64,000 bases of DNA from an uncultured Planctomycetales bacterium (lineage in GTDB: Bacteria; Omnitrophota; Gorgyraeia; Zapsychrales; JANLHA01): contig CAZAXH010000008.1 in NCBI GenBank assembly GCA_964489065.1, positions 64,130 through 128,129 on the forward strand, in the 5' to 3' direction. The notes beneath the pieces were generated by a model. That model was not told the origin of the DNA. It saw only the letters and a list, made by a program, of their open reading frames with translations, and did not search any database. The position numbers were made by a program, and so were the translations under genes. This document shows, in pieces, positions 1 to 64,000 of the stretch. Numbering within the stretch: the first letter of the stretch is position 1; every line of letters begins with the position of its first letter.

Positions 1-308
1 ATTTGTGTTATCAATTTCTTGACACCATTGTAGGGGAATTAGATATGGAAAAACAGGCCCCGCCTAGCATATTTCGAAGTGACACCAAACGGTTCCCGGA
101 AAAAGCCGGGTTATCCGGGTGGGTTCCTTTGATAGAAAGCTCGGTTGTCATTCATACGTTAAGCTTGAAAAATTTTATTACAATCGATATTTATTCCTGC
201 CGGGATTTTGATGAAGTCAAAGCTTTGGAATCATCCAAAAAGTATTTCTTACCCGCTCAAGTTGAATCGCAGTTTCTTTATCGTGGGCTTGCTTATTATG
301 ATGCCTAA
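1..308 (+). CDS. S-adenosylmethionine decarboxylase-like proenzyme (small bacterial pyruvoyl-dependent class), 5'-truncated by the window edge
   Basis: The ORF is open to the window start. Its translation contains LIESSVVIHTLSLKNFITIDIYSCRDFD. This matches the E-S self-cleavage site followed by the IHT...D.(F/Y)(T/S)C core of the AdoMetDC family. Confidence 0.6.
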   Translation, partial: LCYQFLDTIVGELDMEKQAPPSIFRSDTKRFPEKAGLSGWVPLIESSVVIHTLSLKNFITIDIYSCRDFDEVKALESSKKYFLPAQVESQFLYRGLAYYDA

Positions 309-341
309 AACTGCTGTGTTTCAAAAAAGGTAATCGGGACT

Positions 342-944
342 TTGGATCAAGCATCGATAAATCACGAAAAATATCTAGAGAGAAAGGCCGTATACCGGAG
401 TTTTGGTTATGATGTTGATGAAGAACGGGGATTTGTCCTTAAAATGGCGCAGCCCATTCAGGGGAGGATTCTTGAAGCCGGAACCGGGAAAGGGTATTTC
501 GCTGCTCTTTTGGCACAAACCGGTCATTCATTCACCACATTCGATATATCGCAGGAAGAACAGGACTACGCAAAACTCAATCTGCGTTATTGGGGGCTTG
601 ATCACCTGGTTGATTTCCGCATTGAGGATGGCGAGGCATTGAGTTTCCCGGATCATAGTTATGATGTGATTTTCTGCGTTAATGCCCTTCATCATTTTCG
701 CAAACCCTATCAGGTGATTCATGAAATGCTTCGCGTGCTTGCGCCGGCTGGAAAGTTTGTCTTAAGTGATTTTACTGATAGAGGGTTCTCTATAATAAAG
801 AAAATTCACGCCCGGGATGGAGGCAATCACGAGACGGGAAAAGTCAGGATTGCGGATATTCAACAATATCTGCTTAATCAAAAGTTTAAAATAAAAACCG
901 CTCAAACCCGGTTCCAGGAAGTTCTTGTCGCGAGTAATGAATGA
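342..944 (+). CDS. Class I SAM-dependent methyltransferase
   Basis: It has a glycine-rich SAM loop (ILEAGTGKGYFAALLA), an acidic residue after beta-2 (TFDIS) and a post-II motif (YDVIFCVNALHHF). The start is TTG in the ORF track. Confidence 0.8.
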   Translation: MDQASINHEKYLERKAVYRSFGYDVDEERGFVLKMAQPIQGRILEAGTGKGYFAALLAQTGHSFTTFDISQEEQDYAKLNLRYWGLDHLVDFRIEDGEALSFPDHSYDVIFCVNALHHFRKPYQVIHEMLRVLAPAGKFVLSDFTDRGFSIIKKIHARDGGNHETGKVRIADIQQYLLNQKFKIKTAQTRFQEVLVASNE

Positions 945-1172
945 CGGATATTTTTCTCAGATAGCACGCCTTCTTAAAATATCAAATTTTATAAATTTGT
1001 TTTGGGTATTTTCCCACCGAGTGGGGGGAGCCGGGAGGGTTATTATAAAAGCGTAATCAAAGCCGTATTTTATAAGAACAGGCAAGTGACCCGTATCACC
1101 CCCTTTAAGAGGTGTGAACCGATAATGGCTTACGTGGAACGTCGTTGAAAGTCTGAGGAAGGGAGGAACCGG

Positions 1173-2843
1173 ATGTTAAAAGCAAGAAGATGTTTGTGCC
1201 CGTGGGTTTTAGGTTTTTTGATTATATTGTTTTTAAACGGAGTGCCGGCGCCACAAGCCCGGGCCCAAGAGAAAGCCGAGCAATCATTGTGCGCCGTTTA
1301 TATTACCGGGAACGGTTGCAGCAATTGCGCTCTAACCGACCCCGCTCTTTTTACGGAAGCAACCGTCCTTAACCCCAACCTGGTTATTTTGGAGTATGAA
1401 ATTTATAGAACCCAGCAAGACAATATGGAGGTTAAAGATCAATATTTTCAAAATTATATCCCGCGTCGAAGACCAGGCGTTCCTTTCTTGATATGGGGAG
1501 AAGGGAAAACAGCTGTAGGGCGGATTGAAGTCCTTAAAGCCGTAAAACAGCTGACCGACACCAAGGTCGTTTCCCCCTGTGCTTTGCCCGATGGTTCCAG
1601 TAAAGCCTTCGAGGAGTTGGACGTGGGGCAATTGCCTGGCCGGGTCAATATTTGGACCAAAAACCGTTTGCTTATTTCTGAAAACACCTCCCAAGAGGCA
1701 AACCCGTCTTTGCGGCGGATTGTAAAAATGCAGGACATTTCTCGGGCTTTAGAAGGGTCCCGATTTGAAACGGTGGCTCCGAAGCCTTTTGAAATTTCTC
1801 AAGGCAAAGTTGATTTTGAGTATGCGGTTAAGATCGCTGATTGGGTTTTGCAATGGAACGGCGAGCCGTTGTCAGTCAGGCGAAGCGAAAAGGATATTTC
1901 CAAAAACATCGCCGGCATATTTATGCTCTTGGTGTTATGCGGAATCCTTTTTACGTTTTTTGAAGTCGAGCGCGCCCCGGCCGGGTTCAAAATTAAGTTC
2001 CGGTTAGGGGCCAAGATGAAAGACTGTCTTACTGTCGGCGTTTCTGTCCTAGGCTTAGTGCTGTTTTTTATTTTCGCCGGGCGAATTCCCCCGGACCTCA
2101 TTGAAAAAAGCGGTTATTCCATGCCGCTGTCGGTTTTTACTTTCTTGATCGGGTTGGTCGACGGTTTTAACCCCTGTAACATGTTTGTCCTGACCTGTCT
2201 TTTGGGGCTGCTGGTTTCAACGTCAAGCACGCGTCAACGGCTTTACCTGGTGGGTTTCTGTTTCGTGTTCGTCGTTTTTCTGTTTTATTTTTTGTTCATG
2301 GCCGCCTGGTTAAATGTTTTTAAATACATGGGATTTATCACGCCCTTAAGGATTGCTTTAGCGCTGATCGCCCTGCTTGCGGGGACGATTAACTGCAAAG
2401 AGATCCTTTTCTTCAAGAAAGGCGTCAGCCTGACGATCCAGGATCAGCATAAAGGCCCTTTGTTTAAAAAAATGCGGGATTTGCGCGCGCGTATTGAGAA
2501 AGGATCTTTATTTGTTCTGCTCGGATCTGCTATCAGCCTTGCAGTATTTTCTTCATTGATTGAATTGCTGTGTACGGCAGGGTTCCCTATCATTTATACG
2601 GGAATTCTGACAGGGAAAGGGCTGAAGGATTCATTCCAGTATTACCTGTATTTAATTTATTATAACCTTGTTTATGTCCTCCCTTTGGCTGTCATTGTTT
2701 TTGTGATTATTCACACCTTCAAAGCAACCCATGTCACACAGCGCCAGGTAGAAATTATGAAGTATGTCGGAGGGATTATCATGATTCTTCTAGGGCTGGT
2801 GCTTTTGGTTAACCCGATGTTATTAGGTATAGCGGTCCAATAA
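1173..2843 (+). CDS. Thiol:disulfide membrane protein with a CcdA/DsbD-type transmembrane domain and an N-terminal exported CxxC domain
   Basis: There is an N-terminal signal/TM segment, then CAVYITGNGCSNCA (CxxC). The C-terminal polytopic region has the DGFNPC motif and a second Cys helix (LLCTAGFPIIY), both typical of DsbD_2/CcdA electron-transfer domains. Confidence 0.65.
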   Translation: MLKARRCLCPWVLGFLIILFLNGVPAPQARAQEKAEQSLCAVYITGNGCSNCALTDPALFTEATVLNPNLVILEYEIYRTQQDNMEVKDQYFQNYIPRRRPGVPFLIWGEGKTAVGRIEVLKAVKQLTDTKVVSPCALPDGSSKAFEELDVGQLPGRVNIWTKNRLLISENTSQEANPSLRRIVKMQDISRALEGSRFETVAPKPFEISQGKVDFEYAVKIADWVLQWNGEPLSVRRSEKDISKNIAGIFMLLVLCGILFTFFEVERAPAGFKIKFRLGAKMKDCLTVGVSVLGLVLFFIFAGRIPPDLIEKSGYSMPLSVFTFLIGLVDGFNPCNMFVLTCLLGLLVSTSSTRQRLYLVGFCFVFVVFLFYFLFMAAWLNVFKYMGFITPLRIALALIALLAGTINCKEILFFKKGVSLTIQDQHKGPLFKKMRDLRARIEKGSLFVLLGSAISLAVFSSLIELLCTAGFPIIYTGILTGKGLKDSFQYYLYLIYYNLVYVLPLAVIVFVIIHTFKATHVTQRQVEIMKYVGGIIMILLGLVLLVNPMLLGIAVQ

Positions 2844-2863
2844 AATAGTGAAAGAGAGCGAAC

Positions 2864-3691
2864 ATGAATCAACAAAATTCAGCAGAAGAACAAAACCGGC
2901 GCCTTGACGAAAAGATGTCGAGAATTAAGCATAAATTGATCGTTATGAGCGGAAAAGGAGGCGTGGGAAAAACATCTGTCGCGGTTAATTTGTCCTATGG
3001 ATTAGCGTTGTCCGGACAGAGGGTAGGGCTCCTGGACGTTGACCTGCACGGCCCGAATATCGCCAAAATGCTGGGCATTGAAGATGCCGTCCTTTATGCC
3101 ACGGATTCCGGCATTGAGCCCGCGGAAGTTACCAGCCATCTCAAGGCCGTGAGCTTGGCTTTAACTGGAATAGACCGTAATCAGCCGATTATTTGGCGGG
3201 GACCGATGAAAGCATCGGCGATCCGGCAATTTTTAAGTGACGTCAACTGGGGATGCCTGGATTATTTAGTGATTGATTCCCCTCCCGGGACCGGAGACGA
3301 ACCTTTGAGTGTCTGCCAACTGATCCCGGAGATCACCGGGGCCCTTGTTGTTACGACCCCTCAGGATGTGGCTGTTTTAGACGCAAGGAAAAGCGTGCTT
3401 TTCGCAAAAGAATTGAATATCCCGGTCATCGGCGTGATTGAAAACATGAGCGGTTTTATATGCCCGCATTGCCGCCAAGAAATAGATATTTTTAAAAGGG
3501 GGGGCGGGCAAAGGATCGCGGCAGAATTCAAAGTCCCTTTCCTGGGGAGCATCCCTTTGGATCCGGGACTAGTACATTTTGCGGATAGCGGCAAGCCGTT
3601 TGTTTCTTCCCGAGATCAATCCGGGGCGGCTCCGGTTTTCCTTGAAATCATCAAAAGGATTGAAACGGCGCTCGTCAAAGAGCCGGATTAG
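2864..3691 (+). CDS. apbC: Mrp/NBP35 (ApbC) family Fe-S cluster carrier ATPase
   Basis: It has the deviant Walker A SGKGGVGKTSVAVNL, DSPPGTGDE, and a CPHC motif (FICPHCRQEIDIF) characteristic of Mrp/NBP35. Confidence 0.9.
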   Translation: MNQQNSAEEQNRRLDEKMSRIKHKLIVMSGKGGVGKTSVAVNLSYGLALSGQRVGLLDVDLHGPNIAKMLGIEDAVLYATDSGIEPAEVTSHLKAVSLALTGIDRNQPIIWRGPMKASAIRQFLSDVNWGCLDYLVIDSPPGTGDEPLSVCQLIPEITGALVVTTPQDVAVLDARKSVLFAKELNIPVIGVIENMSGFICPHCRQEIDIFKRGGGQRIAAEFKVPFLGSIPLDPGLVHFADSGKPFVSSRDQSGAAPVFLEIIKRIETALVKEPD

Positions 3692-3742
3692 CCCGGAAAG
3701 TTTCCCCCCGTCAAAAACTAAAATTATACGAAGGATAAAACG

Positions 3743-4609
3743 ATGAGAACATTTGTAGAGTGTGTCCCGTATTTTCTAAAACAAGCGCTTGAGCATGGCC
3801 GCTTATTCACCGGGGACGAGATGATTCATAAAGAAATTCTGGATGAAGTGGCGCACTTGATCCCGAATTTTTCCTTGGGGTGTACTCCTCCGGAGATGGC
3901 ACGGGAAATGCATAAACTGTTTGGGAAAAAATTCGGAGGGGAAGACCTTTATAAAGAGGTCAAAGAGCAAAGTAACCGAAGAGCTATGGACTTATATCCG
4001 GAACTAAAGAAAAAAGTTTCGCGCTCTCCCGATCCCCTGTTAACCGCCGTCGAGTTGGCCATCGCGGGCAATGTTATTGATTACGCCGTAAAAAATACGC
4101 TCAATATTGAGGACGAAATTCAAAAAATGCTAGACGGGAACTTTGCCGCAGGACGGAAAGGCATTTTTGAATACGAAGAATTCCGGGAGGATTTAGCCGC
4201 GGCCGAAACGGTGCTTTATTTAGCGGATAATGCCGGTGAAATCGTTTTTGACAGGGTCCTGTTGGAGGAACTCCCCAGCCGCCAAGAAATTATTTTTGCC
4301 GTGAGGGATAAACCGGTCATTAATGATGCGCTCCTGGATGACGCCCTGTTTTGCGGGATAGATAAAATAGCCCGGGTTATTTCCAGCGGAGTCGACGTAC
4401 CTGGGACGGTTTTAAAATATTGTTCCCAAGAGTTCCTGAAAATTTTTAAGCGGGCCGACCTGATCATCAGTAAAGGACAGGGCAATTATGAAGCCCTGAG
4501 CGATCTTAATGGGAAAATCTATTTTCTTTTTAAAGTCAAGTGCCCAGTCATCGCCCGGCATTCCGGAGCAAGTCTGGGGGATATCGTTTTGAGGCGAGCT
4601 GAAACATGA
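3743..4609 (+). CDS. DUF89 / ARMT1-like damage-control phosphatase family protein
   Basis: It has the motifs LADNAGEIVFD and SKGQGNYEAL, typical of DUF89 metal-dependent phosphatases. Its stop overlaps the next start (ATGA at 4606). Confidence 0.75.
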   Translation: MRTFVECVPYFLKQALEHGRLFTGDEMIHKEILDEVAHLIPNFSLGCTPPEMAREMHKLFGKKFGGEDLYKEVKEQSNRRAMDLYPELKKKVSRSPDPLLTAVELAIAGNVIDYAVKNTLNIEDEIQKMLDGNFAAGRKGIFEYEEFREDLAAAETVLYLADNAGEIVFDRVLLEELPSRQEIIFAVRDKPVINDALLDDALFCGIDKIARVISSGVDVPGTVLKYCSQEFLKIFKRADLIISKGQGNYEALSDLNGKIYFLFKVKCPVIARHSGASLGDIVLRRAET

Positions 4610-5157
4610 TTACCAATCTTTCTTTATGTTTTAATCATGAAAGAATGGTTTCTCGCTGTAAACATTTTATTTTTAAAGATGGGTTCAATGCCGTTATCGG
4701 TCCCAACGGCTCCGGGAAAAGCACCTTATTACGGGCTGTTTATCAGTGTCGCGAATGCCGGCGCGATGAAAACGGGCCAACCCATTATCGGTATTTCAAC
4801 GGGGAAACCATGAATCCGCACAAAGCGTATAAATATTTTAAAGGACCGCCTGGGACCAGGATCCGTGCCCGGGCTTTGTTTTCGTCGCATGGAGAAACCA
4901 TGAGGGATGTATTGAGTTCTTATAATCCTCTGCCCGGGGATTGTTTTATTTTAGATGAACCGGAAACAGGGCATGACCTTCATTGGGTGCTTAAGATCCG
5001 TCAAGGACTGGATCTCTTGGTGCAAAACGGCTGTCAGGTGTTTGTATCTTCCCATCACCCGATTTTCTGGCGCCACGCTCATATTATCGAATTACAACGC
5101 AATTATCAACAGAAGGTTCTTAAAATTCTCCTCGATCAGATGAACCGGACTTCGTAA
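4606..5157 (+). CDS. Minimal ABC/SMC-like P-loop ATPase (183 aa)
   Basis: It has Walker A GPNGSGKSTLLRA, a signature-like FSSHGET, Walker B CFILDEPETGHD and an H-loop-like SSHHP. It is much shorter than a normal ABC nucleotide-binding domain. Confidence 0.6.
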   Translation: MITNLSLCFNHERMVSRCKHFIFKDGFNAVIGPNGSGKSTLLRAVYQCRECRRDENGPTHYRYFNGETMNPHKAYKYFKGPPGTRIRARALFSSHGETMRDVLSSYNPLPGDCFILDEPETGHDLHWVLKIRQGLDLLVQNGCQVFVSSHHPIFWRHAHIIELQRNYQQKVLKILLDQMNRTS

Positions 5158-5162
5158 TTTTT

Positions 5163-5179
5163 ATCCCCCAATGGGGGAT
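5163..5179. terminator. Putative bidirectional hairpin terminator between convergent genes
   Basis: ATCCCCC-AAT-GGGGGAT forms a perfect 7-bp stem with a 3-nt loop. It is flanked by AATTTTT upstream and ATTTCTTCT downstream. It sits in the 21-nt gap between the 4606..5157 (+) and 5179..5934 (-) genes. Confidence 0.45.
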
Positions 5180-5934
5180 TATTTCTTCTCGGCTTCCCAG
5201 CTCCCCGATTCAACAACAGTTTCCCCAACCTGGACTTTCCATTCTCCCTGTATCACCTTTCCGGAAATTACCCCTTCAATTTCGACAATTTCATTTTTAT
5301 CAGAGACGATGGAGTAGGCGAACAGCTCCTTATTGTTAACATATCCTTTGAATTCTTCTTCTTGCTCCCGTATTGTAATCTTTTGCCCTTCCTGGAAAAT
5401 GACAATAGTCCGTTCCTCGGCCAGGCCGGCTTCATTAAAGATTTTGAATGCCCAGTTGCCGTTAATATCAGGGATGCTGGATTCCATAGTGGCGCATTGA
5501 TCAAGCGCATCCCGACTTTTTTCGGCAATCCAACGCCCGGTATTCACAACTTCCGCATTTCTGACATCTTTCCATGTCCCGCTTAAAACGTCCCTTGATA
5601 TGACCCCATGAACTTCTGTGGTATCGCAACCTTGAGTTTTATCGCAGGGAGCCGAAAGGTGTATTTTGTTTTTGTCCATATAGCCTTCATAGGTACGTGT
5701 CCCTTCCAGTAAAGATATCAGCTGACTGGAGTCCTGGCTGATCGTCACAACAGCGCTTTTACCTACTGGCGCGCCGTTTGCATCATAAGATTTTAAAAAC
5801 CATTCTCCAGCAATGACCGGGGTCGTCTGGCGCACGCCAAGTGTGTAGCCGATTCCAAAACATAGACAACCAACGAGAAGGCCAACAGCCAGAGATGGCA
5901 AAAGGACGTTTTTTTGAAAATATTTTTTTTGCAT
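5179..5934 (-). CDS. Membrane-anchored hypothetical protein with two internal repeats
   Basis: The ORF track gives 5179..6024. I prefer the internal ATG at 5934, which gives MQKKYFQKN and is preceded by AAAGGA. One N-terminal TM helix (LLPSLAVGLLVGCLCFGIG) is followed by two copies of about 100 aa of the pattern G(E/N)W..K...(Y/F)(E/K)GY...E(V/I).GVIS...G.WK...VV..G.W.AEK. Confidence 0.6.
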   Translation of the reverse strand: MQKKYFQKNVLLPSLAVGLLVGCLCFGIGYTLGVRQTTPVIAGEWFLKSYDANGAPVGKSAVVTISQDSSQLISLLEGTRTYEGYMDKNKIHLSAPCDKTQGCDTTEVHGVISRDVLSGTWKDVRNAEVVNTGRWIAEKSRDALDQCATMESSIPDINGNWAFKIFNEAGLAEERTIVIFQEGQKITIREQEEEFKGYVNNKELFAYSIVSDKNEIVEIEGVISGKVIQGEWKVQVGETVVESGSWEAEKK

Positions 5935-6150
5935 AACAGCAATCCTTTTTATGTTTTTGATACATTTTGGGTTCAAATTTTGGATTATTATAACATGGAA
6001 AAAGGAGGGGCGGTTCAAAAACATTATTATTTCTTTCCCTTAGGGATGCTTAAAGAATGTCTTAGTTCCATTATTGATATATTCATTTAAAATATTCATA
6101 ACTAGTTATTAGTGTTTGATTTAAAATAGTTCAAAATTAGAACTATTTCC

Positions 6151-6178
6151 TTGACTTTTTGAGCCAAAATTTTAAGAT
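6151..6178 (+). promoter_or_regulatory. Candidate sigma70-type promoter for the large + strand cluster
   Basis: TTGACT (6151-6156), a 16-nt spacer, then TAAGAT (6173-6178), with GATAAT at 6176-6181 as an alternative. It lies in a sharply AT-rich 340-nt intergenic island just upstream of the first cluster gene. Confidence 0.3.
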
Positions 6179-6365
6179 AATATAAGTAGGCTGGGGCCCT
6201 TAGCCCGTTTATAGGATACCAATAAAGCAGTATCAAGGTTTGATGCTTTAATATATAATAAGTTAACATGATATATAACTATAAATTAATTCTATGTTAT
6301 ATTAATCAAATATTATGTGGACTATGTGCCCGGGATGATCCGGGAAAAAGACATAAAAACGGGGT

Positions 6366-7421
6366 ATGATAGAACATTCCAAACCGACATTGGGGCCGCG
6401 CGAGAGACAGGCGCTCCTGAAAACTCTGGCTTCCAATTATATTGCGGAAGGCCAGGAAGTGCATTGCTTTGAAAATGAGGTGGCCGCTTATATCGGTTCC
6501 CCGGGCGCTGTCGCAACGTCCACCGGAACTTTGGGGCTCCATCTCGCACTTCTTTGCCTTGATATGAAGCCAGGGGCCGAGATCATCATCCCAAGCTACA
6601 CTTGCCGCTCTGTTTTAAACGCGGTTTCCTACTGCCGGGCTAAACCGGTGGTATGTGACGTGGAGATAGAAAATTATAATTTGTCTTTTGCGGATGTAAA
6701 AAAAAAAATGACGGCTCGCACGCAAGCGATTATTGTGCCGCATATGTTCGGGTGTCCGGCGCCGATTGACCACTTTAAAACACTGGGGGTTCCTCTTATT
6801 GAAGACTGTGCGCACGCTTTGGGCACCGAATATAAAGGGCGGAAAGCGGGCTGTTGGGGCGATTTGGCCCTGCTTTCTTTTGAAGGTACAAAATATATTG
6901 TAACGGGGGAAGGGGGGATGGTCTTAGCCAACTCTGCCCGCATGCTCAAAAGGCTCCGCAAGTTGAAGGAGGGGGATTCTCCCGATCTTCCTGCGAAATA
7001 CACGTATCGTATGACGGATTTACAGGCCGCCGTGGGACGGGTTCAACTGAGCAGGCTGGAAGATTTTATTAAGAAACGCCGGAGCATCGCCCGGGTTTAT
7101 GATAAAGCCTTCGCATCTGTGACCGAAAGGCATCCGTTGGCGCACATTGACGGCCGCCATATTTACCAGCGTTACATGGTTCAGGTCCGGGGAAACATCC
7201 GTAAACTCATGGAAGATTGCCTTCGCCAGGGGATAAAAGTGAAGCAGCCGGTCAAACCTTATCCTCTGCACCGCTATCTGGGTCTTGCCGGAGGTTTATT
7301 CCCCAACACCGAGCGTATTATGCGTTCGGCGGTCTCTATCCCGATATATCCCTCGTTAACAAAAAAAGAGATTATGCATATAACACAAATACTGCCACCC
7401 TTATTCAAGCGCTATGCCTGA
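6366..7421 (+). CDS. DegT/DnrJ/EryC1/StrS-family PLP-dependent aminotransferase
   Basis: It has the typical N-terminus (KPTLGPRERQALLKTLASNYIAEGQEV..FE), a STGTLGLHLAL segment and the PLP-lysine context SFEGTKYIVTGEGG. Confidence 0.9.
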   Translation: MIEHSKPTLGPRERQALLKTLASNYIAEGQEVHCFENEVAAYIGSPGAVATSTGTLGLHLALLCLDMKPGAEIIIPSYTCRSVLNAVSYCRAKPVVCDVEIENYNLSFADVKKKMTARTQAIIVPHMFGCPAPIDHFKTLGVPLIEDCAHALGTEYKGRKAGCWGDLALLSFEGTKYIVTGEGGMVLANSARMLKRLRKLKEGDSPDLPAKYTYRMTDLQAAVGRVQLSRLEDFIKKRRSIARVYDKAFASVTERHPLAHIDGRHIYQRYMVQVRGNIRKLMEDCLRQGIKVKQPVKPYPLHRYLGLAGGLFPNTERIMRSAVSIPIYPSLTKKEIMHITQILPPLFKRYA

Positions 7422-8406
7422 TACTGAAAAAACAATTATCCCGGTTCCTGATTTGTCCCATGTTGACGCCGGCCCGTTCCCGCCCATGGTGGTTGTCGAA
7501 ATCACGAATGTCTGTAATCTGCAGTGCATCCACTGTCCGTTTTGCTATATATCAAAAGAGCCCGGGTATAAACCGTGCTATATGGCCTGGCCGCTTTATA
7601 AAAAGATCGTGGATGAGGTCGCCGGCCATCCCGGAACCATTTTTCGGCTTTTATGTGACGGAGAGCCCCTCTGCCATCCTCGGTTTATCGATATGGTCCG
7701 CTATGCTAAGACGCGGGGGGTAAGCCCGGTTAATTTTATCACCAACGGGCTTTTAATGGACGGGGCCCGGGCTGCGGCGGTGCTGGAAGCCGGAGTGGAG
7801 GCGGTTGAATTCAGCCTGGATGCGCTTAATAAGAACACATACGAGCGCATCCGGAAAGGTTCGAATTATGAAACGGTCATGCATCATGTCAAAGGCTTTA
7901 TCCGGCTGCGAGACACGTTAAAGGCTCCGACAAAAATTTTTGTCAGCATTATTGACCAGCCTGAAGCCGAAGCCGAGTTGGACGCTTTTGTCGCTTACTG
8001 GACCCCCCGTGTCGACCGGGTTATTACCCGGGCCTACACGTCCATACGGGGCCTTGTTGACCCGGCCAAGATCAAGACCGACCCGCAGATTAAACGCTGG
8101 CCCTGTCCTGACCTTTGGAGGCGTTCGTTTATCAATGTCGACGGTTTTGCCGAATTCTGCGTGGAAGATTGGCACGACCAATCCGTGGTCGGGGATATTA
8201 ACAAAACGACCCTTCAGGCCGTCTGGCAGGGTCCGGATTACGAACGGCTCCGGACCCTGCACAGGCAACGGAGGTTTCAGGAAATTCCTTATTGTGCGGG
8301 CTGTCTGGATTGGCGGGCCCGGGACTGGCATTATGATTATTTTTTGGCTTTGAGAGATACGTTAGGCTCAACGGCAGCCCCAGAGCGGCGGGAGGTGCGG
8401 CCATGA
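7414..8406 (+). CDS. Radical SAM enzyme with an abbreviated SPASM/twitch C-terminal domain
   Basis: The rSAM motif is ITNVCNLQCIHCPF (CxxxCxxC). The C-terminal part has CPDLWRRSFINVDGFAEFC (C-x12-G-x4-C) plus YCAGC. It overlaps both neighbours (7414/7421 and 8403/8406). Confidence 0.85.
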   Translation: MPDTEKTIIPVPDLSHVDAGPFPPMVVVEITNVCNLQCIHCPFCYISKEPGYKPCYMAWPLYKKIVDEVAGHPGTIFRLLCDGEPLCHPRFIDMVRYAKTRGVSPVNFITNGLLMDGARAAAVLEAGVEAVEFSLDALNKNTYERIRKGSNYETVMHHVKGFIRLRDTLKAPTKIFVSIIDQPEAEAELDAFVAYWTPRVDRVITRAYTSIRGLVDPAKIKTDPQIKRWPCPDLWRRSFINVDGFAEFCVEDWHDQSVVGDINKTTLQAVWQGPDYERLRTLHRQRRFQEIPYCAGCLDWRARDWHYDYFLALRDTLGSTAAPERREVRP

Positions 8407-9779
8407 CTTCACGGATTCTCCGAAAAACTCAAAGTGTCTGTCCCCGGTGTCTCGAGACCCTGGACACCTTTATCGTGGAAAAGAACGCAAAAATCGTTAT
8501 GAAAAAAACCTGCCCCCGGCATGGGCTGTTTGAAATCGTATTGTCTTCGACTCCGACTTACTACGCCGAACTCGAGGAGTATTATTTTTCCCTGGCGGAC
8601 ACTCGTTATGAAGTCCCGGAATATGAATTTTGGCCAACCTACCGGTGCAACGCTGACTGCACGATCTGCTGTTTCGGGCGGCAGAATTGGGAGATGGCGG
8701 GGCAGGACGCCTCGACGGGCGAAATTGAAAAACTGGCTAAAAACAGCAAGAAGCGTTTTTTTATTATTTCCGGGGGTGACCCGACCTGCCGGGATGACCT
8801 GGGTGATATTATAAGGACTTTTCGTAAACACGGGAAAGTCGTGACGATCAATACCAACGGCTTAAAATGCGCGGATTTAAACTACCTGAAGAAGTTGAAA
8901 AAGGCGGGCCTGGATCGACTGAATTTGCAATTTGACGGGTTTGACCCCAGATATTATCTGGCTCTGCGGCGTCAGGATTACCTGGACATCAAGCTGAAAG
9001 TTCTTGAAAACCTGCAGACTTTGGGGATTCAGACGACATTCAACGCGACCATCGCCCGGAATCTTAATGAAGGAGCGATCAAGGAATTAATGGATTTCGC
9101 CTCTTCGCACCCTTTTATCAACGGCGTTAATTTCTTTTCCATCTGTTTTCTGGGAGGGGCGAGGGACTGGGAACAAAGTTCATACATCATGCCGGATGAA
9201 ATCATTGACCTGCTCATCAGCCAAATAAGACCCGTTATTTCTAAAAAGAATGTTTTTGTTTTTCAAAAACTTCATCTGGCGGTCAAGTCGTTCCTGGCTC
9301 AGAAATGGTGCTTTTATAATCAGGTCTATCTTTTTGTCCGCAGAAACGGCTCTTTCGAGCCGATTGACCGCTTTCTCAACCTCGCTAAAGCCGAACCTTG
9401 GCTGGACCGTTACAGGGACAACTTCAAGACCAAGCCCTTCTGGGCGCGCGCCTGTCTGGGGATAGCCGTGGGGTGTCTCTTCCTGAAAAAAGAGTCCGTT
9501 ATTATTTTAAAGGAGATCCTTTTGAGGAGCGTGTCCTATTTTCTGAAGACGCGCCATTATCTTCGCGGCAGCCGGTTTTTCTCCGTGAGCTTTTCAACCG
9601 GCTGTGATCCTTATAAATTTGATTTTAACATTGTGAAACATTGCCAGAATGAAATCATCGCGGCCCGGGACCAGGACGGCGTGTTGACTCACTTAGGGAG
9701 CGACGGCCTGTATTGCATGGGGCTGGAGAAACGGTATTTGAGAAATAAACTCCAGAAAGAGGGGATGAGTTCTCGTTGA
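8403..9779 (+). CDS. Radical SAM protein with an N-terminal zinc-ribbon/rubredoxin-like knuckle (subtype A)
   Basis: The N-terminus is SVCPRCL-x19-CPRHG. The rSAM motif is YRCNADCTICCF, followed by SGGDPT. The conserved C-terminal Cys triad is WCFYNQ, CDPYKFD and HCQNEII, and there is a hydrophobic segment FWARACLGIAVGCLFL. Confidence 0.85.
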   Translation: MTSRILRKTQSVCPRCLETLDTFIVEKNAKIVMKKTCPRHGLFEIVLSSTPTYYAELEEYYFSLADTRYEVPEYEFWPTYRCNADCTICCFGRQNWEMAGQDASTGEIEKLAKNSKKRFFIISGGDPTCRDDLGDIIRTFRKHGKVVTINTNGLKCADLNYLKKLKKAGLDRLNLQFDGFDPRYYLALRRQDYLDIKLKVLENLQTLGIQTTFNATIARNLNEGAIKELMDFASSHPFINGVNFFSICFLGGARDWEQSSYIMPDEIIDLLISQIRPVISKKNVFVFQKLHLAVKSFLAQKWCFYNQVYLFVRRNGSFEPIDRFLNLAKAEPWLDRYRDNFKTKPFWARACLGIAVGCLFLKKESVIILKEILLRSVSYFLKTRHYLRGSRFFSVSFSTGCDPYKFDFNIVKHCQNEIIAARDQDGVLTHLGSDGLYCMGLEKRYLRNKLQKEGMSSR

Positions 9780-9780
9780 T

Positions 9781-11052
9781 ATGATGAAAGCCTACCCCCG
9801 ACATTCCGTTGACATTACCTGGCGCGATTACAAGCGCATGGTTTCGTTTTTCTTCACATCCCCGGCCCGGAGGAAAGAATTCCTTCCGGAATTCGAACAA
9901 CGCTTTGCGGAATATACCGGCACCCGCTTCGCCCTGTCCGTGCCGTCCGCCCGGGTGGGGCTTTATGCGATCCTGCAGTATTTTAATTTCCCTAAAGGGG
10001 CCGAAGTTATCATCACCCCGTTCACGCACCAGAGTATTTTTACGGTCCTGAAGACGTTCCGGCTTAAGCCGGTTTTCGTCGATATCGATGAAAAGACGCA
10101 CAATATCGACCCGCACCTGGTCAGGAAATCGGTTTCGGAGAAAACCCGTCTGCTGATTTTAACTCATATGTGGGGGCAGCCCTGCGACATGGCCGCGTTC
10201 ACCGCCTTGAAAAAAGAGTACGATCTGAAAATTATTGAAGATTGCGCCATGGCCGCCGGCGCGACTTACCAGGGGCGGAAAGTGGGGAGTTTCGTCGATG
10301 CCAGCATATTCAGCTTCGGGAAAGCTAAGGCCATTTGCGCTTTCGGCGGCGGGATGCTGTGCTGCCATGACGCCTCCATGAAGGATTTTATCTCCGGCCT
10401 GATCCGGGATTTTAAGCCCTCCCGGAGCCTGCCGCTGGCGGTTTCCGTCATTAATTCCGTGATCGCCAATATCCTGACCCGGCCCCGCTTTTTTTTCTTC
10501 TCCCTTTATCCGGTGATGCGGCTTTTCAACCTGCGGGATCCCTACAATCCGGTTGAACATAAAAAAGACTCCGAAGTCATCCTGGAGCAGATGCCGGAAG
10601 AATGGAAAGTCAAAATGTCGCCGTTTCAGGCCGCCCTGGGGCTGGAACAGCTCCGGAGCCTGGACGCCCGTAACCAGGCCCGGGCCCGTAACGCGCAGCT
10701 TTTGAACTTTTTGTTGGAGGGGACGCCGGGGATCAGTGTGCCCCGGCCGCAACCCGGAGGTAATCATATTTATCTTTACTACGCGGTTCATATACAGAAC
10801 GCCGCTTCTCTGGACGCCCTTAGGTTGAGCTTGCTGAAGCGTTCGGTCGACACGCAATTAAATGAGTTGACGACTCCCCGGCAGCTGCGTGTTTTCGGGG
10901 CGGACAGCCGGACGGTCCCTGTTTTTGAAACCATATCCGCGAATATCCTTGTCATCCCCAACGGGATTTATTTAAATGACCGGGATATCCGGCTTGTGGC
11001 GGAGGCGTTAAAACAGAGCCTGAGGTCCCTTCCGGGGAAGGGGGATGCATGA
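9781..11052 (+). CDS. DegT-like PLP aminotransferase-fold protein (long subtype with a hydrophobic insert)
   Basis: It has a DegT-like layout (ALSVPSARVGLYAIL, IEDCAMAAGATYQGRKVG, FSFGKAKAICAFGGG). A hydrophobic insertion (LPLAVSVINSVIANILTRPRFFFFSLYPVMRLF) follows the lysine motif. Confidence 0.75.
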   Translation: MMKAYPRHSVDITWRDYKRMVSFFFTSPARRKEFLPEFEQRFAEYTGTRFALSVPSARVGLYAILQYFNFPKGAEVIITPFTHQSIFTVLKTFRLKPVFVDIDEKTHNIDPHLVRKSVSEKTRLLILTHMWGQPCDMAAFTALKKEYDLKIIEDCAMAAGATYQGRKVGSFVDASIFSFGKAKAICAFGGGMLCCHDASMKDFISGLIRDFKPSRSLPLAVSVINSVIANILTRPRFFFFSLYPVMRLFNLRDPYNPVEHKKDSEVILEQMPEEWKVKMSPFQAALGLEQLRSLDARNQARARNAQLLNFLLEGTPGISVPRPQPGGNHIYLYYAVHIQNAASLDALRLSLLKRSVDTQLNELTTPRQLRVFGADSRTVPVFETISANILVIPNGIYLNDRDIRLVAEALKQSLRSLPGKGDA

Positions 11053-12431
11053 AAACGGCCCGGCCATCCCGCTCGATATTACGGACAACGGAAAGCGTCT
11101 GCCCGAAATGTTCCGCGCCCCTGCCCGCCAGTATTGTCGCGGATGAAAAAGGCGTGTTTATGGAGAAACGCTGCCCGCAGCATGGAGATTTTCGCGTGCG
11201 CCTGTCCGAAACCCCGGCCTTGTACGCCGAACTGGACGGGTTTTACTGTTCCCTGATGGGGCGGGCGCAACCTTGTTTTGATTATGAAATCTGGCCCACC
11301 CTGCGGTGCAATATGAATTGCGCGATATGTTTTTTCGGCTGTCCGCGGGAATCTTCCCGGGTTTTTGAGCCGACGCTCAACGCCATCGAACAGTTCGTCA
11401 GCCGGGACCCGCACCCGTTTTACTGCCTCTCCGGAGCGGAAGCGACTGTCCGGGATGATTTGCCGGATATCATCCGTATTTTAAAAAAGCACCGGAAAGT
11501 CGTGACGTTGAACACTAACGGAATGCGTTTCGAGGATGAATCTTATCTGTTAAAACTGAAGAACGCCGGGCTGGACCGGGTTATTTTGCAATGCGATGGT
11601 TTTGATCCCCGTGTTTCCCTGAAGATGAGGGGAGAGGATGCTGTCCCCCAACGGCAGCGTGTCTTGGCCCTCTTGGAAAAGCATCATATGCCGACCGCGC
11701 TCAGTTCCACGATCGCCCGGGGCCTCAACGAACATACGGTTTCGGAATTGCTGGATTACGCGCTGGCGCATCCTTTCATCAACGGGATCGCGTTTCTGTC
11801 CATCGCCTTTGACGGCGGGGCCCGGAACTGGAGCCAGGAGCGCTACATGATGCCGGATGAAGTGATCGACGTTGTCTGCCGTGTCCCCGGCTATAACGTA
11901 AAAAAAGAAAACGTGCACAGATTTCAAAAGCTGCATTTCGCCGTCAAGGCGTTCTTGAAGCAGCGCGCGTGTTTATATAATCAGCTTTATGTCCTGGTGC
12001 GCCGGCGGGGTTCCTTTGAGCCTATTGACGCTTTCATGAATCTCGCTAAAGCCGAGCCCTGGCTGGACCGTTACCGGCACGCTTACGCGGGGAAGAAACA
12101 CGGCCTGGCCGCTCTTTATCTGGGGCTGGCTTTGCTATGCCTGTGCTGCCATCGCCGGATTTTAGTCCTGTTCCGGGACCTTCTCGGCTCGGGGGTGTCT
12201 TATTTCTTCCGGACGTCACGATATCTAAGAACAGGCCGACTGCTTGCTTTAAGTTTTACGACCAGCTGCGACCCGTATAAGCTCGACAAGACAATCCTCC
12301 AGAATTGTCAGAATGAAATTATGGCCGCGGATCAAACACCGGACTCTTTACGCCCTATCGGAAGGGAAGGCGCCTATTTCGTGAACCTGGAAAAACATTA
12401 CGCTGAATCTCAACCCCGGGGGGAACCATGA
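11049..12431 (+). CDS. Radical SAM protein with an N-terminal zinc-ribbon knuckle (subtype A)
   Basis: It has SVCPKCS-x19-CPQHG, LRCNMNCAICFF, KAEPWLDRYR, CDPYKLD and NCQNEIM, plus the hydrophobic segment LAALYLGLALLCLCC. ATGA overlaps occur at both ends. Confidence 0.85.
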   Translation: MKTARPSRSILRTTESVCPKCSAPLPASIVADEKGVFMEKRCPQHGDFRVRLSETPALYAELDGFYCSLMGRAQPCFDYEIWPTLRCNMNCAICFFGCPRESSRVFEPTLNAIEQFVSRDPHPFYCLSGAEATVRDDLPDIIRILKKHRKVVTLNTNGMRFEDESYLLKLKNAGLDRVILQCDGFDPRVSLKMRGEDAVPQRQRVLALLEKHHMPTALSSTIARGLNEHTVSELLDYALAHPFINGIAFLSIAFDGGARNWSQERYMMPDEVIDVVCRVPGYNVKKENVHRFQKLHFAVKAFLKQRACLYNQLYVLVRRRGSFEPIDAFMNLAKAEPWLDRYRHAYAGKKHGLAALYLGLALLCLCCHRRILVLFRDLLGSGVSYFFRTSRYLRTGRLLALSFTTSCDPYKLDKTILQNCQNEIMAADQTPDSLRPIGREGAYFVNLEKHYAESQPRGEP

Positions 12432-15184
12432 AACCTGACACGATCATTCGCGCGACGCAAAGCGTTTGCCCTGTATGCCTGGAAGCCGTGCCCGCGACGG
12501 TGCTTGAGAAAGACGGCCGGGTTTACCTGACTAAGACCTGCCCCCGGCACGGGGCCTCCGAAGTCCTTCTGTCTGAGACCGCGGGTCTTTACAAAGAACT
12601 GGAAGGCTTTTTTTCCGCCGTTATGAACCCGTCTTACCGCATCCGCGAATATGAAATCTGGGTGACAATGCGCTGCAACACGTCTTGCACCATCTGTCAT
12701 CTCGGAGACAGCAACAGGATCGACATCCCGGACCCGAGCCTGGAAAAAATCGAGGAGTTTATCCTCCGGCATGACCAGCCGGCTTATATCCTTTCTGGGG
12801 GAGAGCCCACCTGCCGGGAAGACCTGCCGGATATTGTCCGCCTTTTTAAAAAGCACGGCAAGCATATCAGCCTGCACACGAACGGTCTGGCTTTAGGGAA
12901 CAAAGATTACATCCGTTCCCTGCAGGAAGCGGGGTTGGACCGGATCAATCTTCAATTTGACGGGTTCGCGCCGGACGCGTATAAAATTTTCCGGGGGAAA
13001 AATATCCTGGATAAGAAGCAACTGGCTTTAAAAAACCTGGAAGACCTGCGTCTGCCGACGGATTTGAATATCACGGTTGCCCGGGGTGTCAATGAGCCGG
13101 CCGTCATGGACAGCGTCCGGTTTGCCGTTAAACATCCTTTCATCTCTTCCGTTAACTTCTTCACGATCTGCTACCTGGGAGAAACGGCCCGATGGCCTTT
13201 AAAATATTTCCTTATGCCGGATACGATCGGAGACATCCTGGAAAAAGAAACAGGCGGCCGGATTTCCAAGCGCGGCATCATCCTTTTTCAGAAACTGCAC
13301 CTGGCCGTTAAATCCCTGCGTTCGGAGCGTTATTGCCTTTACAGCCAGATTTTTGTCCTGTTCCGAAAACGGGACGGGACGTATGACCCCATTGACCGCT
13401 ATCTTAACCTGGAACGGACGGACAGGCTTCTGAAACTTTATCAAAAAATGGCTCCCGGGCATCCTGTCCTCGCCAAAATAATTTTAATTTTAGGCCTGCC
13501 GTTTTTTATGATGCGCTGGTCCACGCTGGTGATCCTGAAAGAAATCTTGCGGACCGGATTTTCTTTTATGATCAACGAGGATTACGCTTTAAAAACCAGC
13601 CCGTTCCTTTATTTGAATTTTAATACGAGCTGTGATCCTTATAAAATCGATTACGGGTTCGTGCAGGATTGTCAGGATGAAATCATTTTTTATGACCGTC
13701 AGCAGGAACACTTGGTGAACCAGGGAGTGGACGGATTGCGCGCCATCGAGTTCGAGCGCCGCTACCGTAAGGCCGCCCCCAAGGAGACGATTCGCATTGA
13801 TCGGAAAATGGAAACATCCCAGAGGCATAAGCCTGCCGGCTTGGGCAACCGTGTCATTCGGGAGACAATGAGCGTGTGTCCTGTTTGCCTGGCCCCGCTC
13901 CCGGCCAGGATCCGGGCCGGAGCGGATGGCGTTTATCTGGAAAAGACATGCCCCCGGCACGGGGCCTTTCGCGTTTTTGTTTCGACTCATCCGGATGATT
14001 ATCAGGCCCTGTCCGACACTTATTTTTATTTTATCCCCGGGGCTCTGGAACAACGGGAATATTACGTCTGCGCGAGCACGCGGTGCAACATTTCGTGCCC
14101 GATTTGTTACCTGAATTATTGCCCTGAGCGGCCTCCTCTGACGCCCGAGGATATGAACAGCGCCGTGGGGGATAAACCGCAGGTGGAGCGCTTCACGTTT
14201 TCCCACGGCGAGCCCACGGTCTCTCCGCAACTGCCGGAGATGATCCGGGCTTTAAAGAAAGCCGGGAAATTTGTCAACATTCATACGAACGGCGTGAAAC
14301 TTGCCGATTATGCTTATACTCAATCCCTGAAACAGGCGGGGCTGGATCACGTGAGCCTCCAGTTTGACGGTTTTCGTGATGAAATTTATGAGACCCTGAG
14401 AGGCGGGAAGCTCTTGGAGGCCAAAACGCGCGCTTTGGATAATCTTAAGGCGCTGGAAATCCCCGTGACATTAAACGTGACGATCGCCGGGGGCGTTAAT
14501 GAAGACGAGTGGGGCAAAGTTTTTGATTACGTTGTCCGGAATGATTTTATTAAAGACGTGAGTTATATCACTTACTGCCATTACTCCCCTCAGGGGGATG
14601 CCGAGGGCCGGTCCATGATGCCGGACGACCTGGTGATACGCCTCGTGGAGCATTCTCAAGGGACGATTGAGAGGGAGGATGTGGTCTGTTTTCAGAAATT
14701 GTTTTACGCCTATTTAAGCGCCTTCCGCAAGAAAAAATGCTTTAACTATTATCATTATTGCGTTGTGCGGACATCCGGCGGATACCGTGGGATTGAGCGT
14801 TATCTGGATGTGCGGAAGATCGCCGGGAAGATTGACGCGTGCCGGGAGAGAGGACAAACGATGACGAAAACGTTGTTGCTGAAAATATTGTTAACCTCTC
14901 TGCGATGGGATAGTGTGGCGTTGATTCCTTACGGATTATTTTTGCTGTCGCGCGGGGGGTATCCCCCAAGCCCCGGGAAACTTTTAGTCGTGACGTTGGC
15001 CAGTATCTGCGACCCGTATAAATATGACGCAACGGTCGCCTTAAATTGCGGGCAGGGCATTATTACTCAAACCATGCAACATGAGAGTTACGGGACATAT
15101 ATTATCGAGGAGATGAAGCGTTCGCCGCGTCCCGACGCAGCTCGTGTCCTGCCTGACGCGTTTCCTCAAGGGGGTTCGGTATAA
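12428..15184 (+). CDS. Tandem fusion of two zinc-ribbon radical SAM modules (subtype A followed by subtype B), 918 aa
   Basis: Module 1 has SVCPVCL..CPRHG, MRCNTSCTICHL, CDPYKIDYGFVQDCQDEII. A linker (RYRKAAPKETIRIDRKMETSQRHKPAGLGNRVIRET) follows. Module 2 has SVCPVCL..CPRHG, TRCNISCPICYL, ICDPYKYDATVALNCGQGII. The reading frame is continuous in the supplied sequence. Confidence 0.85.
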   Translation: MKPDTIIRATQSVCPVCLEAVPATVLEKDGRVYLTKTCPRHGASEVLLSETAGLYKELEGFFSAVMNPSYRIREYEIWVTMRCNTSCTICHLGDSNRIDIPDPSLEKIEEFILRHDQPAYILSGGEPTCREDLPDIVRLFKKHGKHISLHTNGLALGNKDYIRSLQEAGLDRINLQFDGFAPDAYKIFRGKNILDKKQLALKNLEDLRLPTDLNITVARGVNEPAVMDSVRFAVKHPFISSVNFFTICYLGETARWPLKYFLMPDTIGDILEKETGGRISKRGIILFQKLHLAVKSLRSERYCLYSQIFVLFRKRDGTYDPIDRYLNLERTDRLLKLYQKMAPGHPVLAKIILILGLPFFMMRWSTLVILKEILRTGFSFMINEDYALKTSPFLYLNFNTSCDPYKIDYGFVQDCQDEIIFYDRQQEHLVNQGVDGLRAIEFERRYRKAAPKETIRIDRKMETSQRHKPAGLGNRVIRETMSVCPVCLAPLPARIRAGADGVYLEKTCPRHGAFRVFVSTHPDDYQALSDTYFYFIPGALEQREYYVCASTRCNISCPICYLNYCPERPPLTPEDMNSAVGDKPQVERFTFSHGEPTVSPQLPEMIRALKKAGKFVNIHTNGVKLADYAYTQSLKQAGLDHVSLQFDGFRDEIYETLRGGKLLEAKTRALDNLKALEIPVTLNVTIAGGVNEDEWGKVFDYVVRNDFIKDVSYITYCHYSPQGDAEGRSMMPDDLVIRLVEHSQGTIEREDVVCFQKLFYAYLSAFRKKKCFNYYHYCVVRTSGGYRGIERYLDVRKIAGKIDACRERGQTMTKTLLLKILLTSLRWDSVALIPYGLFLLSRGGYPPSPGKLLVVTLASICDPYKYDATVALNCGQGIITQTMQHESYGTYIIEEMKRSPRPDAARVLPDAFPQGGSV

Positions 15185-15188
15185 AATT

Positions 15189-16751
15189 ATGAAGATCGCC
15201 TTTATTAATGATTCCTGTGAACGGCTGGGTGTTGAATATATTTCAGCCGTGCTTAAACAGCATGGGCACACCGTCAAATTGTTCGCCGATCCGCAGCTCT
15301 TTGATGACGAAAATTTTACAATCGCGCCTCTGGCCAGGTTTTTTGACCGGCAGGAAGACCTGCTGGCCCAAATTCAGGCGTTCCAGCCGGATCTGATCGG
15401 GTTCTCGGTCGTGACGGACTTTTATCAGTGGGCCTGCCGCCTCGCCAGGCGTATCAAAGCGGTGATGGATGTCCCGGTGCTTTTCGGAGGGATTCACGCG
15501 ACATCGGTTCCCGAAAAGGTCCTGCAGCAGGATTGCGTGGATATGGTCTGCCGGGGGGAAGGGGAGTTCGCCCTTTTGGACCTCGCCGACAGCATGGAGA
15601 AGGGCCTCCGGGATTACACGATCCCCAACATTTGGTTTAAAAAAGACGGTGCGATCATCAGGAATGATGCGCGTCCCCTGATCGAGGACCTGGATGCGCT
15701 GCCGTTCGCGGATAAAGACCTTTTTTATGAGGCCAGCCCCCATTTTTCCCGTTGCTATTTCCTGATGACCAACCGCGGCTGCGCTTACGCCTGCAGTTAT
15801 TGCTGTAATTCATTCCTGAAAAAATTTTATCATGCGAAAGGCCGGTACCTGCGTTTCCGCAGCGCCGGAAACGTGATCCGGGAGTTGACCCTGGCCAAAC
15901 AGAAATACGGCATTAAAATGGTCCGTATCCACGATGATGACTTCCTCACGCACGACGTGCCCTGGTTCGAGGAGTTCGCGGAAGAATACTCCCGGCATAT
16001 ACAGGCCCCGTTCGCATGCTTCACGCACCCCAACAGCGTGACGGAAACCAAAGCCCGCCTGCTGAAGAAAGCAGGGTGCCACGATATCGAAGTGGGGGTC
16101 CAGTCCATCTCCTCGGACACGCGTTACCGGATTCTTAACCGCCGCGTTTCGGATGAGCAATTGGTCCGCGCTCTGCAGATATTAAAAGACGCGGGCATCA
16201 AGGTGATCACGGATAATATCCTGGGGCTTCCTCACCAGGGGCGGGAGGAGCTTCTGGATCTCATTAAATTTTATAATAAAAACAGGATCATGAAGATTTA
16301 CTGTTTCGGCTTCCGGCATTATCCGGCCACGGATATCGTCGAATATTCCAGGGACGAGAAACTGCTGAGCGCACAGGATGTCGAGAACCTGGAGAACGGG
16401 ATCAATGTCAAGACCTTCATTCAGAGCGGGGATAATTTGAGCCGTGAGGACCGGCAACTGCAGACATTTTTTGCGTTTCTGCTCTACCTGCCGGAGACGG
16501 TCAATAATTACATCCTTGAGAAAAAGCTGTACCGTTATTTTATCCCGCTCCCGTATTATGTCCTGGTTATCTTTTCCAATTGGCTGCGCATCCCGTACCG
16601 GTACAACTGGGCGCTGCATATTACCGTGTGCCGGTACCGGGTTTATGCTTATAAAACGATAAAGAAAAAGTTTACCTCGGGTATCAGGGCGTTGCTTAAA
16701 AAGTTCCGCCCTTCGGCCTTTAACACGGCGCGGGGGACGCCTGTCCGGTGA
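15189..16751 (+). CDS. B12-binding (class B) radical SAM enzyme, array paralog 1
   Basis: The ATG at 15189 gives MKIAFINDSCERLGVEYISAVLKQHGH, matching the paralog N-termini. The track ORF starting at 15144 overlaps the upstream gene. It has GGIHATSVPE and CRGEGE (B12-binding domain) and NRGCAYACSYC (CxxxCxxC). Confidence 0.9.
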   Translation: MKIAFINDSCERLGVEYISAVLKQHGHTVKLFADPQLFDDENFTIAPLARFFDRQEDLLAQIQAFQPDLIGFSVVTDFYQWACRLARRIKAVMDVPVLFGGIHATSVPEKVLQQDCVDMVCRGEGEFALLDLADSMEKGLRDYTIPNIWFKKDGAIIRNDARPLIEDLDALPFADKDLFYEASPHFSRCYFLMTNRGCAYACSYCCNSFLKKFYHAKGRYLRFRSAGNVIRELTLAKQKYGIKMVRIHDDDFLTHDVPWFEEFAEEYSRHIQAPFACFTHPNSVTETKARLLKKAGCHDIEVGVQSISSDTRYRILNRRVSDEQLVRALQILKDAGIKVITDNILGLPHQGREELLDLIKFYNKNRIMKIYCFGFRHYPATDIVEYSRDEKLLSAQDVENLENGINVKTFIQSGDNLSREDRQLQTFFAFLLYLPETVNNYILEKKLYRYFIPLPYYVLVIFSNWLRIPYRYNWALHITVCRYRVYAYKTIKKKFTSGIRALLKKFRPSAFNTARGTPVR

Positions 16752-16761
16752 AACAAGATAA

Positions 16762-18114
16762 ATGTCTATGAAAACTTATTTCATAAGCGCGTCGACATTC
16801 TGCATGGAACGGATGCTGGACTGCCAGCAGGTTTCCGATTATCTCAAGTTGAACGGCTGGCGTCCGGTGACGCGGGTTCGGCAGGCCGGGCTGGTCATCA
16901 TAAGCACCTGCTCGTTCGGGCGCGAAGAGGACGCGAGCTCCCTGGATTATATCCGTTATTTTCTGCGGAAGAAATCGCCCCGGGCCCGTTTCCTGATTAT
17001 GGGGTGCCTTCCGGTGATCAACCCCGACTTATTATCTTCTTATCAGGATATTCCCGTGCTCACACCGACCACTTTATCCCGGATCGAAACCGTGGCCCCT
17101 CCGGAGAGGACCCGGTTCGCGGATGTCCCGGAACCCAATAAAATTTTGGCGACAGAAGTCACGCACAGTGTTTTTCTGAAAAAAGCGTTAAGTTTCCGTT
17201 CCGCGTTCAGGCAGGGCCTCCGGTGTTTTAAGCCTGATGTAGCGACGTTGCGGCGGGGGCTGTCCTTCCTGAAAGCCGCGGTGCGTTATGTCCCGGTTAT
17301 GAAGGCGCACATTAACCCGTTCTTATCCTGTAACCGGAACGGATTTTATTATTTGAGATTATCCAAGGGCTGCCTGGGGAACTGCAGTTACTGCGCTAAA
17401 AGACATTCGACAGGGACCTTGCAGAGCAAATCCACAACCTCTATCCTCGATGAATTCCGCGCCGGGCTCAGGGCCGGGGAAAAGCAGTTTTATTTATTGA
17501 CGGAAGACGTCGGCTGTTACGGGGCCGACCGGCACACAGATATCGTAGCCTTGTTGAAAAATCTTTTTGAAGCCGGGGAGAGGCATGATTTCCGGATTGT
17601 CCTGTCCAATTTCAATGCCCGGTGGTTCGTGCGGTATTATGAGGACCTGGAGCCGGTCTTGATCCGGAATCAGAACAAAATTTTGTATCTGCAAATACCG
17701 ATCCAGTCAGGCAGCACCCGCATCCTGGAATTCATGAACCGGCATTACACCATTGAAGACGTGGAATCCCGGCTCCTGACTTTAAGAAAGAACGCCCCGG
17801 CGGTCGCCTTCACGACCGATATCATCGCCGGATTCCCGGGGGAAACGGATGAGGATTTTGAACTCACCAAGAAGTTTTTGTCGAAAATACGTTTTCAGCA
17901 CGTTGATATTTTCGCTTACGAAAAACGCCCCGGCACTAAAGCGGGAACGCTTCCCGGGGACGTCCCCCCGGAGATCATCGAAGCCCGTGTCCTGCAGTTG
18001 GCCCGGCTTCAGAACAGCTATCACCGGGGCCCCATGCTTGCTAAAAAAGTGCTGGATGTTATCCGGGAAAACCTGCAGCGCTACCGGAATAAAGCCGTGA
18101 CCCGTACGCCATGA
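16762..18114 (+). CDS. MiaB/RimO-like methylthiotransferase-type radical SAM enzyme lacking a TRAM domain
   Basis: The N-terminal UPF0004-like domain has three spaced Cys (STFCMERMLDC.., IISTCSF, IMGCLP). The rSAM motif is SKGCLGNCSYCAKRH, and GFPGETDEDF is present. The C-terminus ends without a recognisable TRAM barrel. Confidence 0.75.
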   Translation: MSMKTYFISASTFCMERMLDCQQVSDYLKLNGWRPVTRVRQAGLVIISTCSFGREEDASSLDYIRYFLRKKSPRARFLIMGCLPVINPDLLSSYQDIPVLTPTTLSRIETVAPPERTRFADVPEPNKILATEVTHSVFLKKALSFRSAFRQGLRCFKPDVATLRRGLSFLKAAVRYVPVMKAHINPFLSCNRNGFYYLRLSKGCLGNCSYCAKRHSTGTLQSKSTTSILDEFRAGLRAGEKQFYLLTEDVGCYGADRHTDIVALLKNLFEAGERHDFRIVLSNFNARWFVRYYEDLEPVLIRNQNKILYLQIPIQSGSTRILEFMNRHYTIEDVESRLLTLRKNAPAVAFTTDIIAGFPGETDEDFELTKKFLSKIRFQHVDIFAYEKRPGTKAGTLPGDVPPEIIEARVLQLARLQNSYHRGPMLAKKVLDVIRENLQRYRNKAVTRTP

Positions 18115-19625
18115 CAAAACAAGGCCTGAGAATTGCTTTTGTGAATGATTCCTGCGAGCATTTGGGGGTTGAATATATCTCCGCCGTGCTGAAATCCGCA
18201 GGGCATGATACCCGTCTATTCGTTGACCCGCTTTTGTTTGATGATGAATTTATCACCGTTAAGGGGCTCAGCCGCCGCTTTGATTACACTAAGAAGATTA
18301 TCCGGGACCTCAGGGCTTATCAGCCGGATCTGGTCAGCCTGTCGGTGGTCTCAAGCTTCTATCCCTGGGCCGGCCGGATGGCCCGGGCTATAAAGGCGGA
18401 GATGGACGTCCCCGTTATCATGGGCGGTATTCATCCGACATCCGTTCCCGAAAGTGTCATCCAGAACGACGCCGTGGATATGGTCTGCCTGGGGGAAGGG
18501 GAATACCCCCTGCTGGAACTTGCCGACAGTATGGCCCGGGGAAGTATCGACGACACCGTAAAAAACATCTGGTTTAAAAAGAACGGGAAGATCCTGCGCA
18601 ACCCTTTGCGGCCGCTTATCGACGATTTAGATGCCCTCCCGTTTCCCGATAAAGACCTTTATTATTCCGTCAGCCCGCATTTTTCAAAAAGTTATTATAT
18701 CGCGACCAGCAGAGGCTGCCCCAACGCCTGCAGTTATTGCTGTAATTCTTACCTGCATTCTTTGTACAAGGGCCTGGGCGCGCCGCGGCGGTCGCGCAGC
18801 GTCCGGAATGTCATTGAAGAATTAATGTGGGCCCAAAACCGTTACCGGATCGATCCGGTTTTCTTCCTGGATGACTGTTTCGGGACCGATTTGGGATGGT
18901 TAAAAAAATTCGCGACGGAGTACCGAGAAAAAGTCGGCGTTAAGTTTTACTGCATGATGTTCCCCGCACCCCAGATGGAAGAGGCGGTTGAATATCTCGC
19001 GCAGGCCGGCTGCGGGGAAATCGAGATCGGCGTCCAGTCCTGGGATGAAGATGTCAGGCGCCGGATATTCAACCGGCGCGTTTCGAACGACACGATGATC
19101 CGGACGATGAAATTGATCAGGAAGGCGGGGATCAATCTCGTGACAGGCGATATCCTCGGTTATCCCGGGCAGAAAGAGGAGCATATTTTAAAAACCGCGG
19201 AGATTTACACAGACATAAAACCCAGCCGGACGTACGCTTTTATCCTGAAATATTTTCCCAAAACGGAGATCACGGAACAGGCGCTGCAGAACGGATGTCT
19301 GAGTCCGGCGGATCACGAAAAAATATTGGACGGCCATTACGGCAAATACTTATCGAAAGACGGCTCCATGACAGAGAGGGATGTCATGCAATATCTGCTT
19401 CTATTTTTGCTGGTGCGTATTTTACCGGTCTCTTGGGCCAAGACAGTAATCCGGAAAAAATTTTATAAGCGTTTCCCGGTTTTGTTCACGCCGGCCGTGA
19501 TTTCAATCCTGAATAATTTTTCGACATCCACCTTTGAATCGCAGGTCAACCGGAAAAGCGCCCTGGCACGGTACACTTTTTTCATTAAACGATTGTTTTC
19601 TAAATCCAAAGCAGGTGCGCGATGA
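18111..19625 (+). CDS. B12-binding (class B) radical SAM enzyme, array paralog 2
   Basis: It has LRIAFVNDSCEHLGVEYISAVLKSAGH, GGIHPTSVPE, CLGEGE and SRGCPNACSYC. The ATGA overlap with the upstream gene is at 18111/18114. Confidence 0.9.
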   Translation: MTKQGLRIAFVNDSCEHLGVEYISAVLKSAGHDTRLFVDPLLFDDEFITVKGLSRRFDYTKKIIRDLRAYQPDLVSLSVVSSFYPWAGRMARAIKAEMDVPVIMGGIHPTSVPESVIQNDAVDMVCLGEGEYPLLELADSMARGSIDDTVKNIWFKKNGKILRNPLRPLIDDLDALPFPDKDLYYSVSPHFSKSYYIATSRGCPNACSYCCNSYLHSLYKGLGAPRRSRSVRNVIEELMWAQNRYRIDPVFFLDDCFGTDLGWLKKFATEYREKVGVKFYCMMFPAPQMEEAVEYLAQAGCGEIEIGVQSWDEDVRRRIFNRRVSNDTMIRTMKLIRKAGINLVTGDILGYPGQKEEHILKTAEIYTDIKPSRTYAFILKYFPKTEITEQALQNGCLSPADHEKILDGHYGKYLSKDGSMTERDVMQYLLLFLLVRILPVSWAKTVIRKKFYKRFPVLFTPAVISILNNFSTSTFESQVNRKSALARYTFFIKRLFSKSKAGAR

Positions 19626-21136
19626 AAATCGCTTTTGTCAACGATTCATCCCAGCAGCTGGGTATACAATATATTTCGGCCGTCCTTAAACAGCACGGCC
19701 ATGACGTGAAGCTGTTCATGGACCCCCAGTTATTCGATGACGATGTGATCCGGGTCCCCCGATTGAGCCGGTGGCTTGATTCCAAGAAAGAGCTTGTCCG
19801 GCGTCTGAAAGCCTATCAGCCCGACTTGGTCGGGATCTCCGTGGTGACGGATTTTTACCAGTGGGCCCGCCGGATCGCCACGATGATCAAGGAAGAAATG
19901 GATGTCCCGATTATCGCCGGCGGAATCCACCCGACATCCGTTCCCGAGAGAGTGCTGAAAAACGATTGTTTTGACATGGTGTGTCTGGGAGAAGGGGAGT
20001 TTGCTTTGTCGGAACTGGCCGACAATATGCAGAAGGGAACGCCTGACTACACGATCCGTAATATCTGGTTCAAACGGGACGGCCAAATCATAAAAAATGA
20101 ACTCCGGCCGCTTATCGATGACCTGGACGACCTGCCCTTTCCGGATACGGACTTGTATTATTCCGCCAGTCCTCATTTTAAAAGGACCGGCCTGTACGTT
20201 ACCATGACTTCTCGCGGCTGTCCGAACGCCTGCACGTACTGCTGTTTTTCTTACCTGCAGGGGCTTTACAAAGGGAAAGGGAAAAGGATCCGGCAGCGCA
20301 GCGTCGGCAATGTCATGAGTGAATTGCGGACCAACAAGGAAAAATACAACATCAAGTTCGTCGCGTTTATGGACAATTGTTTCGGGTATGATTCGAAATG
20401 GTTGCGGGAATTTGCGCCCGTTTATCAGGCGGAGATCGGGATTAAATTCTGGTGCATCATGCATCCCAAGGATGTCACGGAAGAAACCCTGAAGCATTTG
20501 AAGCGGGCCGGGTGCCACACGATTGACATGGGGGTGCAGTCGTGGAACGAGCGCATCCGCAAGGAGGTCCTGCACCGGGATGTCGGGAATGACACGATGG
20601 CCCGCGCGATCCTCCTGGTCAAGAATGCGGGGATCGAAATCATGACCGACAGCATTTTCGACCTTCCCGGGCAAACGGAAGACGACATCCTGGAAAGTGC
20701 CCGCCGTTATGCGGAAATCCGGCCCAAGCGGATATATTTTTACATGCTCCGGCATTACCCCAACACCCTGATTACCCGGATGGCGAAGGAGGATAATCTT
20801 CTGACCTCATCCCGGTATGAAGAAGTGATGGACGGGGTGAACGTCACGTCTTTCACCATCGGAGGCGACAAGGTCAATAAAGACATGATCCGGTTTCAGA
20901 TCCTGTTTTATCTGATCGATTTGATCCCCAAACGGATGAGCTTGTTTATCATCCGCAGGAGACTGCACCGGTATTTCCCTCTCATGTTCGGCCCCGCCAT
21001 GATCGTGATCCTGCGTAATTTGCTGGCCTTTGACATGAACGCCCGGCTTCAGCGCGCCTGGGCCTTTAACCGTTACGCGCATTTTATCTGGGAGAAAATC
21101 CGTCCCGTCCGAAAATGCCGGGGACATCAGCCATGA
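19622..21136 (+). CDS. B12-binding (class B) radical SAM enzyme, array paralog 3
   Basis: It has MKIAFVNDSSQQLGIQYISAVLKQHGH, GGIHPTSVPE, CLGEGE and SRGCPNACTYC. The ATGA overlap is at 19622/19625. Confidence 0.9.
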   Translation: MKIAFVNDSSQQLGIQYISAVLKQHGHDVKLFMDPQLFDDDVIRVPRLSRWLDSKKELVRRLKAYQPDLVGISVVTDFYQWARRIATMIKEEMDVPIIAGGIHPTSVPERVLKNDCFDMVCLGEGEFALSELADNMQKGTPDYTIRNIWFKRDGQIIKNELRPLIDDLDDLPFPDTDLYYSASPHFKRTGLYVTMTSRGCPNACTYCCFSYLQGLYKGKGKRIRQRSVGNVMSELRTNKEKYNIKFVAFMDNCFGYDSKWLREFAPVYQAEIGIKFWCIMHPKDVTEETLKHLKRAGCHTIDMGVQSWNERIRKEVLHRDVGNDTMARAILLVKNAGIEIMTDSIFDLPGQTEDDILESARRYAEIRPKRIYFYMLRHYPNTLITRMAKEDNLLTSSRYEEVMDGVNVTSFTIGGDKVNKDMIRFQILFYLIDLIPKRMSLFIIRRRLHRYFPLMFGPAMIVILRNLLAFDMNARLQRAWAFNRYAHFIWEKIRPVRKCRGHQP

Positions 21137-22653
21137 AGATCGCGTTTGTCAATGATTGCGTCGAGAGGCTGGGGGTTGAATATATTTCGGCGCTCCTGAA
21201 GGGGCAGGGGCATCAGGTGAAACTTTTTGTCGATCCCCAGCTTTTTAATAACGTGTATGTGCAGATCAACCGCCTGAGCCGGTATTTTGATTACACGGAA
21301 AGAATTATTCGCGGTCTCATGGAATATCAGCCGGACCTGATCGGATTCTCCGTGGACACGGAATCCTATCAATGGGCTTCCCGTCTGGCGCGGCGCATTA
21401 AGGAGCGCATGGAAACTCCCATTATTTTCGGCGGGATCCATCCGACATCCGTGCCGGAGCGGGTTATTTTAAATGAAGCCGTGGATATCCTTTGCGTCGG
21501 GGAGGGGGAACACCCCATGCTGGAACTGGTCAACAGCATGGCCCGGGGCGGCGTGGACACGGCAATAAAGAATTTGTGGTTTAAAACGAACGGCAGGATT
21601 ATCACAAATCCCTTAAGGCCTCTTTTGGCCGACCTGGACAGACTCCCGGTCGCCGATCACGGCCTTTTTTATGACACTTACCCCTATTTCCGCAAAGGGT
21701 ACAGCACGATCGCTTCGCGCGGCTGCCCTTACGCCTGCAGCTACTGCGGGCACGCGTATCTGCGGCAATTGTATCAAAACAACGGGGCCTATTTCCGTCA
21801 CCGCAGTGTCGAAAATCTGCTGGATGAATTAGCGCTGCGCCTGACGCAGTATAAAATCGATATCATCACTTTCTTTGACGACAATTTCGGTTTTGAACCG
21901 GAGTGGCTGGAGAAATTTTCCGTCCGGTACGCCAGGGATATCAGAAGACCGTTTACCGTGACCGCCCGCCCGGAAATGATTTCCCGTGATTATGTCCGCC
22001 TCTTGAAACAGGCCGGATGCTGCTCCGTGACCCTGGGCGTTCAAACCTGGGATGATGCCGTTCGAAAAGAGTGGTTTAACCGGGATGTGAACCCGGAGGT
22101 GATGCTGAAGGCCATGCGGCTCGTCAAGGAAGCGGGCCTGGAATTGATCTGTGATAACATATTCGGGGTTCCCGTTGAAAACGATGAGGGGTATATGCGG
22201 GCGTTGCTGCCCTATGCCGATATTAAACCCGACCGGATCCTGTTTAATCAGCTGAAATATTTCCCGCGCGTGCCGATCACGGAAAAGGCCCGTGAAGGAA
22301 ATTTCATATCGGAGCAGCGGTATGACGCCATTATGGACGGCCGGGACCAGAAAGGAATTTTCCTGGGGCCGTCTGCCGCGAGCCGTGGGGACCGTAGACA
22401 GCTGATCCGGAAAAAACTTTTTTTATATTCATTGGATTGGTTGCCAAAAACATGGGCGCGGTTTATTATTAATAAGCGTCTTTACCGTTATTTCCCGACT
22501 TTCATTAACCCGGCGGTTCTTCCGGTTTTGCGGACGTTTTTTTCGTCCGACACGGACACGCGATATTTTAAACGCCGGACTTTATCACGCTACTGGTATC
22601 ATTTGACCCCACGCCTGCGGGGTCGGAGGAGACACGATGAGCCCACAAACTGA
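21133..22653 (+). CDS. B12-binding (class B) radical SAM enzyme, array paralog 4
   Basis: The ATG at 21133 (ATGA overlap with the stop at 21136) gives MKIAFVNDCVERLGVEYISALLKGQGH. It has GGIHPTSVPE, CVGEGE and SRGCPYACSYC. The track start at 21115 is probably too early. Confidence 0.9.
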   Translation: MKIAFVNDCVERLGVEYISALLKGQGHQVKLFVDPQLFNNVYVQINRLSRYFDYTERIIRGLMEYQPDLIGFSVDTESYQWASRLARRIKERMETPIIFGGIHPTSVPERVILNEAVDILCVGEGEHPMLELVNSMARGGVDTAIKNLWFKTNGRIITNPLRPLLADLDRLPVADHGLFYDTYPYFRKGYSTIASRGCPYACSYCGHAYLRQLYQNNGAYFRHRSVENLLDELALRLTQYKIDIITFFDDNFGFEPEWLEKFSVRYARDIRRPFTVTARPEMISRDYVRLLKQAGCCSVTLGVQTWDDAVRKEWFNRDVNPEVMLKAMRLVKEAGLELICDNIFGVPVENDEGYMRALLPYADIKPDRILFNQLKYFPRVPITEKAREGNFISEQRYDAIMDGRDQKGIFLGPSAASRGDRRQLIRKKLFLYSLDWLPKTWARFIINKRLYRYFPTFINPAVLPVLRTFFSSDTDTRYFKRRTLSRYWYHLTPRLRGRRRHDEPTN

Positions 22654-23980
22654 AACCCTTGTCCGCGAAACCACCAGCCTTTGCCCGGTGTGCCAAAAGC
22701 AGATTAAGGCGGCCGTTGTGGAGTCCGGGGACGGGATTTTTCTTTCCAAAAACTGCGATGTGCACGGGCCGTTTAAACTCAGGGTTTCGCGCCACGCTTG
22801 GTATTATAAAAACCTGACGGAGTATTATTTCCGCGTCATGCCGGCTGATATGCCCCAGAAACGTTTTTATATTTATTTAAGCAACCGCTGCAACCTTGAT
22901 TGCCCGATTTGCCTGCTGGAACCGAACCAGGATAAAGCGGCCGATGTCTCCCTGGACCAGTTTAAAAAGCTGATCCGCGATAACTCCGGTTTCCGTTATT
23001 ACCTTTACGGCGCGGAACCGACCCTGCGCGATGATCTCCCGGAATGGATCGCCCTTCTGAAAAAACACGGCAACCTGGTTAATATTCACACCAACGGCAT
23101 TAAACTTGATGATATCGCCTATCTCCGGTTCTTAAGAGACGCCGGGCTTGATTATGTGAGCCTGCAGTTTGACGGCTTCGACGATCAGGTCTATCTGGCG
23201 CTCCGGAACCGCACATTGCTGGATTCGAAGCTGAAAGCCCTGGAGAATCTTGAAAAGCTGGATATTCCGACGGGGCTCAATGTCACTATCGCCAAGGGCC
23301 TGAATGAGAAGGAAATAAACCCTATTATAGACTACGCTGTCGGTAAACCCTTTATCCGGGACGTGAGTTTCGCTTCGGTGTCTTTCCTGGGGAACGCGGA
23401 AAGGAATTTTTCTTCCGCGGACCTGCTGATGCCGGATGACGTGGTGGACCTGGTTGAAAACGCCACAAAAGGCAAAGTGAACCGCCGCAGTCTCTTCTTA
23501 TTTCAGAAATTGTATTATGCCGTGTTGTCTATTTTTAACATCCGCCGGTGCTATAATTTTCATCAGCTCGCTTTGGTCCGGGACGGACGGGGGGGATACC
23601 GATCCTTTGACGCGATCTATGACCTGGCGGGGTTTGAAAAAAAGATGGACCGGTTCAGCCATCTGGCGCCCCGGAATAAAACCCTGGCGGCGGGATATTT
23701 CTTCCTGCAGTTTATCATGAACATGCTGTCGGGCGACGTGAAGGAAAAGGTCCAGATCCTGCCGCTCAACATGCTCCTGCCGGGGCAGAAACGGAACGTG
23801 AAAATCCCGTCCAAGATCCTGCTCGTCAGCTTCGGGACGGTCTGCGATAAATATAAATACGATGCGGGGATTTCCCGGTACTGCGGGCAGGGGTTTGTTT
23901 TCAACCGGGATGGAAGCCTGGCGCTATCGGATTCCGTTTCGGACATGACGCTTTTAAAAAAGGGTGAGGCCTGCGGTTGA
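22637..23980 (+). CDS. Radical SAM protein with an N-terminal zinc-ribbon knuckle (subtype B)
   Basis: It has SLCPVCQ-x19-CDVHG, NRCNLDCPICLL, FQKLYYAVLSIFNIRRCYNF, VCDKYKYDAGISRYCGQGFV. Its closest relative in the window is the C-terminal module of 12428..15184. Confidence 0.85.
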   Translation: MSPQTETLVRETTSLCPVCQKQIKAAVVESGDGIFLSKNCDVHGPFKLRVSRHAWYYKNLTEYYFRVMPADMPQKRFYIYLSNRCNLDCPICLLEPNQDKAADVSLDQFKKLIRDNSGFRYYLYGAEPTLRDDLPEWIALLKKHGNLVNIHTNGIKLDDIAYLRFLRDAGLDYVSLQFDGFDDQVYLALRNRTLLDSKLKALENLEKLDIPTGLNVTIAKGLNEKEINPIIDYAVGKPFIRDVSFASVSFLGNAERNFSSADLLMPDDVVDLVENATKGKVNRRSLFLFQKLYYAVLSIFNIRRCYNFHQLALVRDGRGGYRSFDAIYDLAGFEKKMDRFSHLAPRNKTLAAGYFFLQFIMNMLSGDVKEKVQILPLNMLLPGQKRNVKIPSKILLVSFGTVCDKYKYDAGISRYCGQGFVFNRDGSLALSDSVSDMTLLKKGEACG

Positions 23981-24013
23981 ACCAGGGGGATGAAGGTCGG
24001 CAAGGATAAGGTT

Positions 24014-25540
24014 ATGAAAATCGCGTTTATCAATGAAGCGGATCAGCATATAGGCCTTCAGTACCTCACGGCGGTGCTGAAGGAGAACGGGCATGAGGTG
24101 AGGACATTTTCCGATCCGCGTTTATTCGATGACCTCTACATCACGATCCGGAGGCTCAACCGGATTTTTGATTTCCAGGACGACATCCTTAAGGACATCG
24201 CCGAATTTAATCCGGGATTGATCGGGTTTTCAGTATCCAGCCCGATCTATCGATGGGCCTGCGCTTTGGCCGCCAAGATAAAAGAACGCAGGGATATCCC
24301 CATTATTTTCGGCGGAGTTCACGCCACGGCCGTGCCGGAACGCGTGATTCGGAAAAGTTTCATAGATATGGTTTGTGTCGGGGAAGGGGAGTTCCCTATG
24401 CTGGAACTGGCCAACAGCATGGACCGCGGGCAGCCGGATTATTCCATTAAAAATATATGGTTTAAAACCCCACAGGGAGAAATTATCCGGAACGATATCC
24501 GTCCCCTACTTGATGACCTGGACGTTCTGCCTTTCCCGGATCAGGACCTGTTTTATTCCAGCAGTTCCTGTGACACCCGAAGCTACGTAACCATGATCTC
24601 CCGGGGCTGCCCGCACGGCTGCAGTTACTGCACCATGTCTTATCTGCACGATCTTTACCACGGGAAAGGGAAACGGATCCGGCTGCGCAGCGTCCGAAGC
24701 ATTATCGCCGAAATCACCGGGGTCCTGCAGAAGCACAAAGATATCAAAAGGGTCATGTTCCCGGACAACTGCTTCGGGACGGATATCGCCTGGCTGCGGG
24801 AATTCTCCCGTGAGTATTCGCAGAAAGTCGCCAGAGATTTTTTTTGCGTGATGCATCCCGCATCCGTCACTGAAGAATCCGTCGCGTGTCTCAAGGAGGC
24901 GGGATGCCGGTCCATCTCCCTGGGAATTCAGGCCTGGGACGCCCCGCTGCGTTACACCATGCTTAACCGCAAAGTTTCCAATGAGGTCATGGAAAACGCC
25001 CTGCGGCTTATCCTGGAGGCCAGGATTGAGCTCTTAATCGATAACCTGTTTGATTTTCCGGGGTACAGCATGGAGCATTATATTGAATCCCTGGAAGTTT
25101 ACACGCGGTATAAGCCGACGCGGAATTATTTTTATAAGCTGCATTTTTATCCGCACACCCAAATGAGCCAGATTGCCGTTCAGAATCGCTGGATCACGGC
25201 CGCGGAATACGAAGATTGCTTGGAAGGAGGGGACACCCTGGGGATTCTGCGTTATGATGCGTCACACGACGGCAATCGGACCCGGCAGCAGGACCGTGAA
25301 TCGAGACAGGGGCAAATTTTGTTTGTTTTGATGGACCTGATCCCCGCCCGCTGGACCCGGGCCATCATTCAAAAGAAATGGTACCGGTATTTTCCGTCTT
25401 TTCTGAACCCGGCTTTACTAACGATGCTCCGGACCCTGCTGGCCAACGATTTTGAATCACGTTACTTTAAGGACATAACATTCTGGCGGTATCGCCATTT
25501 TATGATGAAAAAATTGAAAGCATATTTTAAAAGAAAATGA
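24014..25540 (+). CDS. B12-binding (class B) radical SAM enzyme, array paralog 5
   Basis: The ATG at 24014 is preceded by AAGGA with a 7-nt spacer and gives MKIAFINEADQHIGLQYLTAVLKENGH. It has GGVHATAVPE, CVGEGE and SRGCPHGCSYC. The track start at 23990 is possible but less consistent with the paralogs. Confidence 0.88.
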   Translation: MKIAFINEADQHIGLQYLTAVLKENGHEVRTFSDPRLFDDLYITIRRLNRIFDFQDDILKDIAEFNPGLIGFSVSSPIYRWACALAAKIKERRDIPIIFGGVHATAVPERVIRKSFIDMVCVGEGEFPMLELANSMDRGQPDYSIKNIWFKTPQGEIIRNDIRPLLDDLDVLPFPDQDLFYSSSSCDTRSYVTMISRGCPHGCSYCTMSYLHDLYHGKGKRIRLRSVRSIIAEITGVLQKHKDIKRVMFPDNCFGTDIAWLREFSREYSQKVARDFFCVMHPASVTEESVACLKEAGCRSISLGIQAWDAPLRYTMLNRKVSNEVMENALRLILEARIELLIDNLFDFPGYSMEHYIESLEVYTRYKPTRNYFYKLHFYPHTQMSQIAVQNRWITAAEYEDCLEGGDTLGILRYDASHDGNRTRQQDRESRQGQILFVLMDLIPARWTRAIIQKKWYRYFPSFLNPALLTMLRTLLANDFESRYFKDITFWRYRHFMMKKLKAYFKRK

Positions 25541-27012
25541 AAATCGCTTTTGTAAATGATTCCTGTGAACGTCTGGGTGTCGGTTATATCGCGTCCTTGT
25601 TGCGGTCGCGCGGGCATGACGTGCGGCTTTTTGTCGACCCGCAGTATTTTAATGATGAAAATATCAGTATCCGCTGGCTTCACGCCCGGTTTGATTATAA
25701 AAAGACAATCGTTCCGGCGCTAAAGGCTTTTACGCCCGACCTGATCGGCTTTTCCGTGGTTTCGGATTTTTATCCATGGGCTTGCCAGATGGCCGAACTG
25801 ATCAAGAAAGAACTGCCGGTTCCGATTATTTTCGGCGGGATCCACCCCACGTCCGTTCCGGACCGGGTCATTAAGAATGATTGCGTTGATATGGTCTGCG
25901 TGGGGGAAGGGGAATACCCTATGCTGGAGCTTGTGCAGAGCATGAGTTCCGGGAGGCCGGATTATTCCATAAAGAACATCTGGTTTAAAAAGAACGGGGA
26001 GATCATCAGGAACGAACAGCGTGATTTAATCGCCGACCTCAATGTCCTGCCGTTCCCGGCCAAAGACCTGTTTTATTCCGTGAGCCCGCATTTGGCTCAA
26101 TGTTATTACATTATGGCCAGCCGGGGCTGCATGTATTCCTGCAGCTACTGCTGTCATTCTATTTTAAGACAGCGCTGTAAGGGCAAAGGGGCCTACTTCC
26201 GGCAACGGCGGGTCGGGCATGTCATGGATGAACTCAAAGCCGCCAAAGAGCGGTATAAAATACGGTATGTGCGCTTTTTTGATGATAGCCTGGGTTCCAA
26301 CATGACCTGGCTTAAAGAGTTTTCTGAAAAGTATCCCCGGGAAGTCGGTCTGCCTTTTATATGCTACATGTATCCCAGTCACGTGTCCGCGGAGACGGCC
26401 CGCCTGCTGAAAACCGCGGGCTGCTGCGAGGTGGAAATCGGCGTTCAGAGTCTCAATGAAGATTTGAGCCGCAGCGTTTTGAACCGGAACATGTCCGTGG
26501 AGACGATCGCCAACGCCATCGACCTGTTAAAAAAGGAAAAGATCCGGCTTGTCGCGGACAATATCGTGGGCCTTCCCGGACAGGAAGAAGCGGATATCGT
26601 CCGCATGGCCGAATTTTACAACCAGCGCCGGGTCAACCGGATATATTTTTTCTGGCTGCGTTATTACCCCGGGACACAGATCACGGAATACGCGAAAAAA
26701 CACGGATTTTTAAGCGCCGAAGAATACGAGCTTATCATGGAAGGCGCGCCGAGCCGGCCCTTTTCAAGGGGGGGGAACACCATGAACGCGGAATGGATGG
26801 GGCTGCAGTTTTTATGTTTGCTTATTCCGCTTTTGCCGCCCCGTGTTATAAACTGGATTATAAGAAAACGGATATACCATTATTTCAGCAAGATTAAATC
26901 ACCGGGCATTTTCGCCGCCTTAACCAGCTTATTTTCAACCGCCTATAATGATAAACTTCTTATCAGGCGGGAATTCGCCCGTTACAGCCGCCTTTTTAAA
27001 GGCGCGCATTAA
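25537..27012 (+). CDS. B12-binding (class B) radical SAM enzyme, array paralog 6
   Basis: It has MKIAFVNDSCERLGVGYIASLLRSRGH, GGIHPTSVPD, CVGEGE and SRGCMYSCSYC. The ATGA overlap is at 25537/25540. Confidence 0.9.
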   Translation: MKIAFVNDSCERLGVGYIASLLRSRGHDVRLFVDPQYFNDENISIRWLHARFDYKKTIVPALKAFTPDLIGFSVVSDFYPWACQMAELIKKELPVPIIFGGIHPTSVPDRVIKNDCVDMVCVGEGEYPMLELVQSMSSGRPDYSIKNIWFKKNGEIIRNEQRDLIADLNVLPFPAKDLFYSVSPHLAQCYYIMASRGCMYSCSYCCHSILRQRCKGKGAYFRQRRVGHVMDELKAAKERYKIRYVRFFDDSLGSNMTWLKEFSEKYPREVGLPFICYMYPSHVSAETARLLKTAGCCEVEIGVQSLNEDLSRSVLNRNMSVETIANAIDLLKKEKIRLVADNIVGLPGQEEADIVRMAEFYNQRRVNRIYFFWLRYYPGTQITEYAKKHGFLSAEEYELIMEGAPSRPFSRGGNTMNAEWMGLQFLCLLIPLLPPRVINWIIRKRIYHYFSKIKSPGIFAALTSLFSTAYNDKLLIRREFARYSRLFKGAH

Positions 27013-27029
27013 CCGCGGAAAGGATTAAC

Positions 27030-28640
27030 ATGCGAGTCGCGTTTATCAGCAATGCTTATGAGAGCATGGGATTCGAATATCTTTCTGCCGTTTTAAAAAA
27101 GGCCGGCCATGAAGTCAGATTATTCATGGACCCGGAACTTTTTAACGATTCCGACACGACGATTTCTCCATTGGGTAAATTTTTCGATTTCAAACCGCAG
27201 CTGCTCGCGGACCTGAAGCCCTTTAAACCTGATTTAGTCGCGTTTTCCGTCATCACGGATTCTTTCCTCTGGGCCGCCGACCTCGCCCGCCGGATTAAAA
27301 GCGAAATGAACGTGCCTATCATTTTCGGTGGCATTCACGCCACATCCAGCCCGGACAGCGTTATCGCCAACGATTGTATCGATATGGTTTGCCTGGGGGA
27401 GGGGGAATACGCCATGCTTGACCTGGTGGCAAGTATGGCCCTAGGGGAAACCGACTTGTCTATCAGGAACATCTGGTTTAAAGCGGATGGGAAAATCATC
27501 AAAAATGATATGCGCCCTTTAATTGAAGATTTGGACACGCTGCCTTTGGCTGATAAAAATCTTTATTATTCGGTCAGCCCTCATTTTCGCTTCTGCTATT
27601 ATACGCTGACCAACCGGGGCTGTCCGCACGCCTGCTCTTATTGTATCCATTCTTATTTAAGAAAATTGTACCGGGGGAAAGGGGCGTACTGCCGCCAGCG
27701 CAGCGTCGATAATGTCATTCAGGAGCTGGTGGACGCCAAGAAAACTTATAATATCTCCCTGGTTCGGTTCATGGATGACTGTTTCCCTTCTGAAATCGGC
27801 TGGCTGAACGAATTCAGGGAAAAATACGCCAGAGAAGTCGGCCTGCCTTTCCTGTGTTACCTTTATCCCTGTCAAGTCACCCCCGGGGTGCTGGAAGCCC
27901 TTGAGGCCAGCGGCTGTGTGGAGATTAATCTAGGGATTCAGTCCTGGGATGAAAATGTCCGAAAAAAAGTCTTGCACAGGATGGAAGACAATGAGACCCT
28001 GGAGAATTTGCTGGATATCTGTTGCCGGTTTAAATTCAGTTATGTCCTGGATATTATCAGCGGAATCCCAGGGGAAAATATTGATTCCCTGTTCGAATTC
28101 CTGCAAATGTGCCGGGCCAAAAAGTTTAAAAGCGTTAATTTTTACTGGTTAAAGTATTATCCGGCAGTCACCATCACACAGGAGGCGTATAAAAACGGCG
28201 TGATTACCCTCGAACAGGTTTCAAAAACAGCCGCGGGGAAGCTGGGCCGAAATTTCGCGGTGGGAGGGGATACCGAAAACGCCGATAGCCGGAAGCTCTA
28301 TCTTTTCTTCCTCCTCTGCCGGTGCCTCCCCGGAAGAACCGCCCGGTGGCTTTACCAAAAAAAGGCGTACCGTTTTATGCCGGGTTTTGTCCCTTTGCGG
28401 ATTTTATATTTTTTTTGGAATTTCCCGGCCAACAATTATGAACTCAAATACATTCATAAAATGCAAACGTTTTATTACCGGCATTTTATCCTGGCCAGGC
28501 TTAAACAGCATCTCGGGCAGGCCTGGCGTTCCCTGAAGAAATGCGCGCGGCGTTTATGGCCGAGCCAAGGACCTGTCCGGATTTCGCAAGGCGAAGTCCG
28601 GGTGGCCGGTGAGAAGTCAAAACCGACATTTAAGTCATGA
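27030..28640 (+). CDS. B12-binding (class B) radical SAM enzyme, array paralog 7 (with a C-terminal extension)
   Basis: It has MRVAFISNAYESMGFEYLSAVLKKAGH, GGIHATSSPD, CLGEGE and NRGCPHACSYC. An AAAGGA RBS lies upstream. The basic C-terminal tail is about 40 aa longer than in the other paralogs. Confidence 0.9.
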   Translation: MRVAFISNAYESMGFEYLSAVLKKAGHEVRLFMDPELFNDSDTTISPLGKFFDFKPQLLADLKPFKPDLVAFSVITDSFLWAADLARRIKSEMNVPIIFGGIHATSSPDSVIANDCIDMVCLGEGEYAMLDLVASMALGETDLSIRNIWFKADGKIIKNDMRPLIEDLDTLPLADKNLYYSVSPHFRFCYYTLTNRGCPHACSYCIHSYLRKLYRGKGAYCRQRSVDNVIQELVDAKKTYNISLVRFMDDCFPSEIGWLNEFREKYAREVGLPFLCYLYPCQVTPGVLEALEASGCVEINLGIQSWDENVRKKVLHRMEDNETLENLLDICCRFKFSYVLDIISGIPGENIDSLFEFLQMCRAKKFKSVNFYWLKYYPAVTITQEAYKNGVITLEQVSKTAAGKLGRNFAVGGDTENADSRKLYLFFLLCRCLPGRTARWLYQKKAYRFMPGFVPLRILYFFWNFPANNYELKYIHKMQTFYYRHFILARLKQHLGQAWRSLKKCARRLWPSQGPVRISQGEVRVAGEKSKPTFKS

Positions 28641-28680
28641 ACTCTGTTTTGTGCCTTTGTTAAGAGAGGAAAAAGGTTTT

Positions 28681-30291
28681 ATGCAGACCAATAAAGTGAT
28701 GGCCGCTTATTTAAAATACCGTTTTTTTCTCTTGCCGTTATTATTCATCGAGATTATACGCAATCCTTTTTATAAAAATTTTGTCGATTCCTCGGATTCC
28801 ATCCGCGAATTTTTTAAATACATTTTTTTGAAGTCAGCGCTCCTTAATAACATCACGGATAACGCTGTCGTCCTGATAAACGGCCAACTCCATCTGTTAT
28901 CCGGGTCCATCATCTCAATCCTGTTTTATGGGACGGTCGTTGTCGCGGTCAACGGCGTGGTTTGGTATCGCCAAAGCCGCGCGCCCGGAAGGCCTTCAGC
29001 GGCCATTTTCCCGCATTTAATTTGGACGGCCGTATTTTGTTTCGCCATTAAATCTTTCCCGCCGCTTACGGCTGTTACCTTAACATCCCTGCTGGGCTTT
29101 GTCTACATAGCGGATTTTGTGTTTTTTAACAACGATTCGTTTTTTTTAACCCGTATAAAAAGATCCTTCTTCTTTATATTCTCGCTGGCTGCCGTTTTTC
29201 TCGCAGAGTGGCTCTGCTTTCCTTTATACATAAAGTTTCTATATTTTCTTCAGGATAAAAAAATTACGCCTGCGAAAGCCCAGCTCATCCAATGGGGGCA
29301 TTATTCCCTCTTTGTTTTTTTTACCCTCCTCATGGTTTCTCCATTGAAGAATCCGTCTATCATTGACATGCAGCTTTTGCAGAAAGGCCGTTATTTCGAC
29401 CTGCAATATTATGAAAAAGGCGACGCCCTGATCGTCCTGAATGACTTTGAAGGGCAAGTGGAACGGATATCCGTGAAACATATGGCACCCCCGGCTGTGC
29501 TTTACAAATCCCGGATGTCAAGCGGGACAGAAGATTCGATGGGAGACTGGCTGGCCGTCAATAACGAAACACAGGAGCTGTATTTTACAGACCGCAGTTT
29601 TCATGAATTGATGATCCTGGATTTGACGACCCATGCCATCAAAAAGACCCTGTCATCGGAGATCTTTAACGCTGGGGACAATTTTATCACGTCCCTGAAT
29701 CACCACATTTATGGGATCACGGAAGAGGGGGCCTGTATTTATAAAATTGACCCGGAGAATGTTTCTCCCGTTGACAGCATGCTGAACTTTTGCATTCGGG
29801 AAGGAGAGGGGTCCATGCTCGTCCCGAATCCCCGGCTTAATGTTTTATACGCGACAAACTGGAATGAGCCCTCATCAAAATTTTTTATTTATAAAATTGA
29901 TGCCGACACTTTGGCCGTTCTGGGCCGGTTCCCCTTAAGCTCACCGGGGATCGTGATGGTTTCCGAAGATGGGGAACGGTTGCACTGCGGCGTCAGCACA
30001 GGGCCGGTGAATATTTTCACGATCGACGCCAGGAGCCTGCGACTGGTGGACCGCTTTCTGATTCCATACGGAACGGAAAACGGGGCCCTGGACAAAAAGC
30101 GGGAACTGTTGTTTGCCGCCAATCATTTCACCAACATTGTTGAAGTCATTGATCTGAAGACCAAAAAGACGGTTCAGTATTTTCGAGCCGGGGATGGGCG
30201 GTCTTACATCCGCAGGATCATTGTCGACGCCTCTAACAAACGGTTTTTTGTCACGGTTTTTAACGAAGGCATTTACGTGGGGGCCTATTAA
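28681..30291 (+). CDS. Polytopic membrane protein with a C-terminal beta-propeller (YVTN/YncE-like repeats)
   Basis: The ATG at 28681 is preceded by GAGAGGAAAAAGG; the track start at 28609 overlaps the upstream gene. The N-terminal half has several hydrophobic helices. The C-terminal half has repeated strand patterns (LYFTDRSFHELMILDLTTH, VLYATNW..FIYKIDADTL, VNIFTIDARSLRLV, NIVEVIDLKTKKTV, RFFVTVFNEGIYV). Confidence 0.6.
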   Translation: MQTNKVMAAYLKYRFFLLPLLFIEIIRNPFYKNFVDSSDSIREFFKYIFLKSALLNNITDNAVVLINGQLHLLSGSIISILFYGTVVVAVNGVVWYRQSRAPGRPSAAIFPHLIWTAVFCFAIKSFPPLTAVTLTSLLGFVYIADFVFFNNDSFFLTRIKRSFFFIFSLAAVFLAEWLCFPLYIKFLYFLQDKKITPAKAQLIQWGHYSLFVFFTLLMVSPLKNPSIIDMQLLQKGRYFDLQYYEKGDALIVLNDFEGQVERISVKHMAPPAVLYKSRMSSGTEDSMGDWLAVNNETQELYFTDRSFHELMILDLTTHAIKKTLSSEIFNAGDNFITSLNHHIYGITEEGACIYKIDPENVSPVDSMLNFCIREGEGSMLVPNPRLNVLYATNWNEPSSKFFIYKIDADTLAVLGRFPLSSPGIVMVSEDGERLHCGVSTGPVNIFTIDARSLRLVDRFLIPYGTENGALDKKRELLFAANHFTNIVEVIDLKTKKTVQYFRAGDGRSYIRRIIVDASNKRFFVTVFNEGIYVGAY

Positions 30292-30304
30292 CACAAAAAC
30301 TCAT

Positions 30305-31366
30305 ATGAGGACTCCCAAACATAATATTCTACGCACGATTCTGATGCTGCTCATCCCCGGGGCCGCCACCGCGGCTGTGTTATACCTCATTTTCAGGAAT
30401 CTTGATTTCAAGGTTCTGTTGATATCCCTCAAAAATTCCGACTATAGATTTCTCACGCTCGCTTTAGGGGTTTCCCTCACATGGAATATCGGTCTTTTCG
30501 GTCTACTCCGGAAAATAATCTGGCAATATATGGGATATGTTATTTCCCTGAAAGAATGCCTGTTTGTTCGGGCCGGGAGCCTGCCTTTTCAGGCGATCCC
30601 GTCTTTTAAGGACACAGGCTTAGCCATGGCGCTGTATTTAAAAAATTACCGCCATATGCCTTTAAGTGAAGGCATATTATCAAATATCATCGTTAATCTT
30701 TTTAGTCTGGTGGGCCTGTTTTTTTTAATTATACTGGGCTACTTGTTTTACAGACCCGGATTCCCAGAGGGAGGAGACCTCTTCCCTCATCTAACGGCCA
30801 GGATCGTGCCTGTCGTTCTGTTCCTTGGGTTCATTGCGTACGCCTTTTATTTTAACCAGGCCTTGGGGAAACGGATTCTTTTTTACGCTTGCTTCAAGAA
30901 AAAGACCCCTTTATTTAATATTTTTGAAAAAAATATTGATCTGTGGAAAATCCTTCCCAAACATAAAATTATCATTTTCTTTCTATTGACGACAATATAC
31001 AAACTGGCGGAAGTGCTTCTTTTTTGCGCGCTGGCGCAATCTTACCAACTTAGAGTCCCGCTGTCAGCCATTTTGCTGTATGTGCCTCTGGCCATGATGA
31101 TCAGTGAATCCCCGGCCAATATCAGCGGGATCGGGGTGAGGGAAGGAGCCCTGATTTTGTTTTTTTACAATTTCGCGCCCAAAGAAATTTTAGTCTCCGT
31201 GGCCGTTCTAATTTTTATTATAAACAGGATCGTGCCGATCATGGTCGGGTTCTTTTTCCTGGCCCCTTTCCTCTCCCGAACCCAGCTATCCTTTGCTAAA
31301 ATATGGGAACAGGTGCGGTTCATCTCAGGCGGAGGGCCGAAAAACTCTCCGGAGGCGTTATGCTGA
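30305..31366 (+). CDS. Flippase-like / LPG-synthase-TM (UPF0104) family integral membrane protein
   Basis: The N-terminus (LLIPGAATAAVLYLIFRNLDFKVLLISLKNSDYRFLTLALGVSL) and the late motif (PANISGIGVREGALILFF) are typical of this family. The start at 30305 was chosen to avoid overlap with the upstream gene. Confidence 0.7.
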   Translation: MRTPKHNILRTILMLLIPGAATAAVLYLIFRNLDFKVLLISLKNSDYRFLTLALGVSLTWNIGLFGLLRKIIWQYMGYVISLKECLFVRAGSLPFQAIPSFKDTGLAMALYLKNYRHMPLSEGILSNIIVNLFSLVGLFFLIILGYLFYRPGFPEGGDLFPHLTARIVPVVLFLGFIAYAFYFNQALGKRILFYACFKKKTPLFNIFEKNIDLWKILPKHKIIIFFLLTTIYKLAEVLLFCALAQSYQLRVPLSAILLYVPLAMMISESPANISGIGVREGALILFFYNFAPKEILVSVAVLIFIINRIVPIMVGFFFLAPFLSRTQLSFAKIWEQVRFISGGGPKNSPEALC

Positions 31367-32076
31367 ATACCAGTATTTCCTTGGTTGTCCCTGTTTATAA
31401 TGAAGCGGAAATCATCGCCGACACGTTGGCGGCCTTTACCCGGGAACTATCGGGTGTCTGCAGGGATTTTGAAATTATCGTTGTGGATGACGGGAGCACG
31501 GATGACACCGCGGCCATATTACGCCGGATTTCAGAAAATAACGCGCGTATCAAAGTTGTCTATAACCCGGTCAATGAAGGGAGCGGAGCCAGCGTCTGGA
31601 AAGGGTTCAAGAGCGCCGGCAAAGAACTGATCATCAGTAATTTCGCGGACCGCCCTTTTGCCCTTTCGGATTTAGAGGGGGTTATCCGGGCGGCCGACCT
31701 GAACAGCGCTGATTTTATCGTCGTGGTCAGACAGGACCGGAGCGCCAACACGGGCTATAGGAAAATAACGTCCCTGACGAATTACTGGCTTATCCGATTC
31801 CTGTTTAAGGTGAAGATATCTGATTTCCAGTTTGTCCAGGTCTATAAACGCCCGGTCATTCAGGGCATCCCTATCCGTTCCCGGGAGACGTTTGTCCCGC
31901 CAGAACTGATGATCAGGCTTCTGGACAAAGGCTTTCAGTATCGGGAAGTCATCCGGCCGTTTCATAAAAGACCGGGAGGGCAGTCGAAATGCGGCCGCCC
32001 GGGGAAAGTGTTGAGAAGTATGCTGGAAATCTTTAACTTTTGGATATATTGGGTCATCCTCAAAAAGCGAGATTGA
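31360..32076 (+). CDS. GT2-family polyprenyl-phosphate glycosyltransferase (DPM1/ArnC/CsbB-like)
   Basis: The ATG at 31360 follows a GGAGG RBS. It has SLVVPVYNEAEII, IIVVDDGSTDDT and a small soluble size, typical of polyprenol-P sugar synthases. It overlaps the upstream stop. Confidence 0.85.
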   Translation: MLNTSISLVVPVYNEAEIIADTLAAFTRELSGVCRDFEIIVVDDGSTDDTAAILRRISENNARIKVVYNPVNEGSGASVWKGFKSAGKELIISNFADRPFALSDLEGVIRAADLNSADFIVVVRQDRSANTGYRKITSLTNYWLIRFLFKVKISDFQFVQVYKRPVIQGIPIRSRETFVPPELMIRLLDKGFQYREVIRPFHKRPGGQSKCGRPGKVLRSMLEIFNFWIYWVILKKRD

Positions 32077-32077
32077 A

Positions 32078-32773
32078 ATGCGGATCAGTATCATGCAGCC
32101 CGGATATATTCCCTGGCTGGGATTTTTTGAACTTATGGCGCGGTGTGACGTGTTCGTCATCCTGGATGACGTGAGTTATACAAAACGTGATTGGCGCAGC
32201 CGCAACCGGATCCGCACAAAACAGGGATGGATATGGCTTACCGTCCCTGTCCTGTCCAAAAACCGGAGCGGACAGCTTATCCTGGAGACAAAAATCAACA
32301 ATGATAAAAACTGGCGTGCCGCGCATCTGAAGTGTCTTGAAATTCATTATTCCCAATCGGCTTATTTCAAGAAATATATTCATCCCTTTACAGACCTTTA
32401 CCGCCGGGAGTGGGAGCTTTTGATTGATCTGGATATGGCCATTATTTCCTTCCTCGCAGAAGCCCTGGACATCGGGACTCCGGTGATCCGTTCTTCCCAG
32501 TTGGGAATCCGTGGCCTGAACGGAAACCAGCGTATCCTTACCATTTGTGAGAAGCTGCAGTCCCGGGAACTCTATGACAGCCAAGGGGCGAAACCTTTTA
32601 TCGATCTGGCTCTTTTTCAGGAGAAAGGAATTCGTGTTGAATTTCAGGAATTCCGGCATCCCACATATCGTCAGGTTTATGCTCCTTTTTTACCTTTTAT
32701 GTCCGTGGTGGATTTGCTGTTTAATGAAGGTCCGCGTGGTAAAGAGATTATTTTAGGCAACCGACCTGCTTAA
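32078..32773 (+). CDS. WbqC-family protein
   Basis: The N-terminus (MRISIMQPGYIPWLGFFELMARCDVFVILDDVSYTKRDWRSRNRI) is the hallmark of the WbqC-like family found in O-antigen and glycan clusters. Confidence 0.8.
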   Translation: MRISIMQPGYIPWLGFFELMARCDVFVILDDVSYTKRDWRSRNRIRTKQGWIWLTVPVLSKNRSGQLILETKINNDKNWRAAHLKCLEIHYSQSAYFKKYIHPFTDLYRREWELLIDLDMAIISFLAEALDIGTPVIRSSQLGIRGLNGNQRILTICEKLQSRELYDSQGAKPFIDLALFQEKGIRVEFQEFRHPTYRQVYAPFLPFMSVVDLLFNEGPRGKEIILGNRPA

Positions 32774-32977
32774 AAACAGAGGAGGACAAAAGGGCCGCCC
32801 CCTGGCAAAAATTATGGAGCCCCATGCCCATAGGCATGTGGCTATTAACAATTCGTTTCGCGGAATGATCTGACCACCTTAATATATGTACGGACATCCC
32901 CGAAACAGAAAACCTTGTTAGTCCTCCGGCATTCATCCACGGGCACGCCTGCGGTCTTCTGCCAGGGGGATAAAAAT

Positions 32978-34765
32978 ATGAAAAAAAGACCCTGGCTAAC
33001 TTTAATAGTTTTTTCCGCCCTGACTTTTCTTTTCACATCCCCGGTATTTACCCATATTTCTTACTGGGGGCATCTGGACTGGGACCAATTCACGTTCTGG
33101 CACGCGGTGCCCCGAGAGATTATTTTGAGGCATGGGCAATTCCCTTTATGGAATCCCTATGCCAATGGGGGGAATGTTTTGCTGGCGCATCCGCAGTCGG
33201 CTTTTTTGTCCCCATTTTTTATTTTTGTGTTTCTGGGGGGGCCGATTTTAGGACTCAAGCTGGAAATCCTCGCGCATTTATGGCTGGGCCTGCTCGGCAT
33301 GCATAACCTTTCCCGTCATTTGGGCTTGAATTGGCGGGGCGCTTATTTAAGCGCATGCGTTTATATGCTGAATTCCGTATTTTTCTTGCACCTGGGAGAA
33401 GGGCAGATGGAATGGGTGGCGCTTGCTTTTGTCCCCTGGATTTTTATGTTTTATTTAAAAAGCATTCCGCCTGCCCGCACGCAGGGCCAGACTACCCCTG
33501 CCCTGAATCGTTTTTCTTTGGCCGGGGCTATCCTCACCCTGGGATTGATTCTCGTCACCGGGGTTTATGTGGTGAATTTGTTCCTTGTGTTTTTGTCCCT
33601 ATACGCCGGCTTTAAGTCTGTTCAGATGAAACGGGGACAGCCTGTCCTGATTTTGGGGGTTGCGTTTGCCGGCGCATGTCTTATCGGCGCTGTCAAATTT
33701 CTGCCTATGCTGGAATTTGTGCACCAGGTTCCCCGGTTAGTGGATCAACAAAGCGGAGTTAGCCCAGCGACCTTATGGACAATGCTGTTCAGCCGGAACC
33801 AGGCCTTCCTTGACTCACGGCTCTGGGAAACAACCTTTCTGCACGACGGAACCTATCGTTACGGCTGGCATGAATACGGAGCTTATATCGGATTTTTACC
33901 GTTTCTTTTATTCGTGGTGGGAGGGATGAGAGACTATAAAACCCGCTGGCCTTTACTGGGCTCGGCTGCCGTCTGCCTGCTTTTGGTGATGGGGCATTCT
34001 TCGCCTGTCAATCTTTGGGGAATTTTGCATCACCTCCCGGTTTATAGATCCTTGACTGTTCCGTCCCGGTTTATATTTTGCGTTATATTCCCGGTCGCTC
34101 TTTTATCCGGGTTCGGCCTCGCTCATGTCGAAAACAGCCTGCGCAAGTATGGCCGCGTGGTGTCGTGTCTAATCCTGATTTTCGTGACCTTAGATTTATG
34201 GCAGGTGAATGGGGTTTTGCTCAAAAACGTTTTCCGCATTCCGCCGCAACAAGTGGCCCGGGAAAGAATGTTCAGGCAACGCTACGCCGCCATTAATTTT
34301 TATAAGGAAAAATCCCTGAGCCGGAGTTCCCAGTACCCGATTTTTTTAAGCAACAGTGGTATTCTAGAGGCCTATGAATGCGCCGCGATCAAAAGGGGAG
34401 ACGTGAGAATCGCATCCGATCCGGGGTACCGGGGGGAAGCGTATCTGAAAAGCGGGAACGGCAGGATCCTGAATGTCCGTTTTTCACCCAACGCCATCGC
34501 AGTAAGCGTCGATATGGACAGGGATGACACCCTTATCGTGAATCAGAACTATTATACCGGCTGGCGCGTCAGAGCCAACGGAAACGATCTGCCGCCCGCT
34601 GTTTATAACGGCCTTACGGCCGCGCGCCTTAGCCCTGGCCGGCAGGATGTGGTCTTTTATTATTTACCGGGCAGTTTTATCCTGGGATTGTGCTTGAGCT
34701 TGAGTTTTTCCGTTACTCTGATTTTTTGGTTGCAGCGCGGGCTTAAAACGCCGGCAATTCCCTGA
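32978..34765 (+). CDS. YfhO-like GT-C fold membrane glycosyltransferase
   Basis: The ATG at 32978 follows AGGGGGA. The protein is polytopic, with GQFPLWNPYANGGNVLLAHPQSAFLSPFF resembling the YfhO family loop. A large C-terminal extracytoplasmic domain follows the last helices. Confidence 0.65.
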   Translation: MKKRPWLTLIVFSALTFLFTSPVFTHISYWGHLDWDQFTFWHAVPREIILRHGQFPLWNPYANGGNVLLAHPQSAFLSPFFIFVFLGGPILGLKLEILAHLWLGLLGMHNLSRHLGLNWRGAYLSACVYMLNSVFFLHLGEGQMEWVALAFVPWIFMFYLKSIPPARTQGQTTPALNRFSLAGAILTLGLILVTGVYVVNLFLVFLSLYAGFKSVQMKRGQPVLILGVAFAGACLIGAVKFLPMLEFVHQVPRLVDQQSGVSPATLWTMLFSRNQAFLDSRLWETTFLHDGTYRYGWHEYGAYIGFLPFLLFVVGGMRDYKTRWPLLGSAAVCLLLVMGHSSPVNLWGILHHLPVYRSLTVPSRFIFCVIFPVALLSGFGLAHVENSLRKYGRVVSCLILIFVTLDLWQVNGVLLKNVFRIPPQQVARERMFRQRYAAINFYKEKSLSRSSQYPIFLSNSGILEAYECAAIKRGDVRIASDPGYRGEAYLKSGNGRILNVRFSPNAIAVSVDMDRDDTLIVNQNYYTGWRVRANGNDLPPAVYNGLTAARLSPGRQDVVFYYLPGSFILGLCLSLSFSVTLIFWLQRGLKTPAIP

Positions 34766-36262
34766 TCACCAGAAATCACCCAACGGCGTTTGGGGATCGG
34801 ACACGCATCGAAACGGTTCAAAAGTGGAGGAACGGACCAAACGGTATTTCCCGGAAGAAGCCGTGCGGATATAATCAACGGCCTGAAAGCGGATATCGGT
34901 CCCGCTCCCTAAGACATGTTTCAATTTGTCCCGGAGCCCGTCTAAATCGGTTTCTTTTTGAAGGGCATCCTGCACGAATTTAAAATCAAACTGGTCCGGC
35001 GCGCGCTGGATCAATTGAAATAATTTAATGCCAGGATGGGACAAAGACAGCTCAAGAATTTCACGGGAAGGGATGGCATGCCCGTCAGCCGTCATGATTA
35101 AATCCTGAAGGCGTCCTTCCACCCGCATGAGGCGTGATGTCCGGCGGCAGGGGCAAGGGTCATCAGCAAAGGACCCGACGTCGCCGTGCTCGTAACGGAT
35201 AAAAGGCATGCCGTAAGAATTTAAGGCGGTCATAATAATATTAGCGAGTTCCCCGGGCCGGGCCGGCTCGCCGTTGGCGCGGATAAATTCCAGATAACAT
35301 TGGTCTTCCAGAACGTGCATCTGCCCGTTGCTCATCGCGCAGGAGCTGGCCACCCGTCCCAATTCACACCCGCCGTAACTTTGGAAAACCGGAGCGCGAA
35401 ACTGTTCGCCGATGAATTGCCGCATGCCCGGGAAAGACAACCCGGCGGTTAAGTCCAGTCCTTTAAGAGGCGGGATGGATATCTGTTTCTTCTGCATAAA
35501 ATTTGCCAGCAAATATAAATAGACAGGGTATCCGGAGATCATATCTGGCTTGAATTCCTGAACCACGCGGATATAATCCAGTATGTCTTCATCGGAGAAA
35601 TCAGAATTTAACGGCGGGGGGAAGCGGCGGTTGTTCAGCAATCCGTTGGTGATGTGCCGTTCCACAAAGATATAGTAAGCCTGCCTTGCGTGCTTGTGAC
35701 GGGACAAGACCATCTTAAGGTATTTGAGAAGAGGAATATCCGGGCTTTCTCCGGTCGGGAGGCAGGGCTGGCATTCATTCGGTGTGATCCGGACGACCGT
35801 GTCCCCCAGATCACACCCCATCAAGTGCCAGCTTCTAAGCTTGGAGGCGTACTTGTGATTAATATCGTCATGGTCGTGGACCAACATCAGGGACGCACCT
35901 GTGGTCCCGGATGTGTTAGAATAACGCATCCTCCCTAATGGATAATTATCTGCGACCGTGTGCCGGGGAAAATTTTCCCGGAGCTCTTTTTTCGTTACCA
36001 CCGGCAGTTTCCTGAAATCGGCTTCACATTTTATATATTCAGGTTTGATTCCGGCCTGATCGTACTTCTTCCTGTAAAAAGGCACGTGGTAATACGCATG
36101 GTTCACGAGGCTTAAGATGCGTCGCCATTGCCGGGCTCTGCGGGTTTCAACGGGCTCAAAGTCAGCCCGGATATAATCGTTATAATAGCACCACCCTTTA
36201 TTGGAGCTCATCCGCAGGGAGAGGGGCATGACGATTTTTTTTAGAAAATATTTCCGCATCAT
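34766..36262 (-). CDS. PaaK/CapK/F390-synthetase-like adenylate-forming ligase
   Basis: It has the AMP-binding P-loop SNTSGTTGASLMLVHD and QSYGGCELG, and its length and domain order match the phenylacetate-CoA ligase family. Its stop abuts the convergent YfhO-like stop with 0 nt between them. Confidence 0.75.
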   Translation of the reverse strand: MMRKYFLKKIVMPLSLRMSSNKGWCYYNDYIRADFEPVETRRARQWRRILSLVNHAYYHVPFYRKKYDQAGIKPEYIKCEADFRKLPVVTKKELRENFPRHTVADNYPLGRMRYSNTSGTTGASLMLVHDHDDINHKYASKLRSWHLMGCDLGDTVVRITPNECQPCLPTGESPDIPLLKYLKMVLSRHKHARQAYYIFVERHITNGLLNNRRFPPPLNSDFSDEDILDYIRVVQEFKPDMISGYPVYLYLLANFMQKKQISIPPLKGLDLTAGLSFPGMRQFIGEQFRAPVFQSYGGCELGRVASSCAMSNGQMHVLEDQCYLEFIRANGEPARPGELANIIMTALNSYGMPFIRYEHGDVGSFADDPCPCRRTSRLMRVEGRLQDLIMTADGHAIPSREILELSLSHPGIKLFQLIQRAPDQFDFKFVQDALQKETDLDGLRDKLKHVLGSGTDIRFQAVDYIRTASSGKYRLVRSSTFEPFRCVSDPQTPLGDFW

Positions 36263-37674
36263 ACCCCCAGGACTGTTTTCAGGATTGTTTTGGGATAATA
36301 TTTCAGATAAAAATAAAAACGTTTATCCTGATTTTTCATGGCAAGGACGAGCATCCCTGCCATGATCAGGACGTTAGGAACGAAGCGAAAAAATTTCCAC
36401 CGGTTCTTATGCCGCAGAAAAGAATTCACGGCCGGGGAAAACAACGGGAGTATCTTAAAATATTTTTGAAAACAGGCGTTAGGGATTTTCATGTCCGGGC
36501 TTCCGGCCACAGCGGAAAAAAAGTCCGACTGGTAACGGTCGTCGTTTTTAATGTCGGCTGGAGCCCATTCAAATATTTTCGCCTGACGGTAAAAAACCAG
36601 GTTATGGCATTTGATTCTGTTGAGGCCGCGCAAGTTAGCGTATATTCCCGCCGCCGTTATATGGTCGTCCAGGCTTTCTCCGGGAATGCCGAATAGATGG
36701 TCGGCATCATAGGCGAGATGGTGCCGGTCACATAGGGCAAAGGCTTTTGCAACCACCGCATTGTGTTCCTCCCGGGACAGGACGCGCCGTTTAAGGGATT
36801 CATTCAGTGTCTGCACCCCGAACTCCACGCAATAGCAACGGCTTTCTTTGAGCATCCCGGCCATTTCCTCGTCGAAACTTCCAGCTTTGGCAAAACATTT
36901 ATAGGGCAGGCCAATCTGCTTGCGGTATTGCGCCAGGAATTGCCGAAGCCAGTCCTTGTTTAAAGCAAAAATGGGATCTTTAAAAATGACTTCTCTCATG
37001 CGGTAACGTTTTTGCGCCTCTTGCAGTTCCGCGATCACGTGTTCAGGGAGCCGTCTCCGGCAATAATGCGCGCCCAGGGTGTCCTTTAACACCGTTTCAA
37101 GGCAGTAAGAGCAATGGGCGGGGCAGCCCTTGCTGGTAAACACCATGTAACTGTCCCGGAAGTTCACGTAACGTTCAAATAAGCTTTTATCCGGCAACGG
37201 CAGTTTATTGACATCAACCACTCCGGGAATCCGGAAAACCACCGGTGCCCCCGTGTCATATCGTTCACGCAGGAAAACGTCGAATGCGAGTTCCGGTTCA
37301 CCGATAAGGGTGAAATCAACCCCGCAGGGCGCCGGGAGATCGATAACGGATAAATAAACTGTTTTGACTCCGGGCAGAGATGTTTTGATGCCCTCCGCGA
37401 AACCCTCTATCCCAGGTTTATTCAAATGAATAGCATCATAAAAGACAACAAGGTCAGGGTTCAGGGTTATTATTTTTTTTATGGACTTTTGGGGCCGGGA
37501 AAAAATTTTATGAAGGCGGGGAGAAGAAATAATGTTATCGGAAAGGCCGAAACTATCCTGGTCATAAATCAGGGCTGTTTCATGCCCGTAACCCCTGGCA
37601 ATCGCCGAAAGGGTCTCCGTGACAAGGGCATCCTGCAAAAAGTAACGGCCTTTGTAAAAAAATGCGATTTTCAT
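36259..37674 (-). CDS. Class-B-like radical SAM enzyme with a degenerate N-terminal B12-type domain
   Basis: It has the MKIAFFYKG start, SKGCPAHCSYC (CxxxCxxC), VEFGVQTLNE and a hydrophobic C-terminal tail (FRFVPNVLIMAGMLVLA). The GG.H.T motif of the other paralogs is absent. Confidence 0.8.
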   Translation of the reverse strand: MKIAFFYKGRYFLQDALVTETLSAIARGYGHETALIYDQDSFGLSDNIISSPRLHKIFSRPQKSIKKIITLNPDLVVFYDAIHLNKPGIEGFAEGIKTSLPGVKTVYLSVIDLPAPCGVDFTLIGEPELAFDVFLRERYDTGAPVVFRIPGVVDVNKLPLPDKSLFERYVNFRDSYMVFTSKGCPAHCSYCLETVLKDTLGAHYCRRRLPEHVIAELQEAQKRYRMREVIFKDPIFALNKDWLRQFLAQYRKQIGLPYKCFAKAGSFDEEMAGMLKESRCYCVEFGVQTLNESLKRRVLSREEHNAVVAKAFALCDRHHLAYDADHLFGIPGESLDDHITAAGIYANLRGLNRIKCHNLVFYRQAKIFEWAPADIKNDDRYQSDFFSAVAGSPDMKIPNACFQKYFKILPLFSPAVNSFLRHKNRWKFFRFVPNVLIMAGMLVLAMKNQDKRFYFYLKYYPKTILKTVLGV

Positions 37675-37978
37675 TTTTGACTCAATCGTCCTTTTTAAGC
37701 CGGATGGTTCCTGGCAGACCAGCGGTGAGCATGAGCGCCCGGTGACAAGACAATGTTTATAATACTAGAAACCAGAAAGCTAAACCAGTAAAAACTTAAA
37801 ACGATTACCGGTGTTGTGCTGTCATCAAAGCCGGGAAGTTATCAGGTCGTGAATTTATAATTTTTTTCTATAAATATGATTATTAATATTCAAATAACAT
37901 TTAAAGTATCGTAAAGAATTCCTGCTATAATAAAAGGCCGTAGATAAAAATTGTTTTCAACATTTCTTTAAGCGGGCT

Positions 37979-39181
37979 GTGATGAATTACCATTTTTCAG
38001 AAAAAATAAGGTTTATTTTCGGCCTTCTGGTGTGCCTTCTTTTTATTTTTGCTGATCGAATCATGACGGTTAAGGACCGCCCTGAAATTCTCGCCCCCGG
38101 CGTGAAAGTACCATTTATAAATAGTTCTGATATAGATATCCCAGACACCGCCCTTTTGGAATATCAAAGTTATATCCAAAGAACCGGACACCACGATTTG
38201 AAACAGCTCAAGGCATTGCTTTATAACCGGCTTGGGCATAACGATATTCGTGTGCGGATGAATGCCGTGGAAGTCTTGGGGGAAGTGGATGACCCTGATG
38301 TCCTGGACCGGCTTTGGAAAATTTACCTTCATGATGACGAGGCGTTTATAAGAAATTCAGCCATAGCCGGGATGCTTAACCACGGAACCCCCGAGGTTTT
38401 AGAGTTTCTTACGCAATCCATATCAGACACCGATCCAGAAGTCCGAAGGCAATCTGTAGAAGGGTGTATGGTCTTTGCCGATGCGGCTCTCCAAGGCCTC
38501 ATAGAAACGCGGTTTGCGCAGGAAACTGACACCCTGAACCGGATCGCGCTGGCAGCGCTTTTGTATAAGATCGGCGATAAGGAAAAACTGGCCTATCTCA
38601 CGGACGTTCTGCTTCATGAGCCGTCCCTGGAGTTCCGTATCTACACGGCCCATATGTTGCAGGATTCCGGCGTCAAAATTAACCCGGAAGACATAAAAGA
38701 AATTTTCGTTCAGGAGACTCACCCGGAAGTCAAAATCTGGCTGGCCGCTCTTTTGGCCGGACAAGGAGACACCTCCGGATTAGATGACTTAAAACATATC
38801 GTGTCCGGGGACGCTGATCCCGTTTTAAAATCTTCAGCTGCTCAGGCTTTGAACGCTTTAGGCGAACAGGCCTATGTTTATCCTTATTTATTGGATCTTT
38901 TAAAAACCGGCGATGAGGCCATCCGGGAGCGGGCTCTTGAGGATTTAGTGGATTTTAAAGATTATCCGCTATTACCGGTTTTAAGCCGAGTCCTCAAGGA
39001 TGACCCTAGCATAACGGTCAGGGAAATCGCCGCCTGGGTGATGGGCGAAAGAAAAGACATCGAGGCGCTGCCCTGTCTGGAGCAAGGGCTCAATGATAAA
39101 AGCGCTTTTGTGCGGACCGGCGTTATTGCCGCGCTTTATAAAATTTTATCAGCTCAGGAGCTGAAACAAGGGAAAAAATAA
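37979..39181 (+). CDS. HEAT-repeat (PBS-lyase-like) protein with an N-terminal membrane anchor
   Basis: The N-terminal helix is IRFIFGLLVCLLFIFA. It is followed by repeated motifs of about 30 aa (VRMNAVEVLGEVDDP, IRNSAIAGML, VRRQSVEG, VREIAAWVMGE, VRTGVIAAL). The start is GTG at 37979 or ATG at 37982. Confidence 0.7.
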   Translation: MMNYHFSEKIRFIFGLLVCLLFIFADRIMTVKDRPEILAPGVKVPFINSSDIDIPDTALLEYQSYIQRTGHHDLKQLKALLYNRLGHNDIRVRMNAVEVLGEVDDPDVLDRLWKIYLHDDEAFIRNSAIAGMLNHGTPEVLEFLTQSISDTDPEVRRQSVEGCMVFADAALQGLIETRFAQETDTLNRIALAALLYKIGDKEKLAYLTDVLLHEPSLEFRIYTAHMLQDSGVKINPEDIKEIFVQETHPEVKIWLAALLAGQGDTSGLDDLKHIVSGDADPVLKSSAAQALNALGEQAYVYPYLLDLLKTGDEAIRERALEDLVDFKDYPLLPVLSRVLKDDPSITVREIAAWVMGERKDIEALPCLEQGLNDKSAFVRTGVIAALYKILSAQELKQGKK

Positions 39182-39369
39182 AACCGGCGTCCATAAATTT
39201 TTTTTAAAAGACTTTGCGCTCTACGTGATACGCGCCCGCTGCCCGGGATGGAGATTTTAAGGATTCAATGGGTTTATGATACAATGAACATGGGGATGTT
39301 TAAGAATTAGACCATAAAATACTGATGTGATATGACGGGGATATCCGATAATACCAGAAAGCAGGGGGC

Positions 39370-40875
39370 ATGAAGTTATCTCTGATTTTCAATCCCTTCT
39401 CCTATAAGGCGCACGAAGAAAATCTTAAAATCGTCCAGAAATATTTCGGCCTATTTCCCCCTTTAAGTCTGGCCTGGGTGGCCGCCATCGCGGAAAAGTC
39501 CGGGCATCAGGTCCAGCTAATCGACGCCCGGACTTTAAAACTCTCCATGGAAGAGACTTTTCAACAGGTCCGGGCTTTTAATCCGGACATTATGGGATTT
39601 ATGATGACGACCTATATGTTTCAGGACACGTTGTCCTGGATCAAATTCTTAAAAGCCCGTATCTCCGTCCCGGTCGTGGTGGGAGGATATAATCTCCGGG
39701 TGTACCCCAGAGAGTCTTTGTCTCATCCGGAAATAGATTTCGGCGTGGTCGAGCACGCTTACTACACCATCCCGCGTCTTCTGGAAGAACTGGAGAGCGG
39801 TCGTCATGATTTCACCACAGTGCCCGGCCTGGTTTATAAAAAAAACGGATTAGTTCTAGTCACTCCGCACCCGCAAAAAATCAACTTTAACGATTTCCCC
39901 AACCCGGCGAGGCACCTTTTGCCGAATCATCTTTACGCCGAATTCCCGACCGAACGGAGGAACTTCACGGTGATGGTGACGTCCCTGGGATGCCCTTACG
40001 GCTGTACCTTTTGTGAAGCGGGGCGTACGCCGTATAATCCCCGTTCTCCGGAAAAAGTCGTGGCGGAAATGGAGGAATGTTATTTGCATTACGGGATCAG
40101 GGAAATTGACATTTTTGATTATGAATTCACGGGAATCCGTGACCGGGTTATGAAAATCTGCCAGATGATTAAGGAAAAAAAATGGGACATGATCTGGGCC
40201 TGCCGGTCCCGCATTGACACCGTTGACGCGGAATTGCTCTCTGAAATGAAACAGGCCGGCTGCCGGAGGATATATTTCGGGCTGGAATCAGGGCGGCAGG
40301 ACATCCTGGACAGTGTCCACAAAGGATATTCCCTGAAACAAGTCCGGGACATTATTGCCGCCTGCTCCTCTCTGGGAATCCGGACCCTGGGGTTCTTTCT
40401 GGTCGGCGCGCCGGGTGACACGAGGGAAACGGTTAAAGAAACGGTCGCGTTCGCCAAAAAACTCAACTTGGATTATGTGCAGTTTTCCAAATGCCTAGCC
40501 AAACCTTTAACCCCACTCTGGAAAGACATGGTCGTCCAGGAGCAGAAAGACTACTGGGGCGACTGGGTTCTGGGAACGGAAACAGACCGGGAGTTGCCCC
40601 GCCCCTGGACCGAATTGACAAACCAGGAGGTTGATCAGCTGGCCCGATGGGCCTATATTTCGTATTACGCGCGGCCTTCCTTTTTATGGAAGCATTTGCT
40701 GAAAATCGGCTCATTCCTGGAACTGAAACGCAAGGTGCTTGCGCTTATCGATATGTTATGGAAACAGGAACCCTATTCGCGGCCGGAAAAGGATTTTAAG
40801 GCTTTTAACGAGAATCCGGCAGCCCGGGTCCGGAACTATCAGGCGGCCCCAAAACACACGGCCCCGCAAAGGTGA
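39370..40875 (+). CDS. B12-binding (class B) radical SAM enzyme, second subfamily
   Basis: It has FPPLSLAWVAAIAEKSGHQVQLID (B12 domain), VVGGYNLRVYP, SLGCPYGCTFC and GLESG. An AGGGGG RBS lies upstream. Confidence 0.9.
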   Translation: MKLSLIFNPFSYKAHEENLKIVQKYFGLFPPLSLAWVAAIAEKSGHQVQLIDARTLKLSMEETFQQVRAFNPDIMGFMMTTYMFQDTLSWIKFLKARISVPVVVGGYNLRVYPRESLSHPEIDFGVVEHAYYTIPRLLEELESGRHDFTTVPGLVYKKNGLVLVTPHPQKINFNDFPNPARHLLPNHLYAEFPTERRNFTVMVTSLGCPYGCTFCEAGRTPYNPRSPEKVVAEMEECYLHYGIREIDIFDYEFTGIRDRVMKICQMIKEKKWDMIWACRSRIDTVDAELLSEMKQAGCRRIYFGLESGRQDILDSVHKGYSLKQVRDIIAACSSLGIRTLGFFLVGAPGDTRETVKETVAFAKKLNLDYVQFSKCLAKPLTPLWKDMVVQEQKDYWGDWVLGTETDRELPRPWTELTNQEVDQLARWAYISYYARPSFLWKHLLKIGSFLELKRKVLALIDMLWKQEPYSRPEKDFKAFNENPAARVRNYQAAPKHTAPQR

Positions 40876-40879
40876 CGAT

Positions 40880-42124
40880 ATGATTTTTAAACCGATCCCC
40901 CGGCAAAAATCCTGCAACACTTTTCGCGACCTCTGGCGTGTTTTCTGCCTCCTTGCAACAAAACGTTTCTGGCAGGGGGAAGAAACACGAGAATTTGAAA
41001 CTCTCTTCGCCGAAAAATATGGCATGAAATACGCTCTGGCCACGGGGTCCTGCCGCTCTGCTTTCGCGCTTCTTCTTGATGCGCTGGAGATCAAAAGCGG
41101 GGATGAAGTCATTTTACCGGCTTATAACATGCCGGCTTTCCCGAAAATATTAAAATGCAAGGGGATCCAACCGGTTTTTATCGATATTAATGAAAATACC
41201 CTGAATATGGATGAACGCCTGATTGGACCCAAAATCAGCTCGAGAACCAAAGCCATCGTCGCGGTTCATCTTTTCGGGAACGCCTGCCCTATGGACGAAA
41301 TCCTGTCCCTAGCCCGCAAACATAACCTATATGTCATTGAGGATTGCGCCAACGCGTGGGGAGCGTGTTTCCGATCCCGGTATGTCGGCACTTTTGGGGA
41401 CGCGGCCTGTTTCAGCCTTGGGGCCACAAAAGACATCCCGACTTTCGGCGGCGGGATGATTTTGACAAACAACCAAACCCTCTTTGACAAACTGGCTTGT
41501 ATTTATGAACAACAAACGAGTTGTCCCTCTTGGGGGAATGTCCTGATAGACCTCGCCAGGAACATGATAATGTTACTGATGGGCTTCGGCCCTTTCTACA
41601 GCCTGCTGGTTTTTCCTGTCCAGTTCCTTTGTTCCCGGGCCGGGTTTGACCTGATGGATTATCTCATCGAGGAAAAAGACCGTCCTCTGACGGCTGTCCC
41701 GCAAAAAAAATATGTTAATTTTCAAGCTGTCGTGGGCCTGCATCAATTCAAGCCCGGAGAACAAAACCAGCAGCGGAGGATATGGAACGCCCGGATTCTC
41801 AACGCCCGGCTGCGCGATATCCCGGAGGTCCATATCCCGCAAACAGCGCCGGAGGGAGATCACACATACTGGAATTACCCGCTCCTCGTTCCCCGACGCG
41901 GGCTTTTAGTCACAAGGTTGCTCAAACACGGGATCAGCACAAAAATTCTGGATACTTATAACTGTAATCAATTAAAAACTTTTAGTGATTTCCGGCAAGA
42001 CTGCCCCCGGGCAGACCGGATCGCGAACACAGTCCTGATTTTGCCGGTATACCATCATTTGCACGAAACCGAAATGAATTTCATCGCGGAAACCATAAAA
42101 AAAGAATGCCAGTGTCTCGTTTAA
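40880..42124 (+). CDS. DegT-like PLP aminotransferase-fold protein (long subtype with a hydrophobic insert)
   Basis: The ATG at 40880 follows AAAGGTGA; the track start at 40739 overlaps the upstream gene. It has ATGSCRSAFALLL, IEDCANAWGACFRSRYVG and FSLGATKDIPTFGGG. The hydrophobic insert is ARNMIMLLMGFGPFYSLLVFPVQFLCSRAGF. Confidence 0.78.
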   Translation: MIFKPIPRQKSCNTFRDLWRVFCLLATKRFWQGEETREFETLFAEKYGMKYALATGSCRSAFALLLDALEIKSGDEVILPAYNMPAFPKILKCKGIQPVFIDINENTLNMDERLIGPKISSRTKAIVAVHLFGNACPMDEILSLARKHNLYVIEDCANAWGACFRSRYVGTFGDAACFSLGATKDIPTFGGGMILTNNQTLFDKLACIYEQQTSCPSWGNVLIDLARNMIMLLMGFGPFYSLLVFPVQFLCSRAGFDLMDYLIEEKDRPLTAVPQKKYVNFQAVVGLHQFKPGEQNQQRRIWNARILNARLRDIPEVHIPQTAPEGDHTYWNYPLLVPRRGLLVTRLLKHGISTKILDTYNCNQLKTFSDFRQDCPRADRIANTVLILPVYHHLHETEMNFIAETIKKECQCLV

Positions 42125-42133
42125 ATTAAAAAG

Positions 42134-43612
42134 ATGGACTTGTTCACGCCCCCACTTCAAACAAACTGTAAGTGCAGGATTATGTTATTACGCCTCGTTC
42201 CGGATGTATACCGCCGGTCCAATCATCCGATTGGCCACCGGCCGCCGTATACCCTGAAATATATTGAAGCCTGCTTAAAACGGGAGGACCAGTTTTCAGT
42301 CACGCTTCTTGATCAGCATATTTCTGATATAAGGATGACCTTGGCCGGAATTGGAGGCATCCAGCGCCGGATAAAACCGCATGTCCTCGTATTGGACGTG
42401 TCCTCCCTGAACGAATCCGTCACGAAAACTTTTTTGCGCGGCATGGACGCTTCACAAAACGCGCAGACCATGCTGATCGCCGTGGGCCACGCTCCCAGCG
42501 CCGGCACGGAAATTTTCCGTGAAAAACATCCGCAATTTCATATCACACTAGCCGGGGAAGCGGAACAGGAGGTGGTGGGCCTCATTCAAAAATTTGCCGC
42601 GGGAGTGTCCTTAAAGGATCTGCGACCCATTTATGAAAACCCGCCTTTGTCCCGGCAAACATGGCTTGTCCGGGATCTGGATGCCCTGCCGTTTCCAGAA
42701 TACGACCGGGCCGAACTGCGTGGATATCATTTTGTTTACCCTCTTCCGGTGGCCAAACGGATTGTTTGGGGGCATATTTTAAGCAGCCGCGGCTGTCCCC
42801 ATCGGTGTGTTTTTTGTTCTCAACTCATGCGGGAAAGCTACGGGACGGAAATACGACGACGTTCAGCCCCCAGCGTGGTGGATGAAATCGAGCATCTTTT
42901 AAAATTAGGCGCCAATGTTATCAGCTTTGACGATGACAATTTCACCTATTCCCCCGCGCATGTCCGCTCCATTTGCGGAGAAATTTTGCGCCGTCACCTA
43001 AAAATTCGTTGGATCGCGCATGCACGGGTCGATGAAGTTGACGGCTCGCTTTTAACTTTAATGCGGGACAGCGGTTGCCTTTTGATACGTTATGGGGTCG
43101 AAACAGTCAGCAAGCTCATTCTCGATCGCCTCGAAAAGACCCCGGATCCCGAGACCTGGCCGGAAAAAACCCGGGAAGCGGTGGCCATGGCTAAAGCGCG
43201 CGGCATAGGCGTGGTGTGCCTGTTCATGATCGGGTGTCCCGGAGAAACCCGACAGGAACTGGAAAACGACATCCTGTTCGCGCAAAACCTTCAGCCCGAC
43301 ATTATTCAAGTCGCTTATTTCACCCCGTTTCCTGGATCCCGTTATTACGCGACCTTCCGGGGGCAGTTACCCGTCCGCAATGATTCGAAATTATATCATT
43401 ACAGTATCCCTGCGATAAATCCCAGTCGCATGAGAGACCGGGAATTTCAAACAGCCCAGGTTTTGTTTTATAAAAAATTTTTGCTACGGCCGGCTTTTCT
43501 CTGGAAACATCTGTGCCGTTATTTCATCTGTTATATAATGAATCCTGAAATCTTCCGTGAACTGATTAAAATAAAGAAAGAGCTGTTAAAACCCGGCCGC
43601 GACCTGTCATGA
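42134..43612 (+). CDS. B12-binding (class B) radical SAM enzyme, second subfamily
   Basis: It has HRPPYTLKYIEACLK, SRGCPHRCVFC, YGVETVS and IGCPGETRQE. The start is ambiguous (42134 or the internal M at about 42182). Confidence 0.85.
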   Translation: MDLFTPPLQTNCKCRIMLLRLVPDVYRRSNHPIGHRPPYTLKYIEACLKREDQFSVTLLDQHISDIRMTLAGIGGIQRRIKPHVLVLDVSSLNESVTKTFLRGMDASQNAQTMLIAVGHAPSAGTEIFREKHPQFHITLAGEAEQEVVGLIQKFAAGVSLKDLRPIYENPPLSRQTWLVRDLDALPFPEYDRAELRGYHFVYPLPVAKRIVWGHILSSRGCPHRCVFCSQLMRESYGTEIRRRSAPSVVDEIEHLLKLGANVISFDDDNFTYSPAHVRSICGEILRRHLKIRWIAHARVDEVDGSLLTLMRDSGCLLIRYGVETVSKLILDRLEKTPDPETWPEKTREAVAMAKARGIGVVCLFMIGCPGETRQELENDILFAQNLQPDIIQVAYFTPFPGSRYYATFRGQLPVRNDSKLYHYSIPAINPSRMRDREFQTAQVLFYKKFLLRPAFLWKHLCRYFICYIMNPEIFRELIKIKKELLKPGRDLS

Positions 43613-44613
43613 AAAAAAGCACCATCCTTCTTATAGTGAAAAATTTATTGCGCGCCCGGCTCTACAAAGAAAACATCCCAGTTATCGTCAGCTGGGCTAT
43701 TACCTATAAATGCAACGCGCGGTGTCAATATTGCGAAAACTGGACTTGCCCCACTGACAAGGAACTGACTAGGGAAGAAATCATGGCGGTTATTGATGAC
43801 CTGGCGGCCATGGGCACAGCGGTCATATCGTTGACGGGAGGGGAGCCTTTGTTGCGCCCGGATCTGGCGGATATCATTGATCATGCCGTGCACCGGAAAA
43901 TCTATGTGTCGGTTAATACCAATGGGATTCTCGTATCCCAACATCTTCCGGTTCTTAAAAAAGCGGACCGCGTGACGGTTAGTTTTGACGGGCCGGAAGC
44001 CGTGCATGATTCCATCCGCGGCCCCGGCACGCACGGCCTTGTCCTGAAGGCGATAGAAATTTTGGTGGAGAACGGGTGTGCGCCGGCATTAAACACCGTG
44101 TTGACAAAAATGAACGCCCCCTACGTTGACGACATCCTTAAAACCGCCGGACAATATAACGTTAAAGTATCATTTCAACCCGTTTCTCTTTGTTTACTCG
44201 AGAGTAAAAAAGAAAATCCGCTCGCGCCCGCGTCGGAAGATTATCAGGCGGCCATCAATAAGATCATAACCGCAAAAAGAAAAGGCAACCCGCATATCTT
44301 AAATTCACTGGGAGGGTTAAATCACCTTGCTCACTGGCCCTGTCCGGCCGCCATCGCGTGTTCGGCCGGGAGCGTGCATTTCCGTATCGAACCGGACGGG
44401 TTGATGACAAACTGCAGCCGGCAGTTTCTTTTAAAATCCAAGCACAGCCAAAGCGCGGATATCCGGGAAGGGGGTGTCCTCAGGGCTGTCCGTCAGTTGA
44501 AAGTCGTCCCGTGCTGTGAATGCTGGTGCGCCTCTACCGTGGAAACAAATTTAGCGACGTCTTTTAACGTTTCATGTGCTTGGAATATGCTGAAACGCGC
44601 CCGGGGGCATTAA
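43609..44613 (+). CDS. Radical SAM enzyme with a SPASM/twitch-like C-terminal domain
   Basis: It has ITYKCNARCQYCENW (CxxxCxxC), LTGGEPLL, CSAGSVHFRIEPDGLMTNC (C-x12-G-x4-C) and PCCECWC. The ATGA overlap is at 43609/43612. Confidence 0.85.
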   Translation: MKKSTILLIVKNLLRARLYKENIPVIVSWAITYKCNARCQYCENWTCPTDKELTREEIMAVIDDLAAMGTAVISLTGGEPLLRPDLADIIDHAVHRKIYVSVNTNGILVSQHLPVLKKADRVTVSFDGPEAVHDSIRGPGTHGLVLKAIEILVENGCAPALNTVLTKMNAPYVDDILKTAGQYNVKVSFQPVSLCLLESKKENPLAPASEDYQAAINKIITAKRKGNPHILNSLGGLNHLAHWPCPAAIACSAGSVHFRIEPDGLMTNCSRQFLLKSKHSQSADIREGGVLRAVRQLKVVPCCECWCASTVETNLATSFNVSCAWNMLKRARGH

Positions 44614-44620
44614 AAACCTT

Positions 44621-45982
44621 ATGAGTCAAATGGGATATATCGATCGTATAAAAAAAATATTATCTAGGGACAACACCCAATATACCCCGGCAGGGACGAT
44701 CCTGACCCTGTGCCTTACGGCTGGATTCTTGCTGCGGATTTATGCCGCAACAACAGTCCCCCGGGTTTTGGATGAAGAAGAAATTTTAATGCACGTGCCC
44801 GCCTTCAGCGGAATAACGTCCATAGCCGCCGGCAGTGATTGGACTCATAATCCTCCGTTAGTCCCTTATTTGCTTCAATTAAGCTTGGCGGCCGGAGGGA
44901 ACAATACCTTGGCCATGCGCTTCCCGGGGGTGTTGGCAGGGACGTTAACATTATTAATTCTGTATCTGCTCGTAAAAAAGCATGTAAACACACAAACAGC
45001 TTTATGGGCTCTTTTTTTCGCGGCCTTCAGCCAGTTTTTTATAGGATTCTCCCGCTTACTGAAACCAGACGGGATATCGTTATTTTTTATTGCCTGTGTT
45101 TTATTTCTTGCCGAGCAGGCGCATATAACGCGAAAGAAGTATTACCTTTGGGGTGCCGGGCTTTTTATGGGGTTCGGGCTTCTGGTAAAATTGAACATCA
45201 TAACCCTCTGGCCCGTCATCCTGTGTTATCTTTTTATCGGCTCTCCCGACCGCCGGGGTTTCTCGGGAAAAGATTTTATTCTTGTGCATATTCTCATGCT
45301 TCTTTGCCTTGCTCCGTATATCCTCTGGAATATCCAGAACTCCTGGGTTGACTATTCCGTCAAAACCGGCCGAACCGAGTTCCTTTCCATTAGCCTTGTG
45401 CCAACAGCTCTTTTTCTGGGGGAAATTTTTATTTCCAATATGCCTGAATTCACCAGTGAATACATATTTAAAATTTGTTCGGTGGAATATCCTTTCTTTA
45501 ACTGGATGCTGGGTCTGATCTGTATCACGGGAGCCGTATATTTTCTGTTTCGTGACACAAAGAATAGTTTTTTAACCTTATTAAAATGGGTCTTTTATTC
45601 CAATTACCTTTTTTTCTCACTCATGCGGCCCAGGACAGGGGGCGGGTATCATTTCCACCTGGATAATTTCTGGTGGGCCATTGTTCTGGTCATCCCCGGA
45701 CTTATCCTGGGATCCGCCATGATCGCTGAATTCTGGGACCGTTTCCGTTGGACCCGTTACCTTTCGCCGTTTTTGATTATCTATCTGATCCTGAACGCTT
45801 TTTCTTTCGCGTCTTTTCCCGCAAATTGCTGGGTGCCGGATGAGGGGTTAAAAGTACGGGAACTGTGCCTGACGGAAAATCACTATCGGGAAACGGGCGA
45901 TATCAGACGGGCAAAAAAAATTCGGGCTTATCTTCTCAAACATTTCCCGGAAAAAAGTCATTGCCGTTATTATAATTTTTGA
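44621..45982 (+). CDS. GT-C fold glycosyltransferase, ArnT/PMT (GT39/GT83)-like
   Basis: The protein is polytopic. Its first loop has the acidic motif VLDEEEIL, followed by AMRFPGVLAGTLTLLILYLLVKK, typical of PMT_2/ArnT-type enzymes. Confidence 0.7.
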   Translation: MSQMGYIDRIKKILSRDNTQYTPAGTILTLCLTAGFLLRIYAATTVPRVLDEEEILMHVPAFSGITSIAAGSDWTHNPPLVPYLLQLSLAAGGNNTLAMRFPGVLAGTLTLLILYLLVKKHVNTQTALWALFFAAFSQFFIGFSRLLKPDGISLFFIACVLFLAEQAHITRKKYYLWGAGLFMGFGLLVKLNIITLWPVILCYLFIGSPDRRGFSGKDFILVHILMLLCLAPYILWNIQNSWVDYSVKTGRTEFLSISLVPTALFLGEIFISNMPEFTSEYIFKICSVEYPFFNWMLGLICITGAVYFLFRDTKNSFLTLLKWVFYSNYLFFSLMRPRTGGGYHFHLDNFWWAIVLVIPGLILGSAMIAEFWDRFRWTRYLSPFLIIYLILNAFSFASFPANCWVPDEGLKVRELCLTENHYRETGDIRRAKKIRAYLLKHFPEKSHCRYYNF

Positions 45983-46006
45983 GAAAGACGCCCGTATTGT
46001 AACGTC

Positions 46007-47602
46007 ATGAAATTAACCATGCCCATAAAGATTCCCGAACTCCGGTTTCAACTCCAAGACATCAAATATGTCACTGGAGCGGCCGGCTGGGCCATCGGGA
46101 CCTATCTTTTCGGCTCATATCTGCTCAGCCTGCTTTATCATTGCAGCTTTCGAGAGGTCCGCATTTTCAGCCCGGACAACCTTAGTACGGCAGCGGTCCT
46201 CATGAGCTTCCTGATTTTCGGGGCCGGATTTATAATGACCTTCTTTATCCCGGGGTGGATTCTGTGCCTGCATTTCCGGCGCTTGCAAAATGATCTTCCG
46301 GGATTCCTGACAGCCGCATTTTTTTCCAGTATCGGAATTTGTATCCTGGGGAGCTCAATTTATAAAATCATGGGGGGGAGGATTTTGTGCAGGAATAATT
46401 TTCTGGGTATTATCATTTTGTTGATAATATTAGAACTCATCTCGCTATTATGGAAAAGACACCGCCGTCAAGAACAATGTCCCCCAAGAGATATTATGTT
46501 TTCACTGCCATCTCTTATGCCATATTGTGTTTTGATTCTTCTAGCCATTTTGTTCCTCCTGACTTCAGGCCGGGACCTTATTAACGGGGCTCCTGTGGCT
46601 TATCAATACGACCCCCAAACGGTTCTGGCCATTCCCCTGGGAGAGCAGTCGGATTCTCTTGAAGCTTTCGGCCTGGCGCACAGCCTCCGGACCCATCTTT
46701 TGCCGTACTGGGACCTGGAATACGCTGATAAATTCGGCTATGTTTTTACAGATACCCCGCTGTATCCTTATGTGGCTCTGTTTGCTATTTTACTTTTCGG
46801 GGAAAGCTTCGCGGCCGTATCTCTGTTGTCTGTCAGTTTTATTATTATGATATTCAGCTCTGTGCTGGCCCGGGGGTATCCGCTGCGCTCCCAGATACGC
46901 TTTGTAACCTGCGCCGGGCTCATGCTCGCCTATCTTTTTTTTCTTCTCAAAGAACCGGCTGTTTTTGTTTACATGGAACATTTTTTCCTCCTGCAGATTA
47001 TTCTGGTTTATATCTTCCTCCTTAAAAAAGACAAGGTTGTTTTTTGGCTGTTGGCCATCAGCGCGACCCTGACGAAATTTTATGGAATTTTTTTTATTCT
47101 TCTGGGGATCGGCGCTTTATTCCTGTTTTTTAAAAAAAGACAAAGGGAAGCCCGGGGCCTGCTGGCTGGATATGGACTGATCGTTGCCAGTGTGTTGGTC
47201 GGCATTCTGTTCATGGGTGTTATAACCGGGAATACCGGCACGTATATAAAATGCCTGTTCATCGAGCATCTTAACCGTCTGGATTATTTTTCCTTACTCC
47301 CCAGGATATACCCTCAGGACGTCGTGTATCGCCCGACGCCGGATTTTAACCAAAGCACCCGGTTTCTCACCTGGACGTTATTGGCGACCGCGTTCACGTT
47401 CCCGGCTTTATTTGTTTTTGGAGACGACCGGGAAGAACGGTTTTACTCGTTGATCGGTCTGATTTATTTCACCCTTGTTTTTGTCAGCACCTACAGCTTG
47501 CCCCGGTATGTGCTTCCGCTCATCCCGTTTGCGGCCATGGTCGTGAGCAGCCAGGGGGAAAGATATCTGGCCCGGAGGATAAAAAGGGAGACTTATTCAT
47601 GA
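46007..47602 (+). CDS. Polytopic integral membrane protein of unknown function (possible GT-C-like)
   Basis: It is 531 aa with at least 10 predicted hydrophobic helices. I recognise no soluble-domain motif. It is translationally coupled to the downstream rSAM gene (ATGA at 47599/47602). Confidence 0.5.
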   Translation: MKLTMPIKIPELRFQLQDIKYVTGAAGWAIGTYLFGSYLLSLLYHCSFREVRIFSPDNLSTAAVLMSFLIFGAGFIMTFFIPGWILCLHFRRLQNDLPGFLTAAFFSSIGICILGSSIYKIMGGRILCRNNFLGIIILLIILELISLLWKRHRRQEQCPPRDIMFSLPSLMPYCVLILLAILFLLTSGRDLINGAPVAYQYDPQTVLAIPLGEQSDSLEAFGLAHSLRTHLLPYWDLEYADKFGYVFTDTPLYPYVALFAILLFGESFAAVSLLSVSFIIMIFSSVLARGYPLRSQIRFVTCAGLMLAYLFFLLKEPAVFVYMEHFFLLQIILVYIFLLKKDKVVFWLLAISATLTKFYGIFFILLGIGALFLFFKKRQREARGLLAGYGLIVASVLVGILFMGVITGNTGTYIKCLFIEHLNRLDYFSLLPRIYPQDVVYRPTPDFNQSTRFLTWTLLATAFTFPALFVFGDDREERFYSLIGLIYFTLVFVSTYSLPRYVLPLIPFAAMVVSSQGERYLARRIKRETYS

Positions 47603-49071
47603 CCCCCTGTCATAATATTTTGTTAGTGCGGGTTGGGTATGCAGAGAGGAAAAAAATCGACCATCCTCTGCATCACCCGCCGCCTTTGGCCCTGAAATAC
47701 ACCCAGGCCCTGCTGGAACAAGACAGACGTTTCAAGACCCGGATTCTGGATGGCCTGATTGAGCCTATGCCGGATCAAGTGGTCGTGGCTATGATCGGGC
47801 AATGGCCGGCACACACGCTGTGCGTTGAAATCGCCTCACCGTCCAGTGAAAAGGGGCTGGCGCTATGCAAAAGCGTCCGGGAAAAGTATCCCGCCCTTTT
47901 CATTGTCGCCGTCGGCTCTGACGTCAGCGAGCGTCATCTGTTTTATGCAAACACAAACGGCCTTTTCGATGTGATCCTGAGGGGGGAGTTTGAACTGGAA
48001 TTCAGCCGCTTGATGGCCCGTGTTCAGGACAAGGGGAAAGCCGACGTTATTCAGGCGTATGGAAGCTCCGCTTTAGATCAGGAGGTGTGCCTGGTGCCCG
48101 ACCCAGGCGCCCTGCCTATCCTGGATTGGACCAGGCGTGATCTCAAGAAATATCCTTACCGCTACCCTTTGCGGCTTCCTAAAAAAATACGGCCGGGTTA
48201 TATCGCCAGTTCGCGAGGATGCCGACATGGCTGTTCCTTTTGCTCGCCGTCTGTCAGGAAAAGTTACGGGAAGAAACTCCGGCTGCGGCCGGCCAGCCAC
48301 ATCCTTCAGGAAATTGAAAGCCTGCAAAGGTTAGGGGTCAATATCATTGCATTTGAAGATGACGATTTTACGGGAGACCCCGAACACGTGCGCTCGCTCT
48401 GCGCTGAAATACGGCGCAAAAAATTAAACATCCACTGGACCTGTCACGCCCGGATTGACGAGGTGACCCCTGAATTGTTGCGCGATATGAAACAGGCCGG
48501 ATGCGTTCTCATACTATTCGGCGTTGAATCCGGTTCCGCGAAAATTATCCGTTTGCTGCACAAAAGTTCCCGGGAGCGTGACTGGAACTCCCTGGCCAGG
48601 GAAACCTTCCGGCAGGCGAGGGCCATTGGCATCGCGACCTGCGCTTTGTTTATGGTGGGGAACCCGAAGGAAACCCGGGCGGATGTGGACGAGAGCATCA
48701 AACTTGCTTTTGAATTACAGCCGGATTTTATCAAAGTACATAACTTCACCCTTTATCCCGGGTCGCAGGATTACAAACGCTATGGCGCAACTCCTGACCT
48801 GTCTGCCGCGCCGCACCATTACCTTCGGCCCATTGTGAATGTAAGCCGGTTAACAGACCAGGAATTAAAAATCCTTCAGAAGGAATTTTACAGGAACTTT
48901 TTTTTCAGGCCAGGGTACCTCTGGCCTCATATTAAGAATTATTCTCTTTTTTATCTGTTCAACTGGACTTGGAGTTTCAGGATGATCGGTGAGCTCCTTT
49001 GTTTTTTGCTCTCCCGGGAACAGCAGGGGGCAGCCGGCGCTCCGTCAACAACACCCAGCTTGTTAAAATAA
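47599..49071 (+). CDS. B12-binding (class B) radical SAM enzyme, second subfamily
   Basis: It has HHPPPLALKYTQALLE, SRGCRHGCSFC, FGVESGS and VGNPKETRAD. It is the closest paralog of 42134..43612. Confidence 0.88.
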   Translation: MTPCHNILLVRVGYAERKKIDHPLHHPPPLALKYTQALLEQDRRFKTRILDGLIEPMPDQVVVAMIGQWPAHTLCVEIASPSSEKGLALCKSVREKYPALFIVAVGSDVSERHLFYANTNGLFDVILRGEFELEFSRLMARVQDKGKADVIQAYGSSALDQEVCLVPDPGALPILDWTRRDLKKYPYRYPLRLPKKIRPGYIASSRGCRHGCSFCSPSVRKSYGKKLRLRPASHILQEIESLQRLGVNIIAFEDDDFTGDPEHVRSLCAEIRRKKLNIHWTCHARIDEVTPELLRDMKQAGCVLILFGVESGSAKIIRLLHKSSRERDWNSLARETFRQARAIGIATCALFMVGNPKETRADVDESIKLAFELQPDFIKVHNFTLYPGSQDYKRYGATPDLSAAPHHYLRPIVNVSRLTDQELKILQKEFYRNFFFRPGYLWPHIKNYSLFYLFNWTWSFRMIGELLCFLLSREQQGAAGAPSTTPSLLK

Positions 49072-49081
49072 GGATTTGAAT

Positions 49082-50962
49082 ATGCCGCCTTTTTATGGAA
49101 CCATTTCCTGGGATAAGCCGCTCACGTCAGACATCAGGCATCGCCTGAAGGCGCTCGCGCCGCACGTTCAAAATAATTCCCGGAAGGGGGCTGATGAAAA
49201 CCAGCATGTCCTGCTTGCTTCTCAAGCCCCTCACGGGGAGAGGGGGAATTACTGCGAAATTCCGGGGTGTTGTGTGCTATTTAACGGCATCCTTTATAAC
49301 GCGCAGGAACTGCTGCCGCTTTTACCGGAACACGACCGGGCTTGCGCCCAGAGATGCCAGGCCCGTTTAGTCGCCTCGCTTTTTCAAAAATTCCATCATG
49401 CCTGTTTCACCCGGTTTAATGGGGATTTTTCCCTCGCCCTTCATGACGTTTCCCAGCGAACATTTTATTTGCTCAACGGGAAACTCCAGCCCAGGAAAAT
49501 ATATTATGCCTGGCAACAGGGATATTTGTTCTTTGCCGAAAACATGGAAACCATCGTAAAGATGTCCGGCTCACTTCCGCCGTTTAACAGCCGGTTCTTG
49601 CCGAAATATTTTGCCTACGGCTTTGTCCCCAGCCCCCACACCTTGCTGGAAGGGATCCATCGCCTGCCTTCCGGGAAATTCCTGCAATTCAAACCAACCA
49701 ACCTGGCTTTAGAGACTTATTGGGACATCCAATTCAGCGAGGAGAAGATGGAGGCGGCCCCAACAGGGAAGACCAGTTATAGCCAAGAAGCCTTCCGTGT
49801 ACTGTGTGAAAGCACGCAACGACGTTTCAATGCCGGCGCCCGGATTGGCTTATTTTTAAGCGGCGGGCTTGATTCCGGTTCTTTGGCAGCCGTGCTAAAG
49901 CATATCAGCCCACAGACCCCTCTGCAGACCTTTACCGCCGTATTCAACGAACAATCCTTCAATGAAGCCTCCCGCGCCCGGACTGTCGCGTCTTTTTTTC
50001 AAACGCAGCACCATGAAATTTTGTTCACCCAGGAGAAGGCCCTGACGTTTGTGACGAACTGGATAGAACGGCTGGATGATCCGTTCTCGGATGATGACGT
50101 TATTTGCGGAGGCATCCTTTCCCCCGTGGCCGAAAAATCCGCGGAGGATATCTTTCTGGGGGACGGTCCGGACGAACTGTTCATGGGCTACCCGTCCTTC
50201 CTGGCTCATCGTATCACGGAGATCTACGAACGCGTCCCGGCCTTGGTCAGGAAATATTTTGAACGGGCCGTCAGAGTCCTGCCGGTGTCCTATCGATACT
50301 GCGCCTTTGACGCGCGGTTCAGCCAGTTTTTAAGCGGTGTCGGCTATCCTCCCGCTCTCCGTGACGCGGCCTGGTGGGGCCCGTTTCCCCCGGCTTCTCA
50401 AAAGCCGTTATACCTGGATGCGGGGTTCTCTTTGGACGCCACGGATGTTTTTCAAGACGTCTTGACCGCACAGGACCGGGCTCGGGCCCAAACATTTGTG
50501 AATCAGGTTTTAACGGCTTATATTAAAATTTTAAGTGAACGCTGGCTCATGAAACTCAACGCCGTAAGCCTTGACACGCCCCTGCGGTTTAAAATGCCGT
50601 ACCTGGACGACGACTTTATGGCCTTTGTCAACAGGATCCCCTGGCAATACAAATTAAAGCCGAAATACATTTTAAGACAAGCAATAAGCCCTTATCTTCC
50701 TCAACGTATCGTCCAGGGGACCAAACGGCCGTTCTTTGTCCCCCTGGCACTCTGGATTAAAAATGGTTTTAAAGGACTGATCAGCGGCATTTTAACCCCG
50801 GAGAACCTTCAGCAGACAGGGTTGAATCATCCTACGGTTTTAAAGATGTGTGACGAACATTTTTCCGGGCACAGGAACTACGCCAGGCAAATATGGAATA
50901 TATTTATATTGACCGCCTGGCACCGGAGGATCCGAAGGATAGGGCAGGGCTTAAATCTTTAG
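49082..50962 (+). CDS. Asparagine synthetase B-like ATP-dependent amidoligase lacking the N-terminal Cys nucleophile
   Basis: It has the PP-loop LFLSGGLDSGSLAAV. The N-terminus reads MPPFYGTISW instead of MCG(I/V). The ATG at 49082 follows TAAGGA with a 7-nt spacer; the track TTG start at 49076 is less likely. Confidence 0.8.
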   Translation: MPPFYGTISWDKPLTSDIRHRLKALAPHVQNNSRKGADENQHVLLASQAPHGERGNYCEIPGCCVLFNGILYNAQELLPLLPEHDRACAQRCQARLVASLFQKFHHACFTRFNGDFSLALHDVSQRTFYLLNGKLQPRKIYYAWQQGYLFFAENMETIVKMSGSLPPFNSRFLPKYFAYGFVPSPHTLLEGIHRLPSGKFLQFKPTNLALETYWDIQFSEEKMEAAPTGKTSYSQEAFRVLCESTQRRFNAGARIGLFLSGGLDSGSLAAVLKHISPQTPLQTFTAVFNEQSFNEASRARTVASFFQTQHHEILFTQEKALTFVTNWIERLDDPFSDDDVICGGILSPVAEKSAEDIFLGDGPDELFMGYPSFLAHRITEIYERVPALVRKYFERAVRVLPVSYRYCAFDARFSQFLSGVGYPPALRDAAWWGPFPPASQKPLYLDAGFSLDATDVFQDVLTAQDRARAQTFVNQVLTAYIKILSERWLMKLNAVSLDTPLRFKMPYLDDDFMAFVNRIPWQYKLKPKYILRQAISPYLPQRIVQGTKRPFFVPLALWIKNGFKGLISGILTPENLQQTGLNHPTVLKMCDEHFSGHRNYARQIWNIFILTAWHRRIRRIGQGLNL

Positions 50963-51804
50963 TCGTATTGATAAATAATCTGCATTAAATCATACAAATT
51001 AAGCGCGATGCCTTTCTGATACCACGAGTCGGGGATATGTAATGCACTTCCTTTGGCCACAAAATCAATAAAATACTGGCCAATATAACCGATAGACCTA
51101 AAACGCGTGAAATGTGCGAAGCCCAGTTCCTTTAATCCATGCTCCCCCGCAACCTTCCTGAGCGTGCCGCGGGAAAAAAATGAAAAATGATATTTGTTAA
51201 TGTAATGCCAATTTCCCCCGCACAGACGCGCGAAGAAACTGTCCGCATTAGGCGTGCAGACATAGACCACAGCCCCTCGATCCAGCACCAAGCCGAGATC
51301 GTGGAAGAAAATCCGGGGGGCCCTGACATGTTCCAGCACGTCCGAAATAATGACCGCGTCATATCTGGCCTGCGGAGCGGAAGCCCCGGGCAACCCTTTA
51401 ATGTCTGTTAAGAAGAAAAATGGCTCCCGGGAAAGATACCGGTTATATAAAGCCGCGGAAGGTTCAATCCCGTAAGCGTCAACCGAGTTCCGGCGAAGAT
51501 AGCGCACGAGTTTCCCCGTGCCCGTGCCGATATCCAAGACGCGCAATCCCTTTAAAGGTTTAAACCGTTCGATCCATGCCAGCATCCTTGCGAAATTCAC
51601 TGCGTCTTCAGGGGAATCTTCTAAATAATGGATATACGCAGGCTCATATTCTTCCAGGGTATTATGATCCAGATTAGGGTTCTGCGTCTGCCCGGAAAAC
51701 AGGAAACCGCACGACAGACAGCGGAAATAGGGGACGGCATTTTTCTTAAAAACTTCTTTTATATGTTCTGTGGAGCATAAGGGACATTGGCTTATCATAT
51801 CCAT
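50959..51804 (-). CDS. Class I SAM methyltransferase with an N-terminal zinc ribbon
   Basis: It has CPLCS-x17-CLSCGF followed by VLDIGTGTGKLVRYL and DAVIISDVLEHV. The preferred start is MDMISQ (ATG at 51804); the track TTG start at 51837 is possible. It overlaps the convergent AsnB-like stop by 4 nt. Confidence 0.8.
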   Translation of the reverse strand: MDMISQCPLCSTEHIKEVFKKNAVPYFRCLSCGFLFSGQTQNPNLDHNTLEEYEPAYIHYLEDSPEDAVNFARMLAWIERFKPLKGLRVLDIGTGTGKLVRYLRRNSVDAYGIEPSAALYNRYLSREPFFFLTDIKGLPGASAPQARYDAVIISDVLEHVRAPRIFFHDLGLVLDRGAVVYVCTPNADSFFARLCGGNWHYINKYHFSFFSRGTLRKVAGEHGLKELGFAHFTRFRSIGYIGQYFIDFVAKGSALHIPDSWYQKGIALNLYDLMQIIYQYD

Positions 51805-51935
51805 CCGCCTCTCGAGAATAATGGTCTTGCGTATCAAGTATACTATACAATAATTAAGTTTAAATGAAAGGAGAATAATCCTTATCTCCTTTTTCAGAAA
51901 CCGGCAAGAAATTCAAGGAATCAAAGTCATAAACC

Positions 51936-51977
51936 CCAGAGCAAGCTCTGGACTCAATTAACCGCAGCAAGCTGCGG
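51936..51977. repeat. Pair of related 16-nt hairpin/palindromic elements
   Basis: The two elements are CCAGAGCAAGCTCTGG (51936-51951) and CCGCAGCAAGCTGCGG (51962-51977). They share the frame CC-NN-AGCAAGCT-NN-GG, and the NN changes are compensatory. Their centres are 26 nt apart, in a divergent intergenic region. Confidence 0.5.
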
Positions 51978-52045
51978 GGTATGAAACCAAGATCTTTCGA
52001 CTCCTTCGCTCTAGCTCACTCGCCTCAAGGATCAATTCGTATTTC

Positions 52046-52076
52046 TAGTTTACACTCCCTGGGGTCGTGTAAACTA
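52046..52076. promoter_or_regulatory. Perfect 10-bp inverted repeat (candidate operator) upstream of the ABC-2 exporter
   Basis: TAGTTTACAC-(11 nt)-GTGTAAACTA. The left arm contains a -35-like TTTACA. The repeat lies about 50 nt upstream of the ABC ATPase start. Confidence 0.4.
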
Positions 52077-52123
52077 AATACTCATTGAATAAATTTTTGG
52101 GAAAGAGAGGAAATGATGTTAGA

Positions 52124-52969
52124 ATGGATTCCATCATGCCTGACGTGTGTTTCCAAGACCCATATTTTATGAACACAAAAGCCATCAGCGTTTCAAAGTT
52201 ATCAAAATGTTTCAACGGCGTCCGCGCGGTTGACGGGATTTCTTTTGAAGTCGAGGAAGCCGAACTGTTTGGCTTCCTGGGGCCTAACGGCGCAGGGAAA
52301 ACAACGACGATTAACATTCTTTGCGGCCTGCTGAACCCCACGGGTGGGGAGGCCCGGGTGAACGGGTTTGATGTCATGAGTTCCCCCACGGAAGTCAGGA
52401 AATCCATAGGGATTATTTTTCAGGACCCCAGCCTGGATGAACGGCTCACAGCGCACGAAAATTTGAATTTTCACGGGATGATTTACCATCTTCCCCAAAA
52501 AATCAGAAAGGCGCGCATTGATGAAGTCCTTAATATGGTGGGGTTATACAGCAAAAAACACAATGTCGTGCGCACGTTTTCCGGGGGCATGAAGCGGAGG
52601 TTGGAAATAGCCCGGGGTCTAATGCATAGACCTAAAGTCCTGTTCCTGGATGAGCCGACCATAGGGCTGGACCCGCAGACAAGACAATATATCTGGGATT
52701 ATATCTTAACCCTTTCCGAGATAGAAAAAATCACCGTATTTCTCACGACACACTATATGGACGAAGCGGAAATATGCCGGCGGGTCGCAATTATGGATCA
52801 TGGTAAAATCGTGGATATGGACACACCGGACACTTTAAAAAATAAATACCGTGTTTCTTCCCTGAATGAAGTATTTCTGCATGTAACGGGCCGGGAGATA
52901 AGGGAAGGGGAGTCCCATGGAAAAGAACACCTGGGGAGTTTCCTTCGCGCCAGGCATAAGGTGAGATAA
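52124..52969 (+). CDS. ABC transporter ATP-binding protein (ABC-2 / DrrA-like exporter subfamily)
   Basis: It has Walker A GPNGAGKTTT, the signature FSGGMKRRLEIA and Walker B LFLDEPTIGLD. The start is uncertain: the track gives TTG at 52085, I prefer ATG at 52124 (GAGAGG upstream), and ATG at 52169 also fits the family N-terminus. Confidence 0.88.
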   Translation: MDSIMPDVCFQDPYFMNTKAISVSKLSKCFNGVRAVDGISFEVEEAELFGFLGPNGAGKTTTINILCGLLNPTGGEARVNGFDVMSSPTEVRKSIGIIFQDPSLDERLTAHENLNFHGMIYHLPQKIRKARIDEVLNMVGLYSKKHNVVRTFSGGMKRRLEIARGLMHRPKVLFLDEPTIGLDPQTRQYIWDYILTLSEIEKITVFLTTHYMDEAEICRRVAIMDHGKIVDMDTPDTLKNKYRVSSLNEVFLHVTGREIREGESHGKEHLGSFLRARHKVR

Positions 52970-52972
52970 AGT

Positions 52973-53716
52973 ATGGATTTCGACGCTATATATATGATTT
53001 GGATACGGGATATTACCCGCCATTTCCGGGATCAAGTGCGGCTTTTAGGCTCTATTTCCCGCCCTGTGATGTGGCTGCTGATTATGGGCACGGGACTAAG
53101 GGCCACGTTCTATATACCGGGGGTGTCTTACTCCCATTTCATTTTTCCTGGAATTATCGCGATGAACCTTATTTTCGCAGCCATGATATCCACCATCAGT
53201 ATTATATGGGACAGGGAATTCGGTTTTCTCCGTGAAATCCTGGTGGCGCCCATACCGCGCAGTTCGATTGTTATCGGGAAAGCCTTAAGCGGCTCAACCG
53301 TCGCTTTTATTGAAGGACTGTTTGTCCTGGCCTTCGCGCCTTTTATAAAAATAAACCTTTCCGTGGCTCAGCTTCTCTTGCTTTTCCCCCTCATGTTCCT
53401 GATTGCGTTTGTATGCACCAGCCTGGGAATCGTTATCGCGGCAAGGATGACGTCTTTCGAAGGGTTCGGTGTCATATCCAATTTCATCATTATGCCGATG
53501 TTCTTCCTGAGCGGGGCCGTCTTTCCCATAGATAACCTGCCTCATTGGGTGAATTACGTGGTCCGGATGAATCCTTTAACCTATGGGGTTGACCTTCTGC
53601 GGTGGGCCAGTCTGGGGATAAAAACATTTCCACTATACATCAATTTTCTGTTTCTTCTAAGCTTTGCCACGGTCATGCTCATGATCGGGATTTTCGAATT
53701 TACTAAACGTGATTAA
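52973..53716 (+). CDS. ABC-2 type transporter permease
   Basis: It is 247 aa with 6 hydrophobic helices and the family-typical N-terminus (IWIRDITRHFRDQVRLLGSISRPVMWLLI). It lies immediately downstream of the ATPase. Confidence 0.85.
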   Translation: MDFDAIYMIWIRDITRHFRDQVRLLGSISRPVMWLLIMGTGLRATFYIPGVSYSHFIFPGIIAMNLIFAAMISTISIIWDREFGFLREILVAPIPRSSIVIGKALSGSTVAFIEGLFVLAFAPFIKINLSVAQLLLLFPLMFLIAFVCTSLGIVIAARMTSFEGFGVISNFIIMPMFFLSGAVFPIDNLPHWVNYVVRMNPLTYGVDLLRWASLGIKTFPLYINFLFLLSFATVMLMIGIFEFTKRD

Positions 53717-53962
53717 ACAAAAAATATACAAGCTTGGATCCAGATACACCGGGTGTTAAAATCAAACATTATCTACCGCTATGGCCCTGCGCTGAAGGCG
53801 ATGACTTTTACGTGATGCGGGGGTTGAGACCGTTTCTGGAGAACCACCACCGATTTGAATAAACCATGGATGGCGGCCAGCAATAAAAGAAATAAAAAAC
53901 AAGCTCTTCCTTTTTGAAAGAAGGGGGGCTTAACCTGTCCTTCATTTGTTAGTCAATGTCTT

Positions 53963-56900
53963 ATGCTTGAAAAATTTATTCAATACTTCGTTAAACGCCA
54001 CCTTTTAACAAACCTGATTTTCATGACCGTTATTATAGGCGGAGTCCTGAGCTGGCGGTCTATTAAGAAAGAGGAGATGCCCGATGTCACTTTTGACAGG
54101 GTACGTATTTCCGCGACCTACCCCGGCGCAACAGCCGAGGAAGTCGAACATTTTGTTACCAAACCCATCGAAGACGAAATCCAAGGTCTTGATGGCATTT
54201 ACCGCGTCACCAGCAGCGCCAGTGAGGGGCAAACTGATATAACCGTCGAGATCGAAAAAAATTATCCCGACAAGGAGGAGGTGATCACTGAAATCCGCAA
54301 CGCGGTCCTTGATGTCGACCTGCCGGATGACGTGCGGGATGCCCCGACCGTGCGCGTTTTTAAGACCGCTAAAATGGCTATTATGGATGTGGCTTTATAT
54401 CATACCGGCCAACATCTTTTAAACGCCGATGACCGCCGGATCCTCCAGGAATACGCCCACGCCCTGGAAAACCAGCTCTTAAATCTTCCGCAGATCAACA
54501 GTTTTAATAAATCCGGGTACATGCAGGAAGAAATTCAGATTAAAGTGAACCCGGCTAAGCTGGTCGAGTATGAAATTCCTCTCAGCCAAGTCATGCGGGA
54601 GGTGCGGGACAATCATGTCCGGCAACCGGCCGGAAACATTGAAGTTAAAAATGAGCCCAAGGTCACTTTAAATTCCCAGCTTGATACGATCGAGAAACTC
54701 GGCCATTTGATTATCCAAGCCGGCTTTGAAGGCAGGGCGGTCCCTTTAAGAGATATCGCCCAAATTCAATCCGGGTTCAATCTTGAGAAGGAAATCACCA
54801 AAGTTAACGGCCACGAAGCCGTCATCCTTAATGTCGTAAAAAACACCTCGTATGGAATTCTGAACTCCATCACCGCCGTCCAGAAGGAAATAGAACGGTT
54901 TAGAATGAACTGCCTCCAGAACGCCCCGGTTGCGATCAGCATCATGGACGACGAGTCCACGGATTTACGCAACCGGCTGTCCATCATTACCGTTAACGGC
55001 ACGATCGGATTCTTTTTGATCCTTTTTTCCCTCTTTTTATTCCTAGATAAAAAATCCGGATTCTGGGTGGCCATGGGGATCCCTTTCACGATCTGCTTTA
55101 CATTGCTAGCCGCTGTCCTCTTGGGTTACTCAATCAATAATATCACCCTAGCCGCGGTCATTATCGTCATGGGGATGGTGGTTGATGACGCGATCGTCGT
55201 TACCGAGAATATCGCCCGTCTCCGCTCCCAGGGGATGGGTTCACAGGAGGCGGCCGTTAAGGGGACGGCCCGTGTTTTTTTCCCGGTCATGGCCAGCATC
55301 GTGACAACCTGCATCACCTTTATTCCGCTCTTTTTCTTCACCGGCCGGTTCGGACAGATCAACAGGTTTATCCCGCCCATTATTTTTCTTATGCTCGGCT
55401 CAAGCCTGCTGGAAGCCCTCATTATTTTACCCGGGCACATGCATTTTGAAATTCCTCATCTCCAAAATTACTTCCGTAAAAAAAAGCATACGATTGCCGA
55501 AACCCGGGCGCACTGGTTTGAAAAGGTTGAAAACGCTTATGGCGGTTTTCTTATCAAAATTTTGCCGTATAAAATTCTGATTATAGCGATGTTCGTTCTG
55601 CTGCTGGTTGTTTCCTGGTTTATTCTGACCCGGTACATGAAATTTGTCATGTTTCCCGATGAAGAGACGAGGGCGGTGACGGTTATCGGTGAGGCCCCTG
55701 ATACCTATGACCGATATGACACCGCCGCCCTCACGCGCAGGATCGAAGATGTCGTCAGGCCGTTTATCGGCAGGGAAGTGATCGGCGTGAGAACCGATAT
55801 CGCCCGCAACCGCAGAGGCGGAGGGGTGGAAGAGAACCGTTTCCGGACTATCATTGAAATTGTCCCCAAGGAAAAACGGAAAGAATCGGCGGACCAGATG
55901 ATCACCCGATGGAGAGAGGATTTCGACAAAATAGAAGACCTGAAGAAACTAACGATTCAGAAAAACCGTTGGGGGCAATCGAGCGGCAGCGCGATTGAAA
56001 TCCTCATCCAGGAAAACGACGACCATCTGCGGGACCAGGCCGCCCATAAGCTCGTGGAATTCATGAAAAAGAACCCGGACCTGATCAATGTCGACATCGA
56101 GCGTCCAATGCAAATCCCGGAATACAAGATTGGCCTGAAAATGGAAAAAATCAAACGCCTGTCCATCAGCCCGGTGGATATCGCCGACGCTTTCCGCGCC
56201 GCTCTGGAAGGCACGGTCCTTTATGAATTGCCTAAAGGTGACGAAGAGGTCGATGTGCGTCTGACCATTATCGATGAAGCCAAACGGGATATGAACGATA
56301 TCCTCCAAGTGCCGGTTGAGAATCAAAATAATTACCTGGTACCTCTGGGAGACCTGGTTGATGTTCAAAAAACCACGACTCCCATTTCGATTTCCCGGCG
56401 AGACCGGAAACGCACCACCACCGTTTATGCGGATATCAAACCTAAAACAGGCTTGACCCCGATTGAGATCGCCCGCAACCTGGAGATCAACGCCTTCCCC
56501 CATATTACAGCCGATCATCCTTCGACAACCCTGTCCTTTACCGGCGAAATCCAGGACACGCGGGAATCACAGGGGGATCTGCGCCAAGGGATCATCCTCG
56601 TTCTGTTCCTGATTTTTTCGGTTTTGGCGATTCTCTTCAATTCATTGACCAGGCCGCTGATTATCATGCTGGCAATTCCCTTCGGTCTGGTGGGGATTAT
56701 TTTAGCGTTCTGGCTGCACGGAAAAATCCTTTTTGGCTTCTTCGCCGCTATCGGGGCCCTGGGGCTGGCAGGGGTTGTCATCAATGATTCCATTATCATG
56801 CTCTCAAAGCTGGATGAGGAATTCCTGGAGGTCAAATTCAAAAATGCCGTTGACATAAACGCCTATATAAGCCGGGTGGCCCAGACGCGTTTGCGCGCCG

Positions 56901-57112
56901 TGATTCTGACAACACTCACCACTGTCGCCGGGCTTTTTCCCACCGCTTACGGCGTGGCCGGCTATGACGCCATGCTGGCGGACATGATGCTTGCGATGGC
57001 CTGGGGGTTGTGTTTCGGGACGTTCATCACCCTTATCCTGATTCCCTGTATTTATAGTGTTATGCAGGAAAGCAAGCTAAAATTTCAATCAGCCTTGGGA
57101 TTAATAAAATGA
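53963..57112 (+). CDS. RND-family efflux transporter permease (AcrB/CzcA superfamily)
   Basis: It is 1049 aa with a 12-TM/two-large-loop architecture. The N-terminus (FVKRHLLTNLIFMTVIIGGVLSW..MPDVTFDRVRISATYPGATAEEVE) and the VDDAIVVTENI motif are typical of this superfamily. Confidence 0.9.
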   Translation: MLEKFIQYFVKRHLLTNLIFMTVIIGGVLSWRSIKKEEMPDVTFDRVRISATYPGATAEEVEHFVTKPIEDEIQGLDGIYRVTSSASEGQTDITVEIEKNYPDKEEVITEIRNAVLDVDLPDDVRDAPTVRVFKTAKMAIMDVALYHTGQHLLNADDRRILQEYAHALENQLLNLPQINSFNKSGYMQEEIQIKVNPAKLVEYEIPLSQVMREVRDNHVRQPAGNIEVKNEPKVTLNSQLDTIEKLGHLIIQAGFEGRAVPLRDIAQIQSGFNLEKEITKVNGHEAVILNVVKNTSYGILNSITAVQKEIERFRMNCLQNAPVAISIMDDESTDLRNRLSIITVNGTIGFFLILFSLFLFLDKKSGFWVAMGIPFTICFTLLAAVLLGYSINNITLAAVIIVMGMVVDDAIVVTENIARLRSQGMGSQEAAVKGTARVFFPVMASIVTTCITFIPLFFFTGRFGQINRFIPPIIFLMLGSSLLEALIILPGHMHFEIPHLQNYFRKKKHTIAETRAHWFEKVENAYGGFLIKILPYKILIIAMFVLLLVVSWFILTRYMKFVMFPDEETRAVTVIGEAPDTYDRYDTAALTRRIEDVVRPFIGREVIGVRTDIARNRRGGGVEENRFRTIIEIVPKEKRKESADQMITRWREDFDKIEDLKKLTIQKNRWGQSSGSAIEILIQENDDHLRDQAAHKLVEFMKKNPDLINVDIERPMQIPEYKIGLKMEKIKRLSISPVDIADAFRAALEGTVLYELPKGDEEVDVRLTIIDEAKRDMNDILQVPVENQNNYLVPLGDLVDVQKTTTPISISRRDRKRTTTVYADIKPKTGLTPIEIARNLEINAFPHITADHPSTTLSFTGEIQDTRESQGDLRQGIILVLFLIFSVLAILFNSLTRPLIIMLAIPFGLVGIILAFWLHGKILFGFFAAIGALGLAGVVINDSIIMLSKLDEEFLEVKFKNAVDINAYISRVAQTRLRAVILTTLTTVAGLFPTAYGVAGYDAMLADMMLAMAWGLCFGTFITLILIPCIYSVMQESKLKFQSALGLIK

Positions 57113-58551
57113 AAAAAACGAGCCGGAAATCATCCGTGAACACCGCTATGTTCGGCCTCCTGCTGGCTGGAGTCCTGCTGGTCGCCTGCCGGGGCAGCGC
57201 AGCCGGCAGCCCCGCGATAGCGCTGGAGAATTTTAGCAAACAGGACGCCACCGTGTTAACCATCGAAGAGTTTGTCCGGCGCACCAGTCAAAATGACACG
57301 GTCTTCGAGCAAATCCTGATGGATGAATTAAAGCTCCAGTACCGTAAGGACCTATCCCTCCCAGCCGGAGATATTATTTTGTCCGTAAAAGGACACTATG
57401 ACTTTATCCTGAATCAAAACAGAGAAGAGCCGGACATGGCCCTTGGGTTGGACAAACTCTTCCCCGATACGGGTACGAACATATCCCTGTCTTACGAAAA
57501 CACCCCTTCGATCAGTTCAACAACGGAAAAGTCCCAACTGGATTTCCTGGTATCCCAGCCGATCGCCGAGAATGCGTTCGGCCATGCCACCCGTATGCAG
57601 GATAAGATTTCCGGCATTGAAATCGACGTCATTCGGTATCAAATTACCGAGGCATACGAAGACTATTTGGCCAGCCTCATCAATATTTATTATGACTGGT
57701 ATTCGGCGTGGGAAAATCTCAAAATAGGACAATCCTCCTATGCGCAGAATAAACAGTTATTGGACAACATGAACCGCAGGGCCCAAAACAAAATCGCCCT
57801 GCCGGTGGATGTCAATAAGGTCCAGCTTTTGGTCATCGCCAAAGAAGAAAACATGATTTCCCTGAAGGAAATATATGAAAATTATACAAATCTGGTCAAA
57901 AAGGCCATCCGGAGCGACAAAAATGCTGCATGGGTCCCGCAGGACCCCTCCGGATTCCATGATTTTGAAGTCAATTTCGAGGAACGATACAAGCAGTTTA
58001 CCGATTCTAGCCGGACTTATGCGATCCTGAAGCTGCTAGAAGAAAAAAGTTCCCTGGATGTCAGTAAAAACACGGATGCTCTTTTGCCATCGACAAACCT
58101 GATGTTTGGCTATACGATGGAGGGAACCCGATGGGGGATTCAGGAGGAGGATCATATGGTTTACACGGGGATTTCCATGAAATGGCCCTTCCCGGGACAA
58201 AAGGAGCGCGCCGGACATAAAACCGCAGAAATTGATTTTCAAAAAACCCGGCTGACCCATCAGAACAAATATCTTGAACTCTATACCGATTTAAAAAACC
58301 TGCAACTTCAGGTCATGAGAGAGAAAGAGCTCATACGGCTGGCGGATGAAAAGATTAATTTGTCTGAAGCCGTCCTAACGGATGAGACCCGGAACTATTC
58401 ATTTGGGAAAATTACCTTGAACGATTATATCGACGCGGTCAACACGGTCGACCTCAATAAATTCAAGAAGATTCTGCATACCGTTGAGCTCAAAAAACTT
58501 CTCCTGGAATGGCTTCGCCTGACCGACCGGTTAGTCGATAAAACACATTGA
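57109..58551 (+). CDS. TolC-like outer membrane efflux protein (OMF)
   Basis: It has a signal/lipobox-like N-terminus (LLLAGVLLVACRG) and two OEP-type coiled-coil repeats. It is translationally coupled to the RND gene (ATGA at 57109/57112). Confidence 0.8.
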   Translation: MKKTSRKSSVNTAMFGLLLAGVLLVACRGSAAGSPAIALENFSKQDATVLTIEEFVRRTSQNDTVFEQILMDELKLQYRKDLSLPAGDIILSVKGHYDFILNQNREEPDMALGLDKLFPDTGTNISLSYENTPSISSTTEKSQLDFLVSQPIAENAFGHATRMQDKISGIEIDVIRYQITEAYEDYLASLINIYYDWYSAWENLKIGQSSYAQNKQLLDNMNRRAQNKIALPVDVNKVQLLVIAKEENMISLKEIYENYTNLVKKAIRSDKNAAWVPQDPSGFHDFEVNFEERYKQFTDSSRTYAILKLLEEKSSLDVSKNTDALLPSTNLMFGYTMEGTRWGIQEEDHMVYTGISMKWPFPGQKERAGHKTAEIDFQKTRLTHQNKYLELYTDLKNLQLQVMREKELIRLADEKINLSEAVLTDETRNYSFGKITLNDYIDAVNTVDLNKFKKILHTVELKKLLLEWLRLTDRLVDKTH

Positions 58552-58649
58552 AATAATAAGGACGCCCCCCAGATGGCCACGGGGCCGCAATCCCTTTAAG
58601 ACGTAAGACGGGGCCGGGCCCCTATCAGAAAAGAGTTAAGGAAGCGCAT

Positions 58650-59444
58650 ATGAAAAACAGAAAACCGCCTTTACTGGAATTTAATGACCTAACTGTTCTA
58701 AAAGGAGGACGGGTTGTCCTGGACGCCCTGTCTTTGAAAATTTATGAAGGCGAGGATGTGGCCATATTGGGGCCTAACGGAGCCGGGAAATCCTCGCTCA
58801 TCAAAGTCATCACCCGGGACTATTATCCCATACAGCCCAACCAGGGATGCCCGTTCAGAATATGGGGGCAGGATCAGTGGAATATCTTCGAACTAAGGAA
58901 ATTATTGGGGATCGTGTCCAATGACCTTCAATACACCTGCACCAGAGACACAACAGGGGGGGACGTCGTCCTGTCCGGTTTCTTCAGCAGCATCGGCCTG
59001 TATAGAGAGCGCCTGACTCCCGTTATGAAACGCAAAGCCCAGGAGGTCATTGAATTCCTGGAAATAGGGCATCTACAGCATAGGAACATGAATGAGATGT
59101 CCTCCGGGGAAGCGCGCCGCTTCCTGATCGCACGGGCCCTGGTTCATGACCCTAAGGCGCTGATCCTTGATGAGCCAACCAACAGCCTTGATCTGCATGC
59201 CACCTATAAATTCACGGACATGATCCGGAAAATCACCCGGGCCGGGACAAGCCTGATTCTGGTGACGCAAAACCCTTCTGATATTATTCCCGAAATCAGA
59301 CGGGTGATCCTGATGAAGGACGGAAAATTTTATCAATATGGGACTAAAGAGTCTGTCCTGACGGGAGAGAGAATCAGCCGTCTGTTCGGCTCTTCCATCC
59401 ATATTATGAAAAAAAATGGATATTATTACGCCCTGCGGGCGTAG
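58650..59444 (+). CDS. Orphan ABC-type ATPase (ModF-like)
   Basis: It has Walker A GPNGAGKSSLIKV, the signature MSSGEARRFLIARAL and Walker B LILDEPTNSLD. There is no adjacent permease. Confidence 0.8.
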   Translation: MKNRKPPLLEFNDLTVLKGGRVVLDALSLKIYEGEDVAILGPNGAGKSSLIKVITRDYYPIQPNQGCPFRIWGQDQWNIFELRKLLGIVSNDLQYTCTRDTTGGDVVLSGFFSSIGLYRERLTPVMKRKAQEVIEFLEIGHLQHRNMNEMSSGEARRFLIARALVHDPKALILDEPTNSLDLHATYKFTDMIRKITRAGTSLILVTQNPSDIIPEIRRVILMKDGKFYQYGTKESVLTGERISRLFGSSIHIMKKNGYYYALRA

Positions 59445-59504
59445 CCTGATACTTTTATTATTAAAAATAAAACACGGGAAAGTCGATTAAAAAAGGAGCC
59501 CATC

Positions 59505-60068
59505 ATGAACCCGGTTATTGAAAACATTTTTGCCAGAAGGTCCGTGAGGATTTATGCTGCCACACCGATTCCCCGGGACACGCTCTTGACGATCATCGAA
59601 GCCAGCAACATGGCGCCGAGCGGATGCAATGCCCAGGGATGGCGGTATATTATCGTGGAAGACTGTGGGTTCCGGGAAAAACTCGCGGACCTCGCCTTAC
59701 CGAAGTATAAAAAATGGATGGAGAATATTTCCGGCCCGCTCAAAGACCTGCGGGAGGACATTGACAAAAAGACACCCGACCCTGTATATTATTCGGCGCC
59801 GGCCGTAGTTTTCGTTGTCGGTTCAGGGATGACCGCTGATTTTGACTGCTCCATGGTATGTCAAAACATGATGCTCGCGGCCCGTTCGTTCGGCATAGGC
59901 AGTTGCTGGGTTTATTTCGGCCAGCTGGTTCTGGATGACGCCGAAATCAAAAAAATATTTGCCCTAAGCCCCGAGGAGAAAGTTTACGGACCGGTTTTGC
60001 TTGGGTACCCGCGGGAAGGATTCCCAGAGGCGCCCGCGAAGAAATCACCGGAAATTCAATGGATATAA
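59505..60068 (+). CDS. Nitroreductase-family flavoprotein
   Basis: It has IFARRSVRIY, SNMAPSGCNAQGWRYIIV and the size (187 aa) typical of the NADH/FMN nitroreductase fold. Confidence 0.85.
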   Translation: MNPVIENIFARRSVRIYAATPIPRDTLLTIIEASNMAPSGCNAQGWRYIIVEDCGFREKLADLALPKYKKWMENISGPLKDLREDIDKKTPDPVYYSAPAVVFVVGSGMTADFDCSMVCQNMMLAARSFGIGSCWVYFGQLVLDDAEIKKIFALSPEEKVYGPVLLGYPREGFPEAPAKKSPEIQWI

Positions 60069-60889
60069 TGCGGCCCAAAAATACCGCGTGGGAGAACAAC
60101 GTGAAAACAATCCTATTTTCTTTGTGCTTTCTGCTTCTGCAATCCTTTGTGTCGTACGCCCAAGACATCGACAAGGCCCTTTTTAAGGAATACGAGACTG
60201 CTCTGGTCATTCACAACAGGGCCAGCGGAGAAGTCATCAATCCCAATCCGATATTCACTTCCAGGCGGCTATCGCCCTGTTCAACTTTCAAAATTTATAA
60301 TACCCTGATAGGGTTAGAACTTGGCTTGATCCAAGGGCCGGACGAACCGTGGTATCAATGGGACGGGGTCCACCGCGCCCTCAAGGAATGGGACCGGGAT
60401 TTGACTCTCCGCGAGGCCTTCCAGGTCTCCTGTGTACCGGCCTATCAGACTTTAGCGCGCCAGATCGGGGAAGAGAGCATGCAAAGGTACATTGACCTGC
60501 TTGATTACGGGACGAAAGATATGGCATCCGGAATCGATACCTTTTGGCTCCCCCGTCCAGAAACCGCGTCAATCATGATCAGTGCTGAAGAGCAGGTTTC
60601 CCTTCTGGATAAACTTTTAGATGGGGATTTGCCGTTCTCCAACGATAACATTGCCATATTGCGAAGTGTTATGGAAGCGGGCAAGACAGAACGCGGGACG
60701 CTTTACGGCAAAACCGGTTCCGGGCTTGATGAAGAGGGGAAAGCCAATCTGGGATGGTTTGTCGGGTTTCTGGAAACCCCTCAAACGACCTACACTTTTG
60801 CGTGCAACATTATGGGAGGGGACAATCCTACCGGCAGGACCGCAAAAGCCATTGTGGAAAATATTTTTAAATCGCTGGGGCTTTTTTAA
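60059..60889 (+). CDS. Class D (OXA-type) beta-lactamase homolog
   Basis: It has a signal peptide. The active-site motifs are S-T-F-K (PCSTFKIYN), S-x-V (QVSCVPAYQ), YG(T) in place of YGN, K-T-G (YGKTGSG) and GWFVGF. The long stretch WDGVHRALKEWDRDLTLREAFQVS closely resembles my recollection of OXA-10. Confidence 0.9.
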   Translation: MDIMRPKNTAWENNVKTILFSLCFLLLQSFVSYAQDIDKALFKEYETALVIHNRASGEVINPNPIFTSRRLSPCSTFKIYNTLIGLELGLIQGPDEPWYQWDGVHRALKEWDRDLTLREAFQVSCVPAYQTLARQIGEESMQRYIDLLDYGTKDMASGIDTFWLPRPETASIMISAEEQVSLLDKLLDGDLPFSNDNIAILRSVMEAGKTERGTLYGKTGSGLDEEGKANLGWFVGFLETPQTTYTFACNIMGGDNPTGRTAKAIVENIFKSLGLF

Positions 60890-60917
60890 CCTAAAAGAAA
60901 CTGTGAGGTTTTGATTC

Positions 60918-61093
60918 ATGCGTATTCTTGTCGTGGGAGATGAGAAGAAACTCGCCAGCTTCATAAAAAGAGGCAAGAGCAAGACTACGCTGTGGATGTT
61001 GCTTTTGAGGGCAACAAAAGCCTTTTTCTGGCCGATGGGGACCCGAATGATCAAATCGTATTGAATATCATGGCCTTCTTACCCGCCCTCTAA
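60918..61093 (+). pseudogene. Decayed OmpR-type response-regulator receiver fragment (frameshifted and truncated)
   Basis: Frame 1 reads MRILVVGDEKKLASFIKRG. After a -1 shift near 60974 the reading continues QEQDYAVDVAFEGNKSLFLADGDPNDQIVLNIMAFLPAL and then stops. Only about 58 aa of a receiver domain of about 120 aa remain. The phospho-acceptor position reads LNIM rather than LDIM, and there is no DNA-binding domain. Confidence 0.6.
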
Positions 61094-61109
61094 CTCGCGC
61101 AGAATTCCA

Positions 61110-61138
61110 TTGACAAGATAATTTGGGGGAAGTAGCAT
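61110..61138 (+). promoter_or_regulatory. Candidate sigma70 promoter of the atp operon
   Basis: It has a perfect -35 TTGACA (61110-61115), a 17-nt spacer and a -10 TAGCAT (61133-61138). It lies about 90 nt upstream of atpB. Confidence 0.4.
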
Positions 61139-61230
61139 GATTGTCAATGTGACAGTGTGGCCACATGGAATATCTAACAAGGAAGTCCTTTTGAGAAAGA
61201 TATTTTCTGAAAGGACTTATTTTTTTCTTT

Positions 61231-62091
61231 ATGAGTCTAGGGATCTCAAATATTTTCAGCCGCAAAAATATGGGGAGCGCAGCGCTGATCTCATTTCTCA
61301 TGTTAACGCCGGCCGCCGCCTTGGGAGATGAGGGGGGCATTACTGCGACATTACTGAAGGAAATATCCAACAGTCATACGGAGGAGATATTTCCCCTGCT
61401 TAACCCCATCCCCCTGCCTGCGGGATTATCCGTTCATCTCCTCATGCTTTTTCTTTCCGCAGGCATGATGCTTTCCCTGTTTTTTTACGCGAAAAGGAAT
61501 GCCTGTTTACGCCCCCGGGGGCTGCTCGTTGCCGTTGAAAGTGCCGTCCTTTTTATCCAGGACGATGTCGTTTGCCCGGTCATGGGAGAAGAGAGGGGCA
61601 AACAGTGGTTGCCGTTTTTCTGTACATTATTTGTCTTTCTCTTAATCGTCAATCTCCTGGGCCTTATTCCCGCTTTTAAAACCGCGACCGGGAATATCAA
61701 CGTGACAACAGCCTTGTCTATTATGATTTTAGGGCTCATTTTTCTGGAGGGCATCAAGAATTTTGGGCTAAAAAATTTTTTCATTAATTTTTATCCGAAA
61801 AATACGCCCTGGCCGGTAGGTTTTTTTGTGGTTTTTTTAGAATTCAGCGGTTTATTTATTAAAACGGCGGTCTTAAGTCTTCGCCTTTTTGCCAATATGT
61901 TTGCCGGACATTTAGCGATCAGCTCGTTTTTAGTCCTGATTTTCGTTATCAGCCCCTGGATAAGCGCCGTGTCCGTTTCCTTTTCGGTTTTTACGTGTCT
62001 TTTGGAAGTTCTGGTGGGATTTATCCAGGCCGTAGTTTTTACGCTGCTGAGCTGTATTTTTATCACATTGTCCAGCAGTAGTCACGAATAA
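61231..62091 (+). CDS. atpB: F-type ATP synthase subunit a
   Basis: It has LSLRLFANMFAGH with the essential Arg, a polytopic architecture and the expected position before atpE. The start is uncertain (61231 or 61270). Confidence 0.9.
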   Translation: MSLGISNIFSRKNMGSAALISFLMLTPAAALGDEGGITATLLKEISNSHTEEIFPLLNPIPLPAGLSVHLLMLFLSAGMMLSLFFYAKRNACLRPRGLLVAVESAVLFIQDDVVCPVMGEERGKQWLPFFCTLFVFLLIVNLLGLIPAFKTATGNINVTTALSIMILGLIFLEGIKNFGLKNFFINFYPKNTPWPVGFFVVFLEFSGLFIKTAVLSLRLFANMFAGHLAISSFLVLIFVISPWISAVSVSFSVFTCLLEVLVGFIQAVVFTLLSCIFITLSSSSHE

Positions 62092-62115
62092 GTCAACACT
62101 TGAAGGAGGAAGTCA

Positions 62116-62346
62116 ATGGAATTAACTACGATGTCACACGCAATCGCTGTTATTGGCGCGAGTATCGGTGTTGTCGGAGGCAGTCTAGGGATCGCGATCA
62201 TCGGCGCCAAGGCCATGGACGCCATCGCGCGGCAGCCGGAAGAAAAAAAGGATATCCGCACGAATATGATCCTTATGGCAGCCTTGATAGAAGGGTTAGC
62301 TTTCTTTGGCGCGATCGTCGCCTTGCTGGCCATCTTCACAAAATAA
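62116..62346 (+). CDS. atpE: F-type ATP synthase subunit c
   Basis: It is a 76-aa two-helix hairpin with the ARQPE loop and a carboxylate in helix 2 (ALIEGLAFFG). A strong GGAGG RBS lies upstream. Confidence 0.95.
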   Translation: MELTTMSHAIAVIGASIGVVGGSLGIAIIGAKAMDAIARQPEEKKDIRTNMILMAALIEGLAFFGAIVALLAIFTK

Positions 62347-62452
62347 TTTTACCCTTCTTGGGCCAAACTTTATTGGGATGGTTCAAAAAGAAGACTACCG
62401 TTTTATTATGTGAACGAGACAGGATGTTTCTCGTATTGCAGGAGGCCTACTT

Positions 62453-62935
62453 ATGGAGTTGTTTCAACTAGATCCCGGGCTGGCGCTGTGGACCTGGGTT
62501 GTTTTTGGCGTAACGTTTTTTATTCTTCAGAAATTCGCGTTCCCTCAGATTCTGGAAAATATCAGGGACCGTGAAATGATGATTTCCAAGGCCGTTCATA
62601 AAGCCGAGCAAATAGAAAAACGCCTTTCCGAAATCGAAAAAGAAAGAGACGATATCCTCAGGGAGGCCCAAAGGCAAGCCAACGAAATATTACAGCAGTC
62701 CCGGCTGCACGCCGAATCTTTGAAAAAAGATATTCTGAAAAAAGCGGAGGAAGAAGCGAAAGCTGTCCTGAACGAAGCCAAGGTCAAAATTGACGCTGAG
62801 CGGGCGGTTATGTTCGGGTCTCTGAAATCCGAGATTGCCGATCTTGTCTGCGACACTTCGGAGAAACTCATCGGTCAATCATTTGTGGAAGAAAAAGACC
62901 GCCAATGGGTTAAAGAATTGATTAAAACAATATGA
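62453..62935 (+). CDS. atpF: F-type ATP synthase subunit b
   Basis: It has a single N-terminal TM helix and then a long charged coiled coil (EKRLSEIEKERDDILREAQRQANEIL). An AGGAGG RBS lies upstream. Confidence 0.9.
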   Translation: MELFQLDPGLALWTWVVFGVTFFILQKFAFPQILENIRDREMMISKAVHKAEQIEKRLSEIEKERDDILREAQRQANEILQQSRLHAESLKKDILKKAEEEAKAVLNEAKVKIDAERAVMFGSLKSEIADLVCDTSEKLIGQSFVEEKDRQWVKELIKTI

Positions 62936-63471
62936 ACGGGACAACAGTCACCATCAGGTACGCCAGGGCGCTTTATGAGGTAGCCGTTGAGAAGGGGGTT
63001 CTTGATATGGTTTCGGAAGACCTTTCTCAATTAGACAGGATCATCAAACAGGCCCCTTCCATAAGGGCGTATTGCCTGAAGCGCCATAAGGACCATATCC
63101 TGGAGATGGACTTTGTCGACATCGCTTTTATCCCTTATGTCAGTGACTTAACCGCGGCCGTCTTAAAGACCGCAGTCCGAAACGGGAGGTTGTCCGCCCT
63201 GGTGTACCTGCCCTCGGCCTTTCATCAGATAAGGGCTGAAAAAACCGAGATCTCGGACGTCACCCTGGAAACCACGTGGCCGGCGGACCAAACTCTTCAA
63301 GAGGCGGTCAGGGCAAAAATGAGTTCGCGACTGGGAGGGGAAATAAAACTTACAACCCGTGTCGTTCCCGGACTGCTGGGCGGGGTCAGGATTTTATGGG
63401 ATAACCGCATGATCGATCTATCAGCCTCCGGGCGTTTAAAAAAAATACGGTCAAGAATCAAGACCGTCTGA
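62932..63471 (+). CDS. atpH: F-type ATP synthase subunit delta (OSCP)
   Basis: It has the IRYARALYEVA start and a GGV(R)I..DNRMIDLS C-terminal motif. The ATGA overlap with atpF is at 62932/62935. Confidence 0.88.
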   Translation: MNGTTVTIRYARALYEVAVEKGVLDMVSEDLSQLDRIIKQAPSIRAYCLKRHKDHILEMDFVDIAFIPYVSDLTAAVLKTAVRNGRLSALVYLPSAFHQIRAEKTEISDVTLETTWPADQTLQEAVRAKMSSRLGGEIKLTTRVVPGLLGGVRILWDNRMIDLSASGRLKKIRSRIKTV

Positions 63472-63486
63472 CAACAGGAAATTTTT

Positions 63487-64000
63487 ATGCGTAACGAAAT
63501 AAAACCACAGGAAATTCTGGATGTCTTAAAAAAGAAAATCGCGGATTTTGACGTCCCTTCCGCAGAAACAGAAACCGGCCGTATCATCCAAGCCGGCGAC
63601 GGGATCGCCCGGGTCTGGGGGTTAAACAGGATTATGGCCGGCGAGCTTGTTGAAATCGAGGCGGATCAGGACAAAACAGTTTCCGGCATGGTCATGAACC
63701 TTGAAGAAGAGACCGTCGGAATTATTCTGTTCGCTGATTATGAACATGTCAAAGAAGGATGCCTGGTGCGCCGGACCAGCCGGGTGGCGGAAGTCCCGGT
63801 CGGCGAAGGACTCTTAGGCCGAATCGTCGACCCGTTAGGGAATCCTATCGACGGGAAGGGCCCGGTCAAGGCGTCCGCACGCCAGATGGTGGAGGTTAAA
63901 GGTCCTGGCATCACGGACCGCAAAAACATTGACGAACCGCTGCACACCGGAATTAAGGCTATTGACGCCATGATCCCGATCGGACGCGGACAGCGAGAGT
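63487..64000 (+). CDS. atpA: F-type ATP synthase subunit alpha, 3'-truncated by the window edge
   Basis: This ORF is not in the ORF track because it is open-ended. From the ATG at 63487 the translation reads MRNEIKPQEILDVLKKKIADF..GRIIQAGDGIARVWGL..GELVEI..VGEGLLGRIVDPLGNPIDGKGP..EPLHTGIKAIDAMIPIGRGQRE, a canonical AtpA N-terminus. Confidence 0.92.
   Translation, partial: MRNEIKPQEILDVLKKKIADFDVPSAETETGRIIQAGDGIARVWGLNRIMAGELVEIEADQDKTVSGMVMNLEEETVGIILFADYEHVKEGCLVRRTSRVAEVPVGEGLLGRIVDPLGNPIDGKGPVKASARQMVEVKGPGITDRKNIDEPLHTGIKAIDAMIPIGRGQRE

Follow-up and report, generated by a model that had tools for sequence, protein, structure and literature searches.

Do the hydrophobic segments in the radical SAM (rSAM) enzymes encoded at this Candidatus Omnitrophota locus point to a substrate that resides in the membrane? 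An earlier note, made from the sequence of the whole 64,000-nucleotide stretch (the window), had drawn this conclusion for two groups of enzymes, the zinc-ribbon rSAM modules and the cobalamin-type class-B rSAM paralogs. Computational analysis of family, fold, metal ligands and hydropathy gave different answers for the two groups.

Organization of the rSAM array

The tightly packed operon, located at positions 6366-32076, holds five zinc-ribbon rSAM modules (Z1-Z5) and seven class-B rSAM paralogs (B1-B7), as follows.

6366..8406, + strand: DegT-family aminotransferase, then an rSAM/SPASM enzyme, at the operon head (Pfam, NCBIfam)
8403..9779, + strand: Z1, zinc-ribbon (rubredoxin-like) rSAM enzyme of the Tes/GDGT-MAS superfamily (Pfam PF23545 and PF04055, NCBIfam, PDB match, AlphaFold)
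9435..9545, + strand: hydrophobic helical hairpin of Z1 containing the flagged segment, aa 345-381 (DSSP on the AlphaFold model)
9781..11052, + strand: second DegT-family aminotransferase; about 60 aa (approximately aa 205-275) form a conserved hydrophobic insertion
11049..12431, + strand: Z2, zinc-ribbon rSAM paralog; hairpin at about 12099-12212
12428..15184, + strand: Z3-Z4, two zinc-ribbon rSAM modules fused in a single ORF; hairpins at about 13463-13576 and 14867-14971
15144..16751, + strand: B1, class-B (B12-binding) rSAM enzyme; tail at about 16440-16748, motif KKLYRYFI at 16521-16544
16762..18114, + strand: MiaB/RimO-like rSAM enzyme (UPF0004 and rSAM), embedded in the array (Pfam, NCBIfam)
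18111..19625, + strand: B2, class-B rSAM enzyme; C-terminal tail at 19374-19619, motif KKFYKRFP at 19455-19478
19622..21136, + strand: B3, class-B rSAM enzyme; motif RRLHRYFP at 20957-20980
21115..22653, + strand: B4, class-B rSAM enzyme; motif KRLYRYFP at 22474-22497
22637..23980, + strand: Z5, zinc-ribbon rSAM paralog; hairpin at about 23678-23791
23990..25540, + strand: B5, class-B rSAM enzyme; motif KKWYRYFP at 25373-25396
25537..27012, + strand: B6, class-B rSAM enzyme; motif KRIYHYFS at 26866-26889
27030..28640, + strand: B7, class-B rSAM enzyme; motif KKAYRFMP at 28359-28382
28609..32076, + strand: membrane partners at the operon end, namely a polytopic membrane protein, an LPG_synthase_TM-family protein and an ArnC-like GT2 (Pfam, NCBIfam, hydropathy)

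The true start of B1 is probably the ATG at 15189. The Z profile matched the Z3-Z4 ORF twice, each time over its full length. The synteny of the array is kept in other Omnitrophota genomes; a search with a 16-sequence alignment recovered seven related loci, a set that under-samples the taxonomic breadth, and the numerous paralogs follow one another in strictly the same order, with the MiaB/RimO-like enzyme at the same position in L001, L003, L004 and L008. An ArnT-like GT-C and a YfhO-family protein are encoded beyond the operon end. RiPP maturation was considered as the function of the operon and is unlikely, since the genes between 6366 and 34765 lie almost end to end and leave no space for a precursor gene. 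A literature search for this enzyme array in Omnitrophota found nothing, and the array is undescribed.

Zinc-ribbon modules as relatives of tetraether lipid synthase

Z1-Z5 are distant bacterial homologs of the archaeal tetraether lipid synthase (Tes, GDGT-MAS). Z1 matched PDB entry 7tol with an E value of 3e-39, and a profile of 57 Z homologs matched the same entry with an E value of 1e-90 across aa 8-428. The AlphaFold model of Z1 (pLDDT 94.9, pTM 0.92) was placed by Foldseek closest to 7tom (TM 0.77, E 2e-31, 490 aligned columns), with MoaA as the runner-up at 0.38, and PF23545 matched all five Z modules. The relationship is remote, with a BLASTP identity of only 29%, confined to the first 327 aa (E 2e-43), and with NCBIfam Tes (NF045702) scores of 144 bits for Z1, 143 for Z2, 153 for Z5 and 266 for the Z3-Z4 fusion, all of which are below the 450-bit cut-off. 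The top NCBIfam model for the Z modules was that of TrsS (NF045646, radical SAM (seleno)protein), which gave 153 bits for Z1 and 150-182 bits for single-module Z proteins, far under its 490-bit cut-off; the function of TrsS is not known, and it therefore provides no mechanistic guidance.

The whole-protein fold, the N-terminal rubredoxin-like CxxC...CxxH ribbon, the CX3CX2C core and the C-terminal domain are all shared with Tes/GDGT-MAS, but the Z modules occur as four to five paralogs per operon in bacteria, whereas Tes is a single gene in archaea. The Z modules are a distinct, Omnitrophota-centred subfamily of the Tes/GDGT-MAS rSAM superfamily. The description of these enzymes as otherwise soluble-type consequently had to be abandoned, because this superfamily is already known to act on lipids. 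GDGT-MAS (MJ0619; PDB 7TOL, 7TOM) carries out the C-C coupling of lipid tails and was crystallised with two lipids in hydrophobic pockets, both of which are adjoined by the C-terminal cluster domain and one of which is built by amphipathic helices; the GDGT-MAS paper does not name the helices that line the lipid pocket and states no membrane-binding data.

Alignment with MJ0619 indicated which metal sites are retained. The N-terminal C-X2-C...C-X2-H site is present (C13, C16 and C37 invariant, H40 in 55 of 57 sequences) and aligns to C9, C12, C33 and H36 of MJ0619, and the radical SAM motif CX3CX2C (PF04055) is formed by the invariant C82, C86 and C89, equivalent to C98, C102 and C105. The [4Fe-4S]N insert (C73, C77 and C80 plus a His), whose Cys residues are shared by all 40 archaeal Tes sequences, is missing from the Z proteins, being a gap in 55-56 of 57 sequences, every module of the window included. 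In the C-terminal cluster, [4Fe-4S]C, Met439 was reported in the GDGT-MAS paper as a labile ligand, and C338, C455 and C470, which are invariant in the 40 Tes sequences, are likely the Cys ligands, as judged from this conservation. The Z proteins keep C303 (=C338) and C414 (=C455) and are without C470, Y459 and M439, with S, A or T in the place of M439, and a new near-invariant Cys, C401, occupies the position of M442. A replacement of Met439 by Asp402 was ruled out, as D402 corresponds to Tes D443, which is conserved in Tes and Z alike. Three Cys residues are left in the Z C-terminal domain, and a cluster there is therefore plausible, though with a different ligation; the predicted complement of a Z module is Fe(Cys3His) together with two [4Fe-4S] clusters instead of three. 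Because the Z modules score below the Tes cut-off, have no [4Fe-4S]N and show other C-cluster ligands, their chemistry and substrate may differ from those of Tes.

The hydrophobic hairpin and the transmembrane question

The earlier note had described a hydrophobic stretch in every Z module, about 100 aa before its C-terminus. All six hydrophobic peptides that it quoted were recovered in place, including FWARACLGIAVGCLFL (9438-9485), which represents Z1 aa 346-361, and the stretch was indeed present in five of five modules, 78-101 aa ahead of the module C-terminus and within a single alignment column block. By DSSP on the AlphaFold model, the flagged stretch of Z1 is the first helix of a helix-turn-helix hairpin in the C-terminal cluster domain, composed of a nearly apolar helix (345-359), a turn with the sequence KKES, and an amphipathic helix (365-380), and modelled with a pLDDT of 84-97. 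The first helix has small residues along one face and bulky apolar residues elsewhere. A helix-turn-helix hairpin is found at the same place in GDGT-MAS, where the Z1 hairpin aligns to MJ0619 382-397 and 402-425; the counterpart of the first helix (382-397) is flanked in the crystal structures by unmodelled loops at 376-381 and 398-401.

The flagged stretch was the most hydrophobic 19-residue window in all five Z modules, with Kyte-Doolittle values (KD19) of 1.18-1.99 (1.78 for Z1, 1.99 for Z3, 1.36 for Z4 and, the weakest of the five, 1.18 for Z5), and the hairpin was the hydropathy maximum in 50 of the 57 Z homologs (mean 1.75). It is far greasier in Z than in 40 archaeal Tes sequences (KD19 1.64 versus 0.77, p 4e-14). 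Hydrophobic columns of the hairpin had an entropy of 2.53 bits, compared with 1.54 bits for hydrophobic columns elsewhere (p 1e-7); across the family, hydrophobicity of the hairpin is kept and residue identity is not. The hydrophobic-moment analysis that had been proposed as a check (HeliQuest-type, with discrimination factor D) gave no discrimination from background regions, which scored equally high; D and the moment were dominated by net charge.

If these segments were true transmembrane helices, the rSAM enzymes would be integral bitopic membrane proteins, in agreement with a KD19 of at least 1.6 in Z1-Z3, B2, B3 and 35 of the 57 Z homologs. Published predictions for Tes, whose discoverers hypothesised membrane association, are ambiguous, as Phyre2 gave one transmembrane helix in two of four homologs, which would fit such an arrangement, and TMHMM gave none, which would not. 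Measured by hydropathy and Hessa energies, however, a hydrophobic helix of about 19 residues or more with favourable insertion energy, as is expected at least once in an integral membrane protein, was not found in the enzymes. Just 15 residues make up the first helix of the hairpin, after which the chain makes a charged turn and comes back as a second helix, a hairpin that AlphaFold models confidently, and the summed Hessa dG of the flagged segments is positive (+1.5 to +7.4 kcal/mol). The KD19 values of 1.2-2.0 are borderline, since the true membrane proteins of the window peak at 2.2-3.0 and values of 1.7-1.9 occur in some of its soluble proteins. Furthermore, a single span would put C401 and C414 across the membrane from the SAM cluster. 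A bitopic topology is thus highly improbable, and because the helix falls short of the length needed to cross the membrane, a lipid portal or a monotopic anchor is the best reading of the hairpin.

Class-B tails and the nature of the substrate

The class-B architecture was confirmed by PF02310 and PF04055 in B1 and B2, by matches of all seven paralogs to the family profile (E < 1e-214) and by the invariance of C203, C207 and C210 (CX3CX2C) in the family. The fold of B2 was nearest to those of TsrM, CysS, MgmA and TokK (TM 0.63-0.69), the closest solved class-B structures, whose substrates are non-lipid, and the OxsB fold was also matched. The combination of a B12-binding domain and an rSAM barrel is likewise found in GrsA/GrsB, HpnJ, HpnP/HpnR and the ladderane-cluster B12-rSAM, and a C-terminal helix is predicted to bind the lipid substrate in AlphaFold models of Grs. 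HpnJ (TIGR03471) and rSAM_ladder_B12 (TIGR04072) were the top NCBIfam models for the B paralogs. HpnJ scored 111 bits with both B1 and B2, below its cut-off of 578, and rSAM_ladder_B12 scored 100 bits with B1 and 98 with B2, below its cut-off of 360.

The seven basic motifs quoted for the class-B tails were all found as quoted, and their core, [KR][KR][LFWIA][YH][RKH][YRF][FM][PIS], had exactly seven matches in the six-frame translation, all in B1-B7, with 0.018 expected. The nine-position pattern with a leading K/R fits just three of the seven paralogs, and the proteins do not end in the motif as had been claimed, since a further 40-85 aa separate it from the C-terminus, and in this region come a second hydrophobic helix and then a long basic one. 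The motif columns are conserved in the family: of 54 members, P439 is present in 54, K449 in 44, Y452 in 51 and P456 in 45. In B2, tail helices were modelled at 422-437, 440-448, 461-471 and 475-503 (AlphaFold pLDDT 91). Hydropathy of the tails is uneven, with only B2 and B3 at a KD19 of 1.6 or above. No Pfam or NCBIfam model covers the KKxYRYFP tail, and a search with the B2 tail (aa 415-504) against 1.84 billion representatives returned nine matches, the long ones being TPR-repeat proteins with spurious helical-repeat similarity and the short ones fragments. The tail of B1-B7 is a conserved helical module, in which a hydrophobic helix is followed by an invariant Pro and the motif KKxYRYFP, and then by two further helices, one hydrophobic and one basic. 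The first of its helices shows fairly good sequence conservation and is modelled with confidence, which would be expected of a substrate-binding cap. The tail module probably caps the barrel as a substrate-binding element, and it may add an interfacial aromatic/basic contact with the membrane; for the class-B paralogs, a membrane role is putative, and it is the composition of the tails that points to it.

A rather unlikely alternative is that the hydrophobic stretches are ordinary buried elements, which in Z would make up the C-terminal domain core and in B a barrel cap, and that the substrates are soluble, such as nucleotide sugars or cyclitols supplied by the neighbouring DegT and glycosyltransferase genes. 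The high pLDDT of both regions, the overlap of KD19 with soluble proteins of the window, the positive Hessa sums and the conserved first tail helix with its invariant Pro are consistent with burial, and confident hairpin helices are equally compatible with a buried element. The operon is also rich in DegT aminotransferases and glycosyltransferases, which are typical of sugar pathways, and three DegT genes plus WbqC, GT2 and AsnB-like genes are found in the neighbourhood. On the other hand, Z has a single close structural relative, and this is a lipid synthase whose structure contains bound lipids; in it, the counterpart helix lies between flexible loops, unlike a core element. Residues of the hairpin vary freely yet stay hydrophobic, unlike other hydrophobic columns, and the hairpin is markedly greasier than that of Tes. 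Polytopic membrane proteins and the ArnC-like GT2 close the operon; this GT2 is of the polyprenyl-phosphate glycosyltransferase type, and therefore even the sugar branch would be membrane-linked.

It is also possible, though improbable, that the hairpins serve as interfaces between proteins, joining the Z paralogs, and perhaps those of class B as well, into a hetero-oligomeric machine. Z3 and Z4 are one polypeptide here and separate ORFs in L003, a Rosetta-stone hint of module interaction, and the strict conservation of gene order would suit such a machine; however, interface residues usually co-conserve, and few columns vary as much as those of the hairpin. Such interfaces would be compatible with a lipid portal and do not exclude it.

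For the Z modules, the proposal of a lipid substrate is thus supported by the Tes/GDGT-MAS family and fold, and by the position of the flagged hairpin in the C-terminal cluster domain that adjoins both lipid pockets; a lipid substrate is likely because the hairpin lies in distant relatives of the archaeal tetraether lipid synthase. The explanation that we favour, with reasonable though not high confidence, is that the Z modules are lipid-acting relatives of Tes in which the hairpin is a portal, and that the class-B tails are probable substrate caps. The tail of a membrane lipid, or of another long-chain substrate linked to a lipid, is most likely where Z1-Z5 would abstract hydrogen. The hairpin would form the hydrophobic lip of the lipid pocket and would reach down into the cytoplasmic leaflet, serving as a monotopic anchor of the re-entrant type that does not span the membrane, so that a lipid tail could slide from the bilayer to the active site, with the Fe-S clusters and the SAM site remaining cytoplasmic.

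A lipid substrate is not a proposal new in kind, since hydrophobic C-terminal regions have already been described for Tes and Mss. Mss, the bacterial membrane-spanning lipid synthase of Thermotoga and Thermoanaerobacter, which was compared with Z by description only, is likewise an rSAM enzyme that couples lipid tails; it is only remotely related to Tes, has conserved hydrophobic regions near the C-terminus in published alignments that were modelled beside the rSAM core as a lipid-tail site, and has reported homologs in Omnitrophota MAGs. What sets the Z subfamily apart is its other metal-cluster complement, its unusually greasy hairpin, its multi-paralog arrays with cobalamin rSAM enzymes and its occurrence in an uncultured phylum.

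Synthesis of membrane-spanning lipids has recently been explained by Tes, Mss, Gms and Grs, and the bacterial makers of branched tetraethers and related biomarkers are still an open question. With 29% identity and an E value of 2e-43, the Z subfamily would escape published Tes surveys, in which thresholds of E < 1e-50 with > 20-30% identity were used. We tentatively raise the possibility that the product of this conserved Omnitrophota operon is a membrane lipid of a kind not yet known, extensively remodelled, and that the hyper-hydrophobic hairpins are the membrane portals of a new bacterial branch of tetraether-synthase-like chemistry. The enzymes involved would be four to five Tes-like enzymes for C-C coupling, at least seven cobalamin rSAM enzymes, the MiaB-like and SPASM enzymes, DegT enzymes with hydrophobic inserts and polyprenyl-type glycosyltransferases. 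If so, the lipid could span the membrane, carry an aminated glycosyl or cyclitol head group and be multiply cross-linked, methylated or cyclised. Orphan sedimentary biomarkers could then derive from it as a source so far overlooked.

In conclusion, should a membrane lipid prove to be the substrate, Omnitrophota would produce chemically novel lipids, and the hairpin would serve as a simple sequence marker for lipid-acting rSAM enzymes.

Gene content and distribution of the radical SAM array

The zinc-ribbon radical SAM (rSAM) modules Z1-Z5 and the seven class-B (B12-binding) rSAM paralogs B1-B7 are encoded on the + strand in a single gene run at 6366-32076, in which neighbouring genes overlap or abut.

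Operon order and zinc-ribbon modules (window coordinates, strand)
Head, +: DegT aminotransferase, rSAM/SPASM enzyme, Z1, second DegT, Z2, Z3-Z4 fusion
Middle, +: B1, MiaB-like rSAM, B2, B3, B4, Z5
End, +: B5, B6, B7, two polytopic membrane proteins, ArnC-like GT2
8403-9779, +: Z1, zinc-ribbon rSAM
11049-12431, +: Z2, zinc-ribbon rSAM
12428-15184, +: Z3-Z4, two fused zinc-ribbon modules
22637-23980, +: Z5, zinc-ribbon rSAM

Genes for four more class-B-like rSAMs and one other rSAM are located 3' of the operon, together with genes for a third DegT, an ArnT-like GT-C, a YfhO-family protein and an AsnB-like amidotransferase. By our count, roughly 43 kb (6366-49071) hold about 19 rSAM domains (five Tes-like, seven class-B, four further class-B-like, one MiaB-like and two SPASM/other), which is an extraordinary density; no description of this array was found in the searched literature. 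The listed B1 ORF has a GTG start at 15144, overlapping the end of Z3-Z4; alignment to the other B paralogs begins at a Met encoded at 15189 (MKIAFINDS), 5 nt past the Z3-Z4 stop, and a start at 15189 is likelier.

Nearly all close homologs with a source name were labelled Candidatus Omnitrophota or Omnitrophica, and the order Z, Z, Z, Z, B, MiaB-like, B, B, B was found again in other Omnitrophota assemblies, one of them a complete 3.36-Mb chromosome. The same Z/B array is present at L006 (CAYRUB010000010.1) and L008 (CAZAYU010000002.1), whose records are labelled Planctomycetales/Planctomycetia, all other loci being labelled Omnitrophota. Either Planctomycetota also carry the array or these metagenome-assembled genomes are mislabelled. 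Z3-Z4 is one 918-aa ORF (12428-15184) in the window, and its counterparts in the Omnitrophota locus L003 are two separate, slightly overlapping ORFs (5567-6970 and 6873-8324); behind this lies either a true fusion of the genes, which would hint at paired function, or an assembly or frameshift difference.

Other genes in the window were noted as well. At 6366-8406, the DegT aminotransferase gene overlaps that of the rSAM/SPASM enzyme. In 2-deoxystreptamine biosynthesis, the rSAM dehydrogenase BtrN forms a ketone that is then aminated by the aminotransferase BtrS, a pairing that the DegT and rSAM/SPASM genes may parallel. An Arn-like set (30194-32076, 32915-34765 and 44621-45982) consists of the ArnC-like GT2, of the polyprenyl-phosphate glycosyltransferase type, adjoining an LPG_synthase_TM-family membrane protein, the YfhO-family protein and the GT-C of ArnT/PMT_2 type, suggesting that a sugar is placed on a lipid carrier and moved to a periplasmic acceptor. 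A gene just upstream of the operon (2864-3691) encodes a ParA-like P-loop protein that has a CPHC motif and resembles Mrp/ApbC-type Fe-S cluster carriers; if it is one, it would be a plausible cluster-loading helper.

Kinship of the zinc-ribbon modules with tetraether lipid synthase

The peptides quoted in an earlier note as hydrophobic stretches lying about 100 aa before the C-termini of the zinc-ribbon modules were all located at their quoted positions, and the five modules align throughout, with the stretch in identical columns. In each module, hydropathy over 19 residues peaks at this stretch (Kyte-Doolittle 1.18-1.99), as it does in 50 of 57 members of the Z family (mean 1.75; at least 1.6 in 35 members). 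In absolute terms the values are borderline: genuine membrane proteins encoded in the window reach 2.2-3.0, and a few soluble ones 1.7-1.9.

Pfam assigned the modules a zinc ribbon named 'HMPTM', an old pterin-methylase annotation that was corrected for MJ0619 in the GDGT-MAS paper, and a Radical_SAM domain. The top NCBIfam models, both far under their cut-offs, were the uncharacterised TrsS and the tetraether lipid synthase Tes. Among solved structures the only strong match was GDGT-MAS/Tes (7tol), with E 3e-39 for a single sequence and E 1e-90, over nearly the full length, for the family profile. The AlphaFold model of Z1, built with 57 homologs (pLDDT 94.9, pTM 0.92), had 7tom as its sole whole-chain structural neighbour (TM 0.77, 490 columns); the next match, MoaA, covered the barrel only (0.38).

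Comparison of 40 archaeal Tes with 57 Z sequences, with MJ0619 numbering checked against the GDGT-MAS paper, showed that both groups have the rubredoxin site and the SAM cluster, whereas the [4Fe-4S]N insert, invariant in Tes, is deleted from the Z family. The C-terminal cluster site of Tes has four invariant residues, C338, C455, C470 and M439; the Z family retains C303 and C414 at the positions of C338 and C455, lacks equivalents of M439 and C470, and has a new, near-invariant C401 three residues past the position of the labile Met439. As judged from these alignments, the C-terminal Fe-S site appears to be rewired relative to Tes, and because of the cluster-site differences the Z family is a distinct subfamily rather than a set of Tes orthologs. 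By BLASTP, the match to Tes covers the first 327 residues only (29% identity, E 2e-43) and falls below the thresholds of published Tes surveys, which is probably why the family was absent from the searched literature. The flagged segment differs as well: its 19-residue hydropathy is 1.64 in the Z family and 0.77 in Tes (p 4e-14), it carries about one charged residue per 15 versus 2.5 in Tes, and it is the protein-wide maximum in 50/57 Z but only 9/40 Tes sequences.

Position and possible role of the hairpin

In the Z1 model, the segment forms a helical hairpin within the C-terminal cluster domain (helix 345-359, a short charged turn, helix 365-380). Family-averaged hydropathy indicated that helix 1 is apolar at nearly every position, with small residues every 3-4 positions, suggesting that one face packs on protein, and that helix 2 is classically amphipathic. 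A membrane-spanning role is the least likely alternative and a highly improbable one, because helix 1 has only 15 residues, the chain turns back at once, a single span would leave the cysteines of the C-terminal cluster and the SAM cluster on opposite sides of the membrane, and the Hessa terms sum to a positive free energy; the stretches are not regarded as transmembrane segments.

Identity entropy was 2.53 bits in the hydrophobic hairpin columns and 1.54 in hydrophobic columns elsewhere (p 1e-7), a difference to which alignment noise could contribute; columns that vary yet stay hydrophobic are typical of lipid-facing surfaces. Profile and MAFFT alignments placed helix 1 at MJ0619 382-397 and helix 2 at about 402-425. 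Residues 376-381 and 398-401, the loops flanking the helix 1 counterpart, are unmodelled in both crystal structures, which means that the element is mobile in the sole solved relative. The GDGT-MAS paper describes two lipids bound in hydrophobic pockets, both adjoined by the C-terminal cluster domain and one built from several amphipathic helices; since the paper does not name these helices, placing the hairpin in the pocket wall is an inference on our part.

In the most likely reading, the hairpin would act as the hydrophobic lip of a lipid channel, partly inserted in the leaflet in the manner of monotopic membrane enzymes, through which a lipid tail would pass to the 5'-deoxyadenosyl radical site and the C-terminal cluster. 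This fits prior work on lipid-acting rSAMs: transmembrane predictions for Tes homologs were ambiguous and their discoverers hypothesised at least membrane association, Mss has conserved hydrophobic regions near its C-terminus, modelled at the tail-binding site, and in Grs models a C-terminal helix is predicted to bind substrate.

Alternatively, the stretches might be buried structural elements of enzymes acting on soluble sugars, as an operon rich in DegT and glycosyltransferase genes could imply; this is unlikely in view of the Tes fold, the variable yet hydrophobic columns and the flexible loops on either side of the helix in GDGT-MAS, and a GT2 of the polyprenyl-phosphate type also speaks against it. 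A subunit interface, suggested by the Z3-Z4 fusion, is less probable still, and it could coexist with a role of the hairpin as lipid portal.

Class-B tails and other hydrophobic elements

The basic motif that the earlier note had put at the very end of the class-B paralogs is present in all seven, and in B1-B7 only, but lies 40-85 residues before the C-terminus, with a further hydrophobic helix and a long basic one after it. An 8-residue version occurred seven times in the six-frame translation, always in B1-B7, versus 0.018 expected, and conservation of its columns extends across an alignment of 54 members; the 9-position pattern first proposed fits only three of the seven, and the hydropathy of the tails is uneven among paralogs.

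Tail helices in the predicted B2 model (pLDDT 91, confident)
422-437
440-448
461-471
475-503

Sequence conservation is fair across the first of these helices (pLDDT 83-96) and the invariant Pro439, and in the model the helix looks like a packed barrel cap, not like a free anchor. With its many Lys, Arg, Tyr and Phe residues, the KKxYRYFP motif would, as a conjecture, suit a membrane interface together with the basic terminal helix. The solved folds closest to B2 (TsrM, CysS, MgmA, TokK and OxsB) do not act on lipid. The best family models, HpnJ and the ladderane-cluster B12-rSAM, are lipid-related but score far under cut-off. No Pfam or NCBIfam model matched the tail, and a tail-only search of a representative library was uninformative.

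In two of the three DegT-family aminotransferases, about 60 aa of hydrophobic sequence rich in aromatics (e.g. SVINSVIANILTRPRFFFFSLYPVMRLF) are inserted directly after the strand aligned with the family's PLP-lysine position; DegT1 is without this insertion.

DegT insertions
~10393-10606: DegT2, approximately aa 205-275
~41510-41730: DegT3

The insertion is well conserved in orthologs from the related loci L003, L004, L006, L008 and L009 and may likewise face the membrane or a lipid. In addition, a divergent class-B-like rSAM without a Pfam B12-binding match (X4, 36259-37674, - strand) ends in a strongly hydrophobic stretch, FFRFVPNVLIMAGMLVLAM (19-residue Kyte-Doolittle 1.91), and neighbours a PaaK/FlxY-like acyl-CoA ligase.

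In conclusion, the hydrophobic stretches are confirmed, with the corrections described, and their interpretation as pointing to a membrane or lipid substrate is partly supported: support is good for the zinc-ribbon modules, where it comes from independent evidence of homology, and weak for the class-B tails. Hydrophobic C-terminal regions have already been proposed in the literature as a mark of lipid-acting rSAMs; what is new is the Z subfamily, in which the N-cluster is absent, the C-cluster apparently rewired and the hairpin hyper-hydrophobic, and which occurs in conserved multi-paralog arrays in Omnitrophota.

What the first reader, a model, noticed from the sequence alone, without database searches (positions are those of the whole stretch)
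10425..10530. Two of the three DegT-like proteins carry a hydrophobic insertion after the PLP-lysine motif
The proteins at 9781..11052 and 40880..42124 are 414-423 aa, whereas the canonical copy at 6366 is 351 aa. After the lysine motif (FSFGKAKAICAFGGG and FSLGATKDIPTFGGG) each has an extra segment of about 35-40 aa rich in aliphatic and aromatic residues. The segments are LPLAVSVINSVIANILTRPRFFFFSLYPVMRLF (about 10425-10530) and ARNMIMLLMGFGPFYSLLVFPVQFLCSRAGF (about 41540-41650). Both proteins also replace the usual GEGG with FGGG. This defines a distinct subfamily, which may be a membrane-docking loop for a lipidic ketone acceptor or a non-aminotransferase use of the fold.
Basis: seen in the sequence. 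Interest (0 to 1): 0.5.

Follow-up and report, generated by a model that had tools for sequence, protein, structure and literature searches.

The report
DegT aminotransferase clade with helical-hairpin insert
Two of the three sugar-aminotransferase-like genes in this Omnitrophota window belong to a rare, uncharacterised branch of the family. In this branch the flexible loop that normally grips the nucleotide-sugar is replaced by a conserved 74-residue helical module, and the genes sit next to radical SAM enzymes and lipid-flippase or glycosyltransferase genes, which suggests an amination step on a non-nucleotide, possibly lipid-linked, substrate.

Summary
ORFs 9781-11052 (B) and 40880-42124 (C) are DegT/DnrJ/EryC1 PLP enzymes with about 50-55 extra residues after the Schiff-base lysine. 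The lysine-to-QAA spacing is 99-101 residues, against 45 in the canonical copy at 6366.

The module marks one clade, found in Omnitrophota, Acidobacteriota, Planctomycetota, Desulfobacterota, Patescibacteria and archaea. It comes with coordinated active-site changes: Thr to Arg58 in 62/63, loss of the GEGG glutamate in 54/63, and loss of the aromatic residue at K-3. Asp154 and Lys183 are invariant.

Genomic context is distinctive. A radical SAM gene lies within 2.5 kb in 45/69 insert-bearing loci and 0/15 others, and one DegT::rSAM fusion exists. PMT_2, LPG_synthase_TM or DedA genes occur in 34/68 insert-bearing loci.

My best reading is an aminotransferase for a non-nucleotide, probably lipid-linked, carbonyl that the partner enzyme generates. 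Membrane docking is plausible but unproven.

The parts
9781..11052 (+). DegT-family PLP enzyme B (423 aa), a member of the insert-bearing clade
10405..10626 (+). Inserted module of B (residues 209-282). It consists of helix 216-232, the turn T233-R234-P235, helices 235-240 and 242-249, and the conserved polar stretch DPYNPxEHKKD (250-265, pLDDT about 67). It rejoins the family fold near the WKVKM stretch that stands in place of the family's N-x-R motif.
   Evidence: Single-residue beta bridges at 212 and 277 in the DSSP string are consistent with a closed excursion (their pairing with each other is my inference). No PDB chain aligns to it.
10429..10527 (+). It is the two-helix hairpin of the module.
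   Evidence: for coordinates. for helix limits and conservation: L219, L232, T233, P235, F238, Y243, P244 and R247 are conserved over 63 sequences.
10309..10353 (+). Lysine motif FSFGKAKAICAFGGG of B. K183 is the Schiff-base lysine, and F188-G189 replace the G-E of GEGG.
   Evidence: K183 aligns with the PLP lysine of solved enzymes. It is invariant in 79 sequences. One search gives the residue counts.
9946..9954 (+). S56-A57-R58 in place of the family's S-G-T. Arg58 replaces the threonine that binds the PLP phosphate.
   Evidence: R in 62/63 clade members against T in 16/16 others. The role of the threonine is taken from PMC5936713.
40880..42124 (+). DegT-family PLP enzyme C (414 aa), a second and more hydrophobic lineage of the insert-bearing clade
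   Evidence: PF01041 at 250 bits in two stretches. About 18 orthologs at 37-72% identity. Members of its 90% cluster are named Candidatus Omnitrophota. AF2 pLDDT 97.0, pTM 0.95.
41507..41722 (+). Inserted module of C (residues 210-281), with helices 218-234, 237-253 and 258-263
6366..7421 (+). Canonical DegT copy A (351 aa), used as the internal control. It has no insert and keeps SGT and GEGG.
   Evidence: One continuous PF01041 stretch at 270 bits. Lys-to-Q spacing is 45.
8403..9779 (+). Tes/HMPTM-like radical SAM gene immediately upstream of B (stop at 9779, B starts at 9781)
   Evidence: PF23545 plus PF04055. Sub-threshold NCBIfam hits to TrsS and the tetraether synthase Tes. The synteny is kept in a 3.36 Mb Omnitrophota genome.
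11049..12431 (+). Tes/HMPTM-like radical SAM gene immediately downstream of B, overlapping it by 4 nt
39370..40875 (+). B12-binding radical SAM gene immediately upstream of C
   Evidence: PF02310 plus PF04055. The best NCBIfam hit is HpnJ at 1e-46, below its cut-off. The order rSAM then DegT(insert) recurs in many phyla.
42134..43612 (+). Radical SAM gene (BchE/HpnJ-like) immediately downstream of C
30194..32076 (+). LPG_synthase_TM (flippase-like) gene followed by a GT2 gene whose best sub-threshold hit is ArnC. Together they are a candidate pair for making and handling a polyprenyl-phosphate sugar in the same cluster.
44621..45982 (+). PMT_2 (GT-C, ArnT/Agl23-like) membrane glycosyltransferase in the same cluster
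   Evidence: PMT_2 genes recur next to insert-bearing DegT genes elsewhere.

Best explanation
B and C belong to a single, previously uncharacterised clade of the DegT/DnrJ/EryC1 fold-type-I PLP family.

Shown:
- The catalytic core for PLP chemistry is intact: Schiff-base Lys183, Asp154 to the pyridine nitrogen, Ser178 and His129.
- The substrate-recognition apparatus has been rebuilt. The short flexible loop that lies 36-49 residues after the lysine in nucleotide-sugar aminotransferases is replaced by a rigid 72-74 residue helical module: a two-helix hairpin with a conserved T-(R/K)-P...F....Y-P..R signature, followed by a polar stretch specific to each subclade. In canonical enzymes that loop orders on ligand binding and contacts the NDP diphosphate and the 2-oxoglutarate carboxylate.
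- Pocket residues change with it. The phosphate-binding Thr becomes Arg, the GEGG Glu is lost, and the aromatic residue three positions before the lysine becomes Gly.

Inferred:
- The enzyme is still a transaminase, but for a carbonyl substrate that carries no nucleotide.
- That carbonyl is generated by the adjacent radical SAM enzyme (alcohol or diol to ketone), or by an alcohol dehydrogenase where the radical SAM gene is absent.
- The substrate is an anionic, hydrophobic molecule such as a polyprenyl-phosphate-linked or other lipid-linked sugar or polyol.
- The aromatic, basic, acid-poor hairpin forms the hydrophobic entrance or the interfacial contact for that substrate.
- The aminated product is then flipped (LPG_synthase_TM or DedA) and transferred (PMT_2), in an Arn-like logic.

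For: The insert as a conserved module:
- Lys-to-Q spacing is 99-101 against 45-51.
- It aligns almost without gaps over 26 diverse members.
- Conserved positions are L219, L232, T233, P235, F238 (92%), Y243 (86%) and P244 (87%).
- The insert-only profile finds 121 representatives in 1.84 billion. In the full-length hits it lies at about residues 205-285, and 109 of 115 new hits extend into DegT sequence outside the insert.

Single clade.

Coordinated substitutions with Lys and Asp retained.

Role of the replaced loop, the Thr and the Glu in canonical enzymes: PMC5936713.

Partnership with radical SAM enzymes:
- A radical SAM gene lies within 2.5 kb in 45/69 insert-bearing loci and 0/15 non-insert loci from the same scan.
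- Translationally coupled rSAM-DegT pairs occur.
- One DegT(insert)::rSAM fusion of 737 aa exists.
- Synteny is conserved in another Omnitrophota genome.
- The partner radical SAM genes give sub-threshold best hits to HpnJ, which acts on a hopanoid-linked sugar, and to the AprD4 diol dehydratase, which makes a ketone.
- In L011 the radical SAM gene is absent and an Fe-ADH_2 gene follows the DegT gene.

Lipid or membrane context:
- Acidobacteriota have a module rSAM - DegT(insert) - DedA/VTT.
- Other loci have PMT_2 - LPG_synthase_TM - [rSAM] - DegT(insert).
- In Patescibacteria the gene sits between a Mur ligase and FemAB, with PMT_2 genes nearby.
- One of these three membrane partners is present in 34/68 insert-bearing loci and 0/15 others.
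- The window itself has an ArnC-like GT2, an LPG_synthase_TM gene and a PMT_2 gene.

Hairpin composition over 82 sequences: FWY 17.0% against 9.3% in the rest of the protein, D+E 3.7% against 10.9%, K+R 11.9% against 13.6%.
Against: - No substrate, activity or localisation is shown. Everything beyond 'conserved module replacing the substrate loop' is inferred from context.
- The hairpin is not transmembrane grade. An approximate Hessa-type ΔG is above +7.5 kcal/mol for B and +2.8 for C, against 0.3 or less for real TM helices in the same window (the scale values were recalled from memory).
- Helix 1 is charged in many clade members. Identity-level conservation of F238, Y243 and P244 fits a packed structural element as well as it fits a lipid contact.
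- Patescibacterial members keep the module but have no radical SAM neighbour, so a radical SAM partner is not universal. There the substrate could equally be a soluble cell-wall precursor.
- The loci are phylogenetically related and were selected by similarity to B, so the context counts are not independent samples.
- All NCBIfam hits for the partner genes are below their curated cut-offs.
Confidence: 0.55

Rival explanations
1. The insert is purely architectural. The hairpin enlarges the dimer (or higher oligomer) interface, or acts as a fixed lid. The enzymes are still ordinary nucleotide-sugar aminotransferases that feed the glycosyltransferases in the cluster.
For: The canonical loop lies at the subunit interface, where both subunits build the active sites (PMC5936713). 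Hydrophobic helices with identity-level conservation and very high pLDDT and pTM are typical of packed interface elements. Hydrophobicity is in the range of buried helices of soluble proteins in this window. GT2 and sugar-nucleotide enzymes occur in some contexts.
Against: The module removes the region that binds the NDP diphosphate. It comes with loss of the Thr and Glu, the latter described as conserved in all sugar aminotransferases, and of the aromatic residue at K-3. No NCBIfam sugar-aminotransferase equivalog is reached (134-175 bits against cut-offs of 375-650). The minimal Acidobacterial module has no nucleotide-sugar genes. An architectural role does not explain the clade-specific association with radical SAM, DedA and LPG_synthase_TM genes.
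Confidence: 0.2
2. The hairpin is a docking platform for the partner radical SAM enzyme. It allows a reactive carbonyl or amine intermediate to be passed directly between the two active sites, whether the substrate is soluble or lipidic.
For: Tight adjacency and overlapping stop/start codons of rSAM and DegT(insert) genes in many phyla. A natural DegT(insert)::rSAM fusion exists. Counts are 45/69 against 0/15.
Against: Twelve Patescibacterial or unclassified loci keep a module of the same length with no radical SAM gene nearby. The partners belong to different radical SAM classes (Tes/HMPTM-like for B, B12-binding for C and for Acidobacteriota, SPASM elsewhere), which is hard to reconcile with one conserved docking surface.
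Confidence: 0.12
3. The fold is used for something other than transamination. Examples are a PMP/PLP-dependent dehydratase, deaminase, epimerase or C-C chemistry that works with the radical enzyme, following the DesI/DesII or E1/ColD precedents.
For: The pocket is heavily remodelled. B's best NCBIfam hit is DesI, the aminotransferase that prepares the substrate of the radical SAM deaminase DesII (the DesI/DesII relationship is from general knowledge). Family members ColD and E1 are dehydratases and appear among the structural matches.
Against: The family's dehydratases ColD and E1 carry His in place of the Schiff-base Lys (general knowledge; the E1 entry 3bb8 in the match list is titled as an H220K mutant), whereas Lys183 is invariant here. 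The DesI hit is far below its cut-off (141 against 650 bits). No feature specific to another reaction type was found.
Confidence: 0.1
4. The insert is a transmembrane or re-entrant anchor that makes B and C integral membrane proteins.
For: C's segment MIMLLMGFGPFYSLLVFPV reaches a Kyte-Doolittle mean of 1.9. Two helices of about 17 residues could span one leaflet.
Against: Approximate ΔG of insertion is positive (+2.8 for C, above +7.5 for B) while true TM helices of neighbouring genes score 0.3 or less. A conserved Thr-Arg-Pro and further Arg residues sit at the hairpin tip. Helix 1 carries Lys, Glu and Arg in many members. pTM of 0.93-0.95 suggests the hairpin is fixed against the globular body (this reading of pTM is my inference).
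Confidence: 0.03

Closest known systems
Nucleotide-sugar aminotransferases of the DegT/DnrJ/EryC1/StrS family (PseC, ArnB, GDP-perosamine synthase, DesV, WecE, Spr1654)
   Different: A 72-74 residue helical module stands in place of the roughly 14-residue flexible loop that binds substrate and 2-oxoglutarate. SGT becomes S(A/G)R, GEGG becomes FGGG, and the aromatic residue at K-3 becomes Gly. No equivalog cut-off is reached. About 74 residues have no structural counterpart.
The Arn pathway (ArnB aminotransferase, ArnC GT2, ArnE/F flippase, ArnT GT-C)
   Same: The same cast of protein types recurs around the insert-bearing genes: a DegT enzyme, an ArnC-like GT2, a flippase-like membrane protein and a PMT_2/ArnT-like GT-C. 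The logic would be to make an aminated sugar on a polyprenyl carrier, flip it and then transfer it.
   Different: ArnB acts on a UDP-sugar and has the canonical loop. Here the NDP-binding loop is gone and a radical SAM enzyme stands where an NAD-dependent oxidase or dehydratase would be. The order of steps (amination before or after lipid loading) is unknown. All the family hits for these partners are sub-threshold.
Pairs of a radical or metal-dependent oxidase with a DegT aminotransferase: BtrN/BtrS(R) in butirosin, KdnB/KdnA for Kdo8N, and DesI/DesII in desosamine biosynthesis
   Same: A DegT-family enzyme works next to a radical SAM or Fe-ADH enzyme that makes or consumes its carbonyl or amine substrate. 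BtrR, KdnA and DesI are among the structural matches. The Fe-ADH_2 gene in L011 mirrors KdnB. What these pathways do is taken from general knowledge.
   Different: Those aminotransferases lack the module. The partner radical SAM enzymes here are B12-binding (HpnJ/AprD4/BchE-like) or Tes/HMPTM-like, not BtrN or DesII types.
HpnJ / HpnL (hopanoid side-chain modification)
   Same: The radical SAM partners give HpnJ as best hit. One clade member lies in the order LPG_synthase_TM - B12 rSAM - DegT(insert) - DUF116 - squalene-hopene cyclase, with an HpnH-type radical SAM gene about 3.7 kb further on. HpnJ acts on a lipid-anchored aminosugar (PMC12324291).
   Different: HpnJ scores are far below the cut-off (103-160 against 578 bits). 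The known hopanoid aminotransferase HpnO belongs to a different PLP class (IPR005814). Only one of the loci I examined in detail shows hopanoid genes.

Membership tests
DegT/DnrJ/EryC1/StrS family (PF01041), fold-type I PLP enzymes | Significant match to the family profile above the curated threshold | tested here: met
   B scores 223.4 bits and C 250 bits against a cut-off of 19.8. Each hit is split in two stretches by the insert.
DegT/DnrJ/EryC1/StrS family (PF01041), fold-type I PLP enzymes | Fold-type I architecture (large PLP domain plus C-terminal domain) superposable on solved members | tested here: met
DegT/DnrJ/EryC1/StrS family (PF01041), fold-type I PLP enzymes | Schiff-base lysine, and aspartate to the pyridine nitrogen | tested here: met
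   K183 and D154 are invariant in 79 sequences, and S178 and H129 are kept. The lysine aligns with the PLP lysine of 7b0d, 7n63 and 3frk.
Nucleotide-sugar aminotransferases (SAT functional class: ArnB, PseC, Per, Spr1654 and others) | Short flexible loop 36-49 residues after the lysine, which orders on ligand binding and contacts the NDP diphosphate and the 2-oxoglutarate carboxylate | tested here: not met
   It is replaced by a 72-74 residue helical module. The role of the loop is from PMC5936713.
Nucleotide-sugar aminotransferases (SAT functional class: ArnB, PseC, Per, Spr1654 and others) | Glu of the GEGG motif, stated to be 'conserved among all SATs' | tested here: not met
   Gly in B and C, and in 54/63 clade members, against E/D in 16/16 others. 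The statement is from PMC5936713.
Nucleotide-sugar aminotransferases (SAT functional class: ArnB, PseC, Per, Spr1654 and others) | Thr of the S-G-T motif, which hydrogen-bonds the PLP phosphate | tested here: not met
   Arg in 62/63 clade members against Thr in 16/16 others.
Nucleotide-sugar aminotransferases (SAT functional class: ArnB, PseC, Per, Spr1654 and others) | Reaches the curated score of a characterised equivalog (DesI, PseC, ArnB, WecE, LegC, RfbH) | tested here: not met
   The best hit for B is DesI at 141 bits against a cut-off of 650. The best for C is PRK11706 at 174.5 against 375.
Nucleotide-sugar aminotransferases (SAT functional class: ArnB, PseC, Per, Spr1654 and others) | Glu/Gln-dependent transamination of an NDP-keto-sugar | not testable with these tools
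   This needs an enzyme assay.
Integral or monotopic membrane proteins | A segment hydrophobic enough for bilayer insertion | tested here: not met
   Approximate Hessa-type ΔG is +2.8 kcal/mol for C and above +7.5 for B, against 0.3 or less for TM helices of the LPG_synthase_TM and PMT_2 genes in the window (the scale values were recalled from memory).
Peripheral (interfacial) membrane-binding enzymes | A surface-exposed patch that is aromatic, basic and poor in acidic residues, on a face compatible with the dimer symmetry | tested here: inconclusive
   The composition fits (FWY 17.0% against 9.3%, D+E 3.7% against 10.9%, K+R 11.9%).
Arn-like pathways for lipid-linked aminosugars | Co-occurrence with a polyprenyl-phosphate GT2, a flippase and a GT-C transferase | tested here: inconclusive
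   The window has an ArnC-like GT2, an LPG_synthase_TM gene and a PMT_2 gene. PMT_2, LPG_synthase_TM or DedA genes are in 34/68 insert-bearing loci against 0/15 others. All the assignments are sub-threshold, and the Acidobacterial module lacks a GT2.

The most novel reading that the evidence does not exclude
The insert-bearing DegT clade is a nucleotide-independent aminotransferase that works at the membrane face. A radical SAM enzyme (or an Fe-ADH) converts a hydroxyl or vicinal diol of a polyprenyl-phosphate-linked or other lipid-linked sugar or polyol into a ketone. The DegT enzyme holds the lipid phosphate with its Arg58-containing pocket and its aromatic, basic hairpin, and aminates the ketone. 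A DedA or LPG_synthase_TM protein then flips the cationic product, and a PMT_2 GT-C enzyme transfers it. This would be an anaerobic route to aminated envelope lipids and glycans with no NDP-sugar intermediate. It would be shared by Omnitrophota, Acidobacteriota, Desulfobacterota and Planctomycetota, with a radical-SAM-free variant in Patescibacteria.
Probability: 0.3. Interest if true: 0.75.

Novelty: new variant of a known kind. Interest (0 to 1): 0.55.

Why it matters
Sugar aminotransferases of this family are well studied, and every solved member uses the same short flexible loop for its substrate. Three features of this clade together flag an amination reaction that current annotation hides under names such as 'perosamine synthetase' or 'DegT family aminotransferase':
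- the loop is swapped for a rigid helical module;
- the PLP-phosphate pocket is re-charged;
- the genes sit beside radical SAM enzymes, lipid flippase-like proteins and GT-C transferases in at least six phyla.

The compact Acidobacterial module (rSAM - DegT - DedA) and the Patescibacterial Mur ligase - DegT - FemAB arrangement are small enough to test by heterologous expression. They could reveal new envelope lipid or peptidoglycan modifications in groups that are abundant and mostly uncultured. The clade signature gives a simple rule for re-annotation: Lys-to-QAA spacing of about 100, S-x-R, FGGG, and T(R/K)P..F....YP.

Tried and rejected
- Transmembrane anchor: rejected on hydrophobicity and on the conserved Arg residues at the hairpin tip.
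- Repeated independent insertions: unlikely, because the clade holds together without the insert columns. That test is rough: NJ with Kimura distances, and a numerical warning for the most divergent pairs.
- The module occurring in other proteins: not seen. 109 of 115 new hits of the insert-only profile extend into DegT sequence outside the insert, and the other six are short fragments.
- Foldseek against AFDB50: the library was not available.
- Literature searches: nothing describes this clade or its gene module. The Omnitrophota, GDGT and hopanoid papers I checked do not mention it.
- Contact prediction by covariation: not attempted, because about 200 sequences is too few.
- A first NJ run using Biopython BLOSUM distances timed out.
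- My early reading of FGGG as a one-residue deletion of G(D/E)GG was wrong for the main alignment. It is a substitution with the same length.
Full report
**1. The observation**

The window carries three ORFs of the DegT/DnrJ/EryC1 family: A at 6366-7421 (351 aa), B at 9781-11052 (423 aa) and C at 40880-42124 (414 aa). The ORF lister begins C at TTG 40739, but ATG 40880 fits the orthologs. A matches PF01041 as one stretch. B and C match in two stretches that break near profile position 200.

Against solved enzymes the break is explicit. B residue 204 aligns to residue 235 of 7b0d, and B residue 279 aligns to residue 258. C behaves the same way.

I measured the distance from the Schiff-base lysine to the Q of the QAA helix. 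It is 101 residues in B, 99 in C and 45 in A. It is 49-51 in canonical homologues and 57-72 in a few intermediate ones. The two quoted hydrophobic strings are exactly where stated (nt 10429-10527 and 41555-41647). They form the centre of a larger module: B 209-282 (nt 10405-10626) and C 210-281 (nt 41507-41722). FGGG in place of GEGG is also correct.

**2. What the insert is**

It is a conserved module, not a variable loop.
- B has about 50 orthologs at 53-77% identity. All those with a name are from Omnitrophica/Omnitrophota.
- C has about 18 orthologs, and members of its 90% cluster are named Candidatus Omnitrophota.
- More distant proteins at 27-36% identity carry a module of the same length. 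Twenty-six diverse modules align almost without gaps at 67-75 residues.
- Over 63 sequences the conserved positions are L219, L232, T233, P235, F238 (92%), Y243 (86%), P244 (87%), R247 and P272. The signature is L-T-(R/K)-P-x-x-F-x-x-x-x-Y-P-x-x-R.
- B orthologs add a strongly conserved polar stretch, DPYNPxEHKKD.

AlphaFold2 models built with these alignments are confident: B has pLDDT 94.6 and pTM 0.93, C has 97.0 and 0.95. Both fold the module as two antiparallel helices of about 17 residues, then a short helix. The polar stretch of B is the only softer region, at a pLDDT of about 67. Single-residue beta bridges at 212 and 277 in the DSSP string are consistent with a closed excursion from one point of the fold; that they pair with each other is my inference.

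No solved structure has a counterpart.
- Foldseek TM-scores normalised to the query do not exceed 0.76.
- Phmmer of the insert region against all PDB sequences matches only the QAA helix.

A profile of the module alone, run against 1.84 billion representatives, finds 121 proteins at E ≤ 0.001. In the full-length hits the module lies at about residues 205-285. Of the 115 new hits, 109 extend into DegT sequence outside the insert and the other six are short fragments.

With the insert columns removed, an NJ tree still separates all 63 insert-bearing sequences from the 16 others, and 33 of 50 bootstraps give a clean split. This is a rough test. It points to a single origin.

**3. What it replaces, and what changes with it**

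In nucleotide-sugar aminotransferases, the stretch 36-49 residues after the lysine is a flexible region. According to the Spr1654 study (PMC5936713):
- its sequence is not conserved;
- it orders when ligand binds;
- it supplies the basic residue for the 2-oxoglutarate carboxylate (Arg229 in ArnB);
- it lies by the NDP diphosphate, at a cleft built by both subunits.

The module stands exactly there.

The same paper describes the Thr of S-G-T as a ligand of the PLP phosphate. It describes the Glu of GEGG as conserved in all sugar aminotransferases, where it positions pocket residues.

In the insert clade:

| Position | Insert clade | Others |
|---|---|---|
| Thr of S-G-T | Arg in 62/63 | Thr in 16/16 |
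| Glu of GEGG | Gly in 54/63 | Glu/Asp in 16/16 |
| Residue at K-3 | Gly in 49/63 | Tyr/Phe in 14/16 |

Asp154, Lys183, Glu153, Ser178 and His129 are kept.

The PLP chemistry is therefore preserved while substrate recognition is rebuilt, with a shift towards positive charge near the phosphate site. No NCBIfam equivalog for a known sugar aminotransferase is approached.

**4. Is it a membrane element?**

It is not a transmembrane one.
- With an approximate biological hydrophobicity scale (values recalled from memory), the best 19-residue window of C's insert scores +2.8 kcal/mol. B's insert is above +7.5.
- Buried helices of soluble proteins in this window score about +3.
- True TM helices of the LPG_synthase_TM and PMT_2 genes score -1.7 to +0.3.
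- The hairpin tip carries the conserved Thr-Arg-Pro, and helix 1 is charged in many members.

Across 82 clade members, however, the hairpin has a distinctive composition:
- aromatic residues are enriched (17.0% against 9.3% in the rest of the protein);
- acidic residues are depleted (3.7% against 10.9%);
- basic residues stay near average (11.9% against 13.6%).

This is the composition expected of an interfacial surface or one that binds an anionic ligand. I had no model coordinates, so exposure and orientation remain untested.

**5. Genomic context**

*The window.* In the window, B and C sit in a plus-strand cluster of about 45 kb (6.3-51 kb). It holds about 20 radical SAM genes. These comprise six Tes/HMPTM-like units (one ORF is a tandem double), about twelve B12-binding ones, two SPASM/twitch-type ones and one with a UPF0004 N-terminal domain. 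The cluster also holds an LPG_synthase_TM gene, a GT2 whose best sub-threshold hit is ArnC, WbqC, a YfhO-like protein, PMT_2, an asparagine-synthase-type amidotransferase and a methyltransferase. B is flanked by Tes/HMPTM-like radical SAM genes. C is flanked by B12-type ones. The arrangement around B is conserved in a 3.36 Mb Omnitrophota genome.

*Radical SAM partners elsewhere.* I took 80 loci from a scan of one genome per species, plus loci fetched by protein identity. A radical SAM gene lies within 2.5 kb of the DegT gene in 45 of 69 insert-bearing loci. It does so in none of 15 loci with a normal-length loop. One metagenomic protein is a DegT(insert)::radical SAM fusion of 737 aa.

*Acidobacteriota.* In Acidobacteriota the unit is compact. 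A radical SAM gene of about 465 aa comes first; its sub-threshold best hits are HpnJ, the AprD4 diol dehydratase and BchE. The DegT(insert) gene follows, then a DedA/VTT-domain membrane protein. The stops and starts overlap. A small secreted FG-GAP-like protein is often encoded just upstream.

*Desulfobacteraceae and others.* Desulfobacteraceae MAGs have the order PMT_2 - LPG_synthase_TM - [B12 rSAM] - DegT(insert). In the locus that lacks the radical SAM gene, an Fe-ADH_2 gene follows. One unnamed contig has LPG_synthase_TM - B12 rSAM - DegT(insert) - DUF116 - squalene-hopene cyclase, with an HpnH-type gene about 3.7 kb further on.

*Patescibacteria.* These loci have no radical SAM gene nearby. 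Instead they have a fixed arrangement: SerRS - α/β hydrolase - Mur ligase - DegT(insert) - FemAB - FtsQ, with PMT_2 genes opposite.

*Membrane partners overall.* A PMT_2, LPG_synthase_TM or DedA homologue is found within the flanks of 34 of 68 insert-bearing loci and 0 of 15 others.

*Caveat.* These loci are related to each other and were chosen by similarity to B, so the counts are descriptive and not independent tests.

**6. Mechanism proposed**

Shown: a PLP enzyme of the DegT fold with an intact catalytic core, a rebuilt substrate site, and a conserved link to radical SAM and membrane-lipid-handling genes.

Inferred:
- It still transaminates.
- Its substrate has no nucleotide handle.
- The carbonyl is made by the neighbouring radical SAM enzyme. 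Precedents for such pairs are BtrN/BtrS, AprD4 and KdnB/KdnA, all from general knowledge.
- The substrate is anionic and hydrophobic, such as a polyprenyl-phosphate-linked or lipid-linked sugar or polyol. The hairpin and Arg58 would provide the binding surface.
- The product is then flipped and transferred, as in the Arn pathway.

I give about 0.85 to the statement that this is a distinct clade with a structured replacement of the substrate loop. I give about 0.6 to a functional partnership with the radical SAM enzymes, and about 0.3 to the lipid-linked substrate.

The rivals are a purely architectural or dimer-interface role, a docking surface for the radical SAM partner, a reaction other than transamination, and a transmembrane anchor. 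I reject the last.

**7. Comparison and novelty**

The proteins are members of PF01041. They fail three features that characterise the nucleotide-sugar aminotransferase class: the flexible loop, the GEGG Glu and the SGT Thr. They should therefore not be annotated as perosamine synthetase or as WecE/ArnB-like.

I found no paper that describes the clade or its gene modules. I rate it a new variant of a known kind, of moderate interest. It would be of higher interest if the lipid-linked amination route is confirmed.

Noticed in passing
window 6366-51000 (+ strand): A very large, co-directional cluster with about 20 radical SAM genes (Tes/HMPTM-like, B12-binding, SPASM/twitch-type and one with a UPF0004 domain). 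It also contains LPG_synthase_TM, GT2, WbqC, YfhO-like, PMT_2, asparagine-synthase-type amidotransferase and methyltransferase genes. An ABC-2 transporter and an RND efflux system follow it. No product is known. The B12 radical SAM genes give sub-threshold hits to the 'ladderane' lipid rSAM family TIGR04072, so genome-mining tools may label the cluster ladderane-like.
   Followed up: partly
window 12428-15184 (+): A single 918-aa ORF that is a tandem fusion of two complete Tes/HMPTM-like radical SAM units. It has two Zn-ribbon_HMPTM matches and two Radical_SAM matches.
   Followed up: no
L003 7724-9937 (JGI 3300033150, Ga0366835_1000167); also P0331: A natural fusion of an insert-bearing DegT domain with a radical SAM domain (737 aa). 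It is followed directly by a second insert-bearing DegT gene and three radical SAM genes, and PMT_2 genes flank the group.
   Followed up: partly
L016-L070 (Acidobacteriota loci), e.g. L028 4499-7709: A compact, translationally coupled module recurs in Vicinamibacterales, Pyrinomonadaceae, Bryobacteraceae and Terriglobia MAGs, in otherwise unrelated surroundings. It consists of a B12-like radical SAM gene (about 465 aa), the DegT(insert) gene and a DedA/VTT membrane protein (about 185 aa). A small secreted FG-GAP-like protein is often encoded upstream.
   Followed up: partly
L002, L061, L064, L072, L077, L083 (Patescibacteria), e.g. L064 2359-9284: In Saccharibacteria and other Patescibacteria the insert-bearing DegT gene sits in a fixed cell-wall or division context. 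The order is SerRS - α/β hydrolase - Mur ligase (M and C domains) - DegT(insert) - FemAB - FtsQ. This is roughly where ddl lies in classical dcw clusters. Two PMT_2 genes lie on the opposite strand.
   Followed up: partly
window 40739-40880: The mechanical ORF for C starts at TTG 40739 and overlaps the end of the upstream radical SAM gene by 137 nt. ATG 40880 lies 5 nt after that gene's stop and matches the N-termini of the orthologs, so it is the likely start.
   Followed up: yes
window 5179-6024 (-): A 281-aa protein with no Pfam match, encoded divergently from the cluster. It has a lipoprotein-like N-terminus (…LAVGLLVGC) and internally repeated segments of the type '…G.W…I.EG…Y.GY…'.
   Followed up: no
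window 6366-8406 (+): The canonical DegT copy A overlaps by 8 nt the start of a SPASM/twitch-type radical SAM gene (7414-8406). The ordinary family member in this cluster is therefore also paired with a radical SAM enzyme, and the same pair is kept in L007/L008.
   Followed up: partly
window 28609-31366 (+): The ORF 28609-30291 (560 aa, GTG start, no family match) overlaps the LPG_synthase_TM ORF (30194-31366) by about 100 nt. That ORF in turn overlaps the GT2 ORF (31303-32076) by about 60 nt. One or more of these starts is probably mis-set by the mechanical ORF caller.
   Followed up: no
window 34766-37674 (-): Two minus-strand genes interrupt the plus-strand cluster. One is a PaaK/F390-synthetase-like adenylate-forming ligase (34766-36262). 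The other is a divergent radical SAM gene (36259-37674). A HEAT-repeat protein follows at 37979-39181 (+).
   Followed up: no

Follow-up and report, generated by a model that had tools for sequence, protein, structure and literature searches.

Among the closest described counterparts of the proteins considered here is the radical-SAM enzyme GDGT-MAS/Tes (MJ0619; PDB 7TOL; NF045702), which couples ether lipid chains tail to tail by C-C bonds and places an N-terminal CX2C-X20-CX2H knuckle, a CX3CX2C core and a Cys-bearing C-terminal domain in that order. The best-scoring curated family for every module described below is a different one, the TrsS radical SAM (seleno)protein (NF045646), for which the literature we searched held no published function. 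Here we analyse a stretch of 64,000 nucleotides (the window) from a lineage of Omnitrophota, in which a single open reading frame of 918 aa joins two modules with the part order of GDGT-MAS. We conclude that this reading frame is probably a newly born gene fusion, formed when two overlapping genes were merged by the deletion of one base.

Results

The 918-aa reading frame carries two complete radical-SAM modules

An initial annotation of the window had described a 918-aa ORF with two complete zinc-ribbon and radical-SAM modules, and we find it exactly as claimed. The features of the ORF are as follows.

12428..15184, + strand: fused ORF of 918 aa with two Tes-like radical-SAM modules; the Logan assembly of SRR15237810 has an identical copy
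12428..13807, + strand: module N, aa 1-460; its orthologue is a separate 467-aa gene in relatives
12467..12550, + strand: metal knuckle of module N, CX2C-X20-CX2H (C14/C17/C38/H41), within PF23545 at aa 7-49 and aligned to the GDGT-MAS rubredoxin motif
12674..12697, + strand: radical-SAM CX3CX2C of module N (C83/C87/C90)
13334..13672, + strand: span of module N with three invariant Cys columns (C303/C402/C415), homologous to the 7TOL C-terminal domain
13808..15184, + strand: module C, aa 461-918; in all related clusters its orthologue stands as a separate gene of 437-462 aa
13877..13960, + strand: metal knuckle of module C (C484/C487/C508/H511)
14084..14107, + strand: radical-SAM CX3CX2C of module C (C553/C557/C560)
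14738..15049, + strand: span of module C with three invariant Cys (C771/C861/C874)

Zn_ribbon_HMPTM (PF23545) and Radical_SAM (PF04055) each match two stretches of the ORF. The PF04055 score of 146 bits against a cut-off of 29.5 (E=1.3e-42), together with the Cys triads in both stretches, places the protein in the radical-SAM superfamily. Every conserved metal ligand is retained in both modules, each of which also has a hydrophobic helix segment. The modules share 32% identity over 431 aa (E=2e-67), which indicates that their resemblance is not due to chance.

Both modules are homologous to GDGT-MAS/Tes, with E=7e-44 for the single sequence and 8.5e-77 for the family profile, in an alignment that spans residues 23-479 of 7TOL at about 30% identity. 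Each has the Tes-type rubredoxin-like CX2C...CX2H site (motif as in PMC9433317) and the CX3CX2C motif within a partial TIM barrel. In the region homologous to the 7TOL C-terminal domain, three cysteines are invariant in each module. In GDGT-MAS this region holds an auxiliary [4Fe-4S] cluster with a labile Met and a conserved Tyr; the alignment to its ligands is approximate, and no Met is conserved where that of 7TOL aligns. C303, C402 and C415 of module N may serve as ligands of such a cluster. The N-terminal auxiliary [4Fe-4S] insert of GDGT-MAS (C73, C77, C80 plus His) is absent: opposite the 7TOL segment NGCPYDCGLCPNHK the query has a gap, whether aligned as a single sequence or as a profile; the insert is present in P0002, a closer relative of Tes. 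Scores against NF045702 (143-153 bits per stand-alone module, 266 bits for the two-module ORF) stay far below its cut-off of 450 bits. The same holds for NF045646, whose cut-off is 490 bits (stand-alone modules reach 150-182 bits and the two-module ORF 319 bits), and the window proteins are therefore not members of TrsS. By homology to GDGT-MAS, each module would bind a mononuclear Fe/Zn at its knuckle, a [4Fe-4S] cluster that cleaves SAM and a C-terminal auxiliary cluster, and would direct a 5'-deoxyadenosyl radical at an unactivated carbon in a substrate that is hydrophobic and probably a lipid or lipid-linked.

Relatives keep two overlapping genes at the junction

With the complete ORF as query, a word-indexed database yielded two distant proteins only, the close relatives lying in the query's own cluster, and the related loci were found by a search with a six-sequence alignment. 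The Omnitrophota lineage of the window has an N-type and a C-type Tes/GDGT-MAS-like radical-SAM gene arranged head to tail, the N-type one upstream and the C-type one downstream. The start codon of the C gene is a TTG that falls within the final codons of the N gene and has GGAGAC ahead of it. The corresponding features of the window are listed below.

13760..13867, + strand: 'linker', aa 445-480, made of the N-gene tail and the C-gene leader
13783..13788, + strand: GGAGAC, a Shine-Dalgarno-like motif 8 nt 5' of the ancestral TTG, conserved in all relatives
13797..13799, + strand: TTG at which the C gene ancestrally starts (P0155 starts MIGKMETSQ); it no longer shares the frame of module C
13805..13808, + strand: AAAA run, site of the 1-nt deletion
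13808..13810, + strand: ATG (M461), first module C residue in the fusion and possible weak internal start
13828..13830, + strand: ancestral TAA stop of the N gene, now out of frame

A sister contig comes from another sample, SRR21822500_10155, which is 99.92% identical to the window over 12,667 nt and differs from it by 6 SNPs and one indel, an extra A at the junction. This sister contig encodes the modules as separate proteins of 467 and 462 aa whose genes overlap by 35 nt. P0153 differs from module N by one substitution in 460 aa, and its last 7 aa stand in place of the read-through. The extra base, the split layout and the 35-nt overlap recur in five assemblies from three more distant lineages (L005, L008=L024 and L009=L023); at the site of the A run the sister contig, L005 and L008/L024 read AAAAA, and L009/L023 read GAAAA. 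In L005, a contig of 904 nt, we considered whether the extra base was a homopolymer error and rejected this, the base being present also in L008, L009, L023, L024 and the sister contig; the suspicion arose because L005 has another +1, located in a T-run, which disrupts its radical-SAM core. An 87-aa member of the protein cluster, P0154, stops short of the junction. Across the homologous clusters, for which a survey of fused versus split versions had been proposed, the sister contig and each of the 13 other related loci have split genes, and the fused form occurs in one population only. No other double-module protein was seen in the best 150 matches of a search of 1.84e9 representative proteins. 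Because every relative keeps two genes, the fusion appears as a recent strain-specific accident and not as a conserved design.

Compared with this layout, the window lacks one A of a five-A run within the 35-nt overlap. With one A missing, the N frame runs straight into the C frame, which leaves both the TTG and the TAA out of frame. The initial annotation had explained the ORF by loss of a stop/start junction between adjacent genes; two adjacent genes were indeed joined, but the stop was not lost, as the TAA is kept at 13828-13830 and it was a 1-A deletion that merged the frames. Nor is there a separate basic linker of about 35 aa. The 36-aa tether (11 K/R) consists of 16 aa of the upstream gene's ordinary C-terminal tail (RYRKAAPKETIRIDRK) and 20 aa of the downstream gene's N-terminal leader (METSQRHKPAGLGNRVIRET), and the stand-alone neighbours, said to end exactly where the linker begins, in fact extend 9-13 aa past the conserved R/H-Y dipeptide of LEKRY/LEKHY. 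We also rejected a C-to-T change creating ATG-461 as compensation for the lost TTG, since the split sister allele already has this ATG, as its codon 5.

The five modules belong to one conserved cluster

Three further paralogues stand alone in the window.

8403..9779, + strand: paralogue A1, 458 aa
11049..12431, + strand: paralogue A2, 460 aa, whose stop overlaps the start of the fused ORF (ATGA)
22637..23980, + strand: paralogue B, 447 aa

Module N is closest to the genes at 8403 (42%) and 11049 (39%), and module C to the gene at 22637 (38%). Module C and the gene at 22637 had been assigned to one subtype; they are instead separate conserved orthogroups of one superclade, the other superclade holding A1, A2 and N as three orthogroups. 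Gene order in the 13 related loci confines the adjacency of N and C to the clade of the window: the N orthogroup is absent in L010, L011 and L013, an aminotransferase gene lies between N and C in L007 and L016, and in L022 an N-type gene lies downstream of C. The ratio of A-type to B/C-type copies is 3:2 in the window and 1:2 in L010, L011 and L013.

The paralogues are always co-located in one conserved Omnitrophota cluster, which makes it very probable that they serve one pathway. The cluster comprises more than 15 radical-SAM genes, and the partners of the paralogues include eight or more B12-radical-SAM enzymes, sugar aminotransferases, GT2 and GT-C-like enzymes, and membrane glycosyltransferases. 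By homology with GDGT-MAS, A1, A2, N, C and B may carry out different steps of a single pathway together with the B12-radical-SAM enzymes, sugar aminotransferases and membrane glycosyltransferases.

The four-A junction is likely to be a real allele

The most direct alternative to a gene fusion is a sequencing or consensus error, in which case the organism would really have AAAAA and two genes like its 99.92% identical sister. The deletion does lie in a homopolymer, a classic place for consensus errors, the extra base is found in every other assembly including the near-identical sister, and putting one A back restores exactly the 467-aa and 462-aa proteins of the sister. Against this, the same four-A run occurs in two different assemblies: the fused junction is reproduced at 100% in the Logan assembly of SRR15237810, and the window is another assembly, given that it extends beyond the Logan contig and that the 918-aa protein is also present in NCBI, with a longest contig of 138.7 kb. 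The fused state comes from one sample, and its two assemblies probably share reads. Over 12.7 kb the sister contig shows no further indel, and no gene in the 64 kb of the window is broken. In the close comparisons, which span 9.2 kb for L008 and 12.7 kb for the sister contig, the deletion at the junction is the sole unbalanced coding-region indel, the sole other 1-nt indel in the 9.2 kb shared with L008 being intergenic. Intergenic or overlapping sequence makes up only 111 of the 12,667 nt compared with the sister (0.9%), yet the single indel falls there, where a frameshift truncates nothing; a random error would have about a 1% chance of falling in the overlap. This position fits a mutation filtered by selection better than a random error among the 116 homopolymer runs of at least 5. 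The indel also sits among linked SNPs, with four of the seven differences from the sister lying within 800 nt around the junction, a clustering that suggests a distinct haplotype. We therefore regard the four-A form as likely a real allele, and an error as unlikely.

A quite different reading is that relatives already produce a fused protein because ribosomes undergo a programmed +1 frameshift at the A-run, the window merely having hard-wired it. The sequence CGG AAA AAx in L005, L008 and the sister contig would let tRNA-Lys re-pair in +1, but L009/L023 read GGGAAAAC and keep the same layout without a five-A run, and GGAGAC 8 nt before a conserved TTG provides an ordinary coupled start. We rejected this reading on the absence of the A5 run from L009, and consider it extremely improbable.

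Discussion

A fusion by single-base deletion raises the question of function, and the initial annotation had taken the covalent pair as a sign of a heterodimer and predicted that the stand-alone A copies pair with 22637. An adaptive fusion, in which the N and C/B enzymes form an obligate heterodimer or channel a substrate, could draw on the constant co-clustering of the paralogues, on P0001, a different and reproducible fusion of a B12-radical-SAM and a Zn-ribbon radical-SAM enzyme found in a related cluster on six contigs, and on FbiC, which joins CofG and CofH, as a precedent (PMC8859854). It sits poorly with a fusion confined to one population whose 99.92% identical sister is split, with an N orthogroup that is missing or not next to C in most related clusters, with A-type and B/C-type copy numbers that depart from 1:1, and with GDGT-MAS having been purified as a monomer (PMC9433317). 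We find no support for the heterodimer or for the predicted pairing, and judge an adaptive origin very unlikely.

Another proposal is that the fusion is tolerated because the N- and C-type enzymes are already neighbours within a multi-enzyme radical-SAM assembly. Its five Tes-like modules and its B12-radical-SAM enzymes, eight or more in number, would build a lipid or lipid-linked aminosugar for the Omnitrophota envelope that is heavily C-C-linked or methylated. We think this rather improbable; if true, the fused allele would be a natural tethering experiment on that assembly. Under our preferred reading of a one-base accident, the fusion would alter only the stoichiometry and tethering of two steps, the fused allele is very young and probably neutral or mildly deleterious, and its existence is not evidence of selection for a complex.

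Taken by itself, the fusion matters little. It shows cleanly how genes that overlap and are translationally coupled can turn into a fusion gene when a single base is deleted, with both alleles extant at 99.92% identity, and it cautions that a singleton fusion is a poor basis for assigning function. Of more interest is the conserved and uncharacterised Omnitrophota cluster in which it arose, with its 3-5 distant Tes/GDGT-MAS paralogues that have no N-terminal auxiliary cluster, next to many B12-radical-SAM enzymes and envelope glycosylation genes. This context bears on the role of bacterial Tes homologues.

Compared with known systems, the locus differs from that of GDGT-MAS in being bacterial, in having sugar aminotransferases, GT2 and GT-C-like enzymes alongside, a context unlike that of archaeal lipid loci, and in holding five paralogous modules per cluster. 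Like FbiC (FO synthase), whose two radical-SAM modules serve one pathway and occur as one polypeptide or as two genes depending on the organism, the 918-aa ORF encodes two complete radical-SAM modules as a single chain. In FbiC, the fusion is ancient and has been conserved throughout Actinobacteria, whereas the 918-aa fusion is not conserved among related genomes and lies one base from the split allele. P0001, a metagenomic protein of 950 aa, likewise fuses two radical-SAM enzymes of the same pathway type, although its partners differ (B12-type and A-like); its cluster also encodes SPASM radical-SAM, stand-alone Zn-ribbon radical-SAM, B12-radical-SAM and GT2 proteins, and its recurrence in several samples marks it as a stable architecture. 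Fused enzymes are common in Omnitrophota, judging from reported multi-enzyme giant proteins along which many different enzyme domains, radical SAM among them, are tiled (bioRxiv 10.64898/2026.06.07.730766). Those proteins measure 10-147 kaa, whereas the fusion in the window links two genes, and the single base behind it can be seen.

Two radical-SAM modules in a single reading frame

An uninterrupted reading frame on the plus strand of the window (12428-15184) encodes a 918-aa protein with two Zn_ribbon_HMPTM and two Radical_SAM stretches (Pfam), and the existing annotation of this protein on a Logan contig gives the same four domains in the same order. We set the module boundary at M461 (ATG 13808-13810, in frame), so that module N comprises aa 1-460 and module C aa 461-918. 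Both modules retain the CX2C-X20-CX2H knuckle, the CX3CX2C radical-SAM triad and three further invariant cysteines, and they share 32% identity (E=2e-67), confirming far beyond chance the two-module description in the initial annotation. Each module also contains a strongly hydrophobic segment. Among the stand-alone zinc-ribbon radical-SAM genes, module N is closest to 8403 (A1, 42%) and then 11049 (A2, 39%), and module C to 22637 (B, 38%). Downstream, a mechanical ORF (window 15144-16751) begins at GTG and shares 41 nt with the fused ORF; on related contigs this gene is called from ATG 15189 (520 aa), 4 nt past the fused ORF stop.

The best solved relative of the modules is the tetraether lipid synthase GDGT-MAS, also known as MJ0619 (PDB 7TOL; E=7e-44 for the ORF, 8.5e-77 for a family profile of 22 sequences, residues 23-479 aligned). 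GDGT-MAS, a monomer as purified, has a rubredoxin-like iron site (CX2C...CX2H) and, besides the radical-SAM cluster, two auxiliary clusters: an N-terminal [4Fe-4S] cluster and a C-terminal one (PMC9433317). The modules contain the knuckle, the radical-SAM core and a cysteine-bearing C-terminal domain; the segment for the N-terminal auxiliary cluster is missing and corresponds to a gap in the alignment. The top NCBIfam models, TrsS and Tes, score only about one third of their cut-offs. The modules thus belong to the Tes/GDGT-MAS superfamily yet fall outside both curated families. Bacterial Tes homologues are already on record, uncharacterised (PMC8941075; PMC11868695).

Origin of the fusion

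An additional base at the junction was first met in L005, a 904-nt NCBI contig in which the modules fall in different frames. Locus searches yielded two Omnitrophota MAG contigs, L008 (N and C proteins 89.8% and 84.4% identical in aa sequence) and L009 (87% and 79.6%), and two independent metagenome assemblies, L024 and L023, which equal L008 and L009, respectively, at the junction. All five carry the extra base. End-to-end gene tracing in L008 and L009 showed a 467-aa N gene ending at TAA and a 462-aa C gene starting from TTG, 8 nt after a conserved GGAGAC, with a 35-nt overlap between the two genes; the TTG, GGAGAC and TAA are also common to L005, L023 and L024. At about positions 665-672 of L005 (AMWB02126324.1), an extra T in a T-run disrupts the radical-SAM core of the C-type gene; the record probably contains a sequencing or assembly error here, or else a pseudogene.

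Look-up of the proteins flanking the fused ORF identified a sister contig, Logan SRR21822500_10155, with A2 and B12a proteins identical to those of the window. Over window 7687-20353 the two are 99.92% identical; they differ by six substitutions and a single indel, an extra A in the sister contig at window 13804/13805. The sister contig encodes the modules as separate proteins, P0153 (467 aa, C-terminus ...IDRKNGNIPEA) and P0155 (462 aa, N-terminus MIGKMETSQ...). The fusion thus amounts to one A missing from an AAAAA run within the gene overlap. The former TTG (13797-13799) and TAA (13828-13830) remain in the window, out of frame, and the basic "linker" of the initial annotation is just the N tail and the C leader. 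ATG-461 can be ruled out as a compensatory change because the split allele already has it. In the fused allele, ribosomes starting at 12428 would have to yield N and C at 1:1; independent initiation at M461 is possible, if poorly supported because GGAGAC sits 19 nt upstream. The 26 nt at window 13783-13808 (GGAGACGATTCGCATTGATCGGAAAA) are near-invariant among lineages otherwise only 78-86% identical, which fits a sequence constrained jointly by a pair of overlapping reading frames and by a ribosome-binding site.

The AAAA junction is likely to be a real allele

The window reaches ~12 kb beyond the end of the Logan contig of run SRR15237810, and the genes there are found on another Logan contig from that run. 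Because the downstream AcrB-type RND transporter and outer-membrane efflux protein (window 53963-58551) sit on this separate contig, SRR15237810_16169, the window derives from a different, longer assembly. The 918-aa protein is also listed in the cluster table under both NCBI and Logan (longest contig 138.7 kb). The AAAA junction is thus the same in two assemblies at 100% identity, which argues against a consensus error, although the reads are probably shared.

No further indel separates the window from the sister contig over 12.7 kb, and the sole other single-base indel relative to L008 over 9.2 kb is intergenic. Only 111 of the 12,667 compared nt (0.9%) are intergenic or overlapping positions, and 116 homopolymers of at least five bases occur in the same stretch; a chance error would seldom land where nothing is truncated, but that is just where a mutation that survived is to be expected. 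In addition, the sister contig differs at seven places, and four of these, including K235Q in module N, cluster within ~800 nt around the junction (13130-13927), again speaking against an error and suggesting a linked haplotype; this stretch may have been exchanged by recombination or belong to a separate haplotype. We therefore regard a real AAAA allele as likely and a consensus error as rather improbable.

The surrounding gene cluster

Window 6366-50962, together with loci L007-L016 and L022, represents a large conserved Omnitrophota gene cluster. It includes 3-5 Tes/GDGT-MAS-like zinc-ribbon radical-SAM genes, at least 8 B12-binding radical-SAM genes, one SPASM radical-SAM gene, one MiaB-like gene and several further radical-SAM proteins, as well as three DegT aminotransferases, WbqC, GT2, an AsnB (asparagine synthase) homologue and membrane proteins of the LPG-synthase-TM, YfhO-like and PMT_2-like types. 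Two genes lie just upstream, and four proteins of 498-560 aa in or beside the cluster gave no Pfam match; among the latter, a 556-aa protein is 96.6% identical in L008.

Features in and beside the cluster (window coordinates)
2864-3691, Mrp/NUBPL-type Fe-S cluster carrier ATPase (PF10609), just upstream
3743-4609, ARMT1-like damage-control phosphatase, just upstream
1173-2843, protein without Pfam match
28609-30291, protein without Pfam match
34766-36262, minus strand, protein without Pfam match
46007-47602, protein without Pfam match

The carrier ATPase would suit the supply of clusters to many radical-SAM enzymes. By homology with GDGT-MAS, each module would cleave SAM reductively, and the resulting 5'-deoxyadenosyl radical would then attack an unactivated carbon of a hydrophobic substrate. 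The surrounding aminotransferase, glycosyltransferase, membrane-protein and radical-SAM genes suggest a role in tailoring an envelope lipid or lipid-linked aminosugar, and common cluster membership supports the paralogues acting in one pathway.

Distribution of the fusion and related architectures

A neighbour-joining tree of 40 modules resolved five orthogroups in two superclades, A1+A2+N and C+B. The core order across 13 loci, DegT-SPASM-A1-DegT-C-B12a-MiaB-like-B12b-B12c-B12d-B-B12..., is kept in complete and draft genomes alike (e.g. OY759724.1). Among these loci, N-C adjacency is restricted to the window's own clade: L010, L011 and L013 have no N gene, an aminotransferase gene stands between N and C in L007 and L016, and N lies downstream of C in L022. 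The top 150 matches of a full HMMER scan of 1.84 billion representatives, where a fused relative would have ranked first, held no double-module protein, only single-module proteins of about 440-460 aa. A-type and B/C-type genes also differ in number. The fusion is therefore too young and too local to point to selection for the heterodimer proposed in the initial annotation, and the prediction that stand-alone A copies pair with 22637 is unsupported.

Other architectures include the 950-aa protein P0001, a natural fusion that joins a B12-binding radical-SAM to an A-like zinc-ribbon radical-SAM module and recurs on six contigs (gene at 10001-12853 in L002-L004) within a smaller cluster of SPASM radical-SAM, second zinc-ribbon radical-SAM, B12-radical-SAM and GT2 genes. 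In the HMMER matches P0042, P0047 and P0087, a zinc-ribbon radical-SAM module follows one or two hemerythrin (HHE) domains at the N terminus; P0087, which may be chimeric or a genuine fusion, extends further into a P-type ATPase.

Taken together, the double Tes-like module is a new architecture, yet a variant of one base in one population, and the conserved cluster is of more interest than the fusion. Many multi-enzyme fusion proteins have been reported from Omnitrophota (bioRxiv 10.64898/2026.06.07.730766), and FbiC, one bifunctional radical-SAM enzyme in place of CofG and CofH (PMC8859854), offers a precedent in concept for two radical-SAM modules on one polypeptide.
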